44,022 nt of DNA, taken from contig JBDRNY010000068.1 of NCBI GenBank assembly GCA_043810635.1, positions 1-44,022 on the forward strand. Reading direction: 5' to 3'. The notes beneath the pieces were generated by a model. The model made no database searches and was not told the origin of the DNA. It saw only the letters and a list, made by a program, of their open reading frames with translations. The translations under genes were made by a program, and so were the position numbers. Source of the stretch: Candidatus Micrarchaeota archaeon (GTDB lineage: Archaea; Micrarchaeota; Micrarchaeia; Anstonellales; Anstonellaceae). Shown piece by piece: positions 1-44,022 of this stretch. Within the stretch, counting starts at the first letter, position 1. Each line of letters starts with the position of its first letter.

Positions 1-2
1 AT

Positions 3-143
3 GTTTTTGCTTGGCTTCTTTCCCATGACGGGCAGATAAATATCTCAGAATTCTCTTCCCAATACAATTTCCCCTCTGCAAGAATCGAGCATTCCCTTGA
101 CAGGTTGTGCAAATCAGGAAAAATAGCGAGGGTGAAAAAATGA
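3..143 (+). CDS. 3' end of a truncated hypothetical protein, possible winged-helix C-terminus
   Basis: Open frame from the window edge reads VFAWLLSHDGQINISEFSSQYNFPSARIEHSLDRLCKSGKIARVKK, TGA at 141-143; spacing resembles a wHTH. Confidence 0.55.
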   Translation, partial: VFAWLLSHDGQINISEFSSQYNFPSARIEHSLDRLCKSGKIARVKK

Positions 144-279
144 GCAAAACCAGCAGCTACCAGTTTAAAATACTCTCCAACAAACCTCTATATGAGCAAT
201 ATATTATTTTGCACAAACAAAATAATATATTAAATATTTTCAAAAGCACACTTTCAAAAATAAAAATAAGGTGAAATGT

Positions 280-1866
280 TTGGCAGTAATAGTTGTTTCC
301 AAAAAAACCCTCTGCTCCCTTGCAAAAATAAATTCAGATGAGGCAGAGCCGATATTAACAGAGCTTGGCATACCTGTCGATTCCCAGGAAGAGGATGCGC
401 TTTATTTGGAAATAACTCCAGACCGCCCTGACTGGCTTTCGGTTGAAGGAATTGCCCGCTCCTGCTATTCTTACAAAACAGGCAAGCCAAAACTTTATAC
501 TTGCCAAAAATCCGACATAAACTTCAAAATCCACCCTTCTGTAAAAAAAGTGCGCCCATACATAGGCTCCGCATTGCTAAAAGGGGTGCCCATGACCCAA
601 GAAATATTTGACTGCCTTATACAATTGCAGGAAAAATTGCATGATACTGTTGGAAGAAACAGAAAAAAAATGGCAATAGGCATACACGACATTTCAAACA
701 TTTCCCCCCCTTACACTTATTGCGCGCTTGAGCCAAATGAATTAAGCTTCGTGCCCCTTGACATGGCCGAATCTTTAACCTGCGCGCAAATTATCAAAAA
801 ACATGAAAAAGGAATAAAATACGCCCATCTAGTTCCGGACAAATGCCCATTAATTTTAGACAAAAACAAAAATGTGCTTTCTTTTCCCCCAATAATAAAC
901 GGTGAATTGACAAAACTCACCCCCAGCTCAAAAGATTTGCTTATTGATTGCACAGGCACCCATGAAAAAACAATAAGATTTGTTGTAAGCATAATTGCAG
1001 CAGCATTGGTTGACAGGGGCGCAAAAGCTTATTCAGTGCAAATAGACAACAAGCTTTATCCATTATTTGAATCAACAAAAACCCCTCTTCCAGTAAAAGA
1101 AGCAAACAAACTGCTCAATTTGAAATTAACTAAAAAGCAAATAATCCACCACCTTTCCCGCCTCGGCCATACAGTAAACGGAAATTATGTTTATTCCCCC
1201 GCATTTCGCGCAGATATTATGCATCCCGTGGATTTAATTGAAGATATTGCAATCTCCTTTGGCTACAACAATTTCACCCCCATCCTCCCGGTTTTCCCCT
1301 CAACAGGCAAATTTGAAAACATTTCTTATATCCACGAAGCTGCAATAGGTTTGGGCTATTTTGAGGCACTAAGCTGGATTTTAACAAACAAAAATATTTT
1401 GGAAAAAGCATCCCTCAACCCTGAAGGCGCCCTCCGCGTAAAAAATCCGCTTACACAGGAATTCACCACCCTTCGCCCGTGGATTTACCCCAATATTCTG
1501 GACATTTTCTCCCGCTCAAAATCAGAGCCCTTCCCCCAGTATCTTTACGAGTTCGGCCCCATAATTCAAAAGCAGGAAAACAATTTTTCCCAGCAACAAC
1601 ACATCTGCTTTGCAGCAACCCATCCAAAATCAAATTTTTCAGAAACTTTCTCCCACCTAAAAGGGTTTCTCTCCTCCCTCGGCATTTCCTGCACTCTTGA
1701 TGAAAAAAATATTGACGGATTTATTTCAGGAAGGTGCGCCTATATAAAAATCGAGGGCAGGAATACAGGCTTGGTTGGCGAAATCCACCCGCAGATGCTT
1801 GAAAAATTCGGCTTGGAGCAGCCGGTTGCATTGTTTGAATTAGATTCAAAATTCCTCAAACCCTGA
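280..1866 (+). CDS. pheT: Phenylalanyl-tRNA synthetase beta subunit (archaeal type)
   Basis: Motifs EITPDRPDWLSVEGIAR, QEKLHDTVGRNR, FPPIING, RADIMHPVDLIEDIAI, GEIHPQMLEKFGL; likely start TTG 280 after SD AGGTGA at 269-274. Confidence 0.95.
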   Translation: MAVIVVSKKTLCSLAKINSDEAEPILTELGIPVDSQEEDALYLEITPDRPDWLSVEGIARSCYSYKTGKPKLYTCQKSDINFKIHPSVKKVRPYIGSALLKGVPMTQEIFDCLIQLQEKLHDTVGRNRKKMAIGIHDISNISPPYTYCALEPNELSFVPLDMAESLTCAQIIKKHEKGIKYAHLVPDKCPLILDKNKNVLSFPPIINGELTKLTPSSKDLLIDCTGTHEKTIRFVVSIIAAALVDRGAKAYSVQIDNKLYPLFESTKTPLPVKEANKLLNLKLTKKQIIHHLSRLGHTVNGNYVYSPAFRADIMHPVDLIEDIAISFGYNNFTPILPVFPSTGKFENISYIHEAAIGLGYFEALSWILTNKNILEKASLNPEGALRVKNPLTQEFTTLRPWIYPNILDIFSRSKSEPFPQYLYEFGPIIQKQENNFSQQQHICFAATHPKSNFSETFSHLKGFLSSLGISCTLDEKNIDGFISGRCAYIKIEGRNTGLVGEIHPQMLEKFGLEQPVALFELDSKFLKP

Positions 1867-2952
1867 TTATTTTTCCAAATGCTCTGCAATTATTTTTGCA
1901 ACCAATTTAACTTCCTCTTCAGCGCTCTTCCTTTCCCATCTGGGGCAGACAACCCATCTCTCCTCCCCCCCCGCTTCTATAAGCATCATCCCCGCATCAA
2001 TAGTTTCCATTTTTCCGGAAGCAAATTTCCTTGCATTAATTTTCTTTCTCACTTCTTCCCAAACATTTACTGAAAATTCCCAAACCCCTTTTCTTTCAAT
2101 TTCAGATTCAATAAGCGCAACCAATTCCTCAAATCCCAGCCCTCCTAATTCAGCACCCACCACTTTTGCAACAGCTTCCCCATACTCTCCCGGATTATTT
2201 TCAAAATAATATCTTAACATTTCCCTTATTGAAACCAATTTTATTTGCATACTCTCCTTTTCCCTTCCCGCTTTCTTCCCCCCAATTTTCTTCCCTTTTT
2301 CCGCTTCTTCCCATGCAATTTCTTTTCCGCCAGCCGGAATTCCTCCTGCTTTTTTCAACACATTAAACATCAATATCGGATAGCCCGCCCTTCTCGGCTT
2401 ATTCTCCATTATTTCCGCCTCCCTTCCCTCCAATTTCACCTCTTCCGCACAAACAAGCAAAACACTCATCAAATCCGGAGCTTTGTATTCCATCTGCCCC
2501 ATTCTTGCCCAAAACCTGTCAAGCACTTTTAATACAATTGTCAAATTCTGCCCGCAAGCCCTCCACATTTCATCAACCAATATTTCAGCGCACTCTTCAA
2601 CCATTTCTATTTGCGGCGCAACCCCTACCTGCATTGTAACATTTCCATGCTCATCCGTAACCGGAACCATTTTCGGAACCATCGTTGTCCTTCTATACTT
2701 CCTGCTTCCCATCACTTTTTTCAATTTCGGCTTTTTTTCCATTGCTTTCAAAACATCTTCCCTCATCCTTTCCTGCATAATTTTTATAAGTGAAAAATCA
2801 ACTCCCCTCCTTCCCATCATAGGGTTCCCTACTGGAATTATTGTAAATGTCTCAATTCCTGCCATAGGAGGGGCATCAATAGGCCTGCCCCATTCCAAAT
2901 ACACCTCTTTCTTCCTTTCTTTTGTTGCAGAAGATTTGTCCATTCCTACCAA
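1867..2952 (-). CDS. Hypothetical protein (about 360 aa)
   Basis: Long ORF with the E/K/G/M-rich composition of the other minus-strand genes; no family motif recognised. Confidence 0.7.
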   Translation of the reverse strand: MVGMDKSSATKERKKEVYLEWGRPIDAPPMAGIETFTIIPVGNPMMGRRGVDFSLIKIMQERMREDVLKAMEKKPKLKKVMGSRKYRRTTMVPKMVPVTDEHGNVTMQVGVAPQIEMVEECAEILVDEMWRACGQNLTIVLKVLDRFWARMGQMEYKAPDLMSVLLVCAEEVKLEGREAEIMENKPRRAGYPILMFNVLKKAGGIPAGGKEIAWEEAEKGKKIGGKKAGREKESMQIKLVSIREMLRYYFENNPGEYGEAVAKVVGAELGGLGFEELVALIESEIERKGVWEFSVNVWEEVRKKINARKFASGKMETIDAGMMLIEAGGEERWVVCPRWERKSAEEEVKLVAKIIAEHLEK

Positions 2953-3096
2953 TACTACAAAAATAGCCGAGAATATAAACCCTAACTATTACTCTCTTTT
3001 TCCAGCCGAAAGCATAACAACCTGAAGAGATGCGTTTCAACTCGAACCCGGAATTATTAATCGAAAAAAAGTAAAAAATTAGTTTTATCTAAAAAA

Positions 3097-4617
3097 TTAA
3101 GTCAATACCTGCCCCGCAACCTTGTTTGCATCAAATTTTTCCAAATCATCATATTCCTGCCCAACACCCAAAAACAAAATAGGCACTCCTGTTGCATATG
3201 AAAGCGAAATAGCTGTCCCTCCTTTTGCATCACAATCCAATTTAGTCAATATTGCACCATCAATTCCAATAGCATCATGAAATGTTGTTATTTGCTCCAA
3301 AATAGCATTCCCCCCGATGCTTTCCCCTACATAAATTTTCAAATCCGGTTTCACAACCCTGTTAATTTTCTTCATTTCATCAATCAAATTCATGTTTGTA
3401 TCCTGCCTTCCTGCAGAATCTATCAGCACGGCGTCAATATTATGGGCATTTGCATATTTTATAGCGTCAAAAGCAACAGCTGCCGGGTCTGACCCATATT
3501 TGCTCTTAATTACTTCAATTCCAAGCCTTGAAGCATGCACGCTCAATTGCTCGATTGCAGCGGCCCTGAAAGTGTCTGATGCGGCAAAAACAACACTCAA
3601 TCCGTTTTTCTGCAGCTTGCTTGCTATTTTTGCAATAGTTGTGGTTTTGCCCGCCCCGTTAGGCCCGACAAACAATATTTTCACCGGCTTTTTCGTTTCC
3701 TCCACTTTTCTGTAAAAATCAACCGGCTCTTTCGGCGTCATTATTTCGCCAAGCACTTCCCTTATAACCTGCTGTATTTCCTCCTGCATTTTCCCCTTGT
3801 GCACTTTCATGCCAACAAGCCGCCCCTTCAATTTCTCAGTCACTGCAAGCGAAACATCATAAGCAACATCAGATTCAAGCAATGACAATTCCAATTCATC
3901 AAGCAAATCCTGCACATCTTCTTGTGCAACAGTTATTGTCGGCGAGAAAAACCCTGCAACAGATTTCCCAAGTCCCACTCGCGCTTCCATTTTCCGTTCT
4001 TTCCCTTCAAGCGCCTTTTTTTCCAGCCTTTCAAAATCTTTTTCATCCGCCCCTCTTGCTTCCTTTATTTCAATTTCAACATCTTTTTCTTTTCTCCCAA
4101 TATCAATTTCCCCCTTCTTTTCCTCCGCTTCAATTTCTTTCCCCTCTTTCTTCCCGCCAAAAAACCCTTTTGCAATATCAATAATTGAAGAATGCTTCGG
4201 CTCTTCTTCAAATTTCAAATCAATTTCCTTTTTTATTTCAATCTCTTTTGTTTTTTCCGGAGCACTCGGTTTTTCCTCCATTTTTACTTCAATCCTTTTC
4301 TCCTCTACTTTCGGCTTTTTCACAACAGACTTTACTTCTGTTTTTATCTCAACTTTTTCTTCCACCACTTTCTTTTCCTTCACAACAGGCTTTGCTTCAG
4401 TTTCCTTTTTTTCTTTCTTCGCCGGAATTTTCTTCTTTTCCTTTACAACCACTTTCGGTTTCACTTCCTTTTCCTCAATTTCCCCCGCTTTTTTCATTTC
4501 TCCCCTTTCAATTTCTTTTTTCCCTGCCGCAGGCTCAGCAGTTTCTTCCTTAGCCTTCTCCCGGCCAACCAGTTTGTTTACAAAGCCAGCCAGCTTATTC
4601 TTGAGTAGGTTGAACAT
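3097..4617 (-). CDS. ftsY: SRP receptor FtsY with long charged N-terminal extension
   Basis: GPNGAGKTTTIAK, DTFRAAAIEQL, DSAGR, TKLDCDAKGG SRP-GTPase motifs; position after prefoldin alpha. Confidence 0.96.
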   Translation of the reverse strand: MFNLLKNKLAGFVNKLVGREKAKEETAEPAAGKKEIERGEMKKAGEIEEKEVKPKVVVKEKKKIPAKKEKKETEAKPVVKEKKVVEEKVEIKTEVKSVVKKPKVEEKRIEVKMEEKPSAPEKTKEIEIKKEIDLKFEEEPKHSSIIDIAKGFFGGKKEGKEIEAEEKKGEIDIGRKEKDVEIEIKEARGADEKDFERLEKKALEGKERKMEARVGLGKSVAGFFSPTITVAQEDVQDLLDELELSLLESDVAYDVSLAVTEKLKGRLVGMKVHKGKMQEEIQQVIREVLGEIMTPKEPVDFYRKVEETKKPVKILFVGPNGAGKTTTIAKIASKLQKNGLSVVFAASDTFRAAAIEQLSVHASRLGIEVIKSKYGSDPAAVAFDAIKYANAHNIDAVLIDSAGRQDTNMNLIDEMKKINRVVKPDLKIYVGESIGGNAILEQITTFHDAIGIDGAILTKLDCDAKGGTAISLSYATGVPILFLGVGQEYDDLEKFDANKVAGQVLT

Positions 4618-5029
4618 TTTCCATCCTTGTCGCTAAAACAGACGCTTTTGCATTAATGCCCTGGATTCGCTCATTAACATTAATCAAATTCCTTTGCGCT
4701 TTCTCAAAAGAGGCATTAACATTCTTCAGCCTATCTTCCAAAATGCTTATTGCCTCTTTCGCATCCTTTTTCATGATAATGCCCGCGCCCACAGATATAA
4801 GCACCGAATTTATATCAACTTCCTTGCATGCAATATATGCCCCCGAGCCTATCGGCAAAATTGCCTTGTCTTTTGCAAGCTTCAAATTTTTCAGGCTGTC
4901 AATGGTTGCATTCAAATCCCTTACAGTTGATTCCATAATATCTATCTGCCCCTGCAGAATCTGCCCTTCCCTCTGCAGCAACTGGGCCTGCATTGCAAGC
5001 CTGTTCAACTCCTCATCCGCTTTGCTCAT
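4595..5029 (-). CDS. pfdA: Prefoldin subunit alpha
   Basis: Coiled coils flanking ILPIGSGAYI and VLISVGAGII hairpins; conserved operon position; start taken at ATG 5029. Confidence 0.92.
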   Translation of the reverse strand: MSKADEELNRLAMQAQLLQREGQILQGQIDIMESTVRDLNATIDSLKNLKLAKDKAILPIGSGAYIACKEVDINSVLISVGAGIIMKKDAKEAISILEDRLKNVNASFEKAQRNLINVNERIQGINAKASVLATRMENVQPTQE

Positions 5030-5204
5030 TTTTCCACTCCTCCACCTTTTCAATTTTTATCTGCGACCTTTTTAATTTATGGTCTGCCCCAAGCTTTTGC
5101 AGCACAAGCTCTTCCGCCCTCTTCCTGCTTGCCGCCTCAATCTCTTTTACAAAACTTTCAATTCTTTCGCCCATTCTCATTTTTCCTTCAACAACAAATT
5201 TCAT
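5013..5204 (-). CDS. rpl18a: 50S ribosomal protein L18Ae/LX (eL20)
   Basis: FVKEIEA...AEELVLQKLGADHKLKRSQIKI pattern; lies between aIF6 and prefoldin. Confidence 0.9.
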   Translation of the reverse strand: MKFVVEGKMRMGERIESFVKEIEAASRKRAEELVLQKLGADHKLKRSQIKIEKVEEWKNEQSG

Positions 5205-5213
5205 TCCCCCACC

Positions 5214-5882
5214 TCAATCCGTCAAATCCAATGCCTGCTCAATCCTGCCCAATTCAAAACCGCTGGTAGCATCGCCTGCAATCCCTGAGTTTGAATTTGC
5301 CACAATACCAAGCCCCACCATTGCAGTGCCTGAATTCACTGTTCCGTTCATTCCTTTCACTTTAAACACTTTTTCAAGCATCTCTCCCTCTTCCTCATCT
5401 ATCCTGTTATGCGCAACCCATCCCTTGTTTGTTGCAACAACCATCATTCCAACAGTTTTATACCCCGCAATTTTTTTCCCGACAGCCCCCACCCCAAGCG
5501 TTTCCTCAACATCTTTCAAAAGTTCTTTCGGCATATCTGGATTCACAATCGCACCTTTATCATTGCATGCAATATTGTTTCCAAGCGCGCAAAACCTGGA
5601 ATCTTTTACAACCAGCACTTCCAGCCCCTTCTCCCTAATTTCCTTTATTTCATTTTTTTCGCAAAAAGGGGGAAGCACTATTCCATGCGAATTCATTGCA
5701 AAATATATTCCAACATAGGGGGAGGTGGCAACCGATGCGTGAAACACATCCACTCCTAAATTTCCTACCCCCTCCTGAAATTTTTTCGGGGCGCTTTTTG
5801 CAACAAATGCCAGCCTGTCGCTTGCTTTTGCATATAATCCCAAAAACGGATTTCCTGCAAAACTTGTTTTTCTTACCGCCAT
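5214..5882 (-). CDS. eif6: Translation initiation factor aIF6
   Basis: GNPFLGLY, LGNNIACNDKGAIV, GTVNSG, ANSNSGIAGDATSGFELGRIEQAL; start ATG 5882. Confidence 0.95.
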   Translation of the reverse strand: MAVRKTSFAGNPFLGLYAKASDRLAFVAKSAPKKFQEGVGNLGVDVFHASVATSPYVGIYFAMNSHGIVLPPFCEKNEIKEIREKGLEVLVVKDSRFCALGNNIACNDKGAIVNPDMPKELLKDVEETLGVGAVGKKIAGYKTVGMMVVATNKGWVAHNRIDEEEGEMLEKVFKVKGMNGTVNSGTAMVGLGIVANSNSGIAGDATSGFELGRIEQALDLTD

Positions 5883-5886
5883 AACC

Positions 5887-6300
5887 TTACTCTCTTCTTT
5901 TTGCACTTTCAACAATTTTTTCCAACTTTTTCTCTTCCTCGCTTTTCTCCGGCTTTTCTGCTTTCCTCTCCTCTTTCTTTTTTTCAGGAGGCGCTTCCTT
6001 CTTTTTCTCCTCCTCTTTTTTCCTCTCTTCCTCCTTCTTCACGTTCTCCTCTTCCCCAATTATCCATGCAGTTGCTTTCTCCCCTTCTCTTATACACCTT
6101 ATTTTGATTTTCCTCTGGGGCTTTTGCACGGAATCCCTCCAAACAAGGCTGTTCACTCCCGCGGAAATCACAACATTTTTTTCATCAACTTTCATGTGCT
6201 TTGCAAGATATTTCCTAAGAATTTTCACTGCCTTTCCAGCCCTTTTATTTCTTACTTCATTGTAGCTTTCAGACAAATTAACAATATACACTCTTTCCAA
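5887..6300 (-). CDS. rpl31e: 50S ribosomal protein L31e (true start may be ATG 6320, one base out of frame)
   Basis: ERVYIVNL, RNKRAGKAVKILRKYLAKHMK, VNSLVWRDSVQKPQRKIKI; adding one A to the A4 run at 6301-6304 gives MADADEKLERVY. Confidence 0.92.
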   Translation of the reverse strand: MERVYIVNLSESYNEVRNKRAGKAVKILRKYLAKHMKVDEKNVVISAGVNSLVWRDSVQKPQRKIKIRCIREGEKATAWIIGEEENVKKEEERKKEEEKKKEAPPEKKKEERKAEKPEKSEEEKKLEKIVESAKRRE

Positions 6301-6340
6301 TTTTCATCAGCATCTGCCATCCAATCACACTTCCTCGCCC

Positions 6341-6478
6341 AAGCCCCCGCAAGCGGGGGTAAAGGCTTTTCAATCACTTTTTCCTCCTATGACACCGGAT
6401 CGCACGCCTTCGCCAAGCTTGCTTGGCGAGTAGACAGCCGACTCGTCGGCTGGCGTATTAGGCGTGGAAGCGTGTCAC
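6341..6478 (+). mobile_element. Palindrome cluster with an IS200/IS605-like right-end remnant (PATE/REP-like)
   Basis: Hairpin CCCCCGC-AA-GCGGGGG (6344-6359); outer stem CACGCCT/AGGCGTG followed by GAAGCGTGTCAC, enclosing two perfect hairpins. Confidence 0.5.
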
Positions 6479-6636
6479 TTCTCCTTAATTTTCATCTTCT
6501 GATTTCTCCAAGCCCTGCGCCTGTTGTTGCTTATAACTCTCCTGTTCGTCCTGGCAACAACAAAAAGAGGTATCCTCCTGTTTTGCTTCAGCTTTTTTCC
6601 AAGCATTGCTTTTTTTCTAGAACTTTTTTTGCTCAT
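6475..6636 (-). CDS. rpl39e: 50S ribosomal protein L39e (below the ORF-track cutoff)
   Basis: Manual translation MSKKSSRKKAMLGKKLKQNRRIPLFVVARTNRRVISNNRRRAWRNQKMKIKEK; KQNRRIP and RRxWR signatures; upstream of rpl31e. Confidence 0.95.
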   Translation of the reverse strand: MSKKSSRKKAMLGKKLKQNRRIPLFVVARTNRRVISNNRRRAWRNQKMKIKEK

Positions 6637-6651
6637 ATTCAAACACCTTAT

Positions 6652-7014
6652 TTATGCAATATAGCTCTGCGCTTGGGGCGCGGCCAGCTTTTTTACATCA
6701 ATGTTTGGTTTGCGCTTTCTTTTTTCAAGCATTTCCTTGTAAGCATTCCAGATTTTTCTTGCTTTTTTCCCTTCAACTATGCTTACCACCATATGCACAG
6801 GCACAGGCGGCTCATGCTTTTCATCAGGCCTGTAATCCACAAGCACAATCTGCCCTTCCTTAATTTTTGCTGCTATTTTCGGCGACACTGCAAATGTAAG
6901 CACATTCTCATCCCACATTTCAAGGGTTGCTTTTACTATAGCATCTGCGCTCACAACTCCTTTGTCGCTTCCTTTTACCACTTCAACAACTTTTCCGGGG
7001 TGATACATACACAA
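6652..7014 (-). CDS. Hypothetical small protein, HypC/HupF-like N-terminus and probable OB fold
   Basis: MCMYHPGKVVEV start and KIKEGQIVLVDY strand resemble HypC MCLAIPGKVVEI...GDYVLVH; good SD GGAGGT. Confidence 0.7.
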   Translation of the reverse strand: MCMYHPGKVVEVVKGSDKGVVSADAIVKATLEMWDENVLTFAVSPKIAAKIKEGQIVLVDYRPDEKHEPPVPVHMVVSIVEGKKARKIWNAYKEMLEKRKRKPNIDVKKLAAPQAQSYIA

Positions 7015-7027
7015 ACCTCCGACAAAT

Positions 7028-7360
7028 TCATTCCTCTATTTCTCCTCCTTTTCTTCTAAATGTAATTTTTGTTTCCCTCTTTTTTCCCCCCAATTTTACA
7101 AGCATTTCCTTCAACTGCCCCTCACCCATCCTCCCCCTCATCTTTCCGCTCTGGCGAAGATATGCAATCATTTGCACAGCTTTTGCAAACAATTCAGGGT
7201 TATTTTGCCTTACAAACATCAGTCTTTCATATGCTTGCGGCATCAATAATTGGGCAATTGCGCTCCTTATCTGCTCTTCTTGCACAGCCCTTTTTTTTGC
7301 CTCTTCAAGAGCTTTCTGCGCTTTTTGCGCCCTTAGTTGTTCAAGCTCCTGCTCATTCAT
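7028..7360 (-). CDS. PDCD5/TFAR19-like dsDNA-binding protein
   Basis: ELEQLR..., AIAQLLMPQAYERL, QLKEML...KRETKITFRRK; standard neighbour of rps19e. Confidence 0.92.
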   Translation of the reverse strand: MNEQELEQLRAQKAQKALEEAKKRAVQEEQIRSAIAQLLMPQAYERLMFVRQNNPELFAKAVQMIAYLRQSGKMRGRMGEGQLKEMLVKLGGKKRETKITFRRKGGEIEE

Positions 7361-7381
7361 TTTCTTTCACCAACATCATAC

Positions 7382-7816
7382 TTATTCCTCTTTTTTCCCA
7401 TCTGCTTCATCTGCCACCAGTTTTGCAGCCGCATCCAGCAATTTCCTTCCTTTTGGTGCAAGCTCCCTTCCAACTTTTCCTTTTTTAAGCAATTCCGCTT
7501 TTTCAAGCGCCTGCATTCCCTTTCTTATCGTGCTTCCGCCCGCCCTTCTGTGCTTTTCAGGCTTCACTCCCCTGTCTTTTCTTCCCCCATAATGCGTCCT
7601 CAACCTCGACACTCCAATTCTTGGATTCAAGTATGCCTTTCTAAGAATTGATGCGCACCTTATATACCAAAATTTATCATCTTGGGGCAGCCTTTCTGCA
7701 TGCGCGCCTGATTTTACATTGCCCACCCATGCAGGCATTTCTAAATTCATTTCCTCAAGCTTTTGGGCGGTTTTTTTGATAAGCTTGAGCGCATCCACAT
7801 CATATACAGTAACCAT
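7382..7816 (-). CDS. rps19e: 30S ribosomal protein S19e
   Basis: MVTVYDV, VKSGAHAERLP, WYIRCASILRK, YGGRKDRGVKP; start ATG 7816 after GGAGGT SD. Confidence 0.96.
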   Translation of the reverse strand: MVTVYDVDALKLIKKTAQKLEEMNLEMPAWVGNVKSGAHAERLPQDDKFWYIRCASILRKAYLNPRIGVSRLRTHYGGRKDRGVKPEKHRRAGGSTIRKGMQALEKAELLKKGKVGRELAPKGRKLLDAAAKLVADEADGKKEE

Positions 7817-7986
7817 TATCTCTAACCTCCTGTTTTGCTTTTTCCCCCAACACTTTCCAGCCAAAAGGGCTGAAAACACGCCGCCCCAAGGACGGCAAAG
7901 AAATGCTGGCAGGGTTAGCTGCATTTGCAGATTTCTAAAAAGCATTTTGCTGGCTATTTTACTGCTTTTTCATATTTATAAGGCTT

Positions 7987-8292
7987 TCAGGCGTGCAATT
8001 TTCTCTCTGCACTGCATTTTTTGCACCTATAGATTTCCCACTCCCCCACTTCCTCTTTTTCCAGATTATACCCTTCAATCCACAGAATATTGCATTTTTT
8101 GCAAAATTTCTTTTTCCTTATCTTTTTGATTGCAATTCTGTGCCTCATTGCAATTTTTTTTGCCAATTTCACATATGAAACAGCATCTTCCTCCCTCTCT
8201 TTCACACACCCCGCAGCTTCATCCAGCAGTTTATCCATTCTTTTTTCGGCAATTTCCCGCAGGTACGGAATTCCCTTTTTCTTCTTAGCCAT
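7987..8292 (-). CDS. rnp4: Ribonuclease P protein subunit Rpp21 (RPR2)
   Basis: IAEKRMDKL, YVKLAKKIAMRHRI, two CxxC zinc-ribbon pairs (FCKKC, CKKC). Confidence 0.9.
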   Translation of the reverse strand: MAKKKKGIPYLREIAEKRMDKLLDEAAGCVKEREEDAVSYVKLAKKIAMRHRIAIKKIRKKKFCKKCNILWIEGYNLEKEEVGEWEIYRCKKCSAERKLHA

Positions 8293-8329
8293 TTGTTTTC
8301 ACACTCGAAAGAATAGCTCCTTCCTCATT

Positions 8330-8337
8330 TTTATAAA
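8330..8337 (+). promoter_or_regulatory. TATA box for tRNA-Ile, possibly shared with divergent rnp4
   Basis: TTTATAAA 23-30 nt upstream of the mature tRNA 5' end at 8360. Confidence 0.55.
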
Positions 8338-8359
8338 CTCCTACTTCGCTAATCATATC

Positions 8360-8507
8360 GGGCCCGTAGCTCAGCCCGGTCAGAGCGGCAGTCTTATAAG
8401 AGGCATCCGCAAATGTGCGGACTGCTCTAGGCAAGCTGTAGGTCGAGGGTTCAATAGCTATTTCATAATTTATTTATGGAATAGTCGGACACATCCCTCC
8501 GGGCCCA
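8360..8507 (+). tRNA. tRNA-Ile(UAU) with two introns (37/38: 8399-8433; 58/59: 8455-8492)
   Basis: Acceptor GGGCCCG/CGGGCCC-A, D stem GCTC/GAGC, anticodon loop CT-TAT-A^A, T stem GAGGG/CCCTC; BHB central helices CTTA/TAGG and GTTC/GGAC; CCA not encoded. Confidence 0.88.
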
Positions 8508-8546
8508 TTTTAAAATTCTGCATTCTTAATTATTCTGGGGAGGTTT

Positions 8547-9446
8547 ATGCAAGATTTAATCTCATTCAAGGATTTGAAAAAAGAGGATGCTGATTCCATT
8601 CTTTCATCAGCAAAAGAAATGGAGGAAAATTTATACAAAAAATATTCCCTTCACAAGGGAAAATTGGCGACATTGGCGTTTTTCGAGCCGTCTACGCGCA
8701 CCAGTCTTTCTTTCCAGGCAGCCGCGCGCCGCCTCGGAATAGAAATAATCAACTACTCCCACAACACTTCTTCTTCCAAGAAAGGGGAATCATTTGAAGA
8801 CACAATAAAAATGTTTGACGGCTATTCAGATGTAATTATATTGCGCCACCCTGATGCAGGTTCTGCCCAACTGGCTGCAGATGTTGCAAACTCCCCTGTA
8901 ATAAATGCGGGGGACGGGGCAAACCAGCACCCCACCCAAGCCCTCATTGACCTTTACACTATTCAAAAAAAGTTCGGAAAAATAGAAAATTTGAATATTT
9001 CGCTTGTAGGGGATTTGAAATACGGGCGGACTGTCCACTCCCTTATCTACGCTCTTGCAATGCATAATGCAAACATCACTCTCATCTCCCCAAAAGAATT
9101 GGAAATGGATTTAAAAATAATTGAAAATGTGAAAAAGAAATTTAATGCAAAATTAACCCTCTCCCAAAAAATTGATGCAAAAAACGCAGACGTAATTTAC
9201 ATGACAAGAATACAAAAAGAGCGCTTTACCCACCCTCTTGAAGCAGAAAAAATGCAGGGAAGCTACAGCCTCTCCTCTTCAATTTTGAAAAATGCAAAAA
9301 AAGAAATGATAATATTGCACCCCCTTCCCCGGCTTGAGGAAATTCCTGCGGAAATAGATTCCTCTCCCCATGCATATTATTTCAAGCAAGCTCACAACGG
9401 AGTTCCTGTTCGCATGGCAATTCTACATCATTGCCTTAGCAGGTAA
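8547..9446 (+). CDS. pyrB: Aspartate carbamoyltransferase catalytic subunit
   Basis: FFEPSTRTSLSF, KGESFEDT, INAGDGANQHPTQAL, GDLKYGRTVHSL, TRIQKER, HPLPR. Confidence 0.97.
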   Translation: MQDLISFKDLKKEDADSILSSAKEMEENLYKKYSLHKGKLATLAFFEPSTRTSLSFQAAARRLGIEIINYSHNTSSSKKGESFEDTIKMFDGYSDVIILRHPDAGSAQLAADVANSPVINAGDGANQHPTQALIDLYTIQKKFGKIENLNISLVGDLKYGRTVHSLIYALAMHNANITLISPKELEMDLKIIENVKKKFNAKLTLSQKIDAKNADVIYMTRIQKERFTHPLEAEKMQGSYSLSSSILKNAKKEMIILHPLPRLEEIPAEIDSSPHAYYFKQAHNGVPVRMAILHHCLSR

Positions 9447-9450
9447 ATTT

Positions 9451-10896
9451 ATGCAATTTTATAAATTTTTTCTTGCCATTCTCATTTTCCTTACATCATT
9501 TAACCCGCTTTTTGCATCGCCCTTTCCAAACCATGAAAACATTACATCTTCCAACCCCGCTTCGCTCGCTTTCCCAGATCACCAAGCTGTTGCATCTCAC
9601 AATCTTGCTCTCCTCCCTTCCCTAAACCATTCTTCAACCCTTCCCCCAAACATTTCATTTTCCACCCCTTCCCTTTCCACTCCCTTTTCCTATGCTTATT
9701 TCAAATTTCTCGGAGCCCTTCCTTCAGTTTCAAATCATATTTCCTCCACCCACCCCCCGCAAATGATATGGACTTGGGGCGAATATCATCCTGCATACCT
9801 AATAGATACTGCGCCCAGCTTTGCCGGCTGCCCTGAAAATATATATGAATTATCTGCAACCGGCCCCCCAATTATTTCAGGAAATATGCTCTGGAACTTG
9901 CAAAACAAAACAAAAACAACCCAAATAAATTCCAACACCCAGCAAATTATTTCCTCTCCATTTTCAAATTCAGATTTTTCCTCCCTCTCCACTTTGGAAG
10001 GAGAAAACAAAACTGCAATTTTACCAAACCTTACATTAACATTTGAAGGGCAGGTAATTGTTCCCTTTCGTGTTGACGTGCAGGTTTATACAATAGAATA
10101 CAGCACCATGACGACTTCCTCCGGAGACACGATAGAAATCACTGCATGCAAGCTCCAGAAAAACACCTACACCAAAAATTATTCAATCCCAATTTCTGAT
10201 TCCGCTTCTTGGCAGGTCGAATACAGCGAGCCTATCCATTTCCTTCTCCAGCCGATTGACAAAGAGCAGCTTTCCACCCGCCCCCAAATAAAACTTCTCT
10301 TCTTTTCCAACCGCCTTGCCCAAAACATGACTTTTTCCTTAAACAACAATACTCTCCCTTCTGCCCGCTTTGCAGATTATTATGAAAAAGAAGATGAATT
10401 CGGATTATTATGGATTGAAAGAAATTCCTTAAACAACATAACTTCAGAGAAAAACAATTCAATTTTATTTTCAAACTATTCATCCCTATTCCTGAATCCA
10501 ACAGCATTTGACAAATCAAATCTAAATTATTCATTTCAATACTATGCTTTCCTCCGCACCCCCCTCCCCCTCGGCTATTCCAACATTTCCCTCTCTTTTA
10601 CAGACGATTTCAACAACACCTGCTCTTCCTCATGGAAAATCCAAACCCGTGCCGCCGCCGGAATAAGCGGATTTAATTCCACAAATGCAGAAATTATATT
10701 AACAGATGAAAACGCGCCTCCACCTGAAATAAAAAAACAAAAATCAGGCAACACTCTCTCCCTGCGCCTTCCATCAACTGAAAAAACCCGCCCAACAAAA
10801 GAATTTTTCTTCTCCCCTCTTCAGCTTCCGAATATTATACTCTCCCTCTCATTATTCTTAATATTCCTTCTCGGGCTAAGGTTTTTCTCCCGCTAA
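9451..10896 (+). CDS. Secreted, C-terminally membrane-anchored surface glycoprotein
   Basis: Signal peptide MQFYKFFLAILIFLTSFNPLFA from ATG 9451; C-terminal hydrophobic helix IILSLSLFLIFLLGL plus basic residues; many N-x-S/T sequons. Confidence 0.8.
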   Translation: MQFYKFFLAILIFLTSFNPLFASPFPNHENITSSNPASLAFPDHQAVASHNLALLPSLNHSSTLPPNISFSTPSLSTPFSYAYFKFLGALPSVSNHISSTHPPQMIWTWGEYHPAYLIDTAPSFAGCPENIYELSATGPPIISGNMLWNLQNKTKTTQINSNTQQIISSPFSNSDFSSLSTLEGENKTAILPNLTLTFEGQVIVPFRVDVQVYTIEYSTMTTSSGDTIEITACKLQKNTYTKNYSIPISDSASWQVEYSEPIHFLLQPIDKEQLSTRPQIKLLFFSNRLAQNMTFSLNNNTLPSARFADYYEKEDEFGLLWIERNSLNNITSEKNNSILFSNYSSLFLNPTAFDKSNLNYSFQYYAFLRTPLPLGYSNISLSFTDDFNNTCSSSWKIQTRAAAGISGFNSTNAEIILTDENAPPPEIKKQKSGNTLSLRLPSTEKTRPTKEFFFSPLQLPNIILSLSLFLIFLLGLRFFSR

Positions 10897-11187
10897 AAAC
10901 TGTTGTCAAACCCCCCATCACTCCTCACTCTTGTTTCAGGGTGTTTGTAATATTCTATTTTAGGCTTTCTGTTTTTTTCTTCATTGCATTTTTTTGTTTT
11001 ATAATTTTCGCAATTATCGCATTTTTTATTGCATTCTTCCTCTGCTTTAATACTGTTTCCAAATAATCGTTTTATCCAATTTCCGCCATTTCCGTTTTTT
11101 CTTTTTCCAATATCAGTTTCAATTCCGCTGTTGCCGGTTCCGTCATTCTTTGCGAGGAACCAACCACCTGTTGTTTTGTTTTTGCAT
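10893..11187 (-). pseudogene. Small Cys-cluster protein gene with a 1-nt frameshift near its start
   Basis: Strong SD AAAGGAGGT before ATG 11187, which stops after 14 codons; the adjacent frame is open to TAG 10893-10895 and contains CNKKCDNCENYKTKKC. Confidence 0.5.
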
Positions 11188-11534
11188 ATTCCTAACCTCC
11201 TTTCTTCATTAATCTAATATATAAAATAAAATCAAATCCAAACCGGTGCAACACCGAAAATTCCAGGTATTATAATTCAAGTAGTCAGGGCTAGAGCCCT
11301 GGAGGGTTAGGGCACGGGCTGGGCACGCGCAAAGAGAACAAGTATTCTAACAATTCCCAGCTGTTCATATCATTCACTTGAATACCCGCATTTAATAAAC
11401 ATTTGTAAATTACTCTCGTATCCCCCTCGCACATTTTCTATTTCAAAACCCGCTCGCCCCCGACTATTTATTTGCCTACTTTTCCACAATATCCACAAAC
11501 AACTTCAAACTCAAAACCCGCCCGTCTGTCAAAT

Positions 11535-12866
11535 TTAGTCTTGTATTTGTTTTTCCACAATTTTAGCAAACAATTTCAAAAATTCATCCAATCTTTCAGG
11601 TGGCACAGTAGCTCCTGCAGCTATTTTATGCCCTCCCCCCTGCCCTCCTGTTTTCAAACACGCTTCCCTTAATGCAAGCCCCAAATTCAATCCTTTTTCA
11701 ATTAATTTTTTTGTTCCTCTCCCAGATATCTTAATTTTCCCTTTTTTATCCAATGCCATTGCCAAAATAGGCTTTTTCCTCCCCCCTGGAAAAAGCATTC
11801 CTGCAACAACCCCGATAATACTGTCTTCAATAACTCCCCTTCCGTCTAAAAGCAAAATTTGCCCCAAATCTTTTGTATTTTTATAAGCAAATTCCACCCC
11901 TTCCCTCAGCGCCCTTTTGTGCATTTCAAGCAATTTCCTTCCTTTCTCAATTGCCCCTTCTTTTCCAAGGCATATATCCATCCCTACTTCAGTTTTCCCA
12001 TGCCTTCCGCACGCATTTAGCATTGTGGAAAATTCCCCTCCGTCATATAATTCAGGCACATCCTTAAACTTCGGGAAAAGATAAGTTTCTCCAACCAAAT
12101 TATTTGCATTATATTTTCCCCCATAAGTTTCAGCCAAATGCGCCGCAACCGCTCCAACCAATTTCTCTTTCTCCCCTTTTTCCAATTCATTATATTTTCT
12201 CCACTTCCCTTCTTTGCTTCCCAATTCCAAATTTTCAAGAAATTTGGCGCACCTTTCCTCACTTCCCCCTAATCCAGGCAAATATGGGTCATCTGCATAT
12301 GCAAGCAATTGCGGAAGCGGCCTTGACATCCTTCCATAAAATTTCAAATCAATGGGCGCTTCCACCCACCCTTTTTCAACAAATTTCTCAACCAATTTTC
12401 TATTCTCCCCCTGCATAGGATATTGCATATCCCCAATAGCCCCGACTATTGCAACTTCAGGCAATTGTTCCAATGCCCAATAAACACAAGTAGAGCCGCT
12501 CATATCTGTCCCGCCGTCAATGCCAAACAAATGCGGGTTTAATTGCAATTTCTCAATTCCTTCTGTTTGATGATGGTCAAATATTACAACATTTCCATTC
12601 AATTCATTTACTTGCTTATTCCCTCCCCCCAAATCCGTAAAAACAATTTCCTTCTCTTCTTTCAATTCATCTAATACATGCTTATCCAATTTCCTAATCG
12701 TCTTCACCCTATACTTTATTCCTTCCCGCTCACAAAATTTGCAAACAATCGAACCCGCACTAATGCCGTCGCAATCATAATGGTTTACAACAAGCAAATC
12801 TTTCATTTTGGCTACCGCTTCCCTTGCCTCTTTTGCTTTGGAAAGAAATTTGTCAAATTGTGCCAT
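11535..12866 (-). CDS. recJ: Archaeal RecJ/Cdc45-like DHH-DHHA1 nuclease
   Basis: HYDCDG, DLGG, FDHH, GAIGD and GGGHKIAAG motifs. Confidence 0.88.
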   Translation of the reverse strand: MAQFDKFLSKAKEAREAVAKMKDLLVVNHYDCDGISAGSIVCKFCEREGIKYRVKTIRKLDKHVLDELKEEKEIVFTDLGGGNKQVNELNGNVVIFDHHQTEGIEKLQLNPHLFGIDGGTDMSGSTCVYWALEQLPEVAIVGAIGDMQYPMQGENRKLVEKFVEKGWVEAPIDLKFYGRMSRPLPQLLAYADDPYLPGLGGSEERCAKFLENLELGSKEGKWRKYNELEKGEKEKLVGAVAAHLAETYGGKYNANNLVGETYLFPKFKDVPELYDGGEFSTMLNACGRHGKTEVGMDICLGKEGAIEKGRKLLEMHKRALREGVEFAYKNTKDLGQILLLDGRGVIEDSIIGVVAGMLFPGGRKKPILAMALDKKGKIKISGRGTKKLIEKGLNLGLALREACLKTGGQGGGHKIAAGATVPPERLDEFLKLFAKIVEKQIQD

Positions 12867-12909
12867 ATATCAAATTTATAAAACAGGTTTCTTATAATAT
12901 AATCTCCAT

Positions 12910-13020
12910 GGGCTTGTGGCGCAGCGGTAGCGCGCCTGCTTTGCAAGCAGGAGGCCGTGGGTTCAAAAGCTTGTGCTGGCACAAAATTTGCCAACAAAGC
13001 TGACAATCCCACCAAGTCCA
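12910..13020 (+). tRNA. tRNA-Ala(UGC) with T-loop intron (59/60: 12968-13006)
   Basis: Acceptor GGGCTTG/CAAGTCC-A with G3-U70; anticodon arm CCTGC-TTTGCAA-GCAGG; T arm GTGGG-TTCAAA^T-CCCAC split by a 39-nt hairpin; TATA TTTATAAA at 12875-12882. Confidence 0.92.
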
Positions 13021-13066
13021 TTCCCATATGGGGAGCATATGAATTGTCCAAGTCCCCCTAAGGGTT

Positions 13067-13187
13067 CCCTACAAATCGCTTTGCGATTTGGGGCACTCAT
13101 GTTGCTTTGCAACATGGTGCGCCTTTTCCATCAGGAAAAGAGCGTCCCAAATTGCCGAAGGCAATTTGTAGGTTCACCCCCTACAAA
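13067..13187. repeat. Cluster of four perfect inverted repeats downstream of tRNA-Ala
   Basis: CAAATCGC-TTT-GCGATTTG (13072-13090), CATGTTGC-TTT-GCAACATG (13098-13116), CAAATTGCC-GAA-GGCAATTTG (13148-13168), TTGTAGG-N7-CCTACAA (13166-13186). Confidence 0.75.
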
Positions 13188-13266
13188 CTATCCAAGTTCA
13201 TATCATCCGAAAGTACAATGCTCGCCCTTAAATATTTTATGCGCATAGTGCTTTACGGTAGATTTA

Positions 13267-14556
13267 ATGACTCCCCCCCACCGCAAAAAAACCCCTTCCT
13301 ATGATTCCAAATCCCAGGCAAAATTAAAGATAGCGGATGACGGCGAGAGCGACCACATCGACCGGCTTGTTGCACTGACTTTTGACGAAAATCCGAAGGT
13401 AAGGAAAAAAGTTGCCCATGAATTATCTGAAATGGGCGACGACCCCAGGGCACTTCTCGCCCTTCTCGAATTATCTTCTGACAAAGATGACAATGTAAGC
13501 TCTATTGCCAAAAAAGGGCTTGGTGCATTTAAAACAGAAGACGAGGAAGCTCTTACCAGCTTGGAAAAATTCTTTGAAGAGGCAAGAAAAGAAAAAACCA
13601 TAATTTCCGAAGAAAATTTCCAGAAAACAAAAAACAAGCTCATGCCTTCTTTGGAAAAATTATTTTCAGGAAGAGAGGGGGCAAGAAAAAAGCTTATGCC
13701 CTCCCTGTTAAAGCACTTTTCACAGGCAGCTGCCGCAAGCGGGGAATATGACGAAGAAAGTGAAGATAAGGAAGATGGAAAAAGCTCGGTTCCCTCCCTT
13801 CATTACGCACAGCTTTCAAAAACAATTATAGATTCTGCTGAAAAAGAGGTGGGTATTCCTGCAAGAATGCAAAATCCTGAAAAATTGCGCAAAACAGCAC
13901 CAGCTTCCCATGCGTATGCAAAATCCCCCGGCAAAGCAGATGTGGAAGATGCGGCAAATTTCCCCCTTCCAGATTCCCTCCAGCACCGGCTATATTCCCC
14001 AGTAGCTTCTATCCCCCTTCTTGCCGATGAGCTTACGCCCGAAGGCGAGTTTGAAAAAGAGGAAATCCTTCCCATTTCCTATCTTGATTATTACAAGCTT
14101 GCATATTCCATGGCAATAAACCCAAGCGTAAAATCCTCTGATTTGAAAAAGGAAAAAACAAGGCTCATAAAGGAGACAAAAAAGAATATCGAGCTTGCAT
14201 TCAAGGTTGCGGTTGCCCGCGCCCACCAGGAGGGAATAGAAGGCTTTACAGGCCTCAAGCCCGGGATGAAAAAAATAACCACACTCCCCCTTGAAGTGCT
14301 TGACCATCACATAACAACATTTCCAAAAGGAAAGAAAAAAACAATTGAAATGAGCCGGCTTCTTCTTTCAGACGGCAAAAAATCAATGCCTTTATATGTC
14401 GAGCCTGAAAGGGCGCACGGCATAAAAGCAGGGGATTTGATTTCCCTCCGCAACGCATATGTGGATTATTTGATAAACAAAAAAACAGATGACGCCTCCC
14501 CCGGCGAGCTTGTATTCAAATTGTCAAAAACAGGGCAGATGATAATCACAAAATAA
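13267..14556 (+). CDS. HEAT-repeat protein with C-terminal OB-fold (SSB/RPA-like) domain
   Basis: N-terminal LTFDENPKVRKKVAHEL and LSSDKDDNVSSIAKKGL HEAT-like units; C-terminal LLLSDGKKSMPLYV...IKAGDLISLRNAYVD...GELVFKLSKTGQM. Confidence 0.7.
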   Translation: MTPPHRKKTPSYDSKSQAKLKIADDGESDHIDRLVALTFDENPKVRKKVAHELSEMGDDPRALLALLELSSDKDDNVSSIAKKGLGAFKTEDEEALTSLEKFFEEARKEKTIISEENFQKTKNKLMPSLEKLFSGREGARKKLMPSLLKHFSQAAAASGEYDEESEDKEDGKSSVPSLHYAQLSKTIIDSAEKEVGIPARMQNPEKLRKTAPASHAYAKSPGKADVEDAANFPLPDSLQHRLYSPVASIPLLADELTPEGEFEKEEILPISYLDYYKLAYSMAINPSVKSSDLKKEKTRLIKETKKNIELAFKVAVARAHQEGIEGFTGLKPGMKKITTLPLEVLDHHITTFPKGKKKTIEMSRLLLSDGKKSMPLYVEPERAHGIKAGDLISLRNAYVDYLINKKTDDASPGELVFKLSKTGQMIITK

Positions 14557-15384
14557 TCACACTCTCGGCATTTTCCAAATAATTTTCCTTATTTTGTTAA
14601 CCACCAATTTATCCAGCATTATTCCAATATGCTTTTGCATTTTCATCCAGCTTGCTATTTCATAATTTTTTTCCATATAATTCAAAATTTTTCCCTGCAC
14701 ACTCCTCATTTCCTCAAACTTTCTCAAGCTCAAATTTTCATCATGCTTTCTATAATAAAGCAGCGGCTCTGCAATATTTGCAAATTTTGTTTTTCTTCCA
14801 AGCCGCGCCCATAAGTCATAATCCTCCCCAACCTTCAGCTTTTCATCATACCCTCCAACAGAGAGAAGCAATTTCCTTCTTGCCATTATTGTTGGATGGA
14901 AAAAAGGGCATTTAAAATACATGTATTTTTTTATCCCCTTATCTTCCGCAGGCTTTTTTGCAACATATAATTCTTTCCCCTTTTCATCTATCATCACGCA
15001 TGCGCTTCCCACCACCCCTATTTCAGGATGCTTTTTCATAAATTTAATTTCCTTCCCAATCCTCTCCCTAAAGCAAACATCATCAGCATCCATTCTTACA
15101 ACAAACTTCCCCTTTGCCTTTTTTATTCCAATATTTGCAGCATGTGAAACTCCTTTCCCCTTTGCCTTGATTATTTTCAAACGCTTGTCCTGCTTTGCAA
15201 ATTTTTCCAATATTTCCAGACTATTGTCTTTTGACCGCCCTTCCACTACAACAAACTCCCAATTCTGAAATTTCTGCCCCAACACACTTTCAATTGCTTC
15301 TGCTAAAAATTTTTCAGAATTCAGCACCGGCATTACAATACTCACTTCAATTTTTGAGCGCTTTTTTCCCTTCCAGCTCATCAT
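14557..15384 (-). CDS. Glycosyltransferase family 2
   Basis: VSIVMPVLN, RMDADD (DxD), GEDYDLWARL. Confidence 0.92.
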   Translation of the reverse strand: MMSWKGKKRSKIEVSIVMPVLNSEKFLAEAIESVLGQKFQNWEFVVVEGRSKDNSLEILEKFAKQDKRLKIIKAKGKGVSHAANIGIKKAKGKFVVRMDADDVCFRERIGKEIKFMKKHPEIGVVGSACVMIDEKGKELYVAKKPAEDKGIKKYMYFKCPFFHPTIMARRKLLLSVGGYDEKLKVGEDYDLWARLGRKTKFANIAEPLLYYRKHDENLSLRKFEEMRSVQGKILNYMEKNYEIASWMKMQKHIGIMLDKLVVNKIRKIIWKMPRV

Positions 15385-15844
15385 CCCCAACCCTTCTCCA
15401 ATTTTTTACAAATTTTAAAAATAAATCTTTTGGCCCAACCCACAAAACATTGTTTTTTTTCTCAACCCTGAATTCCAGCCCGCGCAATACTGCCTCATCT
15501 TTTTTGTCAAATTTTGCAAAAAACACATTATCTTCAAAAATTCCGCCGTTTGCGTCAAACAATCCCGCCAAAAACGCCGCGGCATAATCATTGTGGTGGC
15601 AGAAAGCATCAATTTCTTTTTCCAGCACTTTTTTCAAAAAAGCAAGATATGCACTGTGGTAAAAAAGCACTTCCCTTCCCCTAACCCGAATTTTTTCGGG
15701 CTCGGCTATTTTATTTGCAATAATATGGGATGAAAAAGCCGCCTGCAGCGCTTTCCCCCCTCTCACACCTATCCCTTCCCCCGCTTTCCGATGCTTCCAA
15801 ATTCCTGCAAGATAAGAAAATTCCGGAGTAAGCTTTATTTTCAG
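15347..15844 (-). CDS. Stand-alone degenerate LAGLIDADG-fold protein
   Basis: Frame is open upstream of the listed GTG to CTG 15844, giving (M)KIKLTPEFSYLAGIW as a first helix and AAFLAGLFDANGGI as a second LAGLIDADG helix. Confidence 0.65.
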   Translation of the reverse strand: MKIKLTPEFSYLAGIWKHRKAGEGIGVRGGKALQAAFSSHIIANKIAEPEKIRVRGREVLFYHSAYLAFLKKVLEKEIDAFCHHNDYAAAFLAGLFDANGGIFEDNVFFAKFDKKDEAVLRGLEFRVEKKNNVLWVGPKDLFLKFVKNWRRVGDDELEGKKALKN

Positions 15845-15940
15845 TTAAATCCCCGCTTTATGCCTGTTTCTTTCCTACCACCTCAAAATATTTTCCGCCG
15901 CCTACTCTTCGCCCGCAGTTCACTTTTTGCGCCGATGCAC

Positions 15941-18900
15941 CTACTCGTTGCTGTTCCAATAGTCATCCTTCATCCTGAATATCCTTATCTGCGGGGAATT
16001 ATAAACCAAATCAAACCCTTCCAATTCATCCAAAAAGAATGCGGAGTATACATTTGAATTATAGAATTCTGTGCTCCTGTCTTCCCATCCGCTTACATAC
16101 TGCCCGTTTTCATCAACCCAGCTTTCATCTTTTGTATAATATGCTGTCAATATTATATTCTGCCCTTCCATATACCCCATCCAGTTTGCTTTTTGCAATT
16201 TCAATTTTCCGCTTTCATCTGTTTCATTAAGCCAATAAGTTCTTATCAACATCTGCCCGTTTACAAATTCCTGGGCTGCACAATATTTTGGCTGCGGATT
16301 GGCCTGCCCGCCCACAACCCTTGGTATTCCGTATGCCACTACTCCGTACATTCCCTGGGATTCTGATATTGCGCACGGGCTTTGCTGCTCTTCAGGGGGT
16401 ATAAGCAGCTGCTCCCAAAGATGCTCCATTTCGCATTCAGAATTGCCAGGCCATTTTTCAACAGTTGTTTTATTTGCCCACGCACACCCCAAATAATTAA
16501 GCGCCCCGTATTTTCCGCCCAAAATAATATTTCTTTTGTCTGCCCCATTTCCAAGTATTTCAACATCAATAAGCGCATACCTTGAATCATACTCTCTCAT
16601 AGTCTGCCGCAGAGTTTTCACATCTGAATGCAAAAATGAATTTGCAGTCCTTCCAATCATTTCAAGCGAAGCATGCTCATTTCTCAGCACCGCCCTCCTC
16701 TCCCCGAAGAAGTTAATCCAGTGCCCATAATCCCACCATGAAATAGTCCTTCCTTCTTCCTCCACATTCTCTCCTATCCATTGCATGGAATCAAGCCAAT
16801 AGGGCGCAACAAAACTGCACCTATAGCCTATTGCAATGCCCATATCTGTCGGCACCGGCTTGCCATATTCCAGCCAAAGGGAGCGCCCGCACAATTCCCC
16901 GTTGTAATATACAGAAGGTGTTTTCATTGTCTGCTCCCAATTTTCAATGCTCGGGCATATCGGATTCATCGGGTCAAGCAAGCAATATCTTTCCAGTTTC
17001 GGAAGCACTTCATCCTGGTTGTCATATATCCTCGGCGTAAATGAATTTGCAAGCAATGGCATTGCGCTATATCCATAAGAATTTATGAGCACATCAAACA
17101 ATGGCGTTGTATTCTCTGCCCCGGGCATTTGCAATGCCACTCCATATGCCCCCCCAAATTCGAAAAATACAAGCAATACCACTCCGAGTGCAGCAAGCCT
17201 TTTTCCCCAAAGCACAACTCTCGCTTTTCTCGCCTCACTCTTTTCCTTCTCTTTCTCCCCCTCTCTTGAATAATACCTTTTTATAACAAACCTCACCGCT
17301 CTTTCCAGCATGCCCCAAGTTGCGCATACCAAAAACATCACAGCAACAGCCAAATACATTGTCAGCTTCTGCTTTCCAAAACCTACAAGCACCACCGGCA
17401 CTGCAAATGGAAGAATGATAAGTGCATCAAGTGCCCATGCCCTTCTTTTATATGCAGAATATGCCCAGCTGACAAGCAAAGCAACGCTTCCCCAAAAAAC
17501 AAAAAATGTAAGCAAGCTGTTTCCTTTCTCAACATAACCCAGGGATTCAAAGCCAGCCATCCAGTTCATGAATTTTACAAACAATTCATAAGCAGAATTT
17601 AGAATAACAGTTGAAGCAACATTTACAAGCGCAAAAAATGCGGAAGCAAGGGAATAGAGCCAAATTCCCAAATCCCCCGAAGGGTTGTTAATCGAGCCAA
17701 GAGGCGCCCCTATAAACCCAATCTGGCCGGTGTAATACTGGCTTCCCGGCGCCTGCTCTGCAATAGTTCTGTACAATGGTTCGGTATATGCCCCGAACAA
17801 TACATAAGTGCCTGTCAATTGCTTTATTTCGGCAATATTTTGCGCAAAAGAAAACAATATCAACCCAACAATTCCTGCTATTGCAAGCACCGTAACTCTT
17901 TGCACCAAATCCGCTTTAACTACTATTTCCCTCTCCTTTTCTTCAGTCTTTCTGGACAATCTTATGGTTCCTGCAATTACCATCAGGATTACTGCAACAT
18001 ATACGCCCGAATCCCATTTTAATATATTCGCAAAATTTAGAACAAATCCTCCAATCAGAACAACAATAGAAATCCCAAACAATGCTTTTGGGATTATATC
18101 TTGCTGCAACACTACTGGAAGTTTAATGCCCCCAACAATATTTGTTTTTCCAGAAACGATTCTGCCCAGTGCCCACGGAACCAGAAATGCAAATGTTGGT
18201 ATAAGAATAAACATCACAGTGCTTTTTACCGTGCTTCCGAAAGCTATGCCCCCAAAAATCTGATATATGAAAATAATCAGCCTGCAAATTATCATGAAAA
18301 GAGCAAACATCCCCGCCATATTTGCCATTTTTGCATTTTCTTCATTAGGCTCAACAAAATTCGCAATGCCCATTGCAAATATTGTCAATGTCAAAAAGAA
18401 AAGTGCCAAATCACTCAAATTTGAGCCGAGAAAAGTTGCAAAACATGCAAAAAGCAAAAACAGCATTCCCGCCTGGAATTTTTCATTTTCCACCAGCCCT
18501 TTCACGCTTTCTTTCCAATTTCCCATTCCAAATTTAAACTCCCCTCTTTTTATTGCATATGCAATTGCCGCCATCAACATTGCAATTGCAAATATGTTAT
18601 ATGGTTCGATTTGAAAATCTCCCCCCCTGGAATTTTACAAGCATTATGGGCATAAATGCCGCAAGCCCCGCAGCCAAAAGCCCCACCCTGCGGTTATACA
18701 ATGTTTTGAAAAGAAAGTATGCAAAAAATGCTGCAAGCGCCCCTATAATCGGGGGGTAAACACTGCCGGATTCTATCAATCTATACGGGCTGTATTCCTC
18801 TTCCCCGTTGTAAATTGAAAACCATGAAGCAAGCATATATTTCCAAAGAGGCTGGCCCATATGGCTTGATTCCACTTCAGGATACCATGCAGTGCTGTCA

Positions 18901-19367
18901 TCAAAATAATTATGCCCTTCATATACCACCTGCCTCACGCCATCCAAATAAAAATAAGGGTCCAAATCCATTATCGGTATGCCTGAATTTGAAAAGCCGA
19001 TGGAAAATATTGAGACCATGATAAGCGTAACTAATATGCATATCACTCCCTCCTGCCCCGGCAGCTTGAATTCAAATTTGCTTTTCGGAATTTCAATTGC
19101 CCTATCTTTTATTGCCAAAAACAAGCCAAGCAAAAATACAATCAGCCAATTAACATAAATCAGTAAAGGGGAAAACATTATTCCGATAAAATTTTCAAGC
19201 AGAAAAAGAAAAGGCACCAAAATAATTCCAAAAGCATAGCCAAAAACAATTTTTTCAAACCAATTTACACTTTCATCTTTCCTAAAAACCCACCATGCCC
19301 AGGGCAATCCTGCAATGCCGAAAATTATGGCAACAAGTAATGCAAATGTTTTGTCAAAAACCAGCAC
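15941..19367 (-). CDS. aglB: Oligosaccharyltransferase AglB/STT3, split by one extra base in a G7 run (18621-18627)
   Basis: DLDPYFYL and YPP in the 5' ORF; TIAEQ and SWWDYGHWI in the 3' ORF; deleting one G joins FQGG-DFQIEPYN into one frame of about 1140 aa; SD GGTGA before GTG 19367. Confidence 0.9.
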
Positions 19368-19538
19368 AGTGCTTCACCAAAAATATATGTTAATATCAAT
19401 GTTTTTAACCCTTAATAGCACCCCAACACCCGAAAAACAAGTTTTTTAACTTCAACAACATATATATTTTCGGCTATAATCGGCCTTCTATGAGGTAGAA
19501 TATATTCTTTTGGAAAGGGTAAGCATGAGGGGGCATCT

Positions 19539-19733
19539 GTGTCAAAATTGTTCGAATATGGCAAAAATAATGAACTGATGGTTTTTACAGGGGATTTAGG
19601 CTGCTCAGTATTTGAAGGATTTTTACAAAAATATATCGAAGTATGCGTTGCGGGGCAAAATATTGCCGGTACGGGGAAGCTCTCAAAGAAATTGATTATG
19701 GAAAAAAAGGCGGGAAGACATGAGGTTGGATAA
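19539..19733 (+). CDS. Possible small hypothetical protein
   Basis: 64-codon ORF whose TAA abuts the ATG of the radical SAM gene; no motif recognised and start uncertain. Confidence 0.3.
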   Translation: MSKLFEYGKNNELMVFTGDLGCSVFEGFLQKYIEVCVAGQNIAGTGKLSKKLIMEKKAGRHEVG

Positions 19734-21173
19734 ATGAGCAAAATTCTTTTGGTATGCAGCAGCTTTGAAGAAAATACCCTCAGCAAAAACTATTCAAACA
19801 AGGAATGGGTGCAGAATGAAATAGACAAATCCCATTATCCAATCGGAATATCATATCTCCACTCTTATATAGAAAATCAGGGGCATGAAGTAAAAACCCT
19901 ATTCCTAAACACCTACAGCTATGAAATTTGCTATGATGAAGTAAAAAAGGCAGTAAGTGAATTCAAGCCGGATATAGTCGGTTTGCAAATCCTCACGCAG
20001 AACAGAGTGAGCAGCTATCACCTGATAGAATACCTGCGCAAGCACCATCCTGAAATCCATTTAGTTGTTGGCGGAATACATGCAACAGCTATGTATAAGC
20101 AGCTGATAGAAAAATTCCCATATCTTGTAATCGTCATTGGGGAAGGGGAGCTGACTTTCTCCGAATTAATCAAAACATTGGAAAGCAAAACCACTCTGGA
20201 AGATATTGATGGAATTGTATTCAGCAGAAACGGGCAGCTAATCCAAACAAAGCCGCGCCCGCTCATCCATGACCTTGATACGCTTCCATTTCCAAAGCAT
20301 GAGCTATTCTTCACACCAAACCGGACACATAGCTGTGTTCTGACAACCCGCGGTTGCCCCTTCCGCTGCAGTTTTTGTGCATTAGAGCATATCACTAAAA
20401 GAATGCACAGAAAGCGCTCAGTAAAGAATGTAATTGAAGAGATTGAGTTTCTTAAAAACAAATTCCCGCAAATGAAAACAGTCTGGTTACACGACGACAC
20501 ATTTTTCCTTGACAACCAAAGAGTTATTGAATTCTGCAACGAAGTCATAAAAAGAAAGCTAAACTTAGAGCTTGAGTTTGTGGCAAGTGCAAGAATAAAG
20601 CCGGTTTGCGGGGAAATGGTCAAAAAGCTGGAAGAAGCGAATTTTGTGAAAGTGTTGTTTGGATTGGAAAGCGGAACAGATGAAATACTTCTTCGTGCCC
20701 ACAAAAACATAACCCAAAAAGATACAATAGAAACATTCAAGCTGTTTGCAAAAACAAACATTGAAATAACAGCGTTTCTTATAGTCGGCTTGCCTGGGGA
20801 AACTCAGGAAACAATCTACAATACTGCAAACTTCATAAAAAAGCTCCAGAGGATAAACTACCTTTATTACAATGATATCGGGGTTTTGATGGTCTATCCC
20901 GGGACAGAAGTATGCCGGTTTGCAGTAGAGGCAGGGCAAATAACTGATGATTTCTGGCTTACAGACGAATTCGTGCCTTTCTATGAAGTTGAGCATTCAA
21001 AGGAAAAGCTTTTTGAATTTAAGAAAATTCTCTTAGACCATATTTCTCTGGGAAGGATAAACACCTGGAGCGGCTTTCAAAAGCAGTGGAGCATGCTTCC
21101 CCATATTGCAAAATACCTATGGGGGCGAAGGGATAAAGTAGCTCAGAAGGTTGGGGTGGGGGCGCACAAATGA
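19734..21173 (+). CDS. B12-binding domain radical SAM protein (class B methyltransferase-like)
   Basis: YPIGISYL, KPDIVGL, VVGGIHAT, GEGELTF, RGCPFRCSFC (CxxxCxxC), DDTF, GLESG, GLPGET. Confidence 0.92.
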   Translation: MSKILLVCSSFEENTLSKNYSNKEWVQNEIDKSHYPIGISYLHSYIENQGHEVKTLFLNTYSYEICYDEVKKAVSEFKPDIVGLQILTQNRVSSYHLIEYLRKHHPEIHLVVGGIHATAMYKQLIEKFPYLVIVIGEGELTFSELIKTLESKTTLEDIDGIVFSRNGQLIQTKPRPLIHDLDTLPFPKHELFFTPNRTHSCVLTTRGCPFRCSFCALEHITKRMHRKRSVKNVIEEIEFLKNKFPQMKTVWLHDDTFFLDNQRVIEFCNEVIKRKLNLELEFVASARIKPVCGEMVKKLEEANFVKVLFGLESGTDEILLRAHKNITQKDTIETFKLFAKTNIEITAFLIVGLPGETQETIYNTANFIKKLQRINYLYYNDIGVLMVYPGTEVCRFAVEAGQITDDFWLTDEFVPFYEVEHSKEKLFEFKKILLDHISLGRINTWSGFQKQWSMLPHIAKYLWGRRDKVAQKVGVGAHK

Positions 21174-21361
21174 AATACAAAATTGAATTTGACTGGGATA
21201 AATGCATCGGATGCGAAAGCTGCTGCTCTATCTGCGATAACTGGCAGATGAAAGGCGCGAAAGCCGCGCCAAAACAAACTGAGTTGGAAGAAATCGGCTG
21301 CAACAAAGAAGCAGAGCAATACTGCCCGGTAGGGGCAATAAAGATACTAAAAAATGAATAG
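21170..21361 (+). CDS. Small monocluster ferredoxin
   Basis: CIGCESCCSIC and YCPVGAI; ATGA-type overlap with the radical SAM stop. Confidence 0.88.
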   Translation: MKYKIEFDWDKCIGCESCCSICDNWQMKGAKAAPKQTELEEIGCNKEAEQYCPVGAIKILKNE

Positions 21362-21365
21362 AAAG

Positions 21366-22259
21366 CTAATATCTGTCCGCTTTCAGCTTTTCAATATCCA
21401 GCTTTCCCTTATTCTCGCTATAATATCTGCACAATTCCCTTATTCCCTCCTCAATCGGGGTAAATTCCAGCCCTTTTATTTCCTCCCTCAACCTTGAATT
21501 ATCCCCCGTATATTCCCTTCCCATCCCGGGGTTGCTCACTTTAATTTCCAGGCTTTTTCCAGTAACTTCATTTATTTTTTTTGCAATTGAAAGCAAATCA
21601 ACCGGCTTATCCGGAGTTGCATTGTAAAATTTGTACCTTCCCCTGTTTTCAATAAAATATTTCACAATCTTTACAAAATCATCAATATACAAATAATCAA
21701 AGAAAACATTCTTGTTTGCAATTGACATGGGCAGGTCAAATGCAGCTTTTGCACAATTGTTTGAAATAAATCTAGTTTCATAATCTTCATATTTGCCATA
21801 ACATCCGAACATTCTCAGGCAAACAATATCTTCCTCCGCATTTTCAATATATTTTGAGCAAACATATTTGTAAAATCCATAATCATCTGCAGGCAGGTGC
21901 TTTCCAAAATACTCCTCATCCATCTTCGGATTGCTGTGCAGTTTTGAATATTCTGCCCCAGAGCCGCATTGTATCATCTTTTTCCAGTATTTTTTGCATT
22001 TTATTATGTTGAAAAACATCCTCAAATTCTTTTCAGCCAAATTTTCCACTTTTACTTTTCTGCTTCCCCCGATACTGGCACAATGAAATACAGCATCAAC
22101 CGGATTTTTTTCAAAATATTTTTCAACAGCTTCGCTGTCCAGCAAATCCAATTCCTTGCGTGATGGTGCGACTATTTCATATTCTTTCCCCGCCTGCTCA
22201 ATAAAATTTTTGCCGTTAAAGCCCGAGCCGCCTGATACAAATATTTTCTTTTTTCCCAT
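21366..22259 (-). CDS. NAD-dependent NDP-sugar reductase/epimerase (YerF or CDP-dideoxyhexose synthase-like)
   Basis: GGSGFNG Rossmann motif, YGFYK catalytic motif, FDYLYIDD; directly downstream of rfbH. Confidence 0.85.
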   Translation of the reverse strand: MGKKKIFVSGGSGFNGKNFIEQAGKEYEIVAPSRKELDLLDSEAVEKYFEKNPVDAVFHCASIGGSRKVKVENLAEKNLRMFFNIIKCKKYWKKMIQCGSGAEYSKLHSNPKMDEEYFGKHLPADDYGFYKYVCSKYIENAEEDIVCLRMFGCYGKYEDYETRFISNNCAKAAFDLPMSIANKNVFFDYLYIDDFVKIVKYFIENRGRYKFYNATPDKPVDLLSIAKKINEVTGKSLEIKVSNPGMGREYTGDNSRLREEIKGLEFTPIEEGIRELCRYYSENKGKLDIEKLKADRY

Positions 22260-23579
22260 CTATTTCCCCCTCTTTTTCAAAAATTTCCCAAAGCATTCTC
22301 CGACATACTCCTTCATTCCCCCGCGCAATCCAGGGTACACCCCAATCCAGAATGCATTGTCCATTATCATATCTGCACCATTCAGCTCCCCCACCACTCT
22401 TTTTTCTATGCCGATATATGCCGGCTGCTTTGTGATATTCCCCCCAAAAACCATTCTTGTTGCAATATTCTTTCCTTCCAAATATTGCACAATGTCATTT
22501 CTGGAAAATGGCGCATCTTTCCGCACTGTTAGCGCAAATCCAAAAGGGGAGGGATTTGCCTTTTTCTCCTTCCTCGGAAATATGAAATATTCCCCGTATT
22601 CATTCAGGTTTTTCATATACCATTCAAAATTTTCCCTTCTTTTTTCAATAAATATATCCAATTTCCCCAATTGCGCTAGGCCTATCGCAGCCTGCATATC
22701 TGTTGCCTTCAAATTATACCCGATATTTGAGTAAATATACTTGTGGTCATATCCATACGGCAGTTCCCCCAATTTCCACTTAAACCTCTTTTTGCAGCTG
22801 TCTGCTTTTCCCGGAGCACACCAGCAATCCCTTCCCCAATCCCTAAAAGAATTCACGGCTTTGTTCAGCAAAGCATTTGAGGTAAGCACTGCCCCCCCTT
22901 CCCCGGTTGTTATATGATGTGCCGGGTAAAAGCTGGCTGTTGCCAGCTCCCCAAACATTCCTACTTTCTTTCCATCCCACTCCGCCCCAATAGCGTCACA
23001 GCAGTCTTCAATTAAAAATAAATTGTTTTTTTTGCAAATTTCGGATATTTTGTCGATGTTGAAAGGGTTTCCCAATGTATGCGCAATCATTATTCCTTTT
23101 GTTTTTTCACTCACTGCCTCCTCCAGCATCCCGCAGTTTATATTATATGTCCCCACTTCTGTATCCAAAAATACCGGCACACACCCGGCCTGCAAAATCG
23201 GATTTACTGTTGTCGGAAAGCCTGACGCAGTTGTAATTATTTCATCCCCTTTTCCCAGCCTTTTCTCCCCCGCATGTTCTGGCAAAAATGCGCTTAATGC
23301 AAGCAAATTTGCGGAAGAGCCGGAATTTGCCATAGAGCAATGCTTATGCCCCCACCACTTTGCCATTTCTTTTTCAAATTTTTCATGATATCTTCCTGCA
23401 GTAAGCCAAAAATCAAGGGAGGAATCCACCAAATTAACAATTTCCTTTTCATCATACACCCTTGCGGCATAAGGAATTTTCCCCCCCTTTTTCCACATTT
23501 TGGGCATATGGGCTGCCTTGTAATATTCTTTTGCAAGCTCCAGAATCTTAGCTCTCAGGTCCGCCTCGTCTTTTTTCAT
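22260..23579 (-). CDS. rfbH: CDP-4-keto-6-deoxyglucose 3-dehydratase E1 (RfbH/DdhC)
   Basis: DFWLTAGR, NSGSSANL, EDCCDA, SFYPAHHITTGEGG (His in place of Lys), RDCWC...SC Fe-S ligands, YDHKY. Confidence 0.95.
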   Translation of the reverse strand: MKKDEADLRAKILELAKEYYKAAHMPKMWKKGGKIPYAARVYDEKEIVNLVDSSLDFWLTAGRYHEKFEKEMAKWWGHKHCSMANSGSSANLLALSAFLPEHAGEKRLGKGDEIITTASGFPTTVNPILQAGCVPVFLDTEVGTYNINCGMLEEAVSEKTKGIMIAHTLGNPFNIDKISEICKKNNLFLIEDCCDAIGAEWDGKKVGMFGELATASFYPAHHITTGEGGAVLTSNALLNKAVNSFRDWGRDCWCAPGKADSCKKRFKWKLGELPYGYDHKYIYSNIGYNLKATDMQAAIGLAQLGKLDIFIEKRRENFEWYMKNLNEYGEYFIFPRKEKKANPSPFGFALTVRKDAPFSRNDIVQYLEGKNIATRMVFGGNITKQPAYIGIEKRVVGELNGADMIMDNAFWIGVYPGLRGGMKEYVGECFGKFLKKRGK

Positions 23580-23619
23580 AGTTTTATTAAGCCGTTGAAT
23601 AATTAAAATACTTGGCGCG

Positions 23620-23653
23620 GGAAATCCAACGCCTTCAGGCGTGGGTGATTCAC
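23620..23653 (+). mobile_element. Solo IS200/IS605-family right-end remnant
   Basis: GGAAATCCAACGCC-TTCA-GGCGTGGGTGATTCAC: subterminal hairpin ending in TCAC; no tnpA/tnpB nearby. Confidence 0.6.
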
Positions 23654-23746
23654 AATAGCTTCCTATATTCTCGTTAATTTCAGAGATTTGAGCCGCAAAG
23701 GATAAAATATCTTGCGCTCATATTAAATGTTATATGGTGAGCAGGC

Positions 23747-25513
23747 ATGAAACTTTCTGACTATATTGTAGACTACCTAACTCAGGCAGGAATAAAACAC
23801 GGGTTTTTTATGATAGGCGGGGCCCTTGGCCATATAGCAGATTCCTGCGCCCTCAAAAAATTCAAGCTCTATACAATGCATCATGAGCAGGCGGCAGCCT
23901 TTGCAGCCGAGGGGCAGGCAGCTGCCACCCAAAAGCCGGGGCTTGCAATGGCAACCAGCGGGCCCGGGGCGACAAACCTGATAACCGGAATAGGGAGCGC
24001 TTATTATGCATCCACCCCGACAGTTTTCATAACCGGGCAGGTAAATACTTTTGAATCAAACATAGGCGGAAAACGCAGGCAGGTCGGATTTCAGGAAACA
24101 GACATTGTATCAATAATCAGGCCGATAACCAAATATGCCATGACAATATCTGACCCCGGAAAAGTATGCTATGAGCTTGAAAAAGCGGTTTTTTTGGCAA
24201 CGCACGGGCGCAACGGGCCGGTGCTGATTGATTTCCCCCTTGATGTGCAGAGGGCCGACATATCCCCCGCCAAACAGGAGCATTTTACAGGCTCAAAAGA
24301 GCACAACGAGCTCTCCAAAAAAAAACAGATAACAAAACAGGAGCTGGACACATTTTCCACCCTGCTCTCAAACTCTGAGCGGCCGATGATTTTGGCCGGC
24401 CACGGGGTTCGCCTGTCCAAAGCCCGTGACGAGCTGCGCAAATTTGCAGAAAAAACCAAAATTCCGGTTGTTGCCTCTCTCATGGGGACAGACAGCCTGC
24501 CAAGCCACCACCCCCTCTATTACGGTTTTATAGGCACATATGGCGGAAGGCATGCAAACTTTGCGCTTGCAAATGCTGACCTCATAATTGTGTTTGGAGC
24601 AAGGCTGGACTCGCGCCAGATTGGAGTTCAGGCATTAAAATTTGCGCCGGCGGCAAAAATAATTCACATAGATATAGATTCAAGCGAATTGGGGGCGTCT
24701 GTAAAAGAAGAGCTTTCCATAAATGCAGACATAAAAGAATTCCTTTCACAGGCTCTTGCGATTCTGCCGGGCATGAAACCCGGCAATGGATGGAAAAGCC
24801 ATCTAAAATGGCTGAAGGAAAAATACGGAACCCAAAATCAGGATGCTGGCAGGCAGGCAATAAACCCTGTCACGGCACTTGGTGCAGTTTCAAAAGCTGC
24901 CAAGGAAGAAAGCTTTGTCAGTGTTGATGTCGGTGCCCACCAGATGTGGTTTGCACAGGCATGGCAGGTGAAAAAAAACCAGACTATTTTTACAAACGGG
25001 GGAATGGGCCCGATGGGCTGCGCAATCCCCACCGCAATCGGCGCCTGGCTTTCTGACAAATCCAAATCTGCCTGGGCTGTTTGCGGCGATGGCGGCTTTC
25101 AGCTGAATATCCAGGAATTGCAGACAATTGTAAGGAACAACATCCCCTTAAAAATCATAATACTAAACAACAAGTCATTGGGGATGCTGACTCAGTTTCA
25201 GTCGGAGAATTTTGAGGGGAGGCTTATAGGAAGCATGGACGGGTATGACACCCCTGATTTTGTAAAAGTTTCAAATGCATATAAAATACCTGCCAAAAGG
25301 GCAGAGCACCCTGATGAGCTTGAGGAAAAAATCAGCTGGCTTGCCAATGAGGAAAACGCCGCAGTTTTGGAAATAATAATTCCAAATACATTCTGGACAT
25401 TTCCAAAAGCAACCTATTCCAAGCCAGTCTATGACATGAAGCCGTATTTAACAGATGAAGAAATGCAAAATGCCCTAAAATATGTTTGGGAGGCGTGTTC
25501 CAAAAAGAAATAA
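23747..25513 (+). CDS. ThDP-dependent acetolactate synthase-like enzyme, YerE-like sugar carboligase candidate
   Basis: HHEQAAAFAA, TSGPGATN, GFQETDI, GDGGFQLNIQEL...NN; sits among rfbF/G/H with no ilvN/ilvC neighbours. Confidence 0.88.
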   Translation: MKLSDYIVDYLTQAGIKHGFFMIGGALGHIADSCALKKFKLYTMHHEQAAAFAAEGQAAATQKPGLAMATSGPGATNLITGIGSAYYASTPTVFITGQVNTFESNIGGKRRQVGFQETDIVSIIRPITKYAMTISDPGKVCYELEKAVFLATHGRNGPVLIDFPLDVQRADISPAKQEHFTGSKEHNELSKKKQITKQELDTFSTLLSNSERPMILAGHGVRLSKARDELRKFAEKTKIPVVASLMGTDSLPSHHPLYYGFIGTYGGRHANFALANADLIIVFGARLDSRQIGVQALKFAPAAKIIHIDIDSSELGASVKEELSINADIKEFLSQALAILPGMKPGNGWKSHLKWLKEKYGTQNQDAGRQAINPVTALGAVSKAAKEESFVSVDVGAHQMWFAQAWQVKKNQTIFTNGGMGPMGCAIPTAIGAWLSDKSKSAWAVCGDGGFQLNIQELQTIVRNNIPLKIIILNNKSLGMLTQFQSENFEGRLIGSMDGYDTPDFVKVSNAYKIPAKRAEHPDELEEKISWLANEENAAVLEIIIPNTFWTFPKATYSKPVYDMKPYLTDEEMQNALKYVWEACSKKK

Positions 25514-25523
25514 CTTACCTGTT

Positions 25524-26522
25524 TTAATTCCTTTTCACTTTCATCGCTTTATCAACCGCAACTTTTGCAAGCGGCCAAATAATAAATGTAAAATATGATG
25601 CCAAAAACAGGACATCTGCAAGAAATACAATCTTAACCGAAGGATAACACGCCAGGGCAATTCCGCATTTTCCCCTGCACACATCCCCTTTATTTTGGCT
25701 TACTGCCCGCACTGCCTGCCTCAAAGACGCCCACGCAGTAGTCTCAAGCATCTTCGCGCGCAACTTTTCGTTCAGCGCATTTTTTTCAACAAAAGAATCA
25801 AACAATTTATGTATCATGCTATATTGTTCAGTCAGCAAAATCCCCCTGTCATATATCAGGCCTGTCCCGCTGCTTCCATGTATCCTGTAGCTTGAAGTGC
25901 TCTCCGAATTATATGCCCCGCCCCATTTGTACACAATTTTCAGCCACATCTGATAATCACAGGGTCCTGGATACTGCGGGTCGTACTCACCCACCTCATC
26001 CTGCACTTTCATTCTAACCATAACTGTGCAAACCGGAGTAATATCCCTTTTAATATATTCAGAAAATAATTCCCGCGCAGAAATGGCCCTCGATTCCCCC
26101 GAATAAGCATTTATTGCCGGGATTTTATGCGCCCGCCCATCAGAACCAATATTTCTGAACCTGCAAAAGCTCATCCCTGCCCCCGGATTTTTCTCCAAAA
26201 GCGCAACCGAGCTTGACAAAAATTTCTCATCCCACAAATCATCTGCGTGCAAATATGCAATATATTTGCCTTCAGCCTCACGCAAGCCCGCATTCAAATT
26301 GCCGACATATCCAATATTTCTCTCATGCTCAATGAGCCTAAATCGCGCATCTCCCAAAATAAATCCGCGTATTTTGGCAACTGTATCATCCGTGGATTTA
26401 TTGTCCAAAATAAGGCATTCAAAATCCTCAAAATCCTGATTCTTGATGCTTCTAAGCGTATCCAAAATATATTCGGAGCCGTTTCTCTCAGGCACTATAA
26501 CTGACACTTTAGGCTTAGCCAT
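25524..26522 (-). CDS. Glycosyltransferase family 2
   Basis: VSVIVP, LDNKSTD, YLHADD, CDYQMWLK. Confidence 0.9.
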   Translation of the reverse strand: MAKPKVSVIVPERNGSEYILDTLRSIKNQDFEDFECLILDNKSTDDTVAKIRGFILGDARFRLIEHERNIGYVGNLNAGLREAEGKYIAYLHADDLWDEKFLSSSVALLEKNPGAGMSFCRFRNIGSDGRAHKIPAINAYSGESRAISARELFSEYIKRDITPVCTVMVRMKVQDEVGEYDPQYPGPCDYQMWLKIVYKWGGAYNSESTSSYRIHGSSGTGLIYDRGILLTEQYSMIHKLFDSFVEKNALNEKLRAKMLETTAWASLRQAVRAVSQNKGDVCRGKCGIALACYPSVKIVFLADVLFLASYFTFIIWPLAKVAVDKAMKVKRN

Positions 26523-26639
26523 ATTATCCTCTATTTTTGTACTGGTTTAATAGTTTATTGGCTTCCAAAACCTTTAAATACGCTATTTTACATATTATAT
26601 AACCTATAATCTATGCTCAATCAATAAAAGGTCTTGGCA

Positions 26640-27443
26640 ATGAATAACTTTATGGATGAAGTAAATAAATGGCCTGTGGTTATACTCTGTGGCGGGAAAG
26701 GCACTCGTTTGCGCGAGGAGACTGAGTTTAAGCCAAAACCCATGGTGGAAGTGGGGGGCCAGCCAATCCTTGTTCACATAATGAAGATTTATGCCAAATA
26801 CGGCCAAAAACGCTTTATTTTGGCCCTGGGCTATAAAGGGGAGTTGATAAAGGAATATTTCCATTCCCGGGACATATTGGATCACGACATAACCCTCAAT
26901 CTTGCAGACCGCTCACAGGACAAAATACACACAAACCCCTCAAGGAAATTTGACTGGGAGGTAACGTTTGCCGACACCGGCCTTGAGGCATCAACAGGCG
27001 CGCGCATAAAAAAAGTTGAAAAATATATTGACACCGACAATTTCTTTGTAACCTATGGTGACGGGCTTGCCGACATTGACATCTCATCCCTTGCCAAATT
27101 CCATATTGAGCAAAAAACCATTGCCACTCTCTCGGGTGTGCGCCCGCCCTCAAGGTTCGGGCTTTTGGAAATTGATGATACAAAAGTAAAAAAATTCAGG
27201 GAAAAGCCATTGATTGAAGAGTATGTAAATGGAGGTTTTTATGTATTTCACAAAAATGTCCTCTCCCGCCTCTCAGCTGACGATTCCTGCAGCCTTGAAA
27301 AAGAGCCGCTTTCAAAGCTTGCGCTTGACGGCGAGCTTTCAATTTACAAGCACAACAGCTTCTGGCATATGATGGACAATTACAAAGATTATTTGGATCT
27401 GAACAAAATGTGGGACAGCGGAAAGGCGAAATGGAAGGTGTAG
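26640..27443 (+). CDS. rfbF: Glucose-1-phosphate cytidylyltransferase
   Basis: ILCGGKGTRLREETEFKPKPMV, TYGDGLAD, VNGGF, FWHMMD, WDSGKAKWKV. Confidence 0.94.
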   Translation: MNNFMDEVNKWPVVILCGGKGTRLREETEFKPKPMVEVGGQPILVHIMKIYAKYGQKRFILALGYKGELIKEYFHSRDILDHDITLNLADRSQDKIHTNPSRKFDWEVTFADTGLEASTGARIKKVEKYIDTDNFFVTYGDGLADIDISSLAKFHIEQKTIATLSGVRPPSRFGLLEIDDTKVKKFREKPLIEEYVNGGFYVFHKNVLSRLSADDSCSLEKEPLSKLALDGELSIYKHNSFWHMMDNYKDYLDLNKMWDSGKAKWKV

Positions 27444-28504
27444 AATTGTCTGATTTTTCCGAATTTTTTAATGGCAAGAAAGTTTTGGTTACCGGGCATA
27501 CCGGGTTTAAGGGAAGCTGGCTTTGCATGATGCTGGATATTTTCGGGGCAAAAATTTTCGGCTATGCCCTGGAGCCGAATACTGAGCCTGATTTGTATTC
27601 TGCTTTGAAATTAAGGAAAAAGCTAAGCAAGGAAAAAATTGCAGATATTGGGAATTATGGAGAAGTAAGGAAATTTTTTGAAGAAACTAAGCCCGAAATT
27701 GTAATTCATCTCGCTGCGCAGCCGCTTGTAAGGGACAGCTATGACGACCCTCTCTATACTTATGAAACAAATGTAATCGGCACTGCCAATGTTTTGCAGG
27801 CTGTAAAAGAAGTCGGCGGTGTTGAGGCGGCAGTTATTATTACAACCGACAAAGTTTATGAGGATAAGGAAAAGGACGGGGGCTATAAAGAAAATGACGA
27901 GCTTGGAGGGCATGAGCCATACAGCGCATCAAAAGTGTGCGCAGAATTTGTAACCAAATCATATATTCGCTCATTTTTTAATTTAGAAAAAAACCCAAAT
28001 GCTCCAAGAGTGGCAACCGCAAGGGCGGGAAATGTAATCGGGGGCGGAGACTGGTCAAAAGACAGGCTTGTGCCAGATATTATAAAAGCAAAGCAAAAAG
28101 GCAAGAAGCTGAGGTTGAGAAATCCTGATGCCATACGCCCCTGGCAGCATGTTTTAGAGCCAAATTTTGGATATTTGCTGCTTGCAAAAGCATTGTATGA
28201 GAAAAAGAAAAATATTTCTGCAACCTATAATTTTGCTTCTGAAGAAAAGAATTTTGTTACTGTAAAAGAAATTGCACAAAAATCAGGGGCAGAATTTGAA
28301 ATCCTGCCTGATGAAAAAAAACACGAGGCTAAGATGCTGAAATTAGATGCAAGCAAAGCAAAAGAGGAGCTTGGCTGGGCGCCTAAAATTGGAATCGAAA
28401 AAGCGCTTGAGATGACTTTTGAATGGTATGATAAGTATTATTCAAAAAATGCAGATATGGCTGAATTTACCCAGGGGCAGATTAATAATTATTTTGAAAA
28501 GTAA
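27431..28504 (+). CDS. rfbG: CDP-glucose 4,6-dehydratase
   Basis: TGHTGFKGSWL, HLAAQPLVRDSY, TTDKVY, PYSASK, RAGNVIGGGDW, RPWQHVLEP. Confidence 0.96.
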   Translation: MEGVELSDFSEFFNGKKVLVTGHTGFKGSWLCMMLDIFGAKIFGYALEPNTEPDLYSALKLRKKLSKEKIADIGNYGEVRKFFEETKPEIVIHLAAQPLVRDSYDDPLYTYETNVIGTANVLQAVKEVGGVEAAVIITTDKVYEDKEKDGGYKENDELGGHEPYSASKVCAEFVTKSYIRSFFNLEKNPNAPRVATARAGNVIGGGDWSKDRLVPDIIKAKQKGKKLRLRNPDAIRPWQHVLEPNFGYLLLAKALYEKKKNISATYNFASEEKNFVTVKEIAQKSGAEFEILPDEKKHEAKMLKLDASKAKEELGWAPKIGIEKALEMTFEWYDKYYSKNADMAEFTQGQINNYFEK

Positions 28505-29676
28505 GAAGAAATTGTGTTAATTACATAGTTCAATTCTTTTTCTCTTAAATGCTGGTGTATTCCAATATAAAATGCTTTTTTGTTCAAATTTGCAGCAACA
28601 GGGTATTTTGATTCTATTTTTCCAAACATTTTCTCATACACCGGCTGGTTTATGAGGGGAAGCAATTGCCTTGTTTCAATCCCCCTTTCTTCCAAATACA
28701 ATGTCAATTTATCCCTGTCCACCTCTCCTTTGCAAACAATGGGGTAAAACATAAACACATGCTCCCTGTCCGGAGGGGTTGTTGGCAATTGCAAATATTT
28801 ATCCAATTTTTCCAATCCATTAGTAAGCATTTTCGCATTTTCCTTTCTTTTTTTCAAAATTTCCTCTCTTCTCTCAAATTGCGCATGGGCCAGCGCCCCT
28901 TCAAATTCAGTAACCCTGAAAGAATAGCCCAATCTCACAAATTTGAACCTTCTTCCCATAACTGTTTGCAATTCCTCTTTTTTCAAATTATCATCATCAT
29001 CTATTGACAAATAAATAGAATCCCTTCCATGGTTGCACAAGCTTCTCATCATTACAGCCAATTCCTCGTCATTTGTAATATTAACTCCCCCGACACCGCT
29101 CACCAAAATATGCGCAACATAGGTGGAAAAGCATCCCACATCCCCAAAACAGCCGACCGGCTTTCCTTTGTATTTTGCAAACATTGTTTCGCAAGAATCT
29201 TCAATCACTTTCAAATTATTTTTTATTGCAAATTCCAGTATTGCATCCATATCACAGGGCAAGCCCGCAATATGCACCGGTATTATTGCCCTTGTTTTTT
29301 CAGTAAAATGCTTTTCCAACTCCTTTGGATTCATGTTGTATGTTTCTGGCTCCACATCCACAAAAACAGGCTTCAAATTATTCATTATCACAACATTTGA
29401 AGTGGCAATAAAAGTAATCGCAGGCACCAGTACTTCATCCCCGTCTTTCCATCCATATTTTTCTTTTAATGCGGCAATCGCAACCCTTAATGCAGATGTG
29501 CCGCTGTTGCTCATAATTCCGTATCTGCACCCGTGCGCCTCTGCAAACTCTTTTTCAAATTTTTTGGTAAAAGGGCCGTATGAAATTCTTTTTGTTTCCA
29601 GTACTTTATTCACATACTCTCTTTCCTTTTCCCCCAAATCCGCAAATCCAACCGGCACTTGAACTTTTTCTTCCAT
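28489..29676 (-). CDS. DegT-family PLP enzyme, ColD-like GDP-4-keto-6-deoxymannose 3-dehydratase candidate
   Basis: NSGTSAL, IEDSCE, FSTYVAHILVSGVGG with His where aminotransferases have the Schiff-base Lys; no Fe-S Cys motif; downstream of gmd and fcl. Confidence 0.8.
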   Translation of the reverse strand: MEEKVQVPVGFADLGEKEREYVNKVLETKRISYGPFTKKFEKEFAEAHGCRYGIMSNSGTSALRVAIAALKEKYGWKDGDEVLVPAITFIATSNVVIMNNLKPVFVDVEPETYNMNPKELEKHFTEKTRAIIPVHIAGLPCDMDAILEFAIKNNLKVIEDSCETMFAKYKGKPVGCFGDVGCFSTYVAHILVSGVGGVNITNDEELAVMMRSLCNHGRDSIYLSIDDDDNLKKEELQTVMGRRFKFVRLGYSFRVTEFEGALAHAQFERREEILKKRKENAKMLTNGLEKLDKYLQLPTTPPDREHVFMFYPIVCKGEVDRDKLTLYLEERGIETRQLLPLINQPVYEKMFGKIESKYPVAANLNKKAFYIGIHQHLREKELNYVINTISSYFSK

Positions 29677-29736
29677 AAAAATTACCTTTTTCCAATACCT
29701 CAATATCCAATCCCGCCGCTTACTCGCAACGCCTGC

Positions 29737-30687
29737 CTATTTCCCCACAACCTCCCCTTTATTTTCCATATACCATTCAATAGTTTTTTTCAACCCTTCA
29801 TTAAATTTCACTTTTGCCTCAAAACCAAATAATTTTTTTGCCTTGGAAGAATCAAATAATCTCCTCGGCTGCCCGTTTGGCTTGCTCGTATCCCATTTAA
29901 TCTCTCCCTCATAACCAATTTCTTTTGAGACAATTTCAGCCAATTTTTTAATTGAAATTTCCTCTCCGCTTCCAATATTTACCGCTTCCCCGCTTTCCAA
30001 TTTTTCTGCAGCCATCACAATTGCCCTTGCAGCATCATCAACATATAAAAATTCCCTTGTAGGGCTTCCATCCCCCCACAACACAACCTCTCCCTTCCCC
30101 TCTTCTTTTGCCTTGTCAAATTTATACACCATTGCCCCGATTACATGCGAATCCTTGTCATTAAAATGATCTCCAGGCCCGTACAAATTTACTTGCAATA
30201 AATACACACCATCAAATCCATACTGCTCCCTATATGCCTGCAATTGCACCAGCATCATCTTTTTTGCCATTCCGTAAGGGGCATTAGTTTCTTCAGGATA
30301 CCCATCCCAAAGCATTTCCTCTTTTGTCGGAGTTTTTACAATTTTCGGGTATGCACAAACCGAGCCGATTCCAACAAATTTTTTCACTTTTGCCAAATAA
30401 GAATAATGCACTATCAAATTATTCATCATCGCATTTTCATAATAAACGCTTCCGGGATTTTTCCTGTTATATTCAATCCCGCCCACTCTTGCAGCCGCAT
30501 GTATAACAACATCTGGCTTATATTTTTCAAAAAGCTTTTTCACATCCCCCTCTTTTACCAAATTATACTCCTTCCTCTTCGGAGCAATTATCTCTTTCGC
30601 CCCCTTGTTCTCCAGCATTTTAATTAAGGGTTTTCCCAAAAATCCGTGCCCGCCTGTTACCAATATTGTTTTATCTTTCAAATCCAT
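29737..30687 (-). CDS. fcl: GDP-L-fucose synthase family (Fcl/ColC-like)
   Basis: GGHGFLG, AARVGGI, GSVCAYPK, YGMAK, NLYGPGD, WGDGSPTREFLYVDD, KPNGQPRR. Confidence 0.93.
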   Translation of the reverse strand: MDLKDKTILVTGGHGFLGKPLIKMLENKGAKEIIAPKRKEYNLVKEGDVKKLFEKYKPDVVIHAAARVGGIEYNRKNPGSVYYENAMMNNLIVHYSYLAKVKKFVGIGSVCAYPKIVKTPTKEEMLWDGYPEETNAPYGMAKKMMLVQLQAYREQYGFDGVYLLQVNLYGPGDHFNDKDSHVIGAMVYKFDKAKEEGKGEVVLWGDGSPTREFLYVDDAARAIVMAAEKLESGEAVNIGSGEEISIKKLAEIVSKEIGYEGEIKWDTSKPNGQPRRLFDSSKAKKLFGFEAKVKFNEGLKKTIEWYMENKGEVVGK

Positions 30688-30813
30688 TTCCACCACAAAC
30701 ACAAAAATTTATTCCAAGCCCGCATCGCACCCGATTCAAAATCTTTCAAATCTGTTCCAACCACAAACACAGCAAATCTATACTGCAAATCCGCACTCGC
30801 CGCATCATTATGC

Positions 30814-31803
30814 TTAATCCAGTCCTTCCAATCCTTCGGCTTTCATATCAGCATCAAGCATTATTTTTGCCAATTCCTTGAATTTCACTTTTGACTCCCA
30901 TCCAAGCACTTTTTTTGCCTTCCCCGCATCCCCGATTAAATTTTCCACTTCAGCAGGGCGATAATACTTTTTGTCAATTTTCACATATTTCTCCCAATCC
31001 ATTCCCGCAAGCCCAAAGCATTCTTGCACAAACTCTTTTACTGAATGATTTTCCCCTGTTGCAAGTACAAACTCTTCCGCCTTTTTATGCTGCATTATTC
31101 TATACATTCCTTCAACATATTCGGGCGCATAGCCCCAGTCTCGTTTTGCATCCAAATTTCCCAAATACAAACATTTGTCTTTTCCCGCCTTTATTCTTGC
31201 AACCCCCCGAGTTATTTTTCGGGTAACAAATGTCTCACCCCTCCTCGGGGATTCGTGGTTGAATAATATTCCGTTTGATGCAAATATATCATATGCTTCG
31301 CGATAATTTACAGTAAGGTAAAATGCATATGCTTTTGCGCATGCATAAGGCGAGCGGGGGTGGAACTGAGTTTCCTCATTTTGCGGCGCGGGCGCAGAGC
31401 CGTATAATTCAGAAGAAGATGCCTGGTAAAATTTCACTTTCTTTTTCATCCTCCTAACAGCTTCCAATATTCTGACAGTGCCCAACCCCGTAACATTTCC
31501 AGTATATTCTGGTATATCAAACGAAACCCGCACATGAGATTGCGCGCCCAGATGATATACTTCATCTGGCTGGCTCTGCTCCATTACTTTCCATACAGAA
31601 GAGCTGTCATCCAAATCAGCATAATGCAAAAACAATCTTGCCCCTTTTTCATGCGGATCCTGGAATATATGGTCTATTCTTGAGGTGTTAAATGTAGAAG
31701 CCCTTCTTATGATGCCATGCACTTCATACCCTTTTCCCAGCAACAGCTCTGCAAGATATGAGCCGTCCTGGCCTGTTATTCCTGTAATTAAAGCCTTTTT
31801 CAT
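30814..31803 (-). CDS. gmd: GDP-mannose 4,6-dehydratase
   Basis: [58 protein letters not shown]. Confidence 0.97.
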
Positions 31804-31840
31804 AGCTCTAAATTAGGCTATTTACAAATTAAAAGGGTTT

Positions 31841-32947
31841 TTACCTGCTTTTCCCAACCTTCTCCTCGATTTCCCTGAATATCTCTTTAAACCTCTTCTG
31901 ATAGGTATGCTCTTTCAAACATCTCTTCTTCCCCGCATCTGCAATCCTCTTCCTTTCCCCCTCATTTTCAATATAATATTCTGCTTTTTTTGCCAAATCT
32001 TCCAAATCCTTATACATAACAATCTCTTTCCCTTCTTCAAAATAATCCCCCAATTCCTCAACATGCCCAGCCAGCTGAAACCCCCCGCATGCCGCAACTT
32101 CAAAAAACCTTGATTTCATCTGCCTTGGGGCAAAAAGAATTGAAGAATCTGCAGGGCTTATCATAATTTTTGCATTTGCAAAAACATCTACCATTTGCTG
32201 GTGTTCCACTCTTCCCCCTTCCCATCCAGAGCCAAACGCTTTCACATCCAGCCCTCTCCCCCTCAATAATTCAACAATCTTCCCCCTTCCTCCGTATTTC
32301 TGGCCTACAAACCCAATATCAACATCTTTTCCAAACTCCCCCTTCACCCCAAACCTCGGCTCATAAACTCCCCATTGCGTATGTATTACATTCCCATACC
32401 CCAGCTCCTGGTATTTCCCCACCGCTTCCTTGTCTGTTGTGGTGCAAAAATTAAACGCCCCTGCCCAATAATTTGTAAATGATGCAAACCTCCACTGGTC
32501 ATCTGCAAACCAATTCATTGTAATTGCAGGGCTTTCCTCGCTTATTTTTCTAATAACATTTCTGTCAAAATCATCCACCATCAGGGAAAATATCATCAAA
32601 TCATATTCCCCTTCCTTTGCAACCTTTTCCAAATATTTATGCATCTCCCCCTTTCCATTCTTCCTTTTATATTTCCTAAAATCAAAAACATCGCATTTTA
32701 CAATATCTTTTATTGCGGGATAAATGTTAGCATATTCATAAGAATCTCCCCATTCCTCTCTCCCGTATTCATGCCTGTTTAAGCAAAACAGCACTTTCTT
32801 TATTTTCTCCGGCTTTTCCACCCTCACTTTCGGAGGATTTATTTTCGCAACTCCCGCCCCCTTCCTCAGATTAAACAATGCATCATAACCCAAATACCTT
32901 GCCCCTTTTGCATAATGCTTCACACTTCTAACAATTTCCATCATCAA
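31841..32947 (-). CDS. CgeB-like glycosyltransferase (Glyco_trans_1_2)
   Basis: NWFADDQWRF, DIGFVG, MKSRFFEVAACGGFQL, EHTYQKR. Confidence 0.85.
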   Translation of the reverse strand: MMMEIVRSVKHYAKGARYLGYDALFNLRKGAGVAKINPPKVRVEKPEKIKKVLFCLNRHEYGREEWGDSYEYANIYPAIKDIVKCDVFDFRKYKRKNGKGEMHKYLEKVAKEGEYDLMIFSLMVDDFDRNVIRKISEESPAITMNWFADDQWRFASFTNYWAGAFNFCTTTDKEAVGKYQELGYGNVIHTQWGVYEPRFGVKGEFGKDVDIGFVGQKYGGRGKIVELLRGRGLDVKAFGSGWEGGRVEHQQMVDVFANAKIMISPADSSILFAPRQMKSRFFEVAACGGFQLAGHVEELGDYFEEGKEIVMYKDLEDLAKKAEYYIENEGERKRIADAGKKRCLKEHTYQKRFKEIFREIEEKVGKSR

Positions 32948-34008
32948 ATTTCCACCATTTTTTTGAAATTTTCAATAAACCAATCAATCTTAAACTGCCT
33001 GCTTTTCTTCCCATTCAAATATTCCTCAATCTCATCCAAATATTTTTCAAATTCCCCCTCTCGAATCCCGCTTATTTCATCATACATTTCCTTAATTCCA
33101 TTAAATTTCCTCATATCAATAAAACATTTTTTCGGAACATATTTTTCAATATTGCTTGCACCCAAATAAACCGGCACACACCCTGCAAAAAACGCATCAA
33201 ATATTTTTTCAGTAACATAGCCCTTCACATTTTGCTGGTTTTCAAAGCAAACACAGAATTTATACCCACTCATCACTTCCTTCTTATTCCTCACTCCCCC
33301 CCTGTAAGAAGAATACATTAAATTTTTCCACATTTTCAAATTCAATTTATGCATCAACTTTCCAATATTATTCACTCCAATATTTTCCAATAAATTTGAA
33401 TGAATTACAGGCAAATCCCACCTCTGCCCATACAAATCAAAATCTTTTGGATGCTCTCTTTCCATCCATTTCACAGCTTCCCTTCTTTTTGTATACAATT
33501 GCTGGGGGTGCGAAGAATATTTGTTTGCAGTTATCATGCAAAGCAATTTTCTTTTTCCAAATTCCCTTTTTTCAATTTTAATCCTTTCCCCCTCTTTATA
33601 CGGAATTGTAAAATTCCCCTTCAAATATTTCTTCCCGTCAACAAATCCATCATTCCAAGTCATAATCTTCCTAAACCCTTCATGCCTCCCCTTTTCATAA
33701 TTATCCTTTCTTGTTGCAGGCGGCTCATACAAAATTGCATACAAATTATTTTTTCCCGCCTTCTTTGCCCTCTCAAAATAGTCCTTCTCCTCCGGCTTTT
33801 TTGGCATATCAAAAAACACAAATGCCTTCGCTTCTTCAAAATTTTCAGCCAAATCCGCAGTTTTTATTTCAACTCCTTTCTTTTCCAGCTCTTTTTTCAA
33901 TTCATATGCAGGCCTGAGCGTATCATCCCTGTTAAGAAATTTATTTTTCAAATTAAACATTTCATTGTTGGCATACTCCCCTCCCCTGCAAAACAAAATT
34001 TCCTTCAT
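32944..34008 (-). CDS. GT10-like (fucosyltransferase-family) glycosyltransferase
   Basis: YEPP, FDLYG, YKFCVCFEN...GYVTEKIFDAFFAGCVPVYLGA alpha-1,3-FucT motif. Confidence 0.88.
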   Translation of the reverse strand: MKEILFCRGGEYANNEMFNLKNKFLNRDDTLRPAYELKKELEKKGVEIKTADLAENFEEAKAFVFFDMPKKPEEKDYFERAKKAGKNNLYAILYEPPATRKDNYEKGRHEGFRKIMTWNDGFVDGKKYLKGNFTIPYKEGERIKIEKREFGKRKLLCMITANKYSSHPQQLYTKRREAVKWMEREHPKDFDLYGQRWDLPVIHSNLLENIGVNNIGKLMHKLNLKMWKNLMYSSYRGGVRNKKEVMSGYKFCVCFENQQNVKGYVTEKIFDAFFAGCVPVYLGASNIEKYVPKKCFIDMRKFNGIKEMYDEISGIREGEFEKYLDEIEEYLNGKKSRQFKIDWFIENFKKMVEI

Positions 34009-34031
34009 TTTCTACATCTCCGCATTCTTGC

Positions 34032-35030
34032 CTACACTATCTCCTCCAATTTCTTTATTATAAATTCTGCCCCATCAAATTCAGCCCCCTTCCAATCCCA
34101 TTTCCCTCTTTCCTCCCATTTTTCAAGAAACTCTTCCATCTTTTCAAGGGGTATATTCCAGCCCCACCCATTCCTCACCATTCCTTCTGCAATATCTTTG
34201 CTTTCCACAAACCCCTCTCTTTCACATACTAATGAGGGCACTCCTGCCTGCACAGCTTCGCTGCATGCCCCATATGCTGCTTTTGCAAGCACAACATCTG
34301 CCCCTTTAATATAATTCTGCCCGTCAATTTCTTTTTCCGGAACAGGCAACGCTTTTTCCCACCCTTTTGGCAATTTTGGCAAACCAAATTTTCCAACCGA
34401 TTTTCCGAATGCAAATTTCGCAATTTTATTTTTACCACTCTTCACCATCCCTCCATCTGTCATCTCTCTCACCAAAAAAGGGGTATTTATTTTATTTGGC
34501 AATTCTTCACACTTCCCGCTTAAAGGCAAAATAAAAGAAGCATCAGCCAATTCATACCCCCTGTCCAGAAAATTATGCAATTCTTCCCATTTCTTCCACA
34601 AATCTTTGCAAATAACCTTCCATGTAAAATTTGAAACAGCAAAACATTTCACGCCGGCTTTTTCAGCCGCATAAATTCCTTCCACCCCAATATCACTCAA
34701 CACAACATCTGCATTTATTTTTTTCAAAAATTCAGCTTCTTCCCTAATTTTCTTTTCCGCACCCCCCAACCATTTGTTTACACTCGTTTTGCTTTCTTCT
34801 TTATTCACCCCAATACCCTCAGCCGCAAATCCTATTCCCTCTTTACATTCCATTACAATTACATTTTTCCTTCCCTGCGCCAGCTTTTTGCAAACATCAG
34901 CAACACTCTTTCCAACCCTCCAATAAACCCCCCCCTCCTTGTTTTCATCTGCCCATTTTCTGACAAGTGCCGCATCCCTTGTAACATGCCCCCAGCCAAA
35001 CCCGTCCGAATAAAATATTAAATTTTTCAT
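34032..35030 (-). CDS. GT-B fold glycosyltransferase-like protein (arabinokinase N-terminal domain-like)
   Basis: FYSDGFGWGHVTR, VLSDI, SNFTW, KAAYGACSEA, REGFVE. Confidence 0.75.
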   Translation of the reverse strand: MKNLIFYSDGFGWGHVTRDAALVRKWADENKEGGVYWRVGKSVADVCKKLAQGRKNVIVMECKEGIGFAAEGIGVNKEESKTSVNKWLGGAEKKIREEAEFLKKINADVVLSDIGVEGIYAAEKAGVKCFAVSNFTWKVICKDLWKKWEELHNFLDRGYELADASFILPLSGKCEELPNKINTPFLVREMTDGGMVKSGKNKIAKFAFGKSVGKFGLPKLPKGWEKALPVPEKEIDGQNYIKGADVVLAKAAYGACSEAVQAGVPSLVCEREGFVESKDIAEGMVRNGWGWNIPLEKMEEFLEKWEERGKWDWKGAEFDGAEFIIKKLEEIV

Positions 35031-35079
35031 ATCCTGCCCCACCCTTCAGTATTTATTAACCATTATACATATTTTTACC

Positions 35080-36249
35080 ATGCAAAAGCCCTTAAGAATA
35101 GTTCAGGCAGTGCATGCCTTCCCTCCCGCAATAGGGGGAATAGAAACCCATGCCTTCCAGCTCAGCTCTGCTCTTTCCTCACTCGGGCAAAAACTCATTA
35201 TCCACACCACTCATTTCAAAAATTCAAAATTATCTGATAATGGATTAAAGCAAAAAGGAATAAAAGTAAAAAGGCATTTTTCATTTTCTTTTCCAGGCTT
35301 CTCTTCTGTAAAATTTATCCCCTTCCTCTGCTTCCACCTCCTCTTCGAGCGCGCAAATATCTACCACTCCCACGGCTTCGGCTCTCCAATACCCATCATC
35401 ACTTCCATTATTTCATTTATAAAAAGAAAAAAATTCTTTTGGACAATCCACGGCATGCCTAAATTTTCAGGAATAAAGCAATTATTTGTAATTTTCTATT
35501 CATTTTTCGCCCTCATCCCCTACTTCCTCTCCCGCAAAATAATATGTGTTTCAGAAAATGCAAAAAAATCATTGCCAAAAAAATTCCAAAAAAAGGCAAT
35601 CGTAATTCCAAACGGCATTTCCGCCCAATTCCTTTCCCACTCCCCCTCAAAAACAATTCCCTCCGCCCCCGGCAAATTTGCCGCCCACCCGCCCTCCCGC
35701 GGGGCAGAGAAGGGAAAGTTTGTTATTCTGTATGTGGGGAGGCTTGATTCAAGCAAAGGAATTTGGGTGCTTGCAAACGCATTTTCAGAATTTTACAAAA
35801 AGCATCCAAACACCATTCTCAAATTCGTCGGCCCTGACGAGGGCAACAGGAAAAAACTGCAGCAATTTGCACGCAAGCGTTCTCTCCCGATACAATTTTC
35901 AACCGAACCTCCGGAAAACATGCCTTCCCTCTACTCTTCCTCTTCAGTGTGCGTTCTTCCCAGCTTTTACGAAGGCTTTGGCTTGTCTGTATTTGAATCC
36001 TGGGCATGCTCCACTCCGGCAATTTCCACTCCTGTAGGCGCCATTCCCGAATTCTTTTCTTCAGCATTTAAAAAAGAATACAAAAAATTCCTTTTTTCAG
36101 GCATCAACTCCCTGCTCCACCGCCTGGAATTTATCTATTCTTTAGATTCCCGCATACTTTCCGCCTACACTTCAAAGGCAAAAAAAGCGCTTTCCTCTTA
36201 CCAATGGCCTATTATAGCCAAAAAAACCCTTGAAACCTACCGCTCCTGA
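35080..36249 (+). CDS. Glycosyltransferase family 4
   Basis: FPPAIGGIE, IPNGI, YVGRL...KG, EGFGLSVFE (Ex7E). Confidence 0.92.
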   Translation: MQKPLRIVQAVHAFPPAIGGIETHAFQLSSALSSLGQKLIIHTTHFKNSKLSDNGLKQKGIKVKRHFSFSFPGFSSVKFIPFLCFHLLFERANIYHSHGFGSPIPIITSIISFIKRKKFFWTIHGMPKFSGIKQLFVIFYSFFALIPYFLSRKIICVSENAKKSLPKKFQKKAIVIPNGISAQFLSHSPSKTIPSAPGKFAAHPPSRGAEKGKFVILYVGRLDSSKGIWVLANAFSEFYKKHPNTILKFVGPDEGNRKKLQQFARKRSLPIQFSTEPPENMPSLYSSSSVCVLPSFYEGFGLSVFESWACSTPAISTPVGAIPEFFSSAFKKEYKKFLFSGINSLLHRLEFIYSLDSRILSAYTSKAKKALSSYQWPIIAKKTLETYRS

Positions 36250-36308
36250 CAAGCACAATAAATAAAAAATACAATTCCGAAGTATATATTGCAATTATTT
36301 GTTTTGGT

Positions 36309-37211
36309 GTGTTTATGGAAATTTTAATTACAGGCGGAGCAGGATTTATCGGCTCAAACATCGCCGAGCATTTGCTCAAACAAGGGCATTCTGTTAGTGT
36401 AATAGACAATTTGCATACCGGCAGCCCTGACAACCTCAAAGGATTAAGTGTAAAATTTCATAAGGCAAATGTAGGGGAAATAAACAAGCTTGACATTCCC
36501 CCACCCAAAATAATTTTCCATGAAGGAATTTATTCCTCCTCCCCGATGTACATGCAAAACCCCCACCTTATGCCGACAATAATAGACGAATTTCTCACCC
36601 TTTTAGAATATGCCCGCAAGCATGATTCAAAAATAATATTTGCAGCCACTTCTTCTTTATACAACGGAATTCAGCCCCCCCACAAAGAAGATATTATTCC
36701 AAAAGTAACAGATTATTACACAGAAGGGAGGGTTGCAATGGAACGCTTAGCCCGATTGCACAACGCCCTTTACGGGCAAAAAACAGTTGGTTTGCGCTAT
36801 TTTTCAGTATACGGCCCGCGCGAAAAAAGCAAAAAACAGTATGCGAATTTAGTATCCCAATTTCTTTGGGAAATGCAAAAAAACACCCCCCCTGTCATAT
36901 ACGGGGACGGCTCCCAAACAAGGGATTTTACTTATGTTGAAGATGTTGTAAAGGCAAATATGCTTGCAATGGAAAAAAATATTTCATTCGGCATCTACAA
37001 TGTAGGCACAGGAAAATCCTATTCCCTCAACAAATTAATTGAAATACTCAACCGTAAGCTCAGCACTTCAATAAAGCCAAAATATGTTGAAAACAAAATT
37101 AAAAATTATGTGCAAGACACATTGGCAGACACTTCCAAGGCAAAAAAAGAATTAGGGTTTGAGGCAAAAATTTCTTTAGAAGAAGGAATTGAAAAACTAC
37201 TCAAAAAATAG
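36309..37211 (+). CDS. NAD-dependent nucleotide-sugar epimerase/dehydratase
   Basis: TGGAGFIGS, LRYFSVYGP, GDGSQTRDFTYVEDVV; catalytic motif reads YTEGR rather than YxxxK. Confidence 0.88.
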   Translation: MFMEILITGGAGFIGSNIAEHLLKQGHSVSVIDNLHTGSPDNLKGLSVKFHKANVGEINKLDIPPPKIIFHEGIYSSSPMYMQNPHLMPTIIDEFLTLLEYARKHDSKIIFAATSSLYNGIQPPHKEDIIPKVTDYYTEGRVAMERLARLHNALYGQKTVGLRYFSVYGPREKSKKQYANLVSQFLWEMQKNTPPVIYGDGSQTRDFTYVEDVVKANMLAMEKNISFGIYNVGTGKSYSLNKLIEILNRKLSTSIKPKYVENKIKNYVQDTLADTSKAKKELGFEAKISLEEGIEKLLKK

Positions 37212-37212
37212 A

Positions 37213-38139
37213 TTAATGCCTGCTTCCGATTTTTTGTATAACTCTTGCCGCAATCTCATTTCCTATTTTTGCAGCCTCCACTTCGTTTTTTCCATTAAGA
37301 AGCGCCCACAACACCCCACCTGCATAAGCATCTCCCGCTCCGGTAGTGTCCACAACATTTTCCACTTTTATTGCAGCCACATTTCCAATTTCTTTTCCCC
37401 TAACAAAAACTTTTGAGCCATTTTTTCCTTTTTTCAAAAATACAATATTCGCAAGCTTCCCCACACCCTCTTCATTTTCTTCAACAGCTTTCATTTCATC
37501 TTCATTTAAAAACAAAATATCTGCCACCCCGCAAACCTTCCCCATTTTTTCCTTTTTTTCTTCAAGCATTTTCGGGGATTCCAAAGATATCGCAATTTTT
37601 GCCCCGCCTTTTTTGCATCTTTTTGCATATTCCCATGCGCTTTTTGAAATTCCCCCATTGCATAGCAAAGTTATGCTTGTGCAAAAAAACATGGCGCATG
37701 CCGGCAGCCTGCCAACATCTAATTCCTCATTTCCGGCGCCCAAATAAACCGCAAAAGTGCGCTCCTTCTCAAGGGTGATAAGTGCCAATATCCTGCCTGT
37801 GGCAAATTTCCTGTCATATTCAAGCAGGCTATAGATGCCCCTGCTCTCAAGATTTTTTTCAATATTTTCCCCTGCGCCATCTTTTGCTATCTTTCCGGCA
37901 TATGCCGCCCCCTCCCCTCCAAGCAAAGCATAGTTCTCAAGCATATTTCTTGCATTGTCGCCCGGATACTCATAAATTAGCTTTTCTTTTAGCTCTTCCT
38001 CAATTTTTGCCAGATTTGCATCATCCAAATAATTGCTTGAGCCTTTTTTCAGCCCAAATTTTTGCAAGAAGCTATCATCCACCTTTGCAAACCTGTCCAT
38101 AAGCGGGGTGCCAAGCCCGAGTATTTTAATATTATCCAT
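37213..38139 (-). CDS. PfkB-family kinase, adenosine kinase-like
   Basis: GLGTPLMD, ERTFAVYLGA, FLNEDE, VDTTGAGDAYAGG; divergent from ahcY. Confidence 0.85.
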   Translation of the reverse strand: MDNIKILGLGTPLMDRFAKVDDSFLQKFGLKKGSSNYLDDANLAKIEEELKEKLIYEYPGDNARNMLENYALLGGEGAAYAGKIAKDGAGENIEKNLESRGIYSLLEYDRKFATGRILALITLEKERTFAVYLGAGNEELDVGRLPACAMFFCTSITLLCNGGISKSAWEYAKRCKKGGAKIAISLESPKMLEEKKEKMGKVCGVADILFLNEDEMKAVEENEEGVGKLANIVFLKKGKNGSKVFVRGKEIGNVAAIKVENVVDTTGAGDAYAGGVLWALLNGKNEVEAAKIGNEIAARVIQKIGSRH

Positions 38140-38218
38140 GGCATAATATATCATAACCAGCTTATATTAATGTTTGATTTTAAGGCAAAAAAAAAAAATT
38201 TATGTGTTATGTGATTTT

Positions 38219-39511
38219 ATGAGCAAAGTGAAAAACTCCTCCCTTGCAAAACAAGGCAAAATAGAGCTTGACTGGGCAGAGAAAAACATGCCAGTGCTAA
38301 AAATAATCCGAGAGCGCTTTGAGAAAGAAAAGCCGCTTAAAGGATTAACTGTCGGACTCGCGCTTCATTTGGAAAAAAAAACTGGCATTTTGCTCAAAAC
38401 TCTTGTTTCCGGTGGCGCAAAAGTATATGGCTCCTCCTGCAACCCAAACACAACCGACGACAGCGTGGCTGCCGCTCTTGCAGAATATGATAAAAATAAT
38501 TTGCATGTATTTGCCTGGAGCGGGCAAACAACCGAGGAATATTATTGGTGCATAGATAAAGTGCTTGATGCAAATCCAGACATTGTAATTGATGATGGCA
38601 ATGATTTGACAATGAGAATTCATGAAAAGCGCCCCGAACTTTTGAAAAAAATGATTGGAGGGTGCGAGGAAACAACTACGGGCATTGTGCGCTTAAATGC
38701 AATGCAAAAAGAAGGCAAGCTTCTCTTGCCAATAATGGATGTAAATGACGCACATTCCAAATATTTGCTTGACAACCAGTTCGGCACCGCCCAAAGCGTA
38801 ACAGACGCATTAGTGCGCGGTTTGAATATTTTATTGGCAGGAAAAACAGTAGTTGTATATGGCTATGGCTGGTGCGGAAGGGGAATTGCTTCCCGCATGC
38901 GAGGCCTTGGGGCAAATGTTGTAGTTGTAGAAGTTGAAGGCACTCTAGGCCCACACGAACCCGGCCAAAACCGAGCTATTTGCGCACTTTATGAGGGCTT
39001 TAATGTAATGGGGCATTCAGCTGCCGCGCGCATTGGCGACATATTCATAACCGCAACAGGAAACAAAAACATTATTCGTAAAGAGCATTTTGAACTTATG
39101 AAAGACGGCGCAATTTTATGCAATTCCGGGCATTTTGACATTGAAATAGACAAACCCGCGCTTGAGAAAATGAGCTCAGGCAAAAAAACAATCAAAGACA
39201 ATGTTGAGGAATACGAACTTAAGAATGGCAAGTCTATTTTGCTTTTGTCGGAAGGGAGGCTTGTAAATCTCGCGCGCCCTATGGGCCAGGGCCACCCGAT
39301 TGAAATAATGGACGGCTCATTTGCAGTGCAGGCATTAAGCGTGGAATATTTGGCAAAAAACAAAGGCAAGCTCTCCCCCGGAGTAATAAAAGTGCCTGAA
39401 AAAATTGACGGGGAAGTGGCAACCCTTTTGCTAAAAACCCAGGGAATTTCGCTTGACAAACCGACAGAAGAGCAAATAAAGTATGCGGGAGAGTGGAAAG
39501 AGGGAACATAA
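38219..39511 (+). CDS. ahcY: S-adenosylhomocysteine hydrolase
   Basis: LHLEKKT, SCNPNTT, IDDG, EETTTG, GYGWCGRG, NSGHFDIEI, GRLVNL, GHP; start ATG 38219. Confidence 0.96.
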   Translation: MSKVKNSSLAKQGKIELDWAEKNMPVLKIIRERFEKEKPLKGLTVGLALHLEKKTGILLKTLVSGGAKVYGSSCNPNTTDDSVAAALAEYDKNNLHVFAWSGQTTEEYYWCIDKVLDANPDIVIDDGNDLTMRIHEKRPELLKKMIGGCEETTTGIVRLNAMQKEGKLLLPIMDVNDAHSKYLLDNQFGTAQSVTDALVRGLNILLAGKTVVVYGYGWCGRGIASRMRGLGANVVVVEVEGTLGPHEPGQNRAICALYEGFNVMGHSAAARIGDIFITATGNKNIIRKEHFELMKDGAILCNSGHFDIEIDKPALEKMSSGKKTIKDNVEEYELKNGKSILLLSEGRLVNLARPMGQGHPIEIMDGSFAVQALSVEYLAKNKGKLSPGVIKVPEKIDGEVATLLLKTQGISLDKPTEEQIKYAGEWKEGT

Positions 39512-39527
39512 TTTTGAGGTTGATAAT

Positions 39528-40700
39528 ATGAGCTATTTATTCACATCTGAATCCATAACCGAGGGCCATCCTGACAAAATATGCGACTTAATTTCAGATG
39601 CTATTTTGGACGATTTAATTTCCCAAGACAAGCAGGCTCATGTTGCAATAGAAACCCTTGTATCTACCGGGCTTATTGTGGTGCTTGGGGAGGTAAATAC
39701 AACCGGCTATGCAGATATCAGGAAAATTGTGAAAAAAACAATTAAGGAAATCGGCTATACCAAGCCAGAATACCAATTTTCCTACCAATCTTCAGGAGTG
39801 CTTGTGGGCATACACGCCCAATCCGCAGATATTGCAATGGGGGTAAAGGAAGAAAATTTGGAAGAAATAGGCGCAGGAGACCAGGGAATAATGTTTGGCT
39901 ATGCATCAGATGAAACTCCTGAATTAATGCCTTTGCCGATTTTGCTTTCAAATAAATTAGCCCAAAAAATAACTGAAATACGCAAATCAGGAACACTTTC
40001 CTATCTCCGCCCTGACGGAAAAGTGCAAATCACAATAGAATATTCTGATGAGCACCTCCCCCAAAAAGCAACTACTGTTGTAATTGCCCAGCAGCATGAT
40101 GAACAAACAAAAGAAGGCAAAGAAGTAAATTCTGAATTGATAGCAAAAGACCTTATCCGCCTTGCAATCAAACCCACACTCAACAAATATTTCACTCCAG
40201 ATACAAAAGTAATTGTAAACGGCACAGGAAGGTTTGTAATAGGAGGGCCTGCATCAGATACCGGCGTAACCGGAAGAAAAATAATTGCAGACACATATGG
40301 AGGCATGGCACCCCACGGAGGAGGTTGTTTCAGCGGAAAAGATGCGACAAAAGTTGACCGCTCAGCTTCTTACATGGCGCGCTATATTGCAAAAAATATT
40401 GTTGCATCAGGCATTGCAAAAAGATGCACAGTGCAATTAGGATATGTAATCGGAAAATCCGAGCCTGTTTCAGTATGGGTAAACACCCACAACACAGGCA
40501 AAATAAGCAATGGCAAGCTTCTTGAATTAATAAAAAAGCATTTCCACCTTAAACCCGGGCAAATTATCCAGGATTTGGATTTGCGCCGCCCAATATTTAA
40601 AAAAACAGCCTGCTACGGCCACTTCGGCCGCGAGCTTCCTGAATTTACATGGGAAAAAACCGACAAAGCGCCTCTTTTGAAGAAGGATGCGGGTTTATAA
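39528..40700 (+). CDS. metK: Methionine adenosyltransferase, bacterial/eukaryotic type
   Basis: FTSESITEGHPDKICD, GAGDQG, RPDGKVQ, GGPASDTGVTGRKII, GGGCFSGKDATKVDRS, YGHFGR. Confidence 0.96.
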   Translation: MSYLFTSESITEGHPDKICDLISDAILDDLISQDKQAHVAIETLVSTGLIVVLGEVNTTGYADIRKIVKKTIKEIGYTKPEYQFSYQSSGVLVGIHAQSADIAMGVKEENLEEIGAGDQGIMFGYASDETPELMPLPILLSNKLAQKITEIRKSGTLSYLRPDGKVQITIEYSDEHLPQKATTVVIAQQHDEQTKEGKEVNSELIAKDLIRLAIKPTLNKYFTPDTKVIVNGTGRFVIGGPASDTGVTGRKIIADTYGGMAPHGGGCFSGKDATKVDRSASYMARYIAKNIVASGIAKRCTVQLGYVIGKSEPVSVWVNTHNTGKISNGKLLELIKKHFHLKPGQIIQDLDLRRPIFKKTACYGHFGRELPEFTWEKTDKAPLLKKDAGL

Positions 40701-40723
40701 TTCTCAAATATATGGCATAAAAT

Positions 40724-43513
40724 ATGCCGCCTAAATATTGGCAAGACCAGGGCCAGCAGACGGAATATCCAAGCTCAAAAATTGCTGATGAGCATGCAAA
40801 TATAGCCGAAGCTGTAAGAATTGCCGAAATTGTCAAAATCAATTTTTCAAAGCTTGAAAATGCAACAACCCCTCAGGAAGCAGAAAAATATTTTGGGTGG
40901 ATAAATTACGGATTAAATGAAATTTCAAAATTAATAAAAGACAGCTCTCAGCTTAAAATTCTAAAACAAATAACTCTCTCTTCAATTGAATTTTCAGAAA
41001 AAAAGCTTTTTTTCCTTAGAAACCTGCTTTTATGCGATTTAACATCTTCTTATATAAAAGAGAATAATTTTGAAAAAGCACACCAAACATCCCAAGCCCT
41101 CAGAAAAAGAATCGAAACTTCGCCAACTTATTTAAAAAAACAAATTAAATTCTCACGCCAGCTTGAATACAATTTGCGAAACCACATGCTTGCAGCAAAA
41201 GAGGGAAAATCAGACCCATTTTCCAACCTTCTTGAATTTGACAACAAATTTCTCCACACAAAAGCATACAAACCAAAAGCAAAACCCACCGGAATTCCGC
41301 TATATGACGCATTGCAGCTCAAAAAACAAATCCTCCTCACCCAGAAAAAATCCCCGCAATCCCTTCCTGAATTCTATTCTTTGCAAATAAACTCAATAAA
41401 AAAAGAAAAAAAGCAAATTCAAAAGCTTGCATCAAAAATAGACGGCACGCAGGAATATTTTTCCATATATGGCAAATATATGAAAAAAGCGGAGGAAATG
41501 CTTGCGCTTTTCAAAAAAGGAGAACTTTATACTGACGCAGCCCACTCTTTTCTTCAAACATATCTTGATGCCGCAAGAATTTCTCTTTTTACAAATTTAG
41601 ATTTAATTCTTGCCAATGAAATGAAAATTTACACTGAAAATCACGCCAAGCCCCGGCTTGAAAGCCATTATGACAACCAAAATCCGAAGTTGGTGTATAT
41701 CGGAGACGCGCTATTAAAGAAAAAAACATTCACCCCAAAATTTATTCACGATTTTTATGACTGGAAATGCAAATCCCTCGTCCAATCCATCCTTTTATTG
41801 GAAGAAGCGCTTGACCCCGGCTCTCAGGAAGGGGAAACAGTCAAAAATTCTGACACATACAAGCGAATGTCCAGCCATCTCGCGCCCCTAAAAGCAAATA
41901 AAAGAAAAGCAAATTTATTTCAAATTGTTGGCAGAATTGAAGAGCTTCAAGCCGAGCAAAATTATTTATTTGCCAAGCTGGAAGAAAAGAAAGCCTATGA
42001 CAGGCTTCCATCCTCTGAAAAATTCTGGCATAATGTTTCCACATATGCAAAATTAGCTCCAGATATTACAGCACTTGCCCTCCCCTATCTTCTCAGGCGC
42101 TTTCCAGGAGGCTCTTTTGCAGGAAATATTGTTTCCCGCGGCTGGTTTACTTTTCGCGCGCTTGAATATATGCAACAAACCGGAAGCCTTTCAGGAGGAG
42201 CGGTATTTCTCGGCGCTCTTTGGCTCAGGCCTTTTTCATCATTAGTTGCAGGAAGAGGTGCATTTGCAACCTGGTTCCGCCCCGCACTCCAAACTGCAGG
42301 CACCGCCTCTGCTGCAAAGCTTGCTTTTGATTTGGGCTACGGGGTTGTTGCCTCCTCTTCAAATTTGATTGAAATGGGCTTTTCCCATGAAGAGCTTGCC
42401 GCACTTTTGCAAAACAGCATATTTATTGCCGCAGGAGTGCATGGGGCAAAAACAGGGATAAAAGCAGAAGAATTGGCAGCAGCATCAAGAATAATCCCAC
42501 AGATAATTCCACAGCCTGAGTTTGTCTTGGGTTCGTTTCCATTTCCGGGAAGTATCAAATTTGGTAGAAAGGCAACAGATGCTTATTCTAAGAAGATAGA
42601 ATCGGGGGCGATTTTTGACAAAACCGAAAGTGGCAGAACAGGCACAGGAAAAAATATTGCCTATGACGCAAAAGGAAGTATTCGTGGCGCGTCGAGGACA
42701 ATCTATTTGGGCAGAAGAGGTTTTGCAAAAGAAATTGACGGGGAGTTAAAATTTCAAAACCTTGCAGATGATGGGGTTTTGATTATCCATGCTAATAACA
42801 AAACTGCCTCAAGAACAAATATTGCAGGAAAAACTGCCCCGCTAGGGAAGGGAGACGTGCTTTATTATGGCAAAGATGGCGGCAGGGTGCGGTATGAATT
42901 TGACGGAACTCAATTTATCAAAACAAATGTTTTTGGAGGCAAAATCCATTTGTTTGGAAGGGAGGGCAACCCGCGGGCAAGCGCAATAAAAATGGAAAAT
43001 GGTTCATTTATTTTTGTAGACCATTCTGCATTTGGCACCGAAGTTCTGCATAGCAATGGGGGGAAAACCTATCTTCGCCAGGATTTGAGGCAGGTTGTTG
43101 AAGTAAAGGAAGGAGATATATTTACAATAGGCGGAAATACGTCTGAAAGATATATATTTACAAATAGAAAATTTGTCTCTTATGCTGAATGGCAGAGGCA
43201 ACAGGAAGCAAGCGGGCAAAGGCAGCAGTACAGGCAAGAGCGCTCTCCGGGCAGAAAGCACAGGTGGGAGGATTCTTCAGAGCCAGACTTATACAAACTT
43301 TTGGAAGTTTCCCGAGATGCAACTATGGAGCAAATAAATGGAGCATATAAAAAACAGTCAAAAAACTATCACCCAGACACAAAAACACCATTTGATCCTG
43401 TCTTTAGGGAAAATAGGATGAAAGACTTAAATATTTCAAAAGAAGTTCTTACAGACCCTGTTATGAGGCTCGATTATGATGCATGGTACACAAACCATGC
43501 CAGAAACCGATAA
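40724..43513 (+). CDS. Large protein: helical N-terminus, hydrophobic segment, two FHA-like repeats, C-terminal J-domain
   Basis: DLYKLLEVSRDATMEQINGAYKKQSKNYHPD...LTDPVMRLDYD J-domain; LGR...LGKGDVLYYG and FGR...DHSAFGTEV...VKEGDIFTIG FHA-like units. Confidence 0.8.
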   Translation: MPPKYWQDQGQQTEYPSSKIADEHANIAEAVRIAEIVKINFSKLENATTPQEAEKYFGWINYGLNEISKLIKDSSQLKILKQITLSSIEFSEKKLFFLRNLLLCDLTSSYIKENNFEKAHQTSQALRKRIETSPTYLKKQIKFSRQLEYNLRNHMLAAKEGKSDPFSNLLEFDNKFLHTKAYKPKAKPTGIPLYDALQLKKQILLTQKKSPQSLPEFYSLQINSIKKEKKQIQKLASKIDGTQEYFSIYGKYMKKAEEMLALFKKGELYTDAAHSFLQTYLDAARISLFTNLDLILANEMKIYTENHAKPRLESHYDNQNPKLVYIGDALLKKKTFTPKFIHDFYDWKCKSLVQSILLLEEALDPGSQEGETVKNSDTYKRMSSHLAPLKANKRKANLFQIVGRIEELQAEQNYLFAKLEEKKAYDRLPSSEKFWHNVSTYAKLAPDITALALPYLLRRFPGGSFAGNIVSRGWFTFRALEYMQQTGSLSGGAVFLGALWLRPFSSLVAGRGAFATWFRPALQTAGTASAAKLAFDLGYGVVASSSNLIEMGFSHEELAALLQNSIFIAAGVHGAKTGIKAEELAAASRIIPQIIPQPEFVLGSFPFPGSIKFGRKATDAYSKKIESGAIFDKTESGRTGTGKNIAYDAKGSIRGASRTIYLGRRGFAKEIDGELKFQNLADDGVLIIHANNKTASRTNIAGKTAPLGKGDVLYYGKDGGRVRYEFDGTQFIKTNVFGGKIHLFGREGNPRASAIKMENGSFIFVDHSAFGTEVLHSNGGKTYLRQDLRQVVEVKEGDIFTIGGNTSERYIFTNRKFVSYAEWQRQQEASGQRQQYRQERSPGRKHRWEDSSEPDLYKLLEVSRDATMEQINGAYKKQSKNYHPDTKTPFDPVFRENRMKDLNISKEVLTDPVMRLDYDAWYTNHARNR

Positions 43514-43525
43514 CTGATGATAACC

Positions 43526-43831
43526 ATGCCCTCCTCTTTTGCGAAAAAAGTCTGGAAAGCCTGCTCTCTTATTCCAAAAGGAAAAATATCCACCTACTCT
43601 TCCATTGCCCGCGCAATAGGAAAGCCAAACGCTTCCCGCGCAATTGGAAATGCATTAAACAAATCCCCCGGCATGCCAAAATGCCCGTGCCACCGAGTAG
43701 TAAAATCAAATGGCTCAATTGGTGGATTTGCAAAAGGAAAAAGAAAGAAAATTGAATTATTGAAAAAAGAGGGAATTAAGATAAGAAATTCAAAAATAAT
43801 CAATTTAAAAAATATCCTCTACCACTTTTAA
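43526..43831 (+). CDS. ogt: MGMT-family O6-alkylguanine DNA alkyltransferase (short form)
   Basis: IPKGKISTYSSIA, RAIGNAL, PCHRVV active site, LLKKEG. Confidence 0.88.
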   Translation: MPSSFAKKVWKACSLIPKGKISTYSSIARAIGKPNASRAIGNALNKSPGMPKCPCHRVVKSNGSIGGFAKGKRKKIELLKKEGIKIRNSKIINLKNILYHF

Positions 43832-43843
43832 TAGGTAAGAAAT

Positions 43844-44022
43844 ATGTCTGCAAAAGACACAACATCCCTTGATGAAAAAGGAAGAATAGTAATACCCCAA
43901 TCCATACGCGGCATTTTGAATATAAAAACAGGAGAAAAGCTCCTTGTTTCATACAATAAAAAAACAGGCGCAATAATAATCGAGCCTGCCCATGAAAAAA
44001 AGCTTCTTTTTCTTGAAATTGC
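43844..44022 (+). CDS. AbrB/MazE/MraZ-type DNA-binding protein, runs off the window
   Basis: MSAKDTTSLDEKGRIVIPQSIRGILNIKTGEKL. Confidence 0.82.
   Translation, partial: MSAKDTTSLDEKGRIVIPQSIRGILNIKTGEKLLVSYNKKTGAIIIEPAHEKKLLFLEI

Follow-up and report, generated by a model that had tools for sequence, protein, structure and literature searches.

Gene content of the locus

The window, by which we mean the whole stretch of 44,022 nt analyzed here (GenBank GCA_043810635.1, contig JBDRNY010000068.1, positions 1-44,022), belongs to a Candidatus Micrarchaeota archaeon of the Anstonellaceae, and the nearest named homologues of its genes are found in Micrarchaeota and Aenigmarchaeota genomes. Positions 19734-28504 encode RfbF, RfbG, an E1-type RfbH, a ThDP enzyme resembling acetohydroxyacid synthase (AHAS), an SDR, a B12 radical SAM enzyme and a ferredoxin, with AglB adjoining; all of these genes had been named in a preliminary description of this DNA, and strong family matches confirm each of them. 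Immediately downstream comes a second deoxysugar module (28489-31803), followed by further glycosyltransferase genes.

15941-18580, minus strand: AglB C-terminal ORF, 879 aa (PF22627, 32.5 bits; WWDYG at residue 615)
18597-19367, minus strand: AglB N-terminal ORF, 256 aa (PF02516, 29.6 bits; DLD motif)
19734-21173, plus strand: B12-binding radical SAM enzyme of an uncharacterised family, 479 aa (PF02310, 80.4 bits; PF04055, 84.5 bits)
21170-21361, plus strand: single-cluster 4Fe-4S-type ferredoxin, 63 aa (CIGCESC...CP motif)
21366-22259, minus strand: extended SDR, 297 aa, candidate branch reductase in a YerF-like role (PF01370, 89.4 bits)
22260-23579, minus strand: RfbH/DdhC, E1-type CDP-4-keto-6-deoxyglucose 3-dehydrase (NF011936, 666.1 bits, cut-off 423)
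23747-25513, plus strand: YerE-like ThDP-dependent carboligase, 588 aa (three ThDP domains; YerE-like clade)
25524-26522, minus strand: GT2 glycosyltransferase, between the ThDP gene and rfbF (PF00535, 102 bits)
26634-27443, plus strand: RfbF/DdhA, glucose-1-phosphate cytidylyltransferase (TIGR02623, 292.1 bits, just under the cut-off of 300.25)
27410-28504, plus strand: RfbG/DdhB, CDP-glucose 4,6-dehydratase (TIGR02622, 440.7 bits, cut-off 278.45)
28489-29703, minus strand: DegT-family enzyme, ColD-like 3-dehydratase candidate (His at the PLP-lysine position, no Fe-S Cys motif)
29737-30702, minus strand: GDP-fucose-synthase-like SDR, ColC/Fcl-like (NF047922, 302 bits, below the cut-off of 500)
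30814-31803, minus strand: GDP-mannose 4,6-dehydratase, GMD (TIGR01472, 508.6 bits, cut-off 415)
31841-32947, minus strand: glycosyltransferase, Glyco_trans_1_2
32944-34008, minus strand: glycosyltransferase, GT10-like
35080-36249, plus strand: GT4 glycosyltransferase
36309-37211, plus strand: further SDR/epimerase

RfbH matches the Yersinia E1 (PDB 3bcx) with an E-value of 7.1e-148 and 58% of E1-like residues visibly aligned, and it shares with that enzyme both the His of 'YPAHH' (residues 218-222) and the four-Cys motif (C194-X57-C252-X-C254-X7-C262). The RfbF start codon is uncertain, since the TIGR02623 family match starts at residue 15. An orthologue of the GT2 glycosyltransferase (48% identity) adjoins RfbF in G122, a genome of the same genus.

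A YerE-like ThDP enzyme

Judged by sequence, the ThDP enzyme is YerE-like and not an AHAS. It scores 452.4 bits against TIGR00118 (AHAS), below the cut-off of 538.35, and in five other genomes the same model gives 679-852 bits for true AHAS and 474-537 bits for YerE-like copies. The top PDB match is 5ahk (347.5 bits vs 299.5 for the best AHAS), an entry titled 'acetolactate synthase II, large subunit' that we take to be YerE of Pseudomonas protegens (PpYerE), and a profile of 16 clade sequences also finds 5ahk first, aligned end to end (582.8 vs 473.4 bits). The link of the clade to a characterised YerE runs via this structure and not via the Yersinia YerE and YerF themselves. In a 65-row tree from a quick LG+G4 search, the window enzyme lies inside a 52-row clade (SH-aLRT 100) separate from seven true AHAS, and forcing its archaeal subclade of eight rows to group with AHAS cost 77 lnL units (p-AU 0.029, for a group picked after the tree was seen). 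The AHAS signature Trp and Arg are replaced by F484 and Q412, likewise in 86 and 91 of 93 clade rows, respectively. Identity to bacterial relatives is only 40-46%, the window enzyme having its own archaeal subclade, and the genome holds a single paralogue.

The preliminary description had taken this AHAS-like gene, which has no ilv partners beside it, for part of a yersiniose-type pathway, and both the phylogeny and a profile search of the 82%-complete genome, in which no ilvC, ilvD or ilvN reached cut-off, agree with that reading. A genuine AHAS serving branched-chain amino acid synthesis is suggested by the names of the best NCBIfam matches, which are AHAS models, but the enzyme falls under every AHAS cut-off, and its placement in the tree, the missing Trp and Arg, the ilv genes not found and the surrounding sugar genes all count against this explanation, which is already disfavoured and which we regard as extremely improbable.

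Genomic context of the ThDP homologues

Within 10 kb of the ThDP homologue, RfbH and RfbG are each encoded at 65 of 80 genome loci and RfbF at 64. Two relatives (L102 and L103, with ThDP enzymes 53% identical) show no RfbF, RfbG or RfbH within the stretch examined. Orthologues of the SDR (at least 38% identity) occur at 15 of the 80 loci with a ThDP homologue and, in a neighbourhood comparison of the kind proposed in the preliminary description, at six of ten loci of phylum relatives. Because its solved relatives are only remote (RmlD and GDP-fucose synthase, E about 1e-8), the SDR was assigned its role from adjacency alone, and it is a candidate for the reductase of the acyl branch.

The radical SAM enzyme and its ferredoxin

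The radical SAM enzyme carries CX3CX2C at residues 208-215, and its nearest solved structures are OxsB (105 bits) and CysS (86 bits). As in the Class B (cobalamin-dependent) enzymes OxsB, CysS and TokK, an N-terminal B12-binding domain precedes the radical SAM core with this motif; unlike them, the window enzyme matches no curated family, no NCBIfam model scoring above its cut-off, and its family occurs in glycan clusters. In these clusters the orthologues accompany a GDP-sugar module as often as a CDP/ThDP module, and the family has no specific tie to YerE. Among the 120 homologues listed, three carry a fused FkbM-type methyltransferase domain.

The ferredoxin gene barely passes its Pfam threshold (Fer4_15, 22.6 bits, cut-off 22.4) and shares 4 bp, including the stop codon, with the end of the radical SAM gene. 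The same overlapping pair is present in G122 (60% and 51% identity for the radical SAM enzyme and ferredoxin, respectively), between glycosyltransferase genes and GMD. In G374, where the 20 kb examined contain neither E1 nor a ThDP enzyme, a second B12 radical SAM gene is overlapped at its start by a ferredoxin-like ORF. Ferredoxin homologues were detected beside radical SAM genes only in two phylum relatives (L130 and L131), and none was found beside the closer metagenome orthologues of the radical SAM gene; one further metagenome locus (L198) has no more than a regex motif match to the ferredoxin somewhere in the locus. We suggest that the 4Fe-4S ferredoxin serves the B12 radical SAM enzyme as reductant, the two genes together being a mobile cassette whose products would modify a sugar of the glycan, probably by C-methylation.

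The second deoxysugar module and AglB

The second module probably yields a GDP-4-keto-3,6-dideoxyhexose. Similarly to the GDP-colitose pathway (GMD, ColD, ColC), it has a GMD, a His-containing DegT enzyme without an Fe-S motif and an Fcl-like SDR, although in sequence its DegT enzyme resembles ColD (145 bits) less than it does aminotransferases (197 bits) and E1 (187 bits). The two glycosyltransferases at 31841-34008 have orthologues that flank the radical SAM gene, both in G122 and in metagenome loci.

The assembled sequence splits AglB into two ORFs in different frames, 16 nt apart, with a run of seven G just upstream of the stop of the N-terminal ORF, and the genome has no second AglB match. 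Two relatives of the same genus have AglB as a single ORF (1070 and 1085 aa), and the C-terminal ORF is 52% identical to residues 421-1070 of one of these, that of G196. AglB adjoins the ThDP gene at one of the 80 genome loci and at two of the ten phylum-relative loci, both of the same genus.

Proposed pathway

From these genes we infer the following chemistry. RfbF would form CDP-glucose, which RfbG would convert to CDP-4-keto-6-deoxyglucose, and the E1-type RfbH, with PMP and a 2Fe-2S cluster, would take off the 3-hydroxyl to give CDP-4-keto-3,6-dideoxyglucose. The YerE-like enzyme would then decarboxylate a 2-oxo acid and place the acyl anion on C4, most likely with pyruvate as the donor, given the lack of donor-making genes in the cluster. 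Reduction of the branch carbonyl by the adjacent SDR would give a yersiniose-type 4-C-branched 3,6-dideoxyhexose, which local glycosyltransferases would put into a lipid-linked glycan, and AglB would transfer this glycan to protein. The core of the preliminary description, namely that an archaeal glycan locus next to AglB encodes a CDP-3,6-dideoxy-4-ketohexose pathway leading to a YerE-like carboligase and its partner reductase, is supported.

The enzyme families of the CDP-yersiniose A pathway of Yersinia pseudotuberculosis (DdhA, DdhB, DdhC/E1, DdhD/E3, YerE, YerF) are clustered here, including the AHAS-like ThDP enzyme with an adjacent NAD(P)-type reductase, but the cluster has no fused E3 (DdhD) gene. 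Moreover, the host is an archaeon, the locus adjoins AglB rather than belonging to an LPS O-antigen locus, and the ThDP enzyme falls in a separate archaeal subclade.

Alternative readings

The preliminary description held that no DdhD lies in the window, and a search with PF00175 and PF00111 found no fused Fer2-FNR (DdhD-type) gene in the window or the genome. It proposed that E1 may draw its electrons from the local ferredoxin in place of DdhD, and that further methylation of the yersiniose-type sugar by the radical SAM enzyme may give a possibly new sugar. E1 does require one-electron input, only 5 bp separate the end of the ferredoxin gene from the SDR-RfbH gene pair, and in two metagenome loci (L134, 53% identity; L139, 44%) a radical SAM orthologue is clustered with RfbF/G, a DegT/RfbH-type gene and a ThDP enzyme. 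However, the ferredoxin and radical SAM genes are translationally coupled and have relocated together in G122; G374 pairs the two without E1; and such a ferredoxin was found in none of 90 YerE-like loci. Radical SAM orthologues are likewise found in none of 80 YerE-like loci (three matches are only 28-29% identical), and others accompany GMD/Fcl/His-DegT modules (L131, L135, L136). Nor is a missing in-cluster E3 peculiar to this locus, as had been implied: an FNR/E3-like ORF occurs in only 11 of the 90 YerE-like loci, and 79 have none. SpnQ-type 3-dehydrases, which similarly have no dedicated E3 partner in their cluster, draw on general cellular ferredoxin/flavodoxin reductase systems, although the substrate of SpnQ, which belongs to a secondary-metabolite cluster, is a TDP-2,6-dideoxy sugar and the substrate here is probably a CDP sugar of a surface glycan. 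The stand-in role lacks support, and we consider this combined proposal unlikely; the electrons for E1 would most likely come from reductases encoded elsewhere in the genome, where an FNR-like flavoprotein and a 2Fe-2S (Fer2) ferredoxin are found on two other contigs (C25 and C26, respectively). With its gene only 5 bp from the SDR-RfbH pair, the 63-aa ferredoxin could still conceivably have a second role in feeding E1.

The pathway type could also be right and the product not yersiniose, if the enzyme, like ErwE and JanthE, takes a 2-oxo acid that is longer or functionalised, or if it branches a GDP-linked 4-keto-3,6-dideoxy acceptor from the neighbouring module. Donor choice among characterised YerE-like enzymes varies widely, from C2 to C8 (PMC12247030), and the divergence of the window enzyme from its bacterial relatives, its archaeal subclade and the probable product of the second module point the same way. 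The PpYerE residue V479, discussed in a review in connection with stereoselectivity, corresponds to L481, and the local motif is GMLTQFQ rather than GMVRGFQ. JanthE (PDB 8rph) and ErwE, with longer donors, are placed in the same ketone-accepting subclass of the ThDP decarboxylase superfamily (PMC12247030, PMC12188165). They differ in that JanthE has a CDG motif where the window enzyme retains G447-D448-G449. Both are also further off than PpYerE, JanthE scoring 262 bits against the protein and 419 bits against the clade profile, the latter below plant AHAS (473 bits). Donor-synthesis genes adjoin erwE, whereas the window cluster lacks any aldolase, NeuB-like, cupin or aminotransferase gene that could supply a special donor, and the CDP module is the conserved context of the ThDP family; a different product has, in our view, a modest chance. 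We give a similarly limited chance to a glycan that is not N-linked (lipid-linked, O-linked or a secreted polysaccharide), with the AglB neighbourhood incidental or AglB defunct. The frame change that breaks the only AglB of the genome would favor this, as would its adjacency to the ThDP gene in so few loci, all of close kin. Against it, catalytic motifs are kept in both halves, the break beside the G7 run fits an assembly error, and glycan gene clusters next to AglB are commonplace in archaea.

Collectively, a surface-glycan locus with a yersiniose-type pathway, in which E1 receives electrons from elsewhere and the ferredoxin serves the radical SAM enzyme, is the explanation we hold to be probable. 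The pathway type is already known: relatives in the same context are frequent in uncultured bacteria and recur in archaea, and the novelty earlier ascribed to it was overstated. Nonetheless, this small DPANN-type archaeon does have a genuine set of genes for a Yersinia-type surface sugar with a carbon branch and two deoxy positions.

Gene content of the glycan locus

The host genome (1.11 Mb in 89 contigs, 82% complete) contributes the window as its contig C68. ORF listing and family scans recover a single unbroken glycan locus spanning roughly 14.5-37.2 kb of the window, with every gene named in the preliminary description, so that its gene list stands.

Genes of the glycan locus, from ORF listing and family scans (coordinates, strand, product)
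14557-15390, minus, GT2
15941-18580 and 18597-19367, minus, AglB in two ORFs
19734-21173, plus, B12-binding radical SAM enzyme
21170-21361, plus, 63-aa ferredoxin
21366-22259, minus, SDR of 297 aa (SDR297)
22260-23579, minus, RfbH
23747-25513, plus, AHAS-like ThDP enzyme
25524-26522, minus, GT2
26634-27443, plus, RfbF
27410-28504, plus, RfbG
28489-29703, minus, second DegT-family gene
29737-30702, minus, Fcl-like SDR
30814-31803, minus, GMD (GDP-mannose 4,6-dehydratase)
31841-36249, mixed, Glyco_trans_1_2 GT, GT10-like GT, 336-aa ORF (no Pfam or NCBIfam match) and GT4 GT
36309-37211, plus, another SDR

Directly past the locus (37213-40700) lie a PfkB-family kinase, S-adenosylhomocysteine hydrolase and SAM synthetase (MetK, 532.6 bits), a stretch that puts SAM-cycle genes beside a SAM-consuming cluster. 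Between the first GT2 gene and AglB, a 139-aa ORF (15347-15766) gives a weak LAGLIDADG_3 match (E 8.8e-4, under the Pfam cut-off).

AglB is divided into ORFs of 256 and 879 aa that lie in different frames 16 nt apart (junction 18580-18630), with a run of seven G residues near 18620-18626, just upstream of the stop of the first ORF. The WWDYG and DxD motifs are both present, split over the two halves by the frame break, and the split gene is the sole AglB match in the host genome. We dropped the idea of a conserved two-gene form, given the single AglB ORFs of 1070 and 1085 aa in two genomes of the same genus, G196 and G122; the break is either a homopolymer assembly error or a real frameshift.

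The ThDP enzyme is YerE-like

The 588-aa ThDP enzyme has the three-domain architecture of ThDP decarboxylases (PF02776, PF00205 and PF02775), and its GDG...NN cofactor motif (G447-D448-G449, N474-N475) is invariant across the alignment. Its score against the AHAS equivalog TIGR00118 (452.4 bits) falls short of the cut-off of 538.35, and in five further genomes with a homologue the AHAS model gives 679-852 bits to the true AHAS and 474-537 bits to the homologues. The closest solved relative is 5ahk (347.5 bits, against 299.5 for plant AHAS), which we take to be PpYerE, although the PDB entry itself is titled 'acetolactate synthase II'; a profile built from 16 clade members widens this gap relative to the single protein (582.8 versus 473.4 bits).

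In a maximum-likelihood tree of 65 of the 114 sequences, from which 8 duplicates and 41 further bacterial rows were left out, the enzyme lies inside a 52-row clade (SH-aLRT 100) apart from seven true AHAS. Constraining its eight-row archaeal subclade to join AHAS lowers the log-likelihood by 77 units (p-AU 0.029), a test weakened by the choice of that group after the tree was made. Two alignment columns split the clade and AHAS cleanly: the AHAS Trp is replaced by Phe in 86 of 93 clade rows (F484 in the window) and kept in 6 of 7 true AHAS, and the AHAS Arg by Gln in 91 of 93 (Q412) and kept in all seven. Since these Trp and Arg residues recognize the 2-ketoacid acceptor in AHAS, their replacement fits a different acceptor.

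The outcome that would have told against a yersiniose-type pathway, a true AHAS in a genome with a full ilv pathway, is thus not what was found: besides the separate clade, no match to ilvC, ilvD or ilvN above cut-off and no second paralogue of the enzyme occur in the 82% complete host genome. The enzyme is instead encoded together with RfbF, RfbG and RfbH, the genes for an NDP-4-keto-3,6-dideoxyhexose. By its sequence it is YerE-like and not an AHAS; on every measure of membership in the YerE-like subclass that could be run it falls with that subclass, and acyl addition at C4 is its predicted reaction. As read from the genes, the pathway would work like CDP-yersiniose synthesis. YpYerE, ErwE and JanthE are among the enzymes covered in a 2025 review (PMC12247030).

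Distribution of YerE-like loci

A gene-cluster survey of YerE-like enzymes was reportedly made by Krug et al. in 2024. Our scan of species-representative genomes returned at least 553 confirmed relatives of the ThDP enzyme among at least 598 candidate stretches, and the best 80 were used for comparison. These best 80 span many bacterial phyla and include five archaeal loci (two Micrarchaeota-type and one each from Methanotrichaceae, Methanoregula and a 'Methanobacteriota'). Within 10 kb of the ThDP gene, RfbH is found in 65 of the 80, RfbF in 64 and RfbG in 65, and many of the loci that have no RfbF/G/H are short contigs. Orthologues of the SDR297 type (at least 38% identity) occur in 15 of the same 80. 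In 72 loci both flanks of the ThDP gene extend for at least 1.3 kb; in 55 of these an SDR-family gene of some kind lies no more than 400 bp from the ThDP gene, the best SDR match being RfbG itself in 10, the SDR297 type in 11 and another SDR in 34. The pairing of a ThDP enzyme with a reductase, expected for a step of the YerE/YerF type, is therefore common. Solved relatives of SDR297 are remote nucleotide-sugar reductases only, and adjacency makes it a candidate for a YerF-like role.

Closer to home, a ThDP orthologue with 53-64% identity is present in 7 of 400 other sampled genomes from the window's phylum, and four more have only a 37-38% relative, which falls in a second sugar-linked subclade of the tree (type 2). 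In a comparison of neighborhoods, as proposed in the preliminary description, across ten phylum stretches around ThDP genes, RfbH (homologue above 50% identity) and SDR297 (orthologue at 41-64%) recur in six each. AglB directly adjoins the ThDP gene in two of the ten, both of the same genus, and two others (L102 and L103) have no sugar genes in the stretch.

Some loci carry two sugar-clade ThDP enzymes, namely L099 (G195:C70, 7369-14897), L106 (G335:C46, 9195-12786) and L008 (9998-14494), either as type 1 plus a divergent type 2 (with about 36% identity to the enzyme of the window) or as tandem type 2 genes, accompanied by the same RfbF/G/H and SDR genes.

RfbH and its electron supply

RfbH scores 666 bits against NF011936 (cut-off 423) and matches the Yersinia E1 (PDB 3bcx) over its full length (E 7e-148). 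It keeps His in place of the PLP lysine, aligned with the residue altered in the H220K entry 3bb8, and has a four-cysteine motif, C194-X57-C252-X-C254-X7-C262, whose spacing (C-X57-C-X-C-X7-C) we take to be that of the published 2Fe-2S motif of E1. On these sequence features RfbH is assigned as a true E1.

The preliminary description drew attention to the lack of DdhD, and indeed the window holds no E3 of that kind, a fused 2Fe-2S ferredoxin and FNR-like protein. This absence is not special: an HMM built from in-cluster FNR-like ORFs found such ORFs in only 11 of 90 YerE-like loci (seven of about 345 aa and four of about 230-243 aa), and the absence of an in-cluster E3 is the normal state for such clusters. 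Elsewhere in the host genome, contig C25 encodes one FNR-like flavoprotein (237 aa, FAD_binding_6 and NAD_binding_1, no Fer2) and contig C26 one 93-aa plant-type 2Fe-2S ferredoxin (Fer2), both in housekeeping surroundings. Together these proteins would give the two halves of an E3, and we infer that they would serve E1. The C25 gene, whose neighbors are KaiC-like and V-ATPase genes, was considered as a dedicated E3 and dropped.

Four bacterial YerE-like clusters, L008 (9286-9972), L060, L076 and L079, have a short FNR-like reductase (228-243 aa, with no 2Fe-2S domain) between rfbH and the ThDP gene; its architecture is that of the unlinked C25 protein.

A ferredoxin gene paired with the radical SAM gene

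The preliminary description suggested that the local ferredoxin may donate electrons to E1, a role that its genomic context does not support. The start codon of the ferredoxin gene overlaps the stop codon of the radical SAM gene (ATGA), and no homologue of it occurs in the 90 YerE-like loci. In G122, too, an overlapping ferredoxin ORF (51%) comes after the radical SAM orthologue (60%). This pair sits between GT10/Glyco_trans_1_2 genes and GMD, and its contig carries RfbG, RfbF and the GT2 gene as well; RfbH, the ThDP gene and AglB are on a different contig. In G374, a further relative, the radical SAM orthologue (56-58%) adjoins GMD, Fcl and a His-type DegT gene, with no E1 or ThDP gene in the surrounding 20 kb; a second B12 radical SAM gene there has its start overlapped by a ferredoxin-like ORF. 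Most simply, the ferredoxin would be the reductant for the cluster of the radical SAM enzyme. A fused ferredoxin was also sought in the radical SAM homologues and found in none of the 120 matches listed.

After the pair in G122, a 412-aa fusion of a PNP_UDP_1 nucleosidase/phosphorylase and a phosphoribosyltransferase is encoded (L130, G122:C10, 11101-12339); the PNP_UDP_1 family includes nucleosidases that clear 5'-deoxyadenosine, a by-product of radical SAM enzymes.

The radical SAM enzyme combines a B12-binding domain with a radical SAM core (class B architecture) and matches no curated family above cut-off; its closest solved relatives are OxsB, CysS and TokK. Among the matches listed, homologues with 49-65% identity come from Micrarchaeota, 'Burarchaeum', candidate-phyla bacteria, Elusimicrobia, Omnitrophica and Methanoregula, and 3 of 120 homologues carry a fused FkbM-type methyltransferase domain. 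Only about a dozen of the radical SAM matches in 80 metagenome loci are at least 38% identical, the rest belonging to other B12 radical SAM families. Wherever a metagenome locus is informative, the orthologue has glycan genes around it: RfbF/G, a ThDP enzyme and RfbH in L134; RfbF/G, a ThDP enzyme, an Fcl-like gene and a DegT gene of the His type in L139; GMD and Fcl in L135 and L136; and an adjoining GT10-like gene in L138. No orthologue occurs in the best 80 genome loci (three matches are only 28-29% identical), one of five genomes behind YerE-like loci has a match, of only 33%, and 401 sampled genomes of the phylum around genome G406 have none at E 1e-120.

The company of glycan genes in the metagenomes points to a predicted glycan-tailoring enzyme. 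Methylation of the yersiniose-type sugar, as first suggested, may be its function and is one among several possibilities. We consider it possible, though rather unlikely, that the mini-ferredoxin and the B12 radical SAM enzyme to which it is coupled constitute a self-contained mobile two-gene cassette that acts by radical chemistry on a 3,6-dideoxy- or 6-deoxyhexose of the surface glycans made by DPANN archaea and uncultured bacteria, C-methylation of an unactivated carbon then being the likeliest modification.

A second deoxysugar module

In the DegT enzyme encoded at 28489-29703, His occupies the aminotransferase PLP-lysine position (YVAHIL, kept in four of four aligned orthologues), and the E1 Fe-S cysteines are absent. 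The enzyme is adjoined by GMD and the Fcl-like (ColC-like) SDR; ColD is not its closest solved relative. From this combination of a His-type DegT enzyme free of Fe-S cysteines with GMD and an Fcl-like SDR, the module at 28489-31803 looks like a putative colitose-type GDP-3,6-dideoxyhexose route. G122, G374 and another relative, G229, conserve this module with 66-80% identity.

Significance

The kind of pathway encoded here is already known, and its gene set is widespread and recurrent; the gain is thus incremental unless the radical SAM-ferredoxin cassette, the less ordinary element of the locus, adds new chemistry. For annotation, genes named 'acetolactate synthase' in DPANN genomes that have no ilv genes are predicted to encode sugar-branching enzymes. 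The literature searched gave no report of a 3,6-dideoxy or carbon-branched sugar in an archaeal glycan, and, because DPANN cell surfaces mediate attachment to hosts, an unusual sugar there is of biological interest. Should the two-gene cassette act as tentatively proposed, its modification together with the YerE-type branch would yield a kind of sugar that has yet to be described from any organism. It would also be the first sugar of an archaeal glycoprotein to be both branched and radical-tailored.
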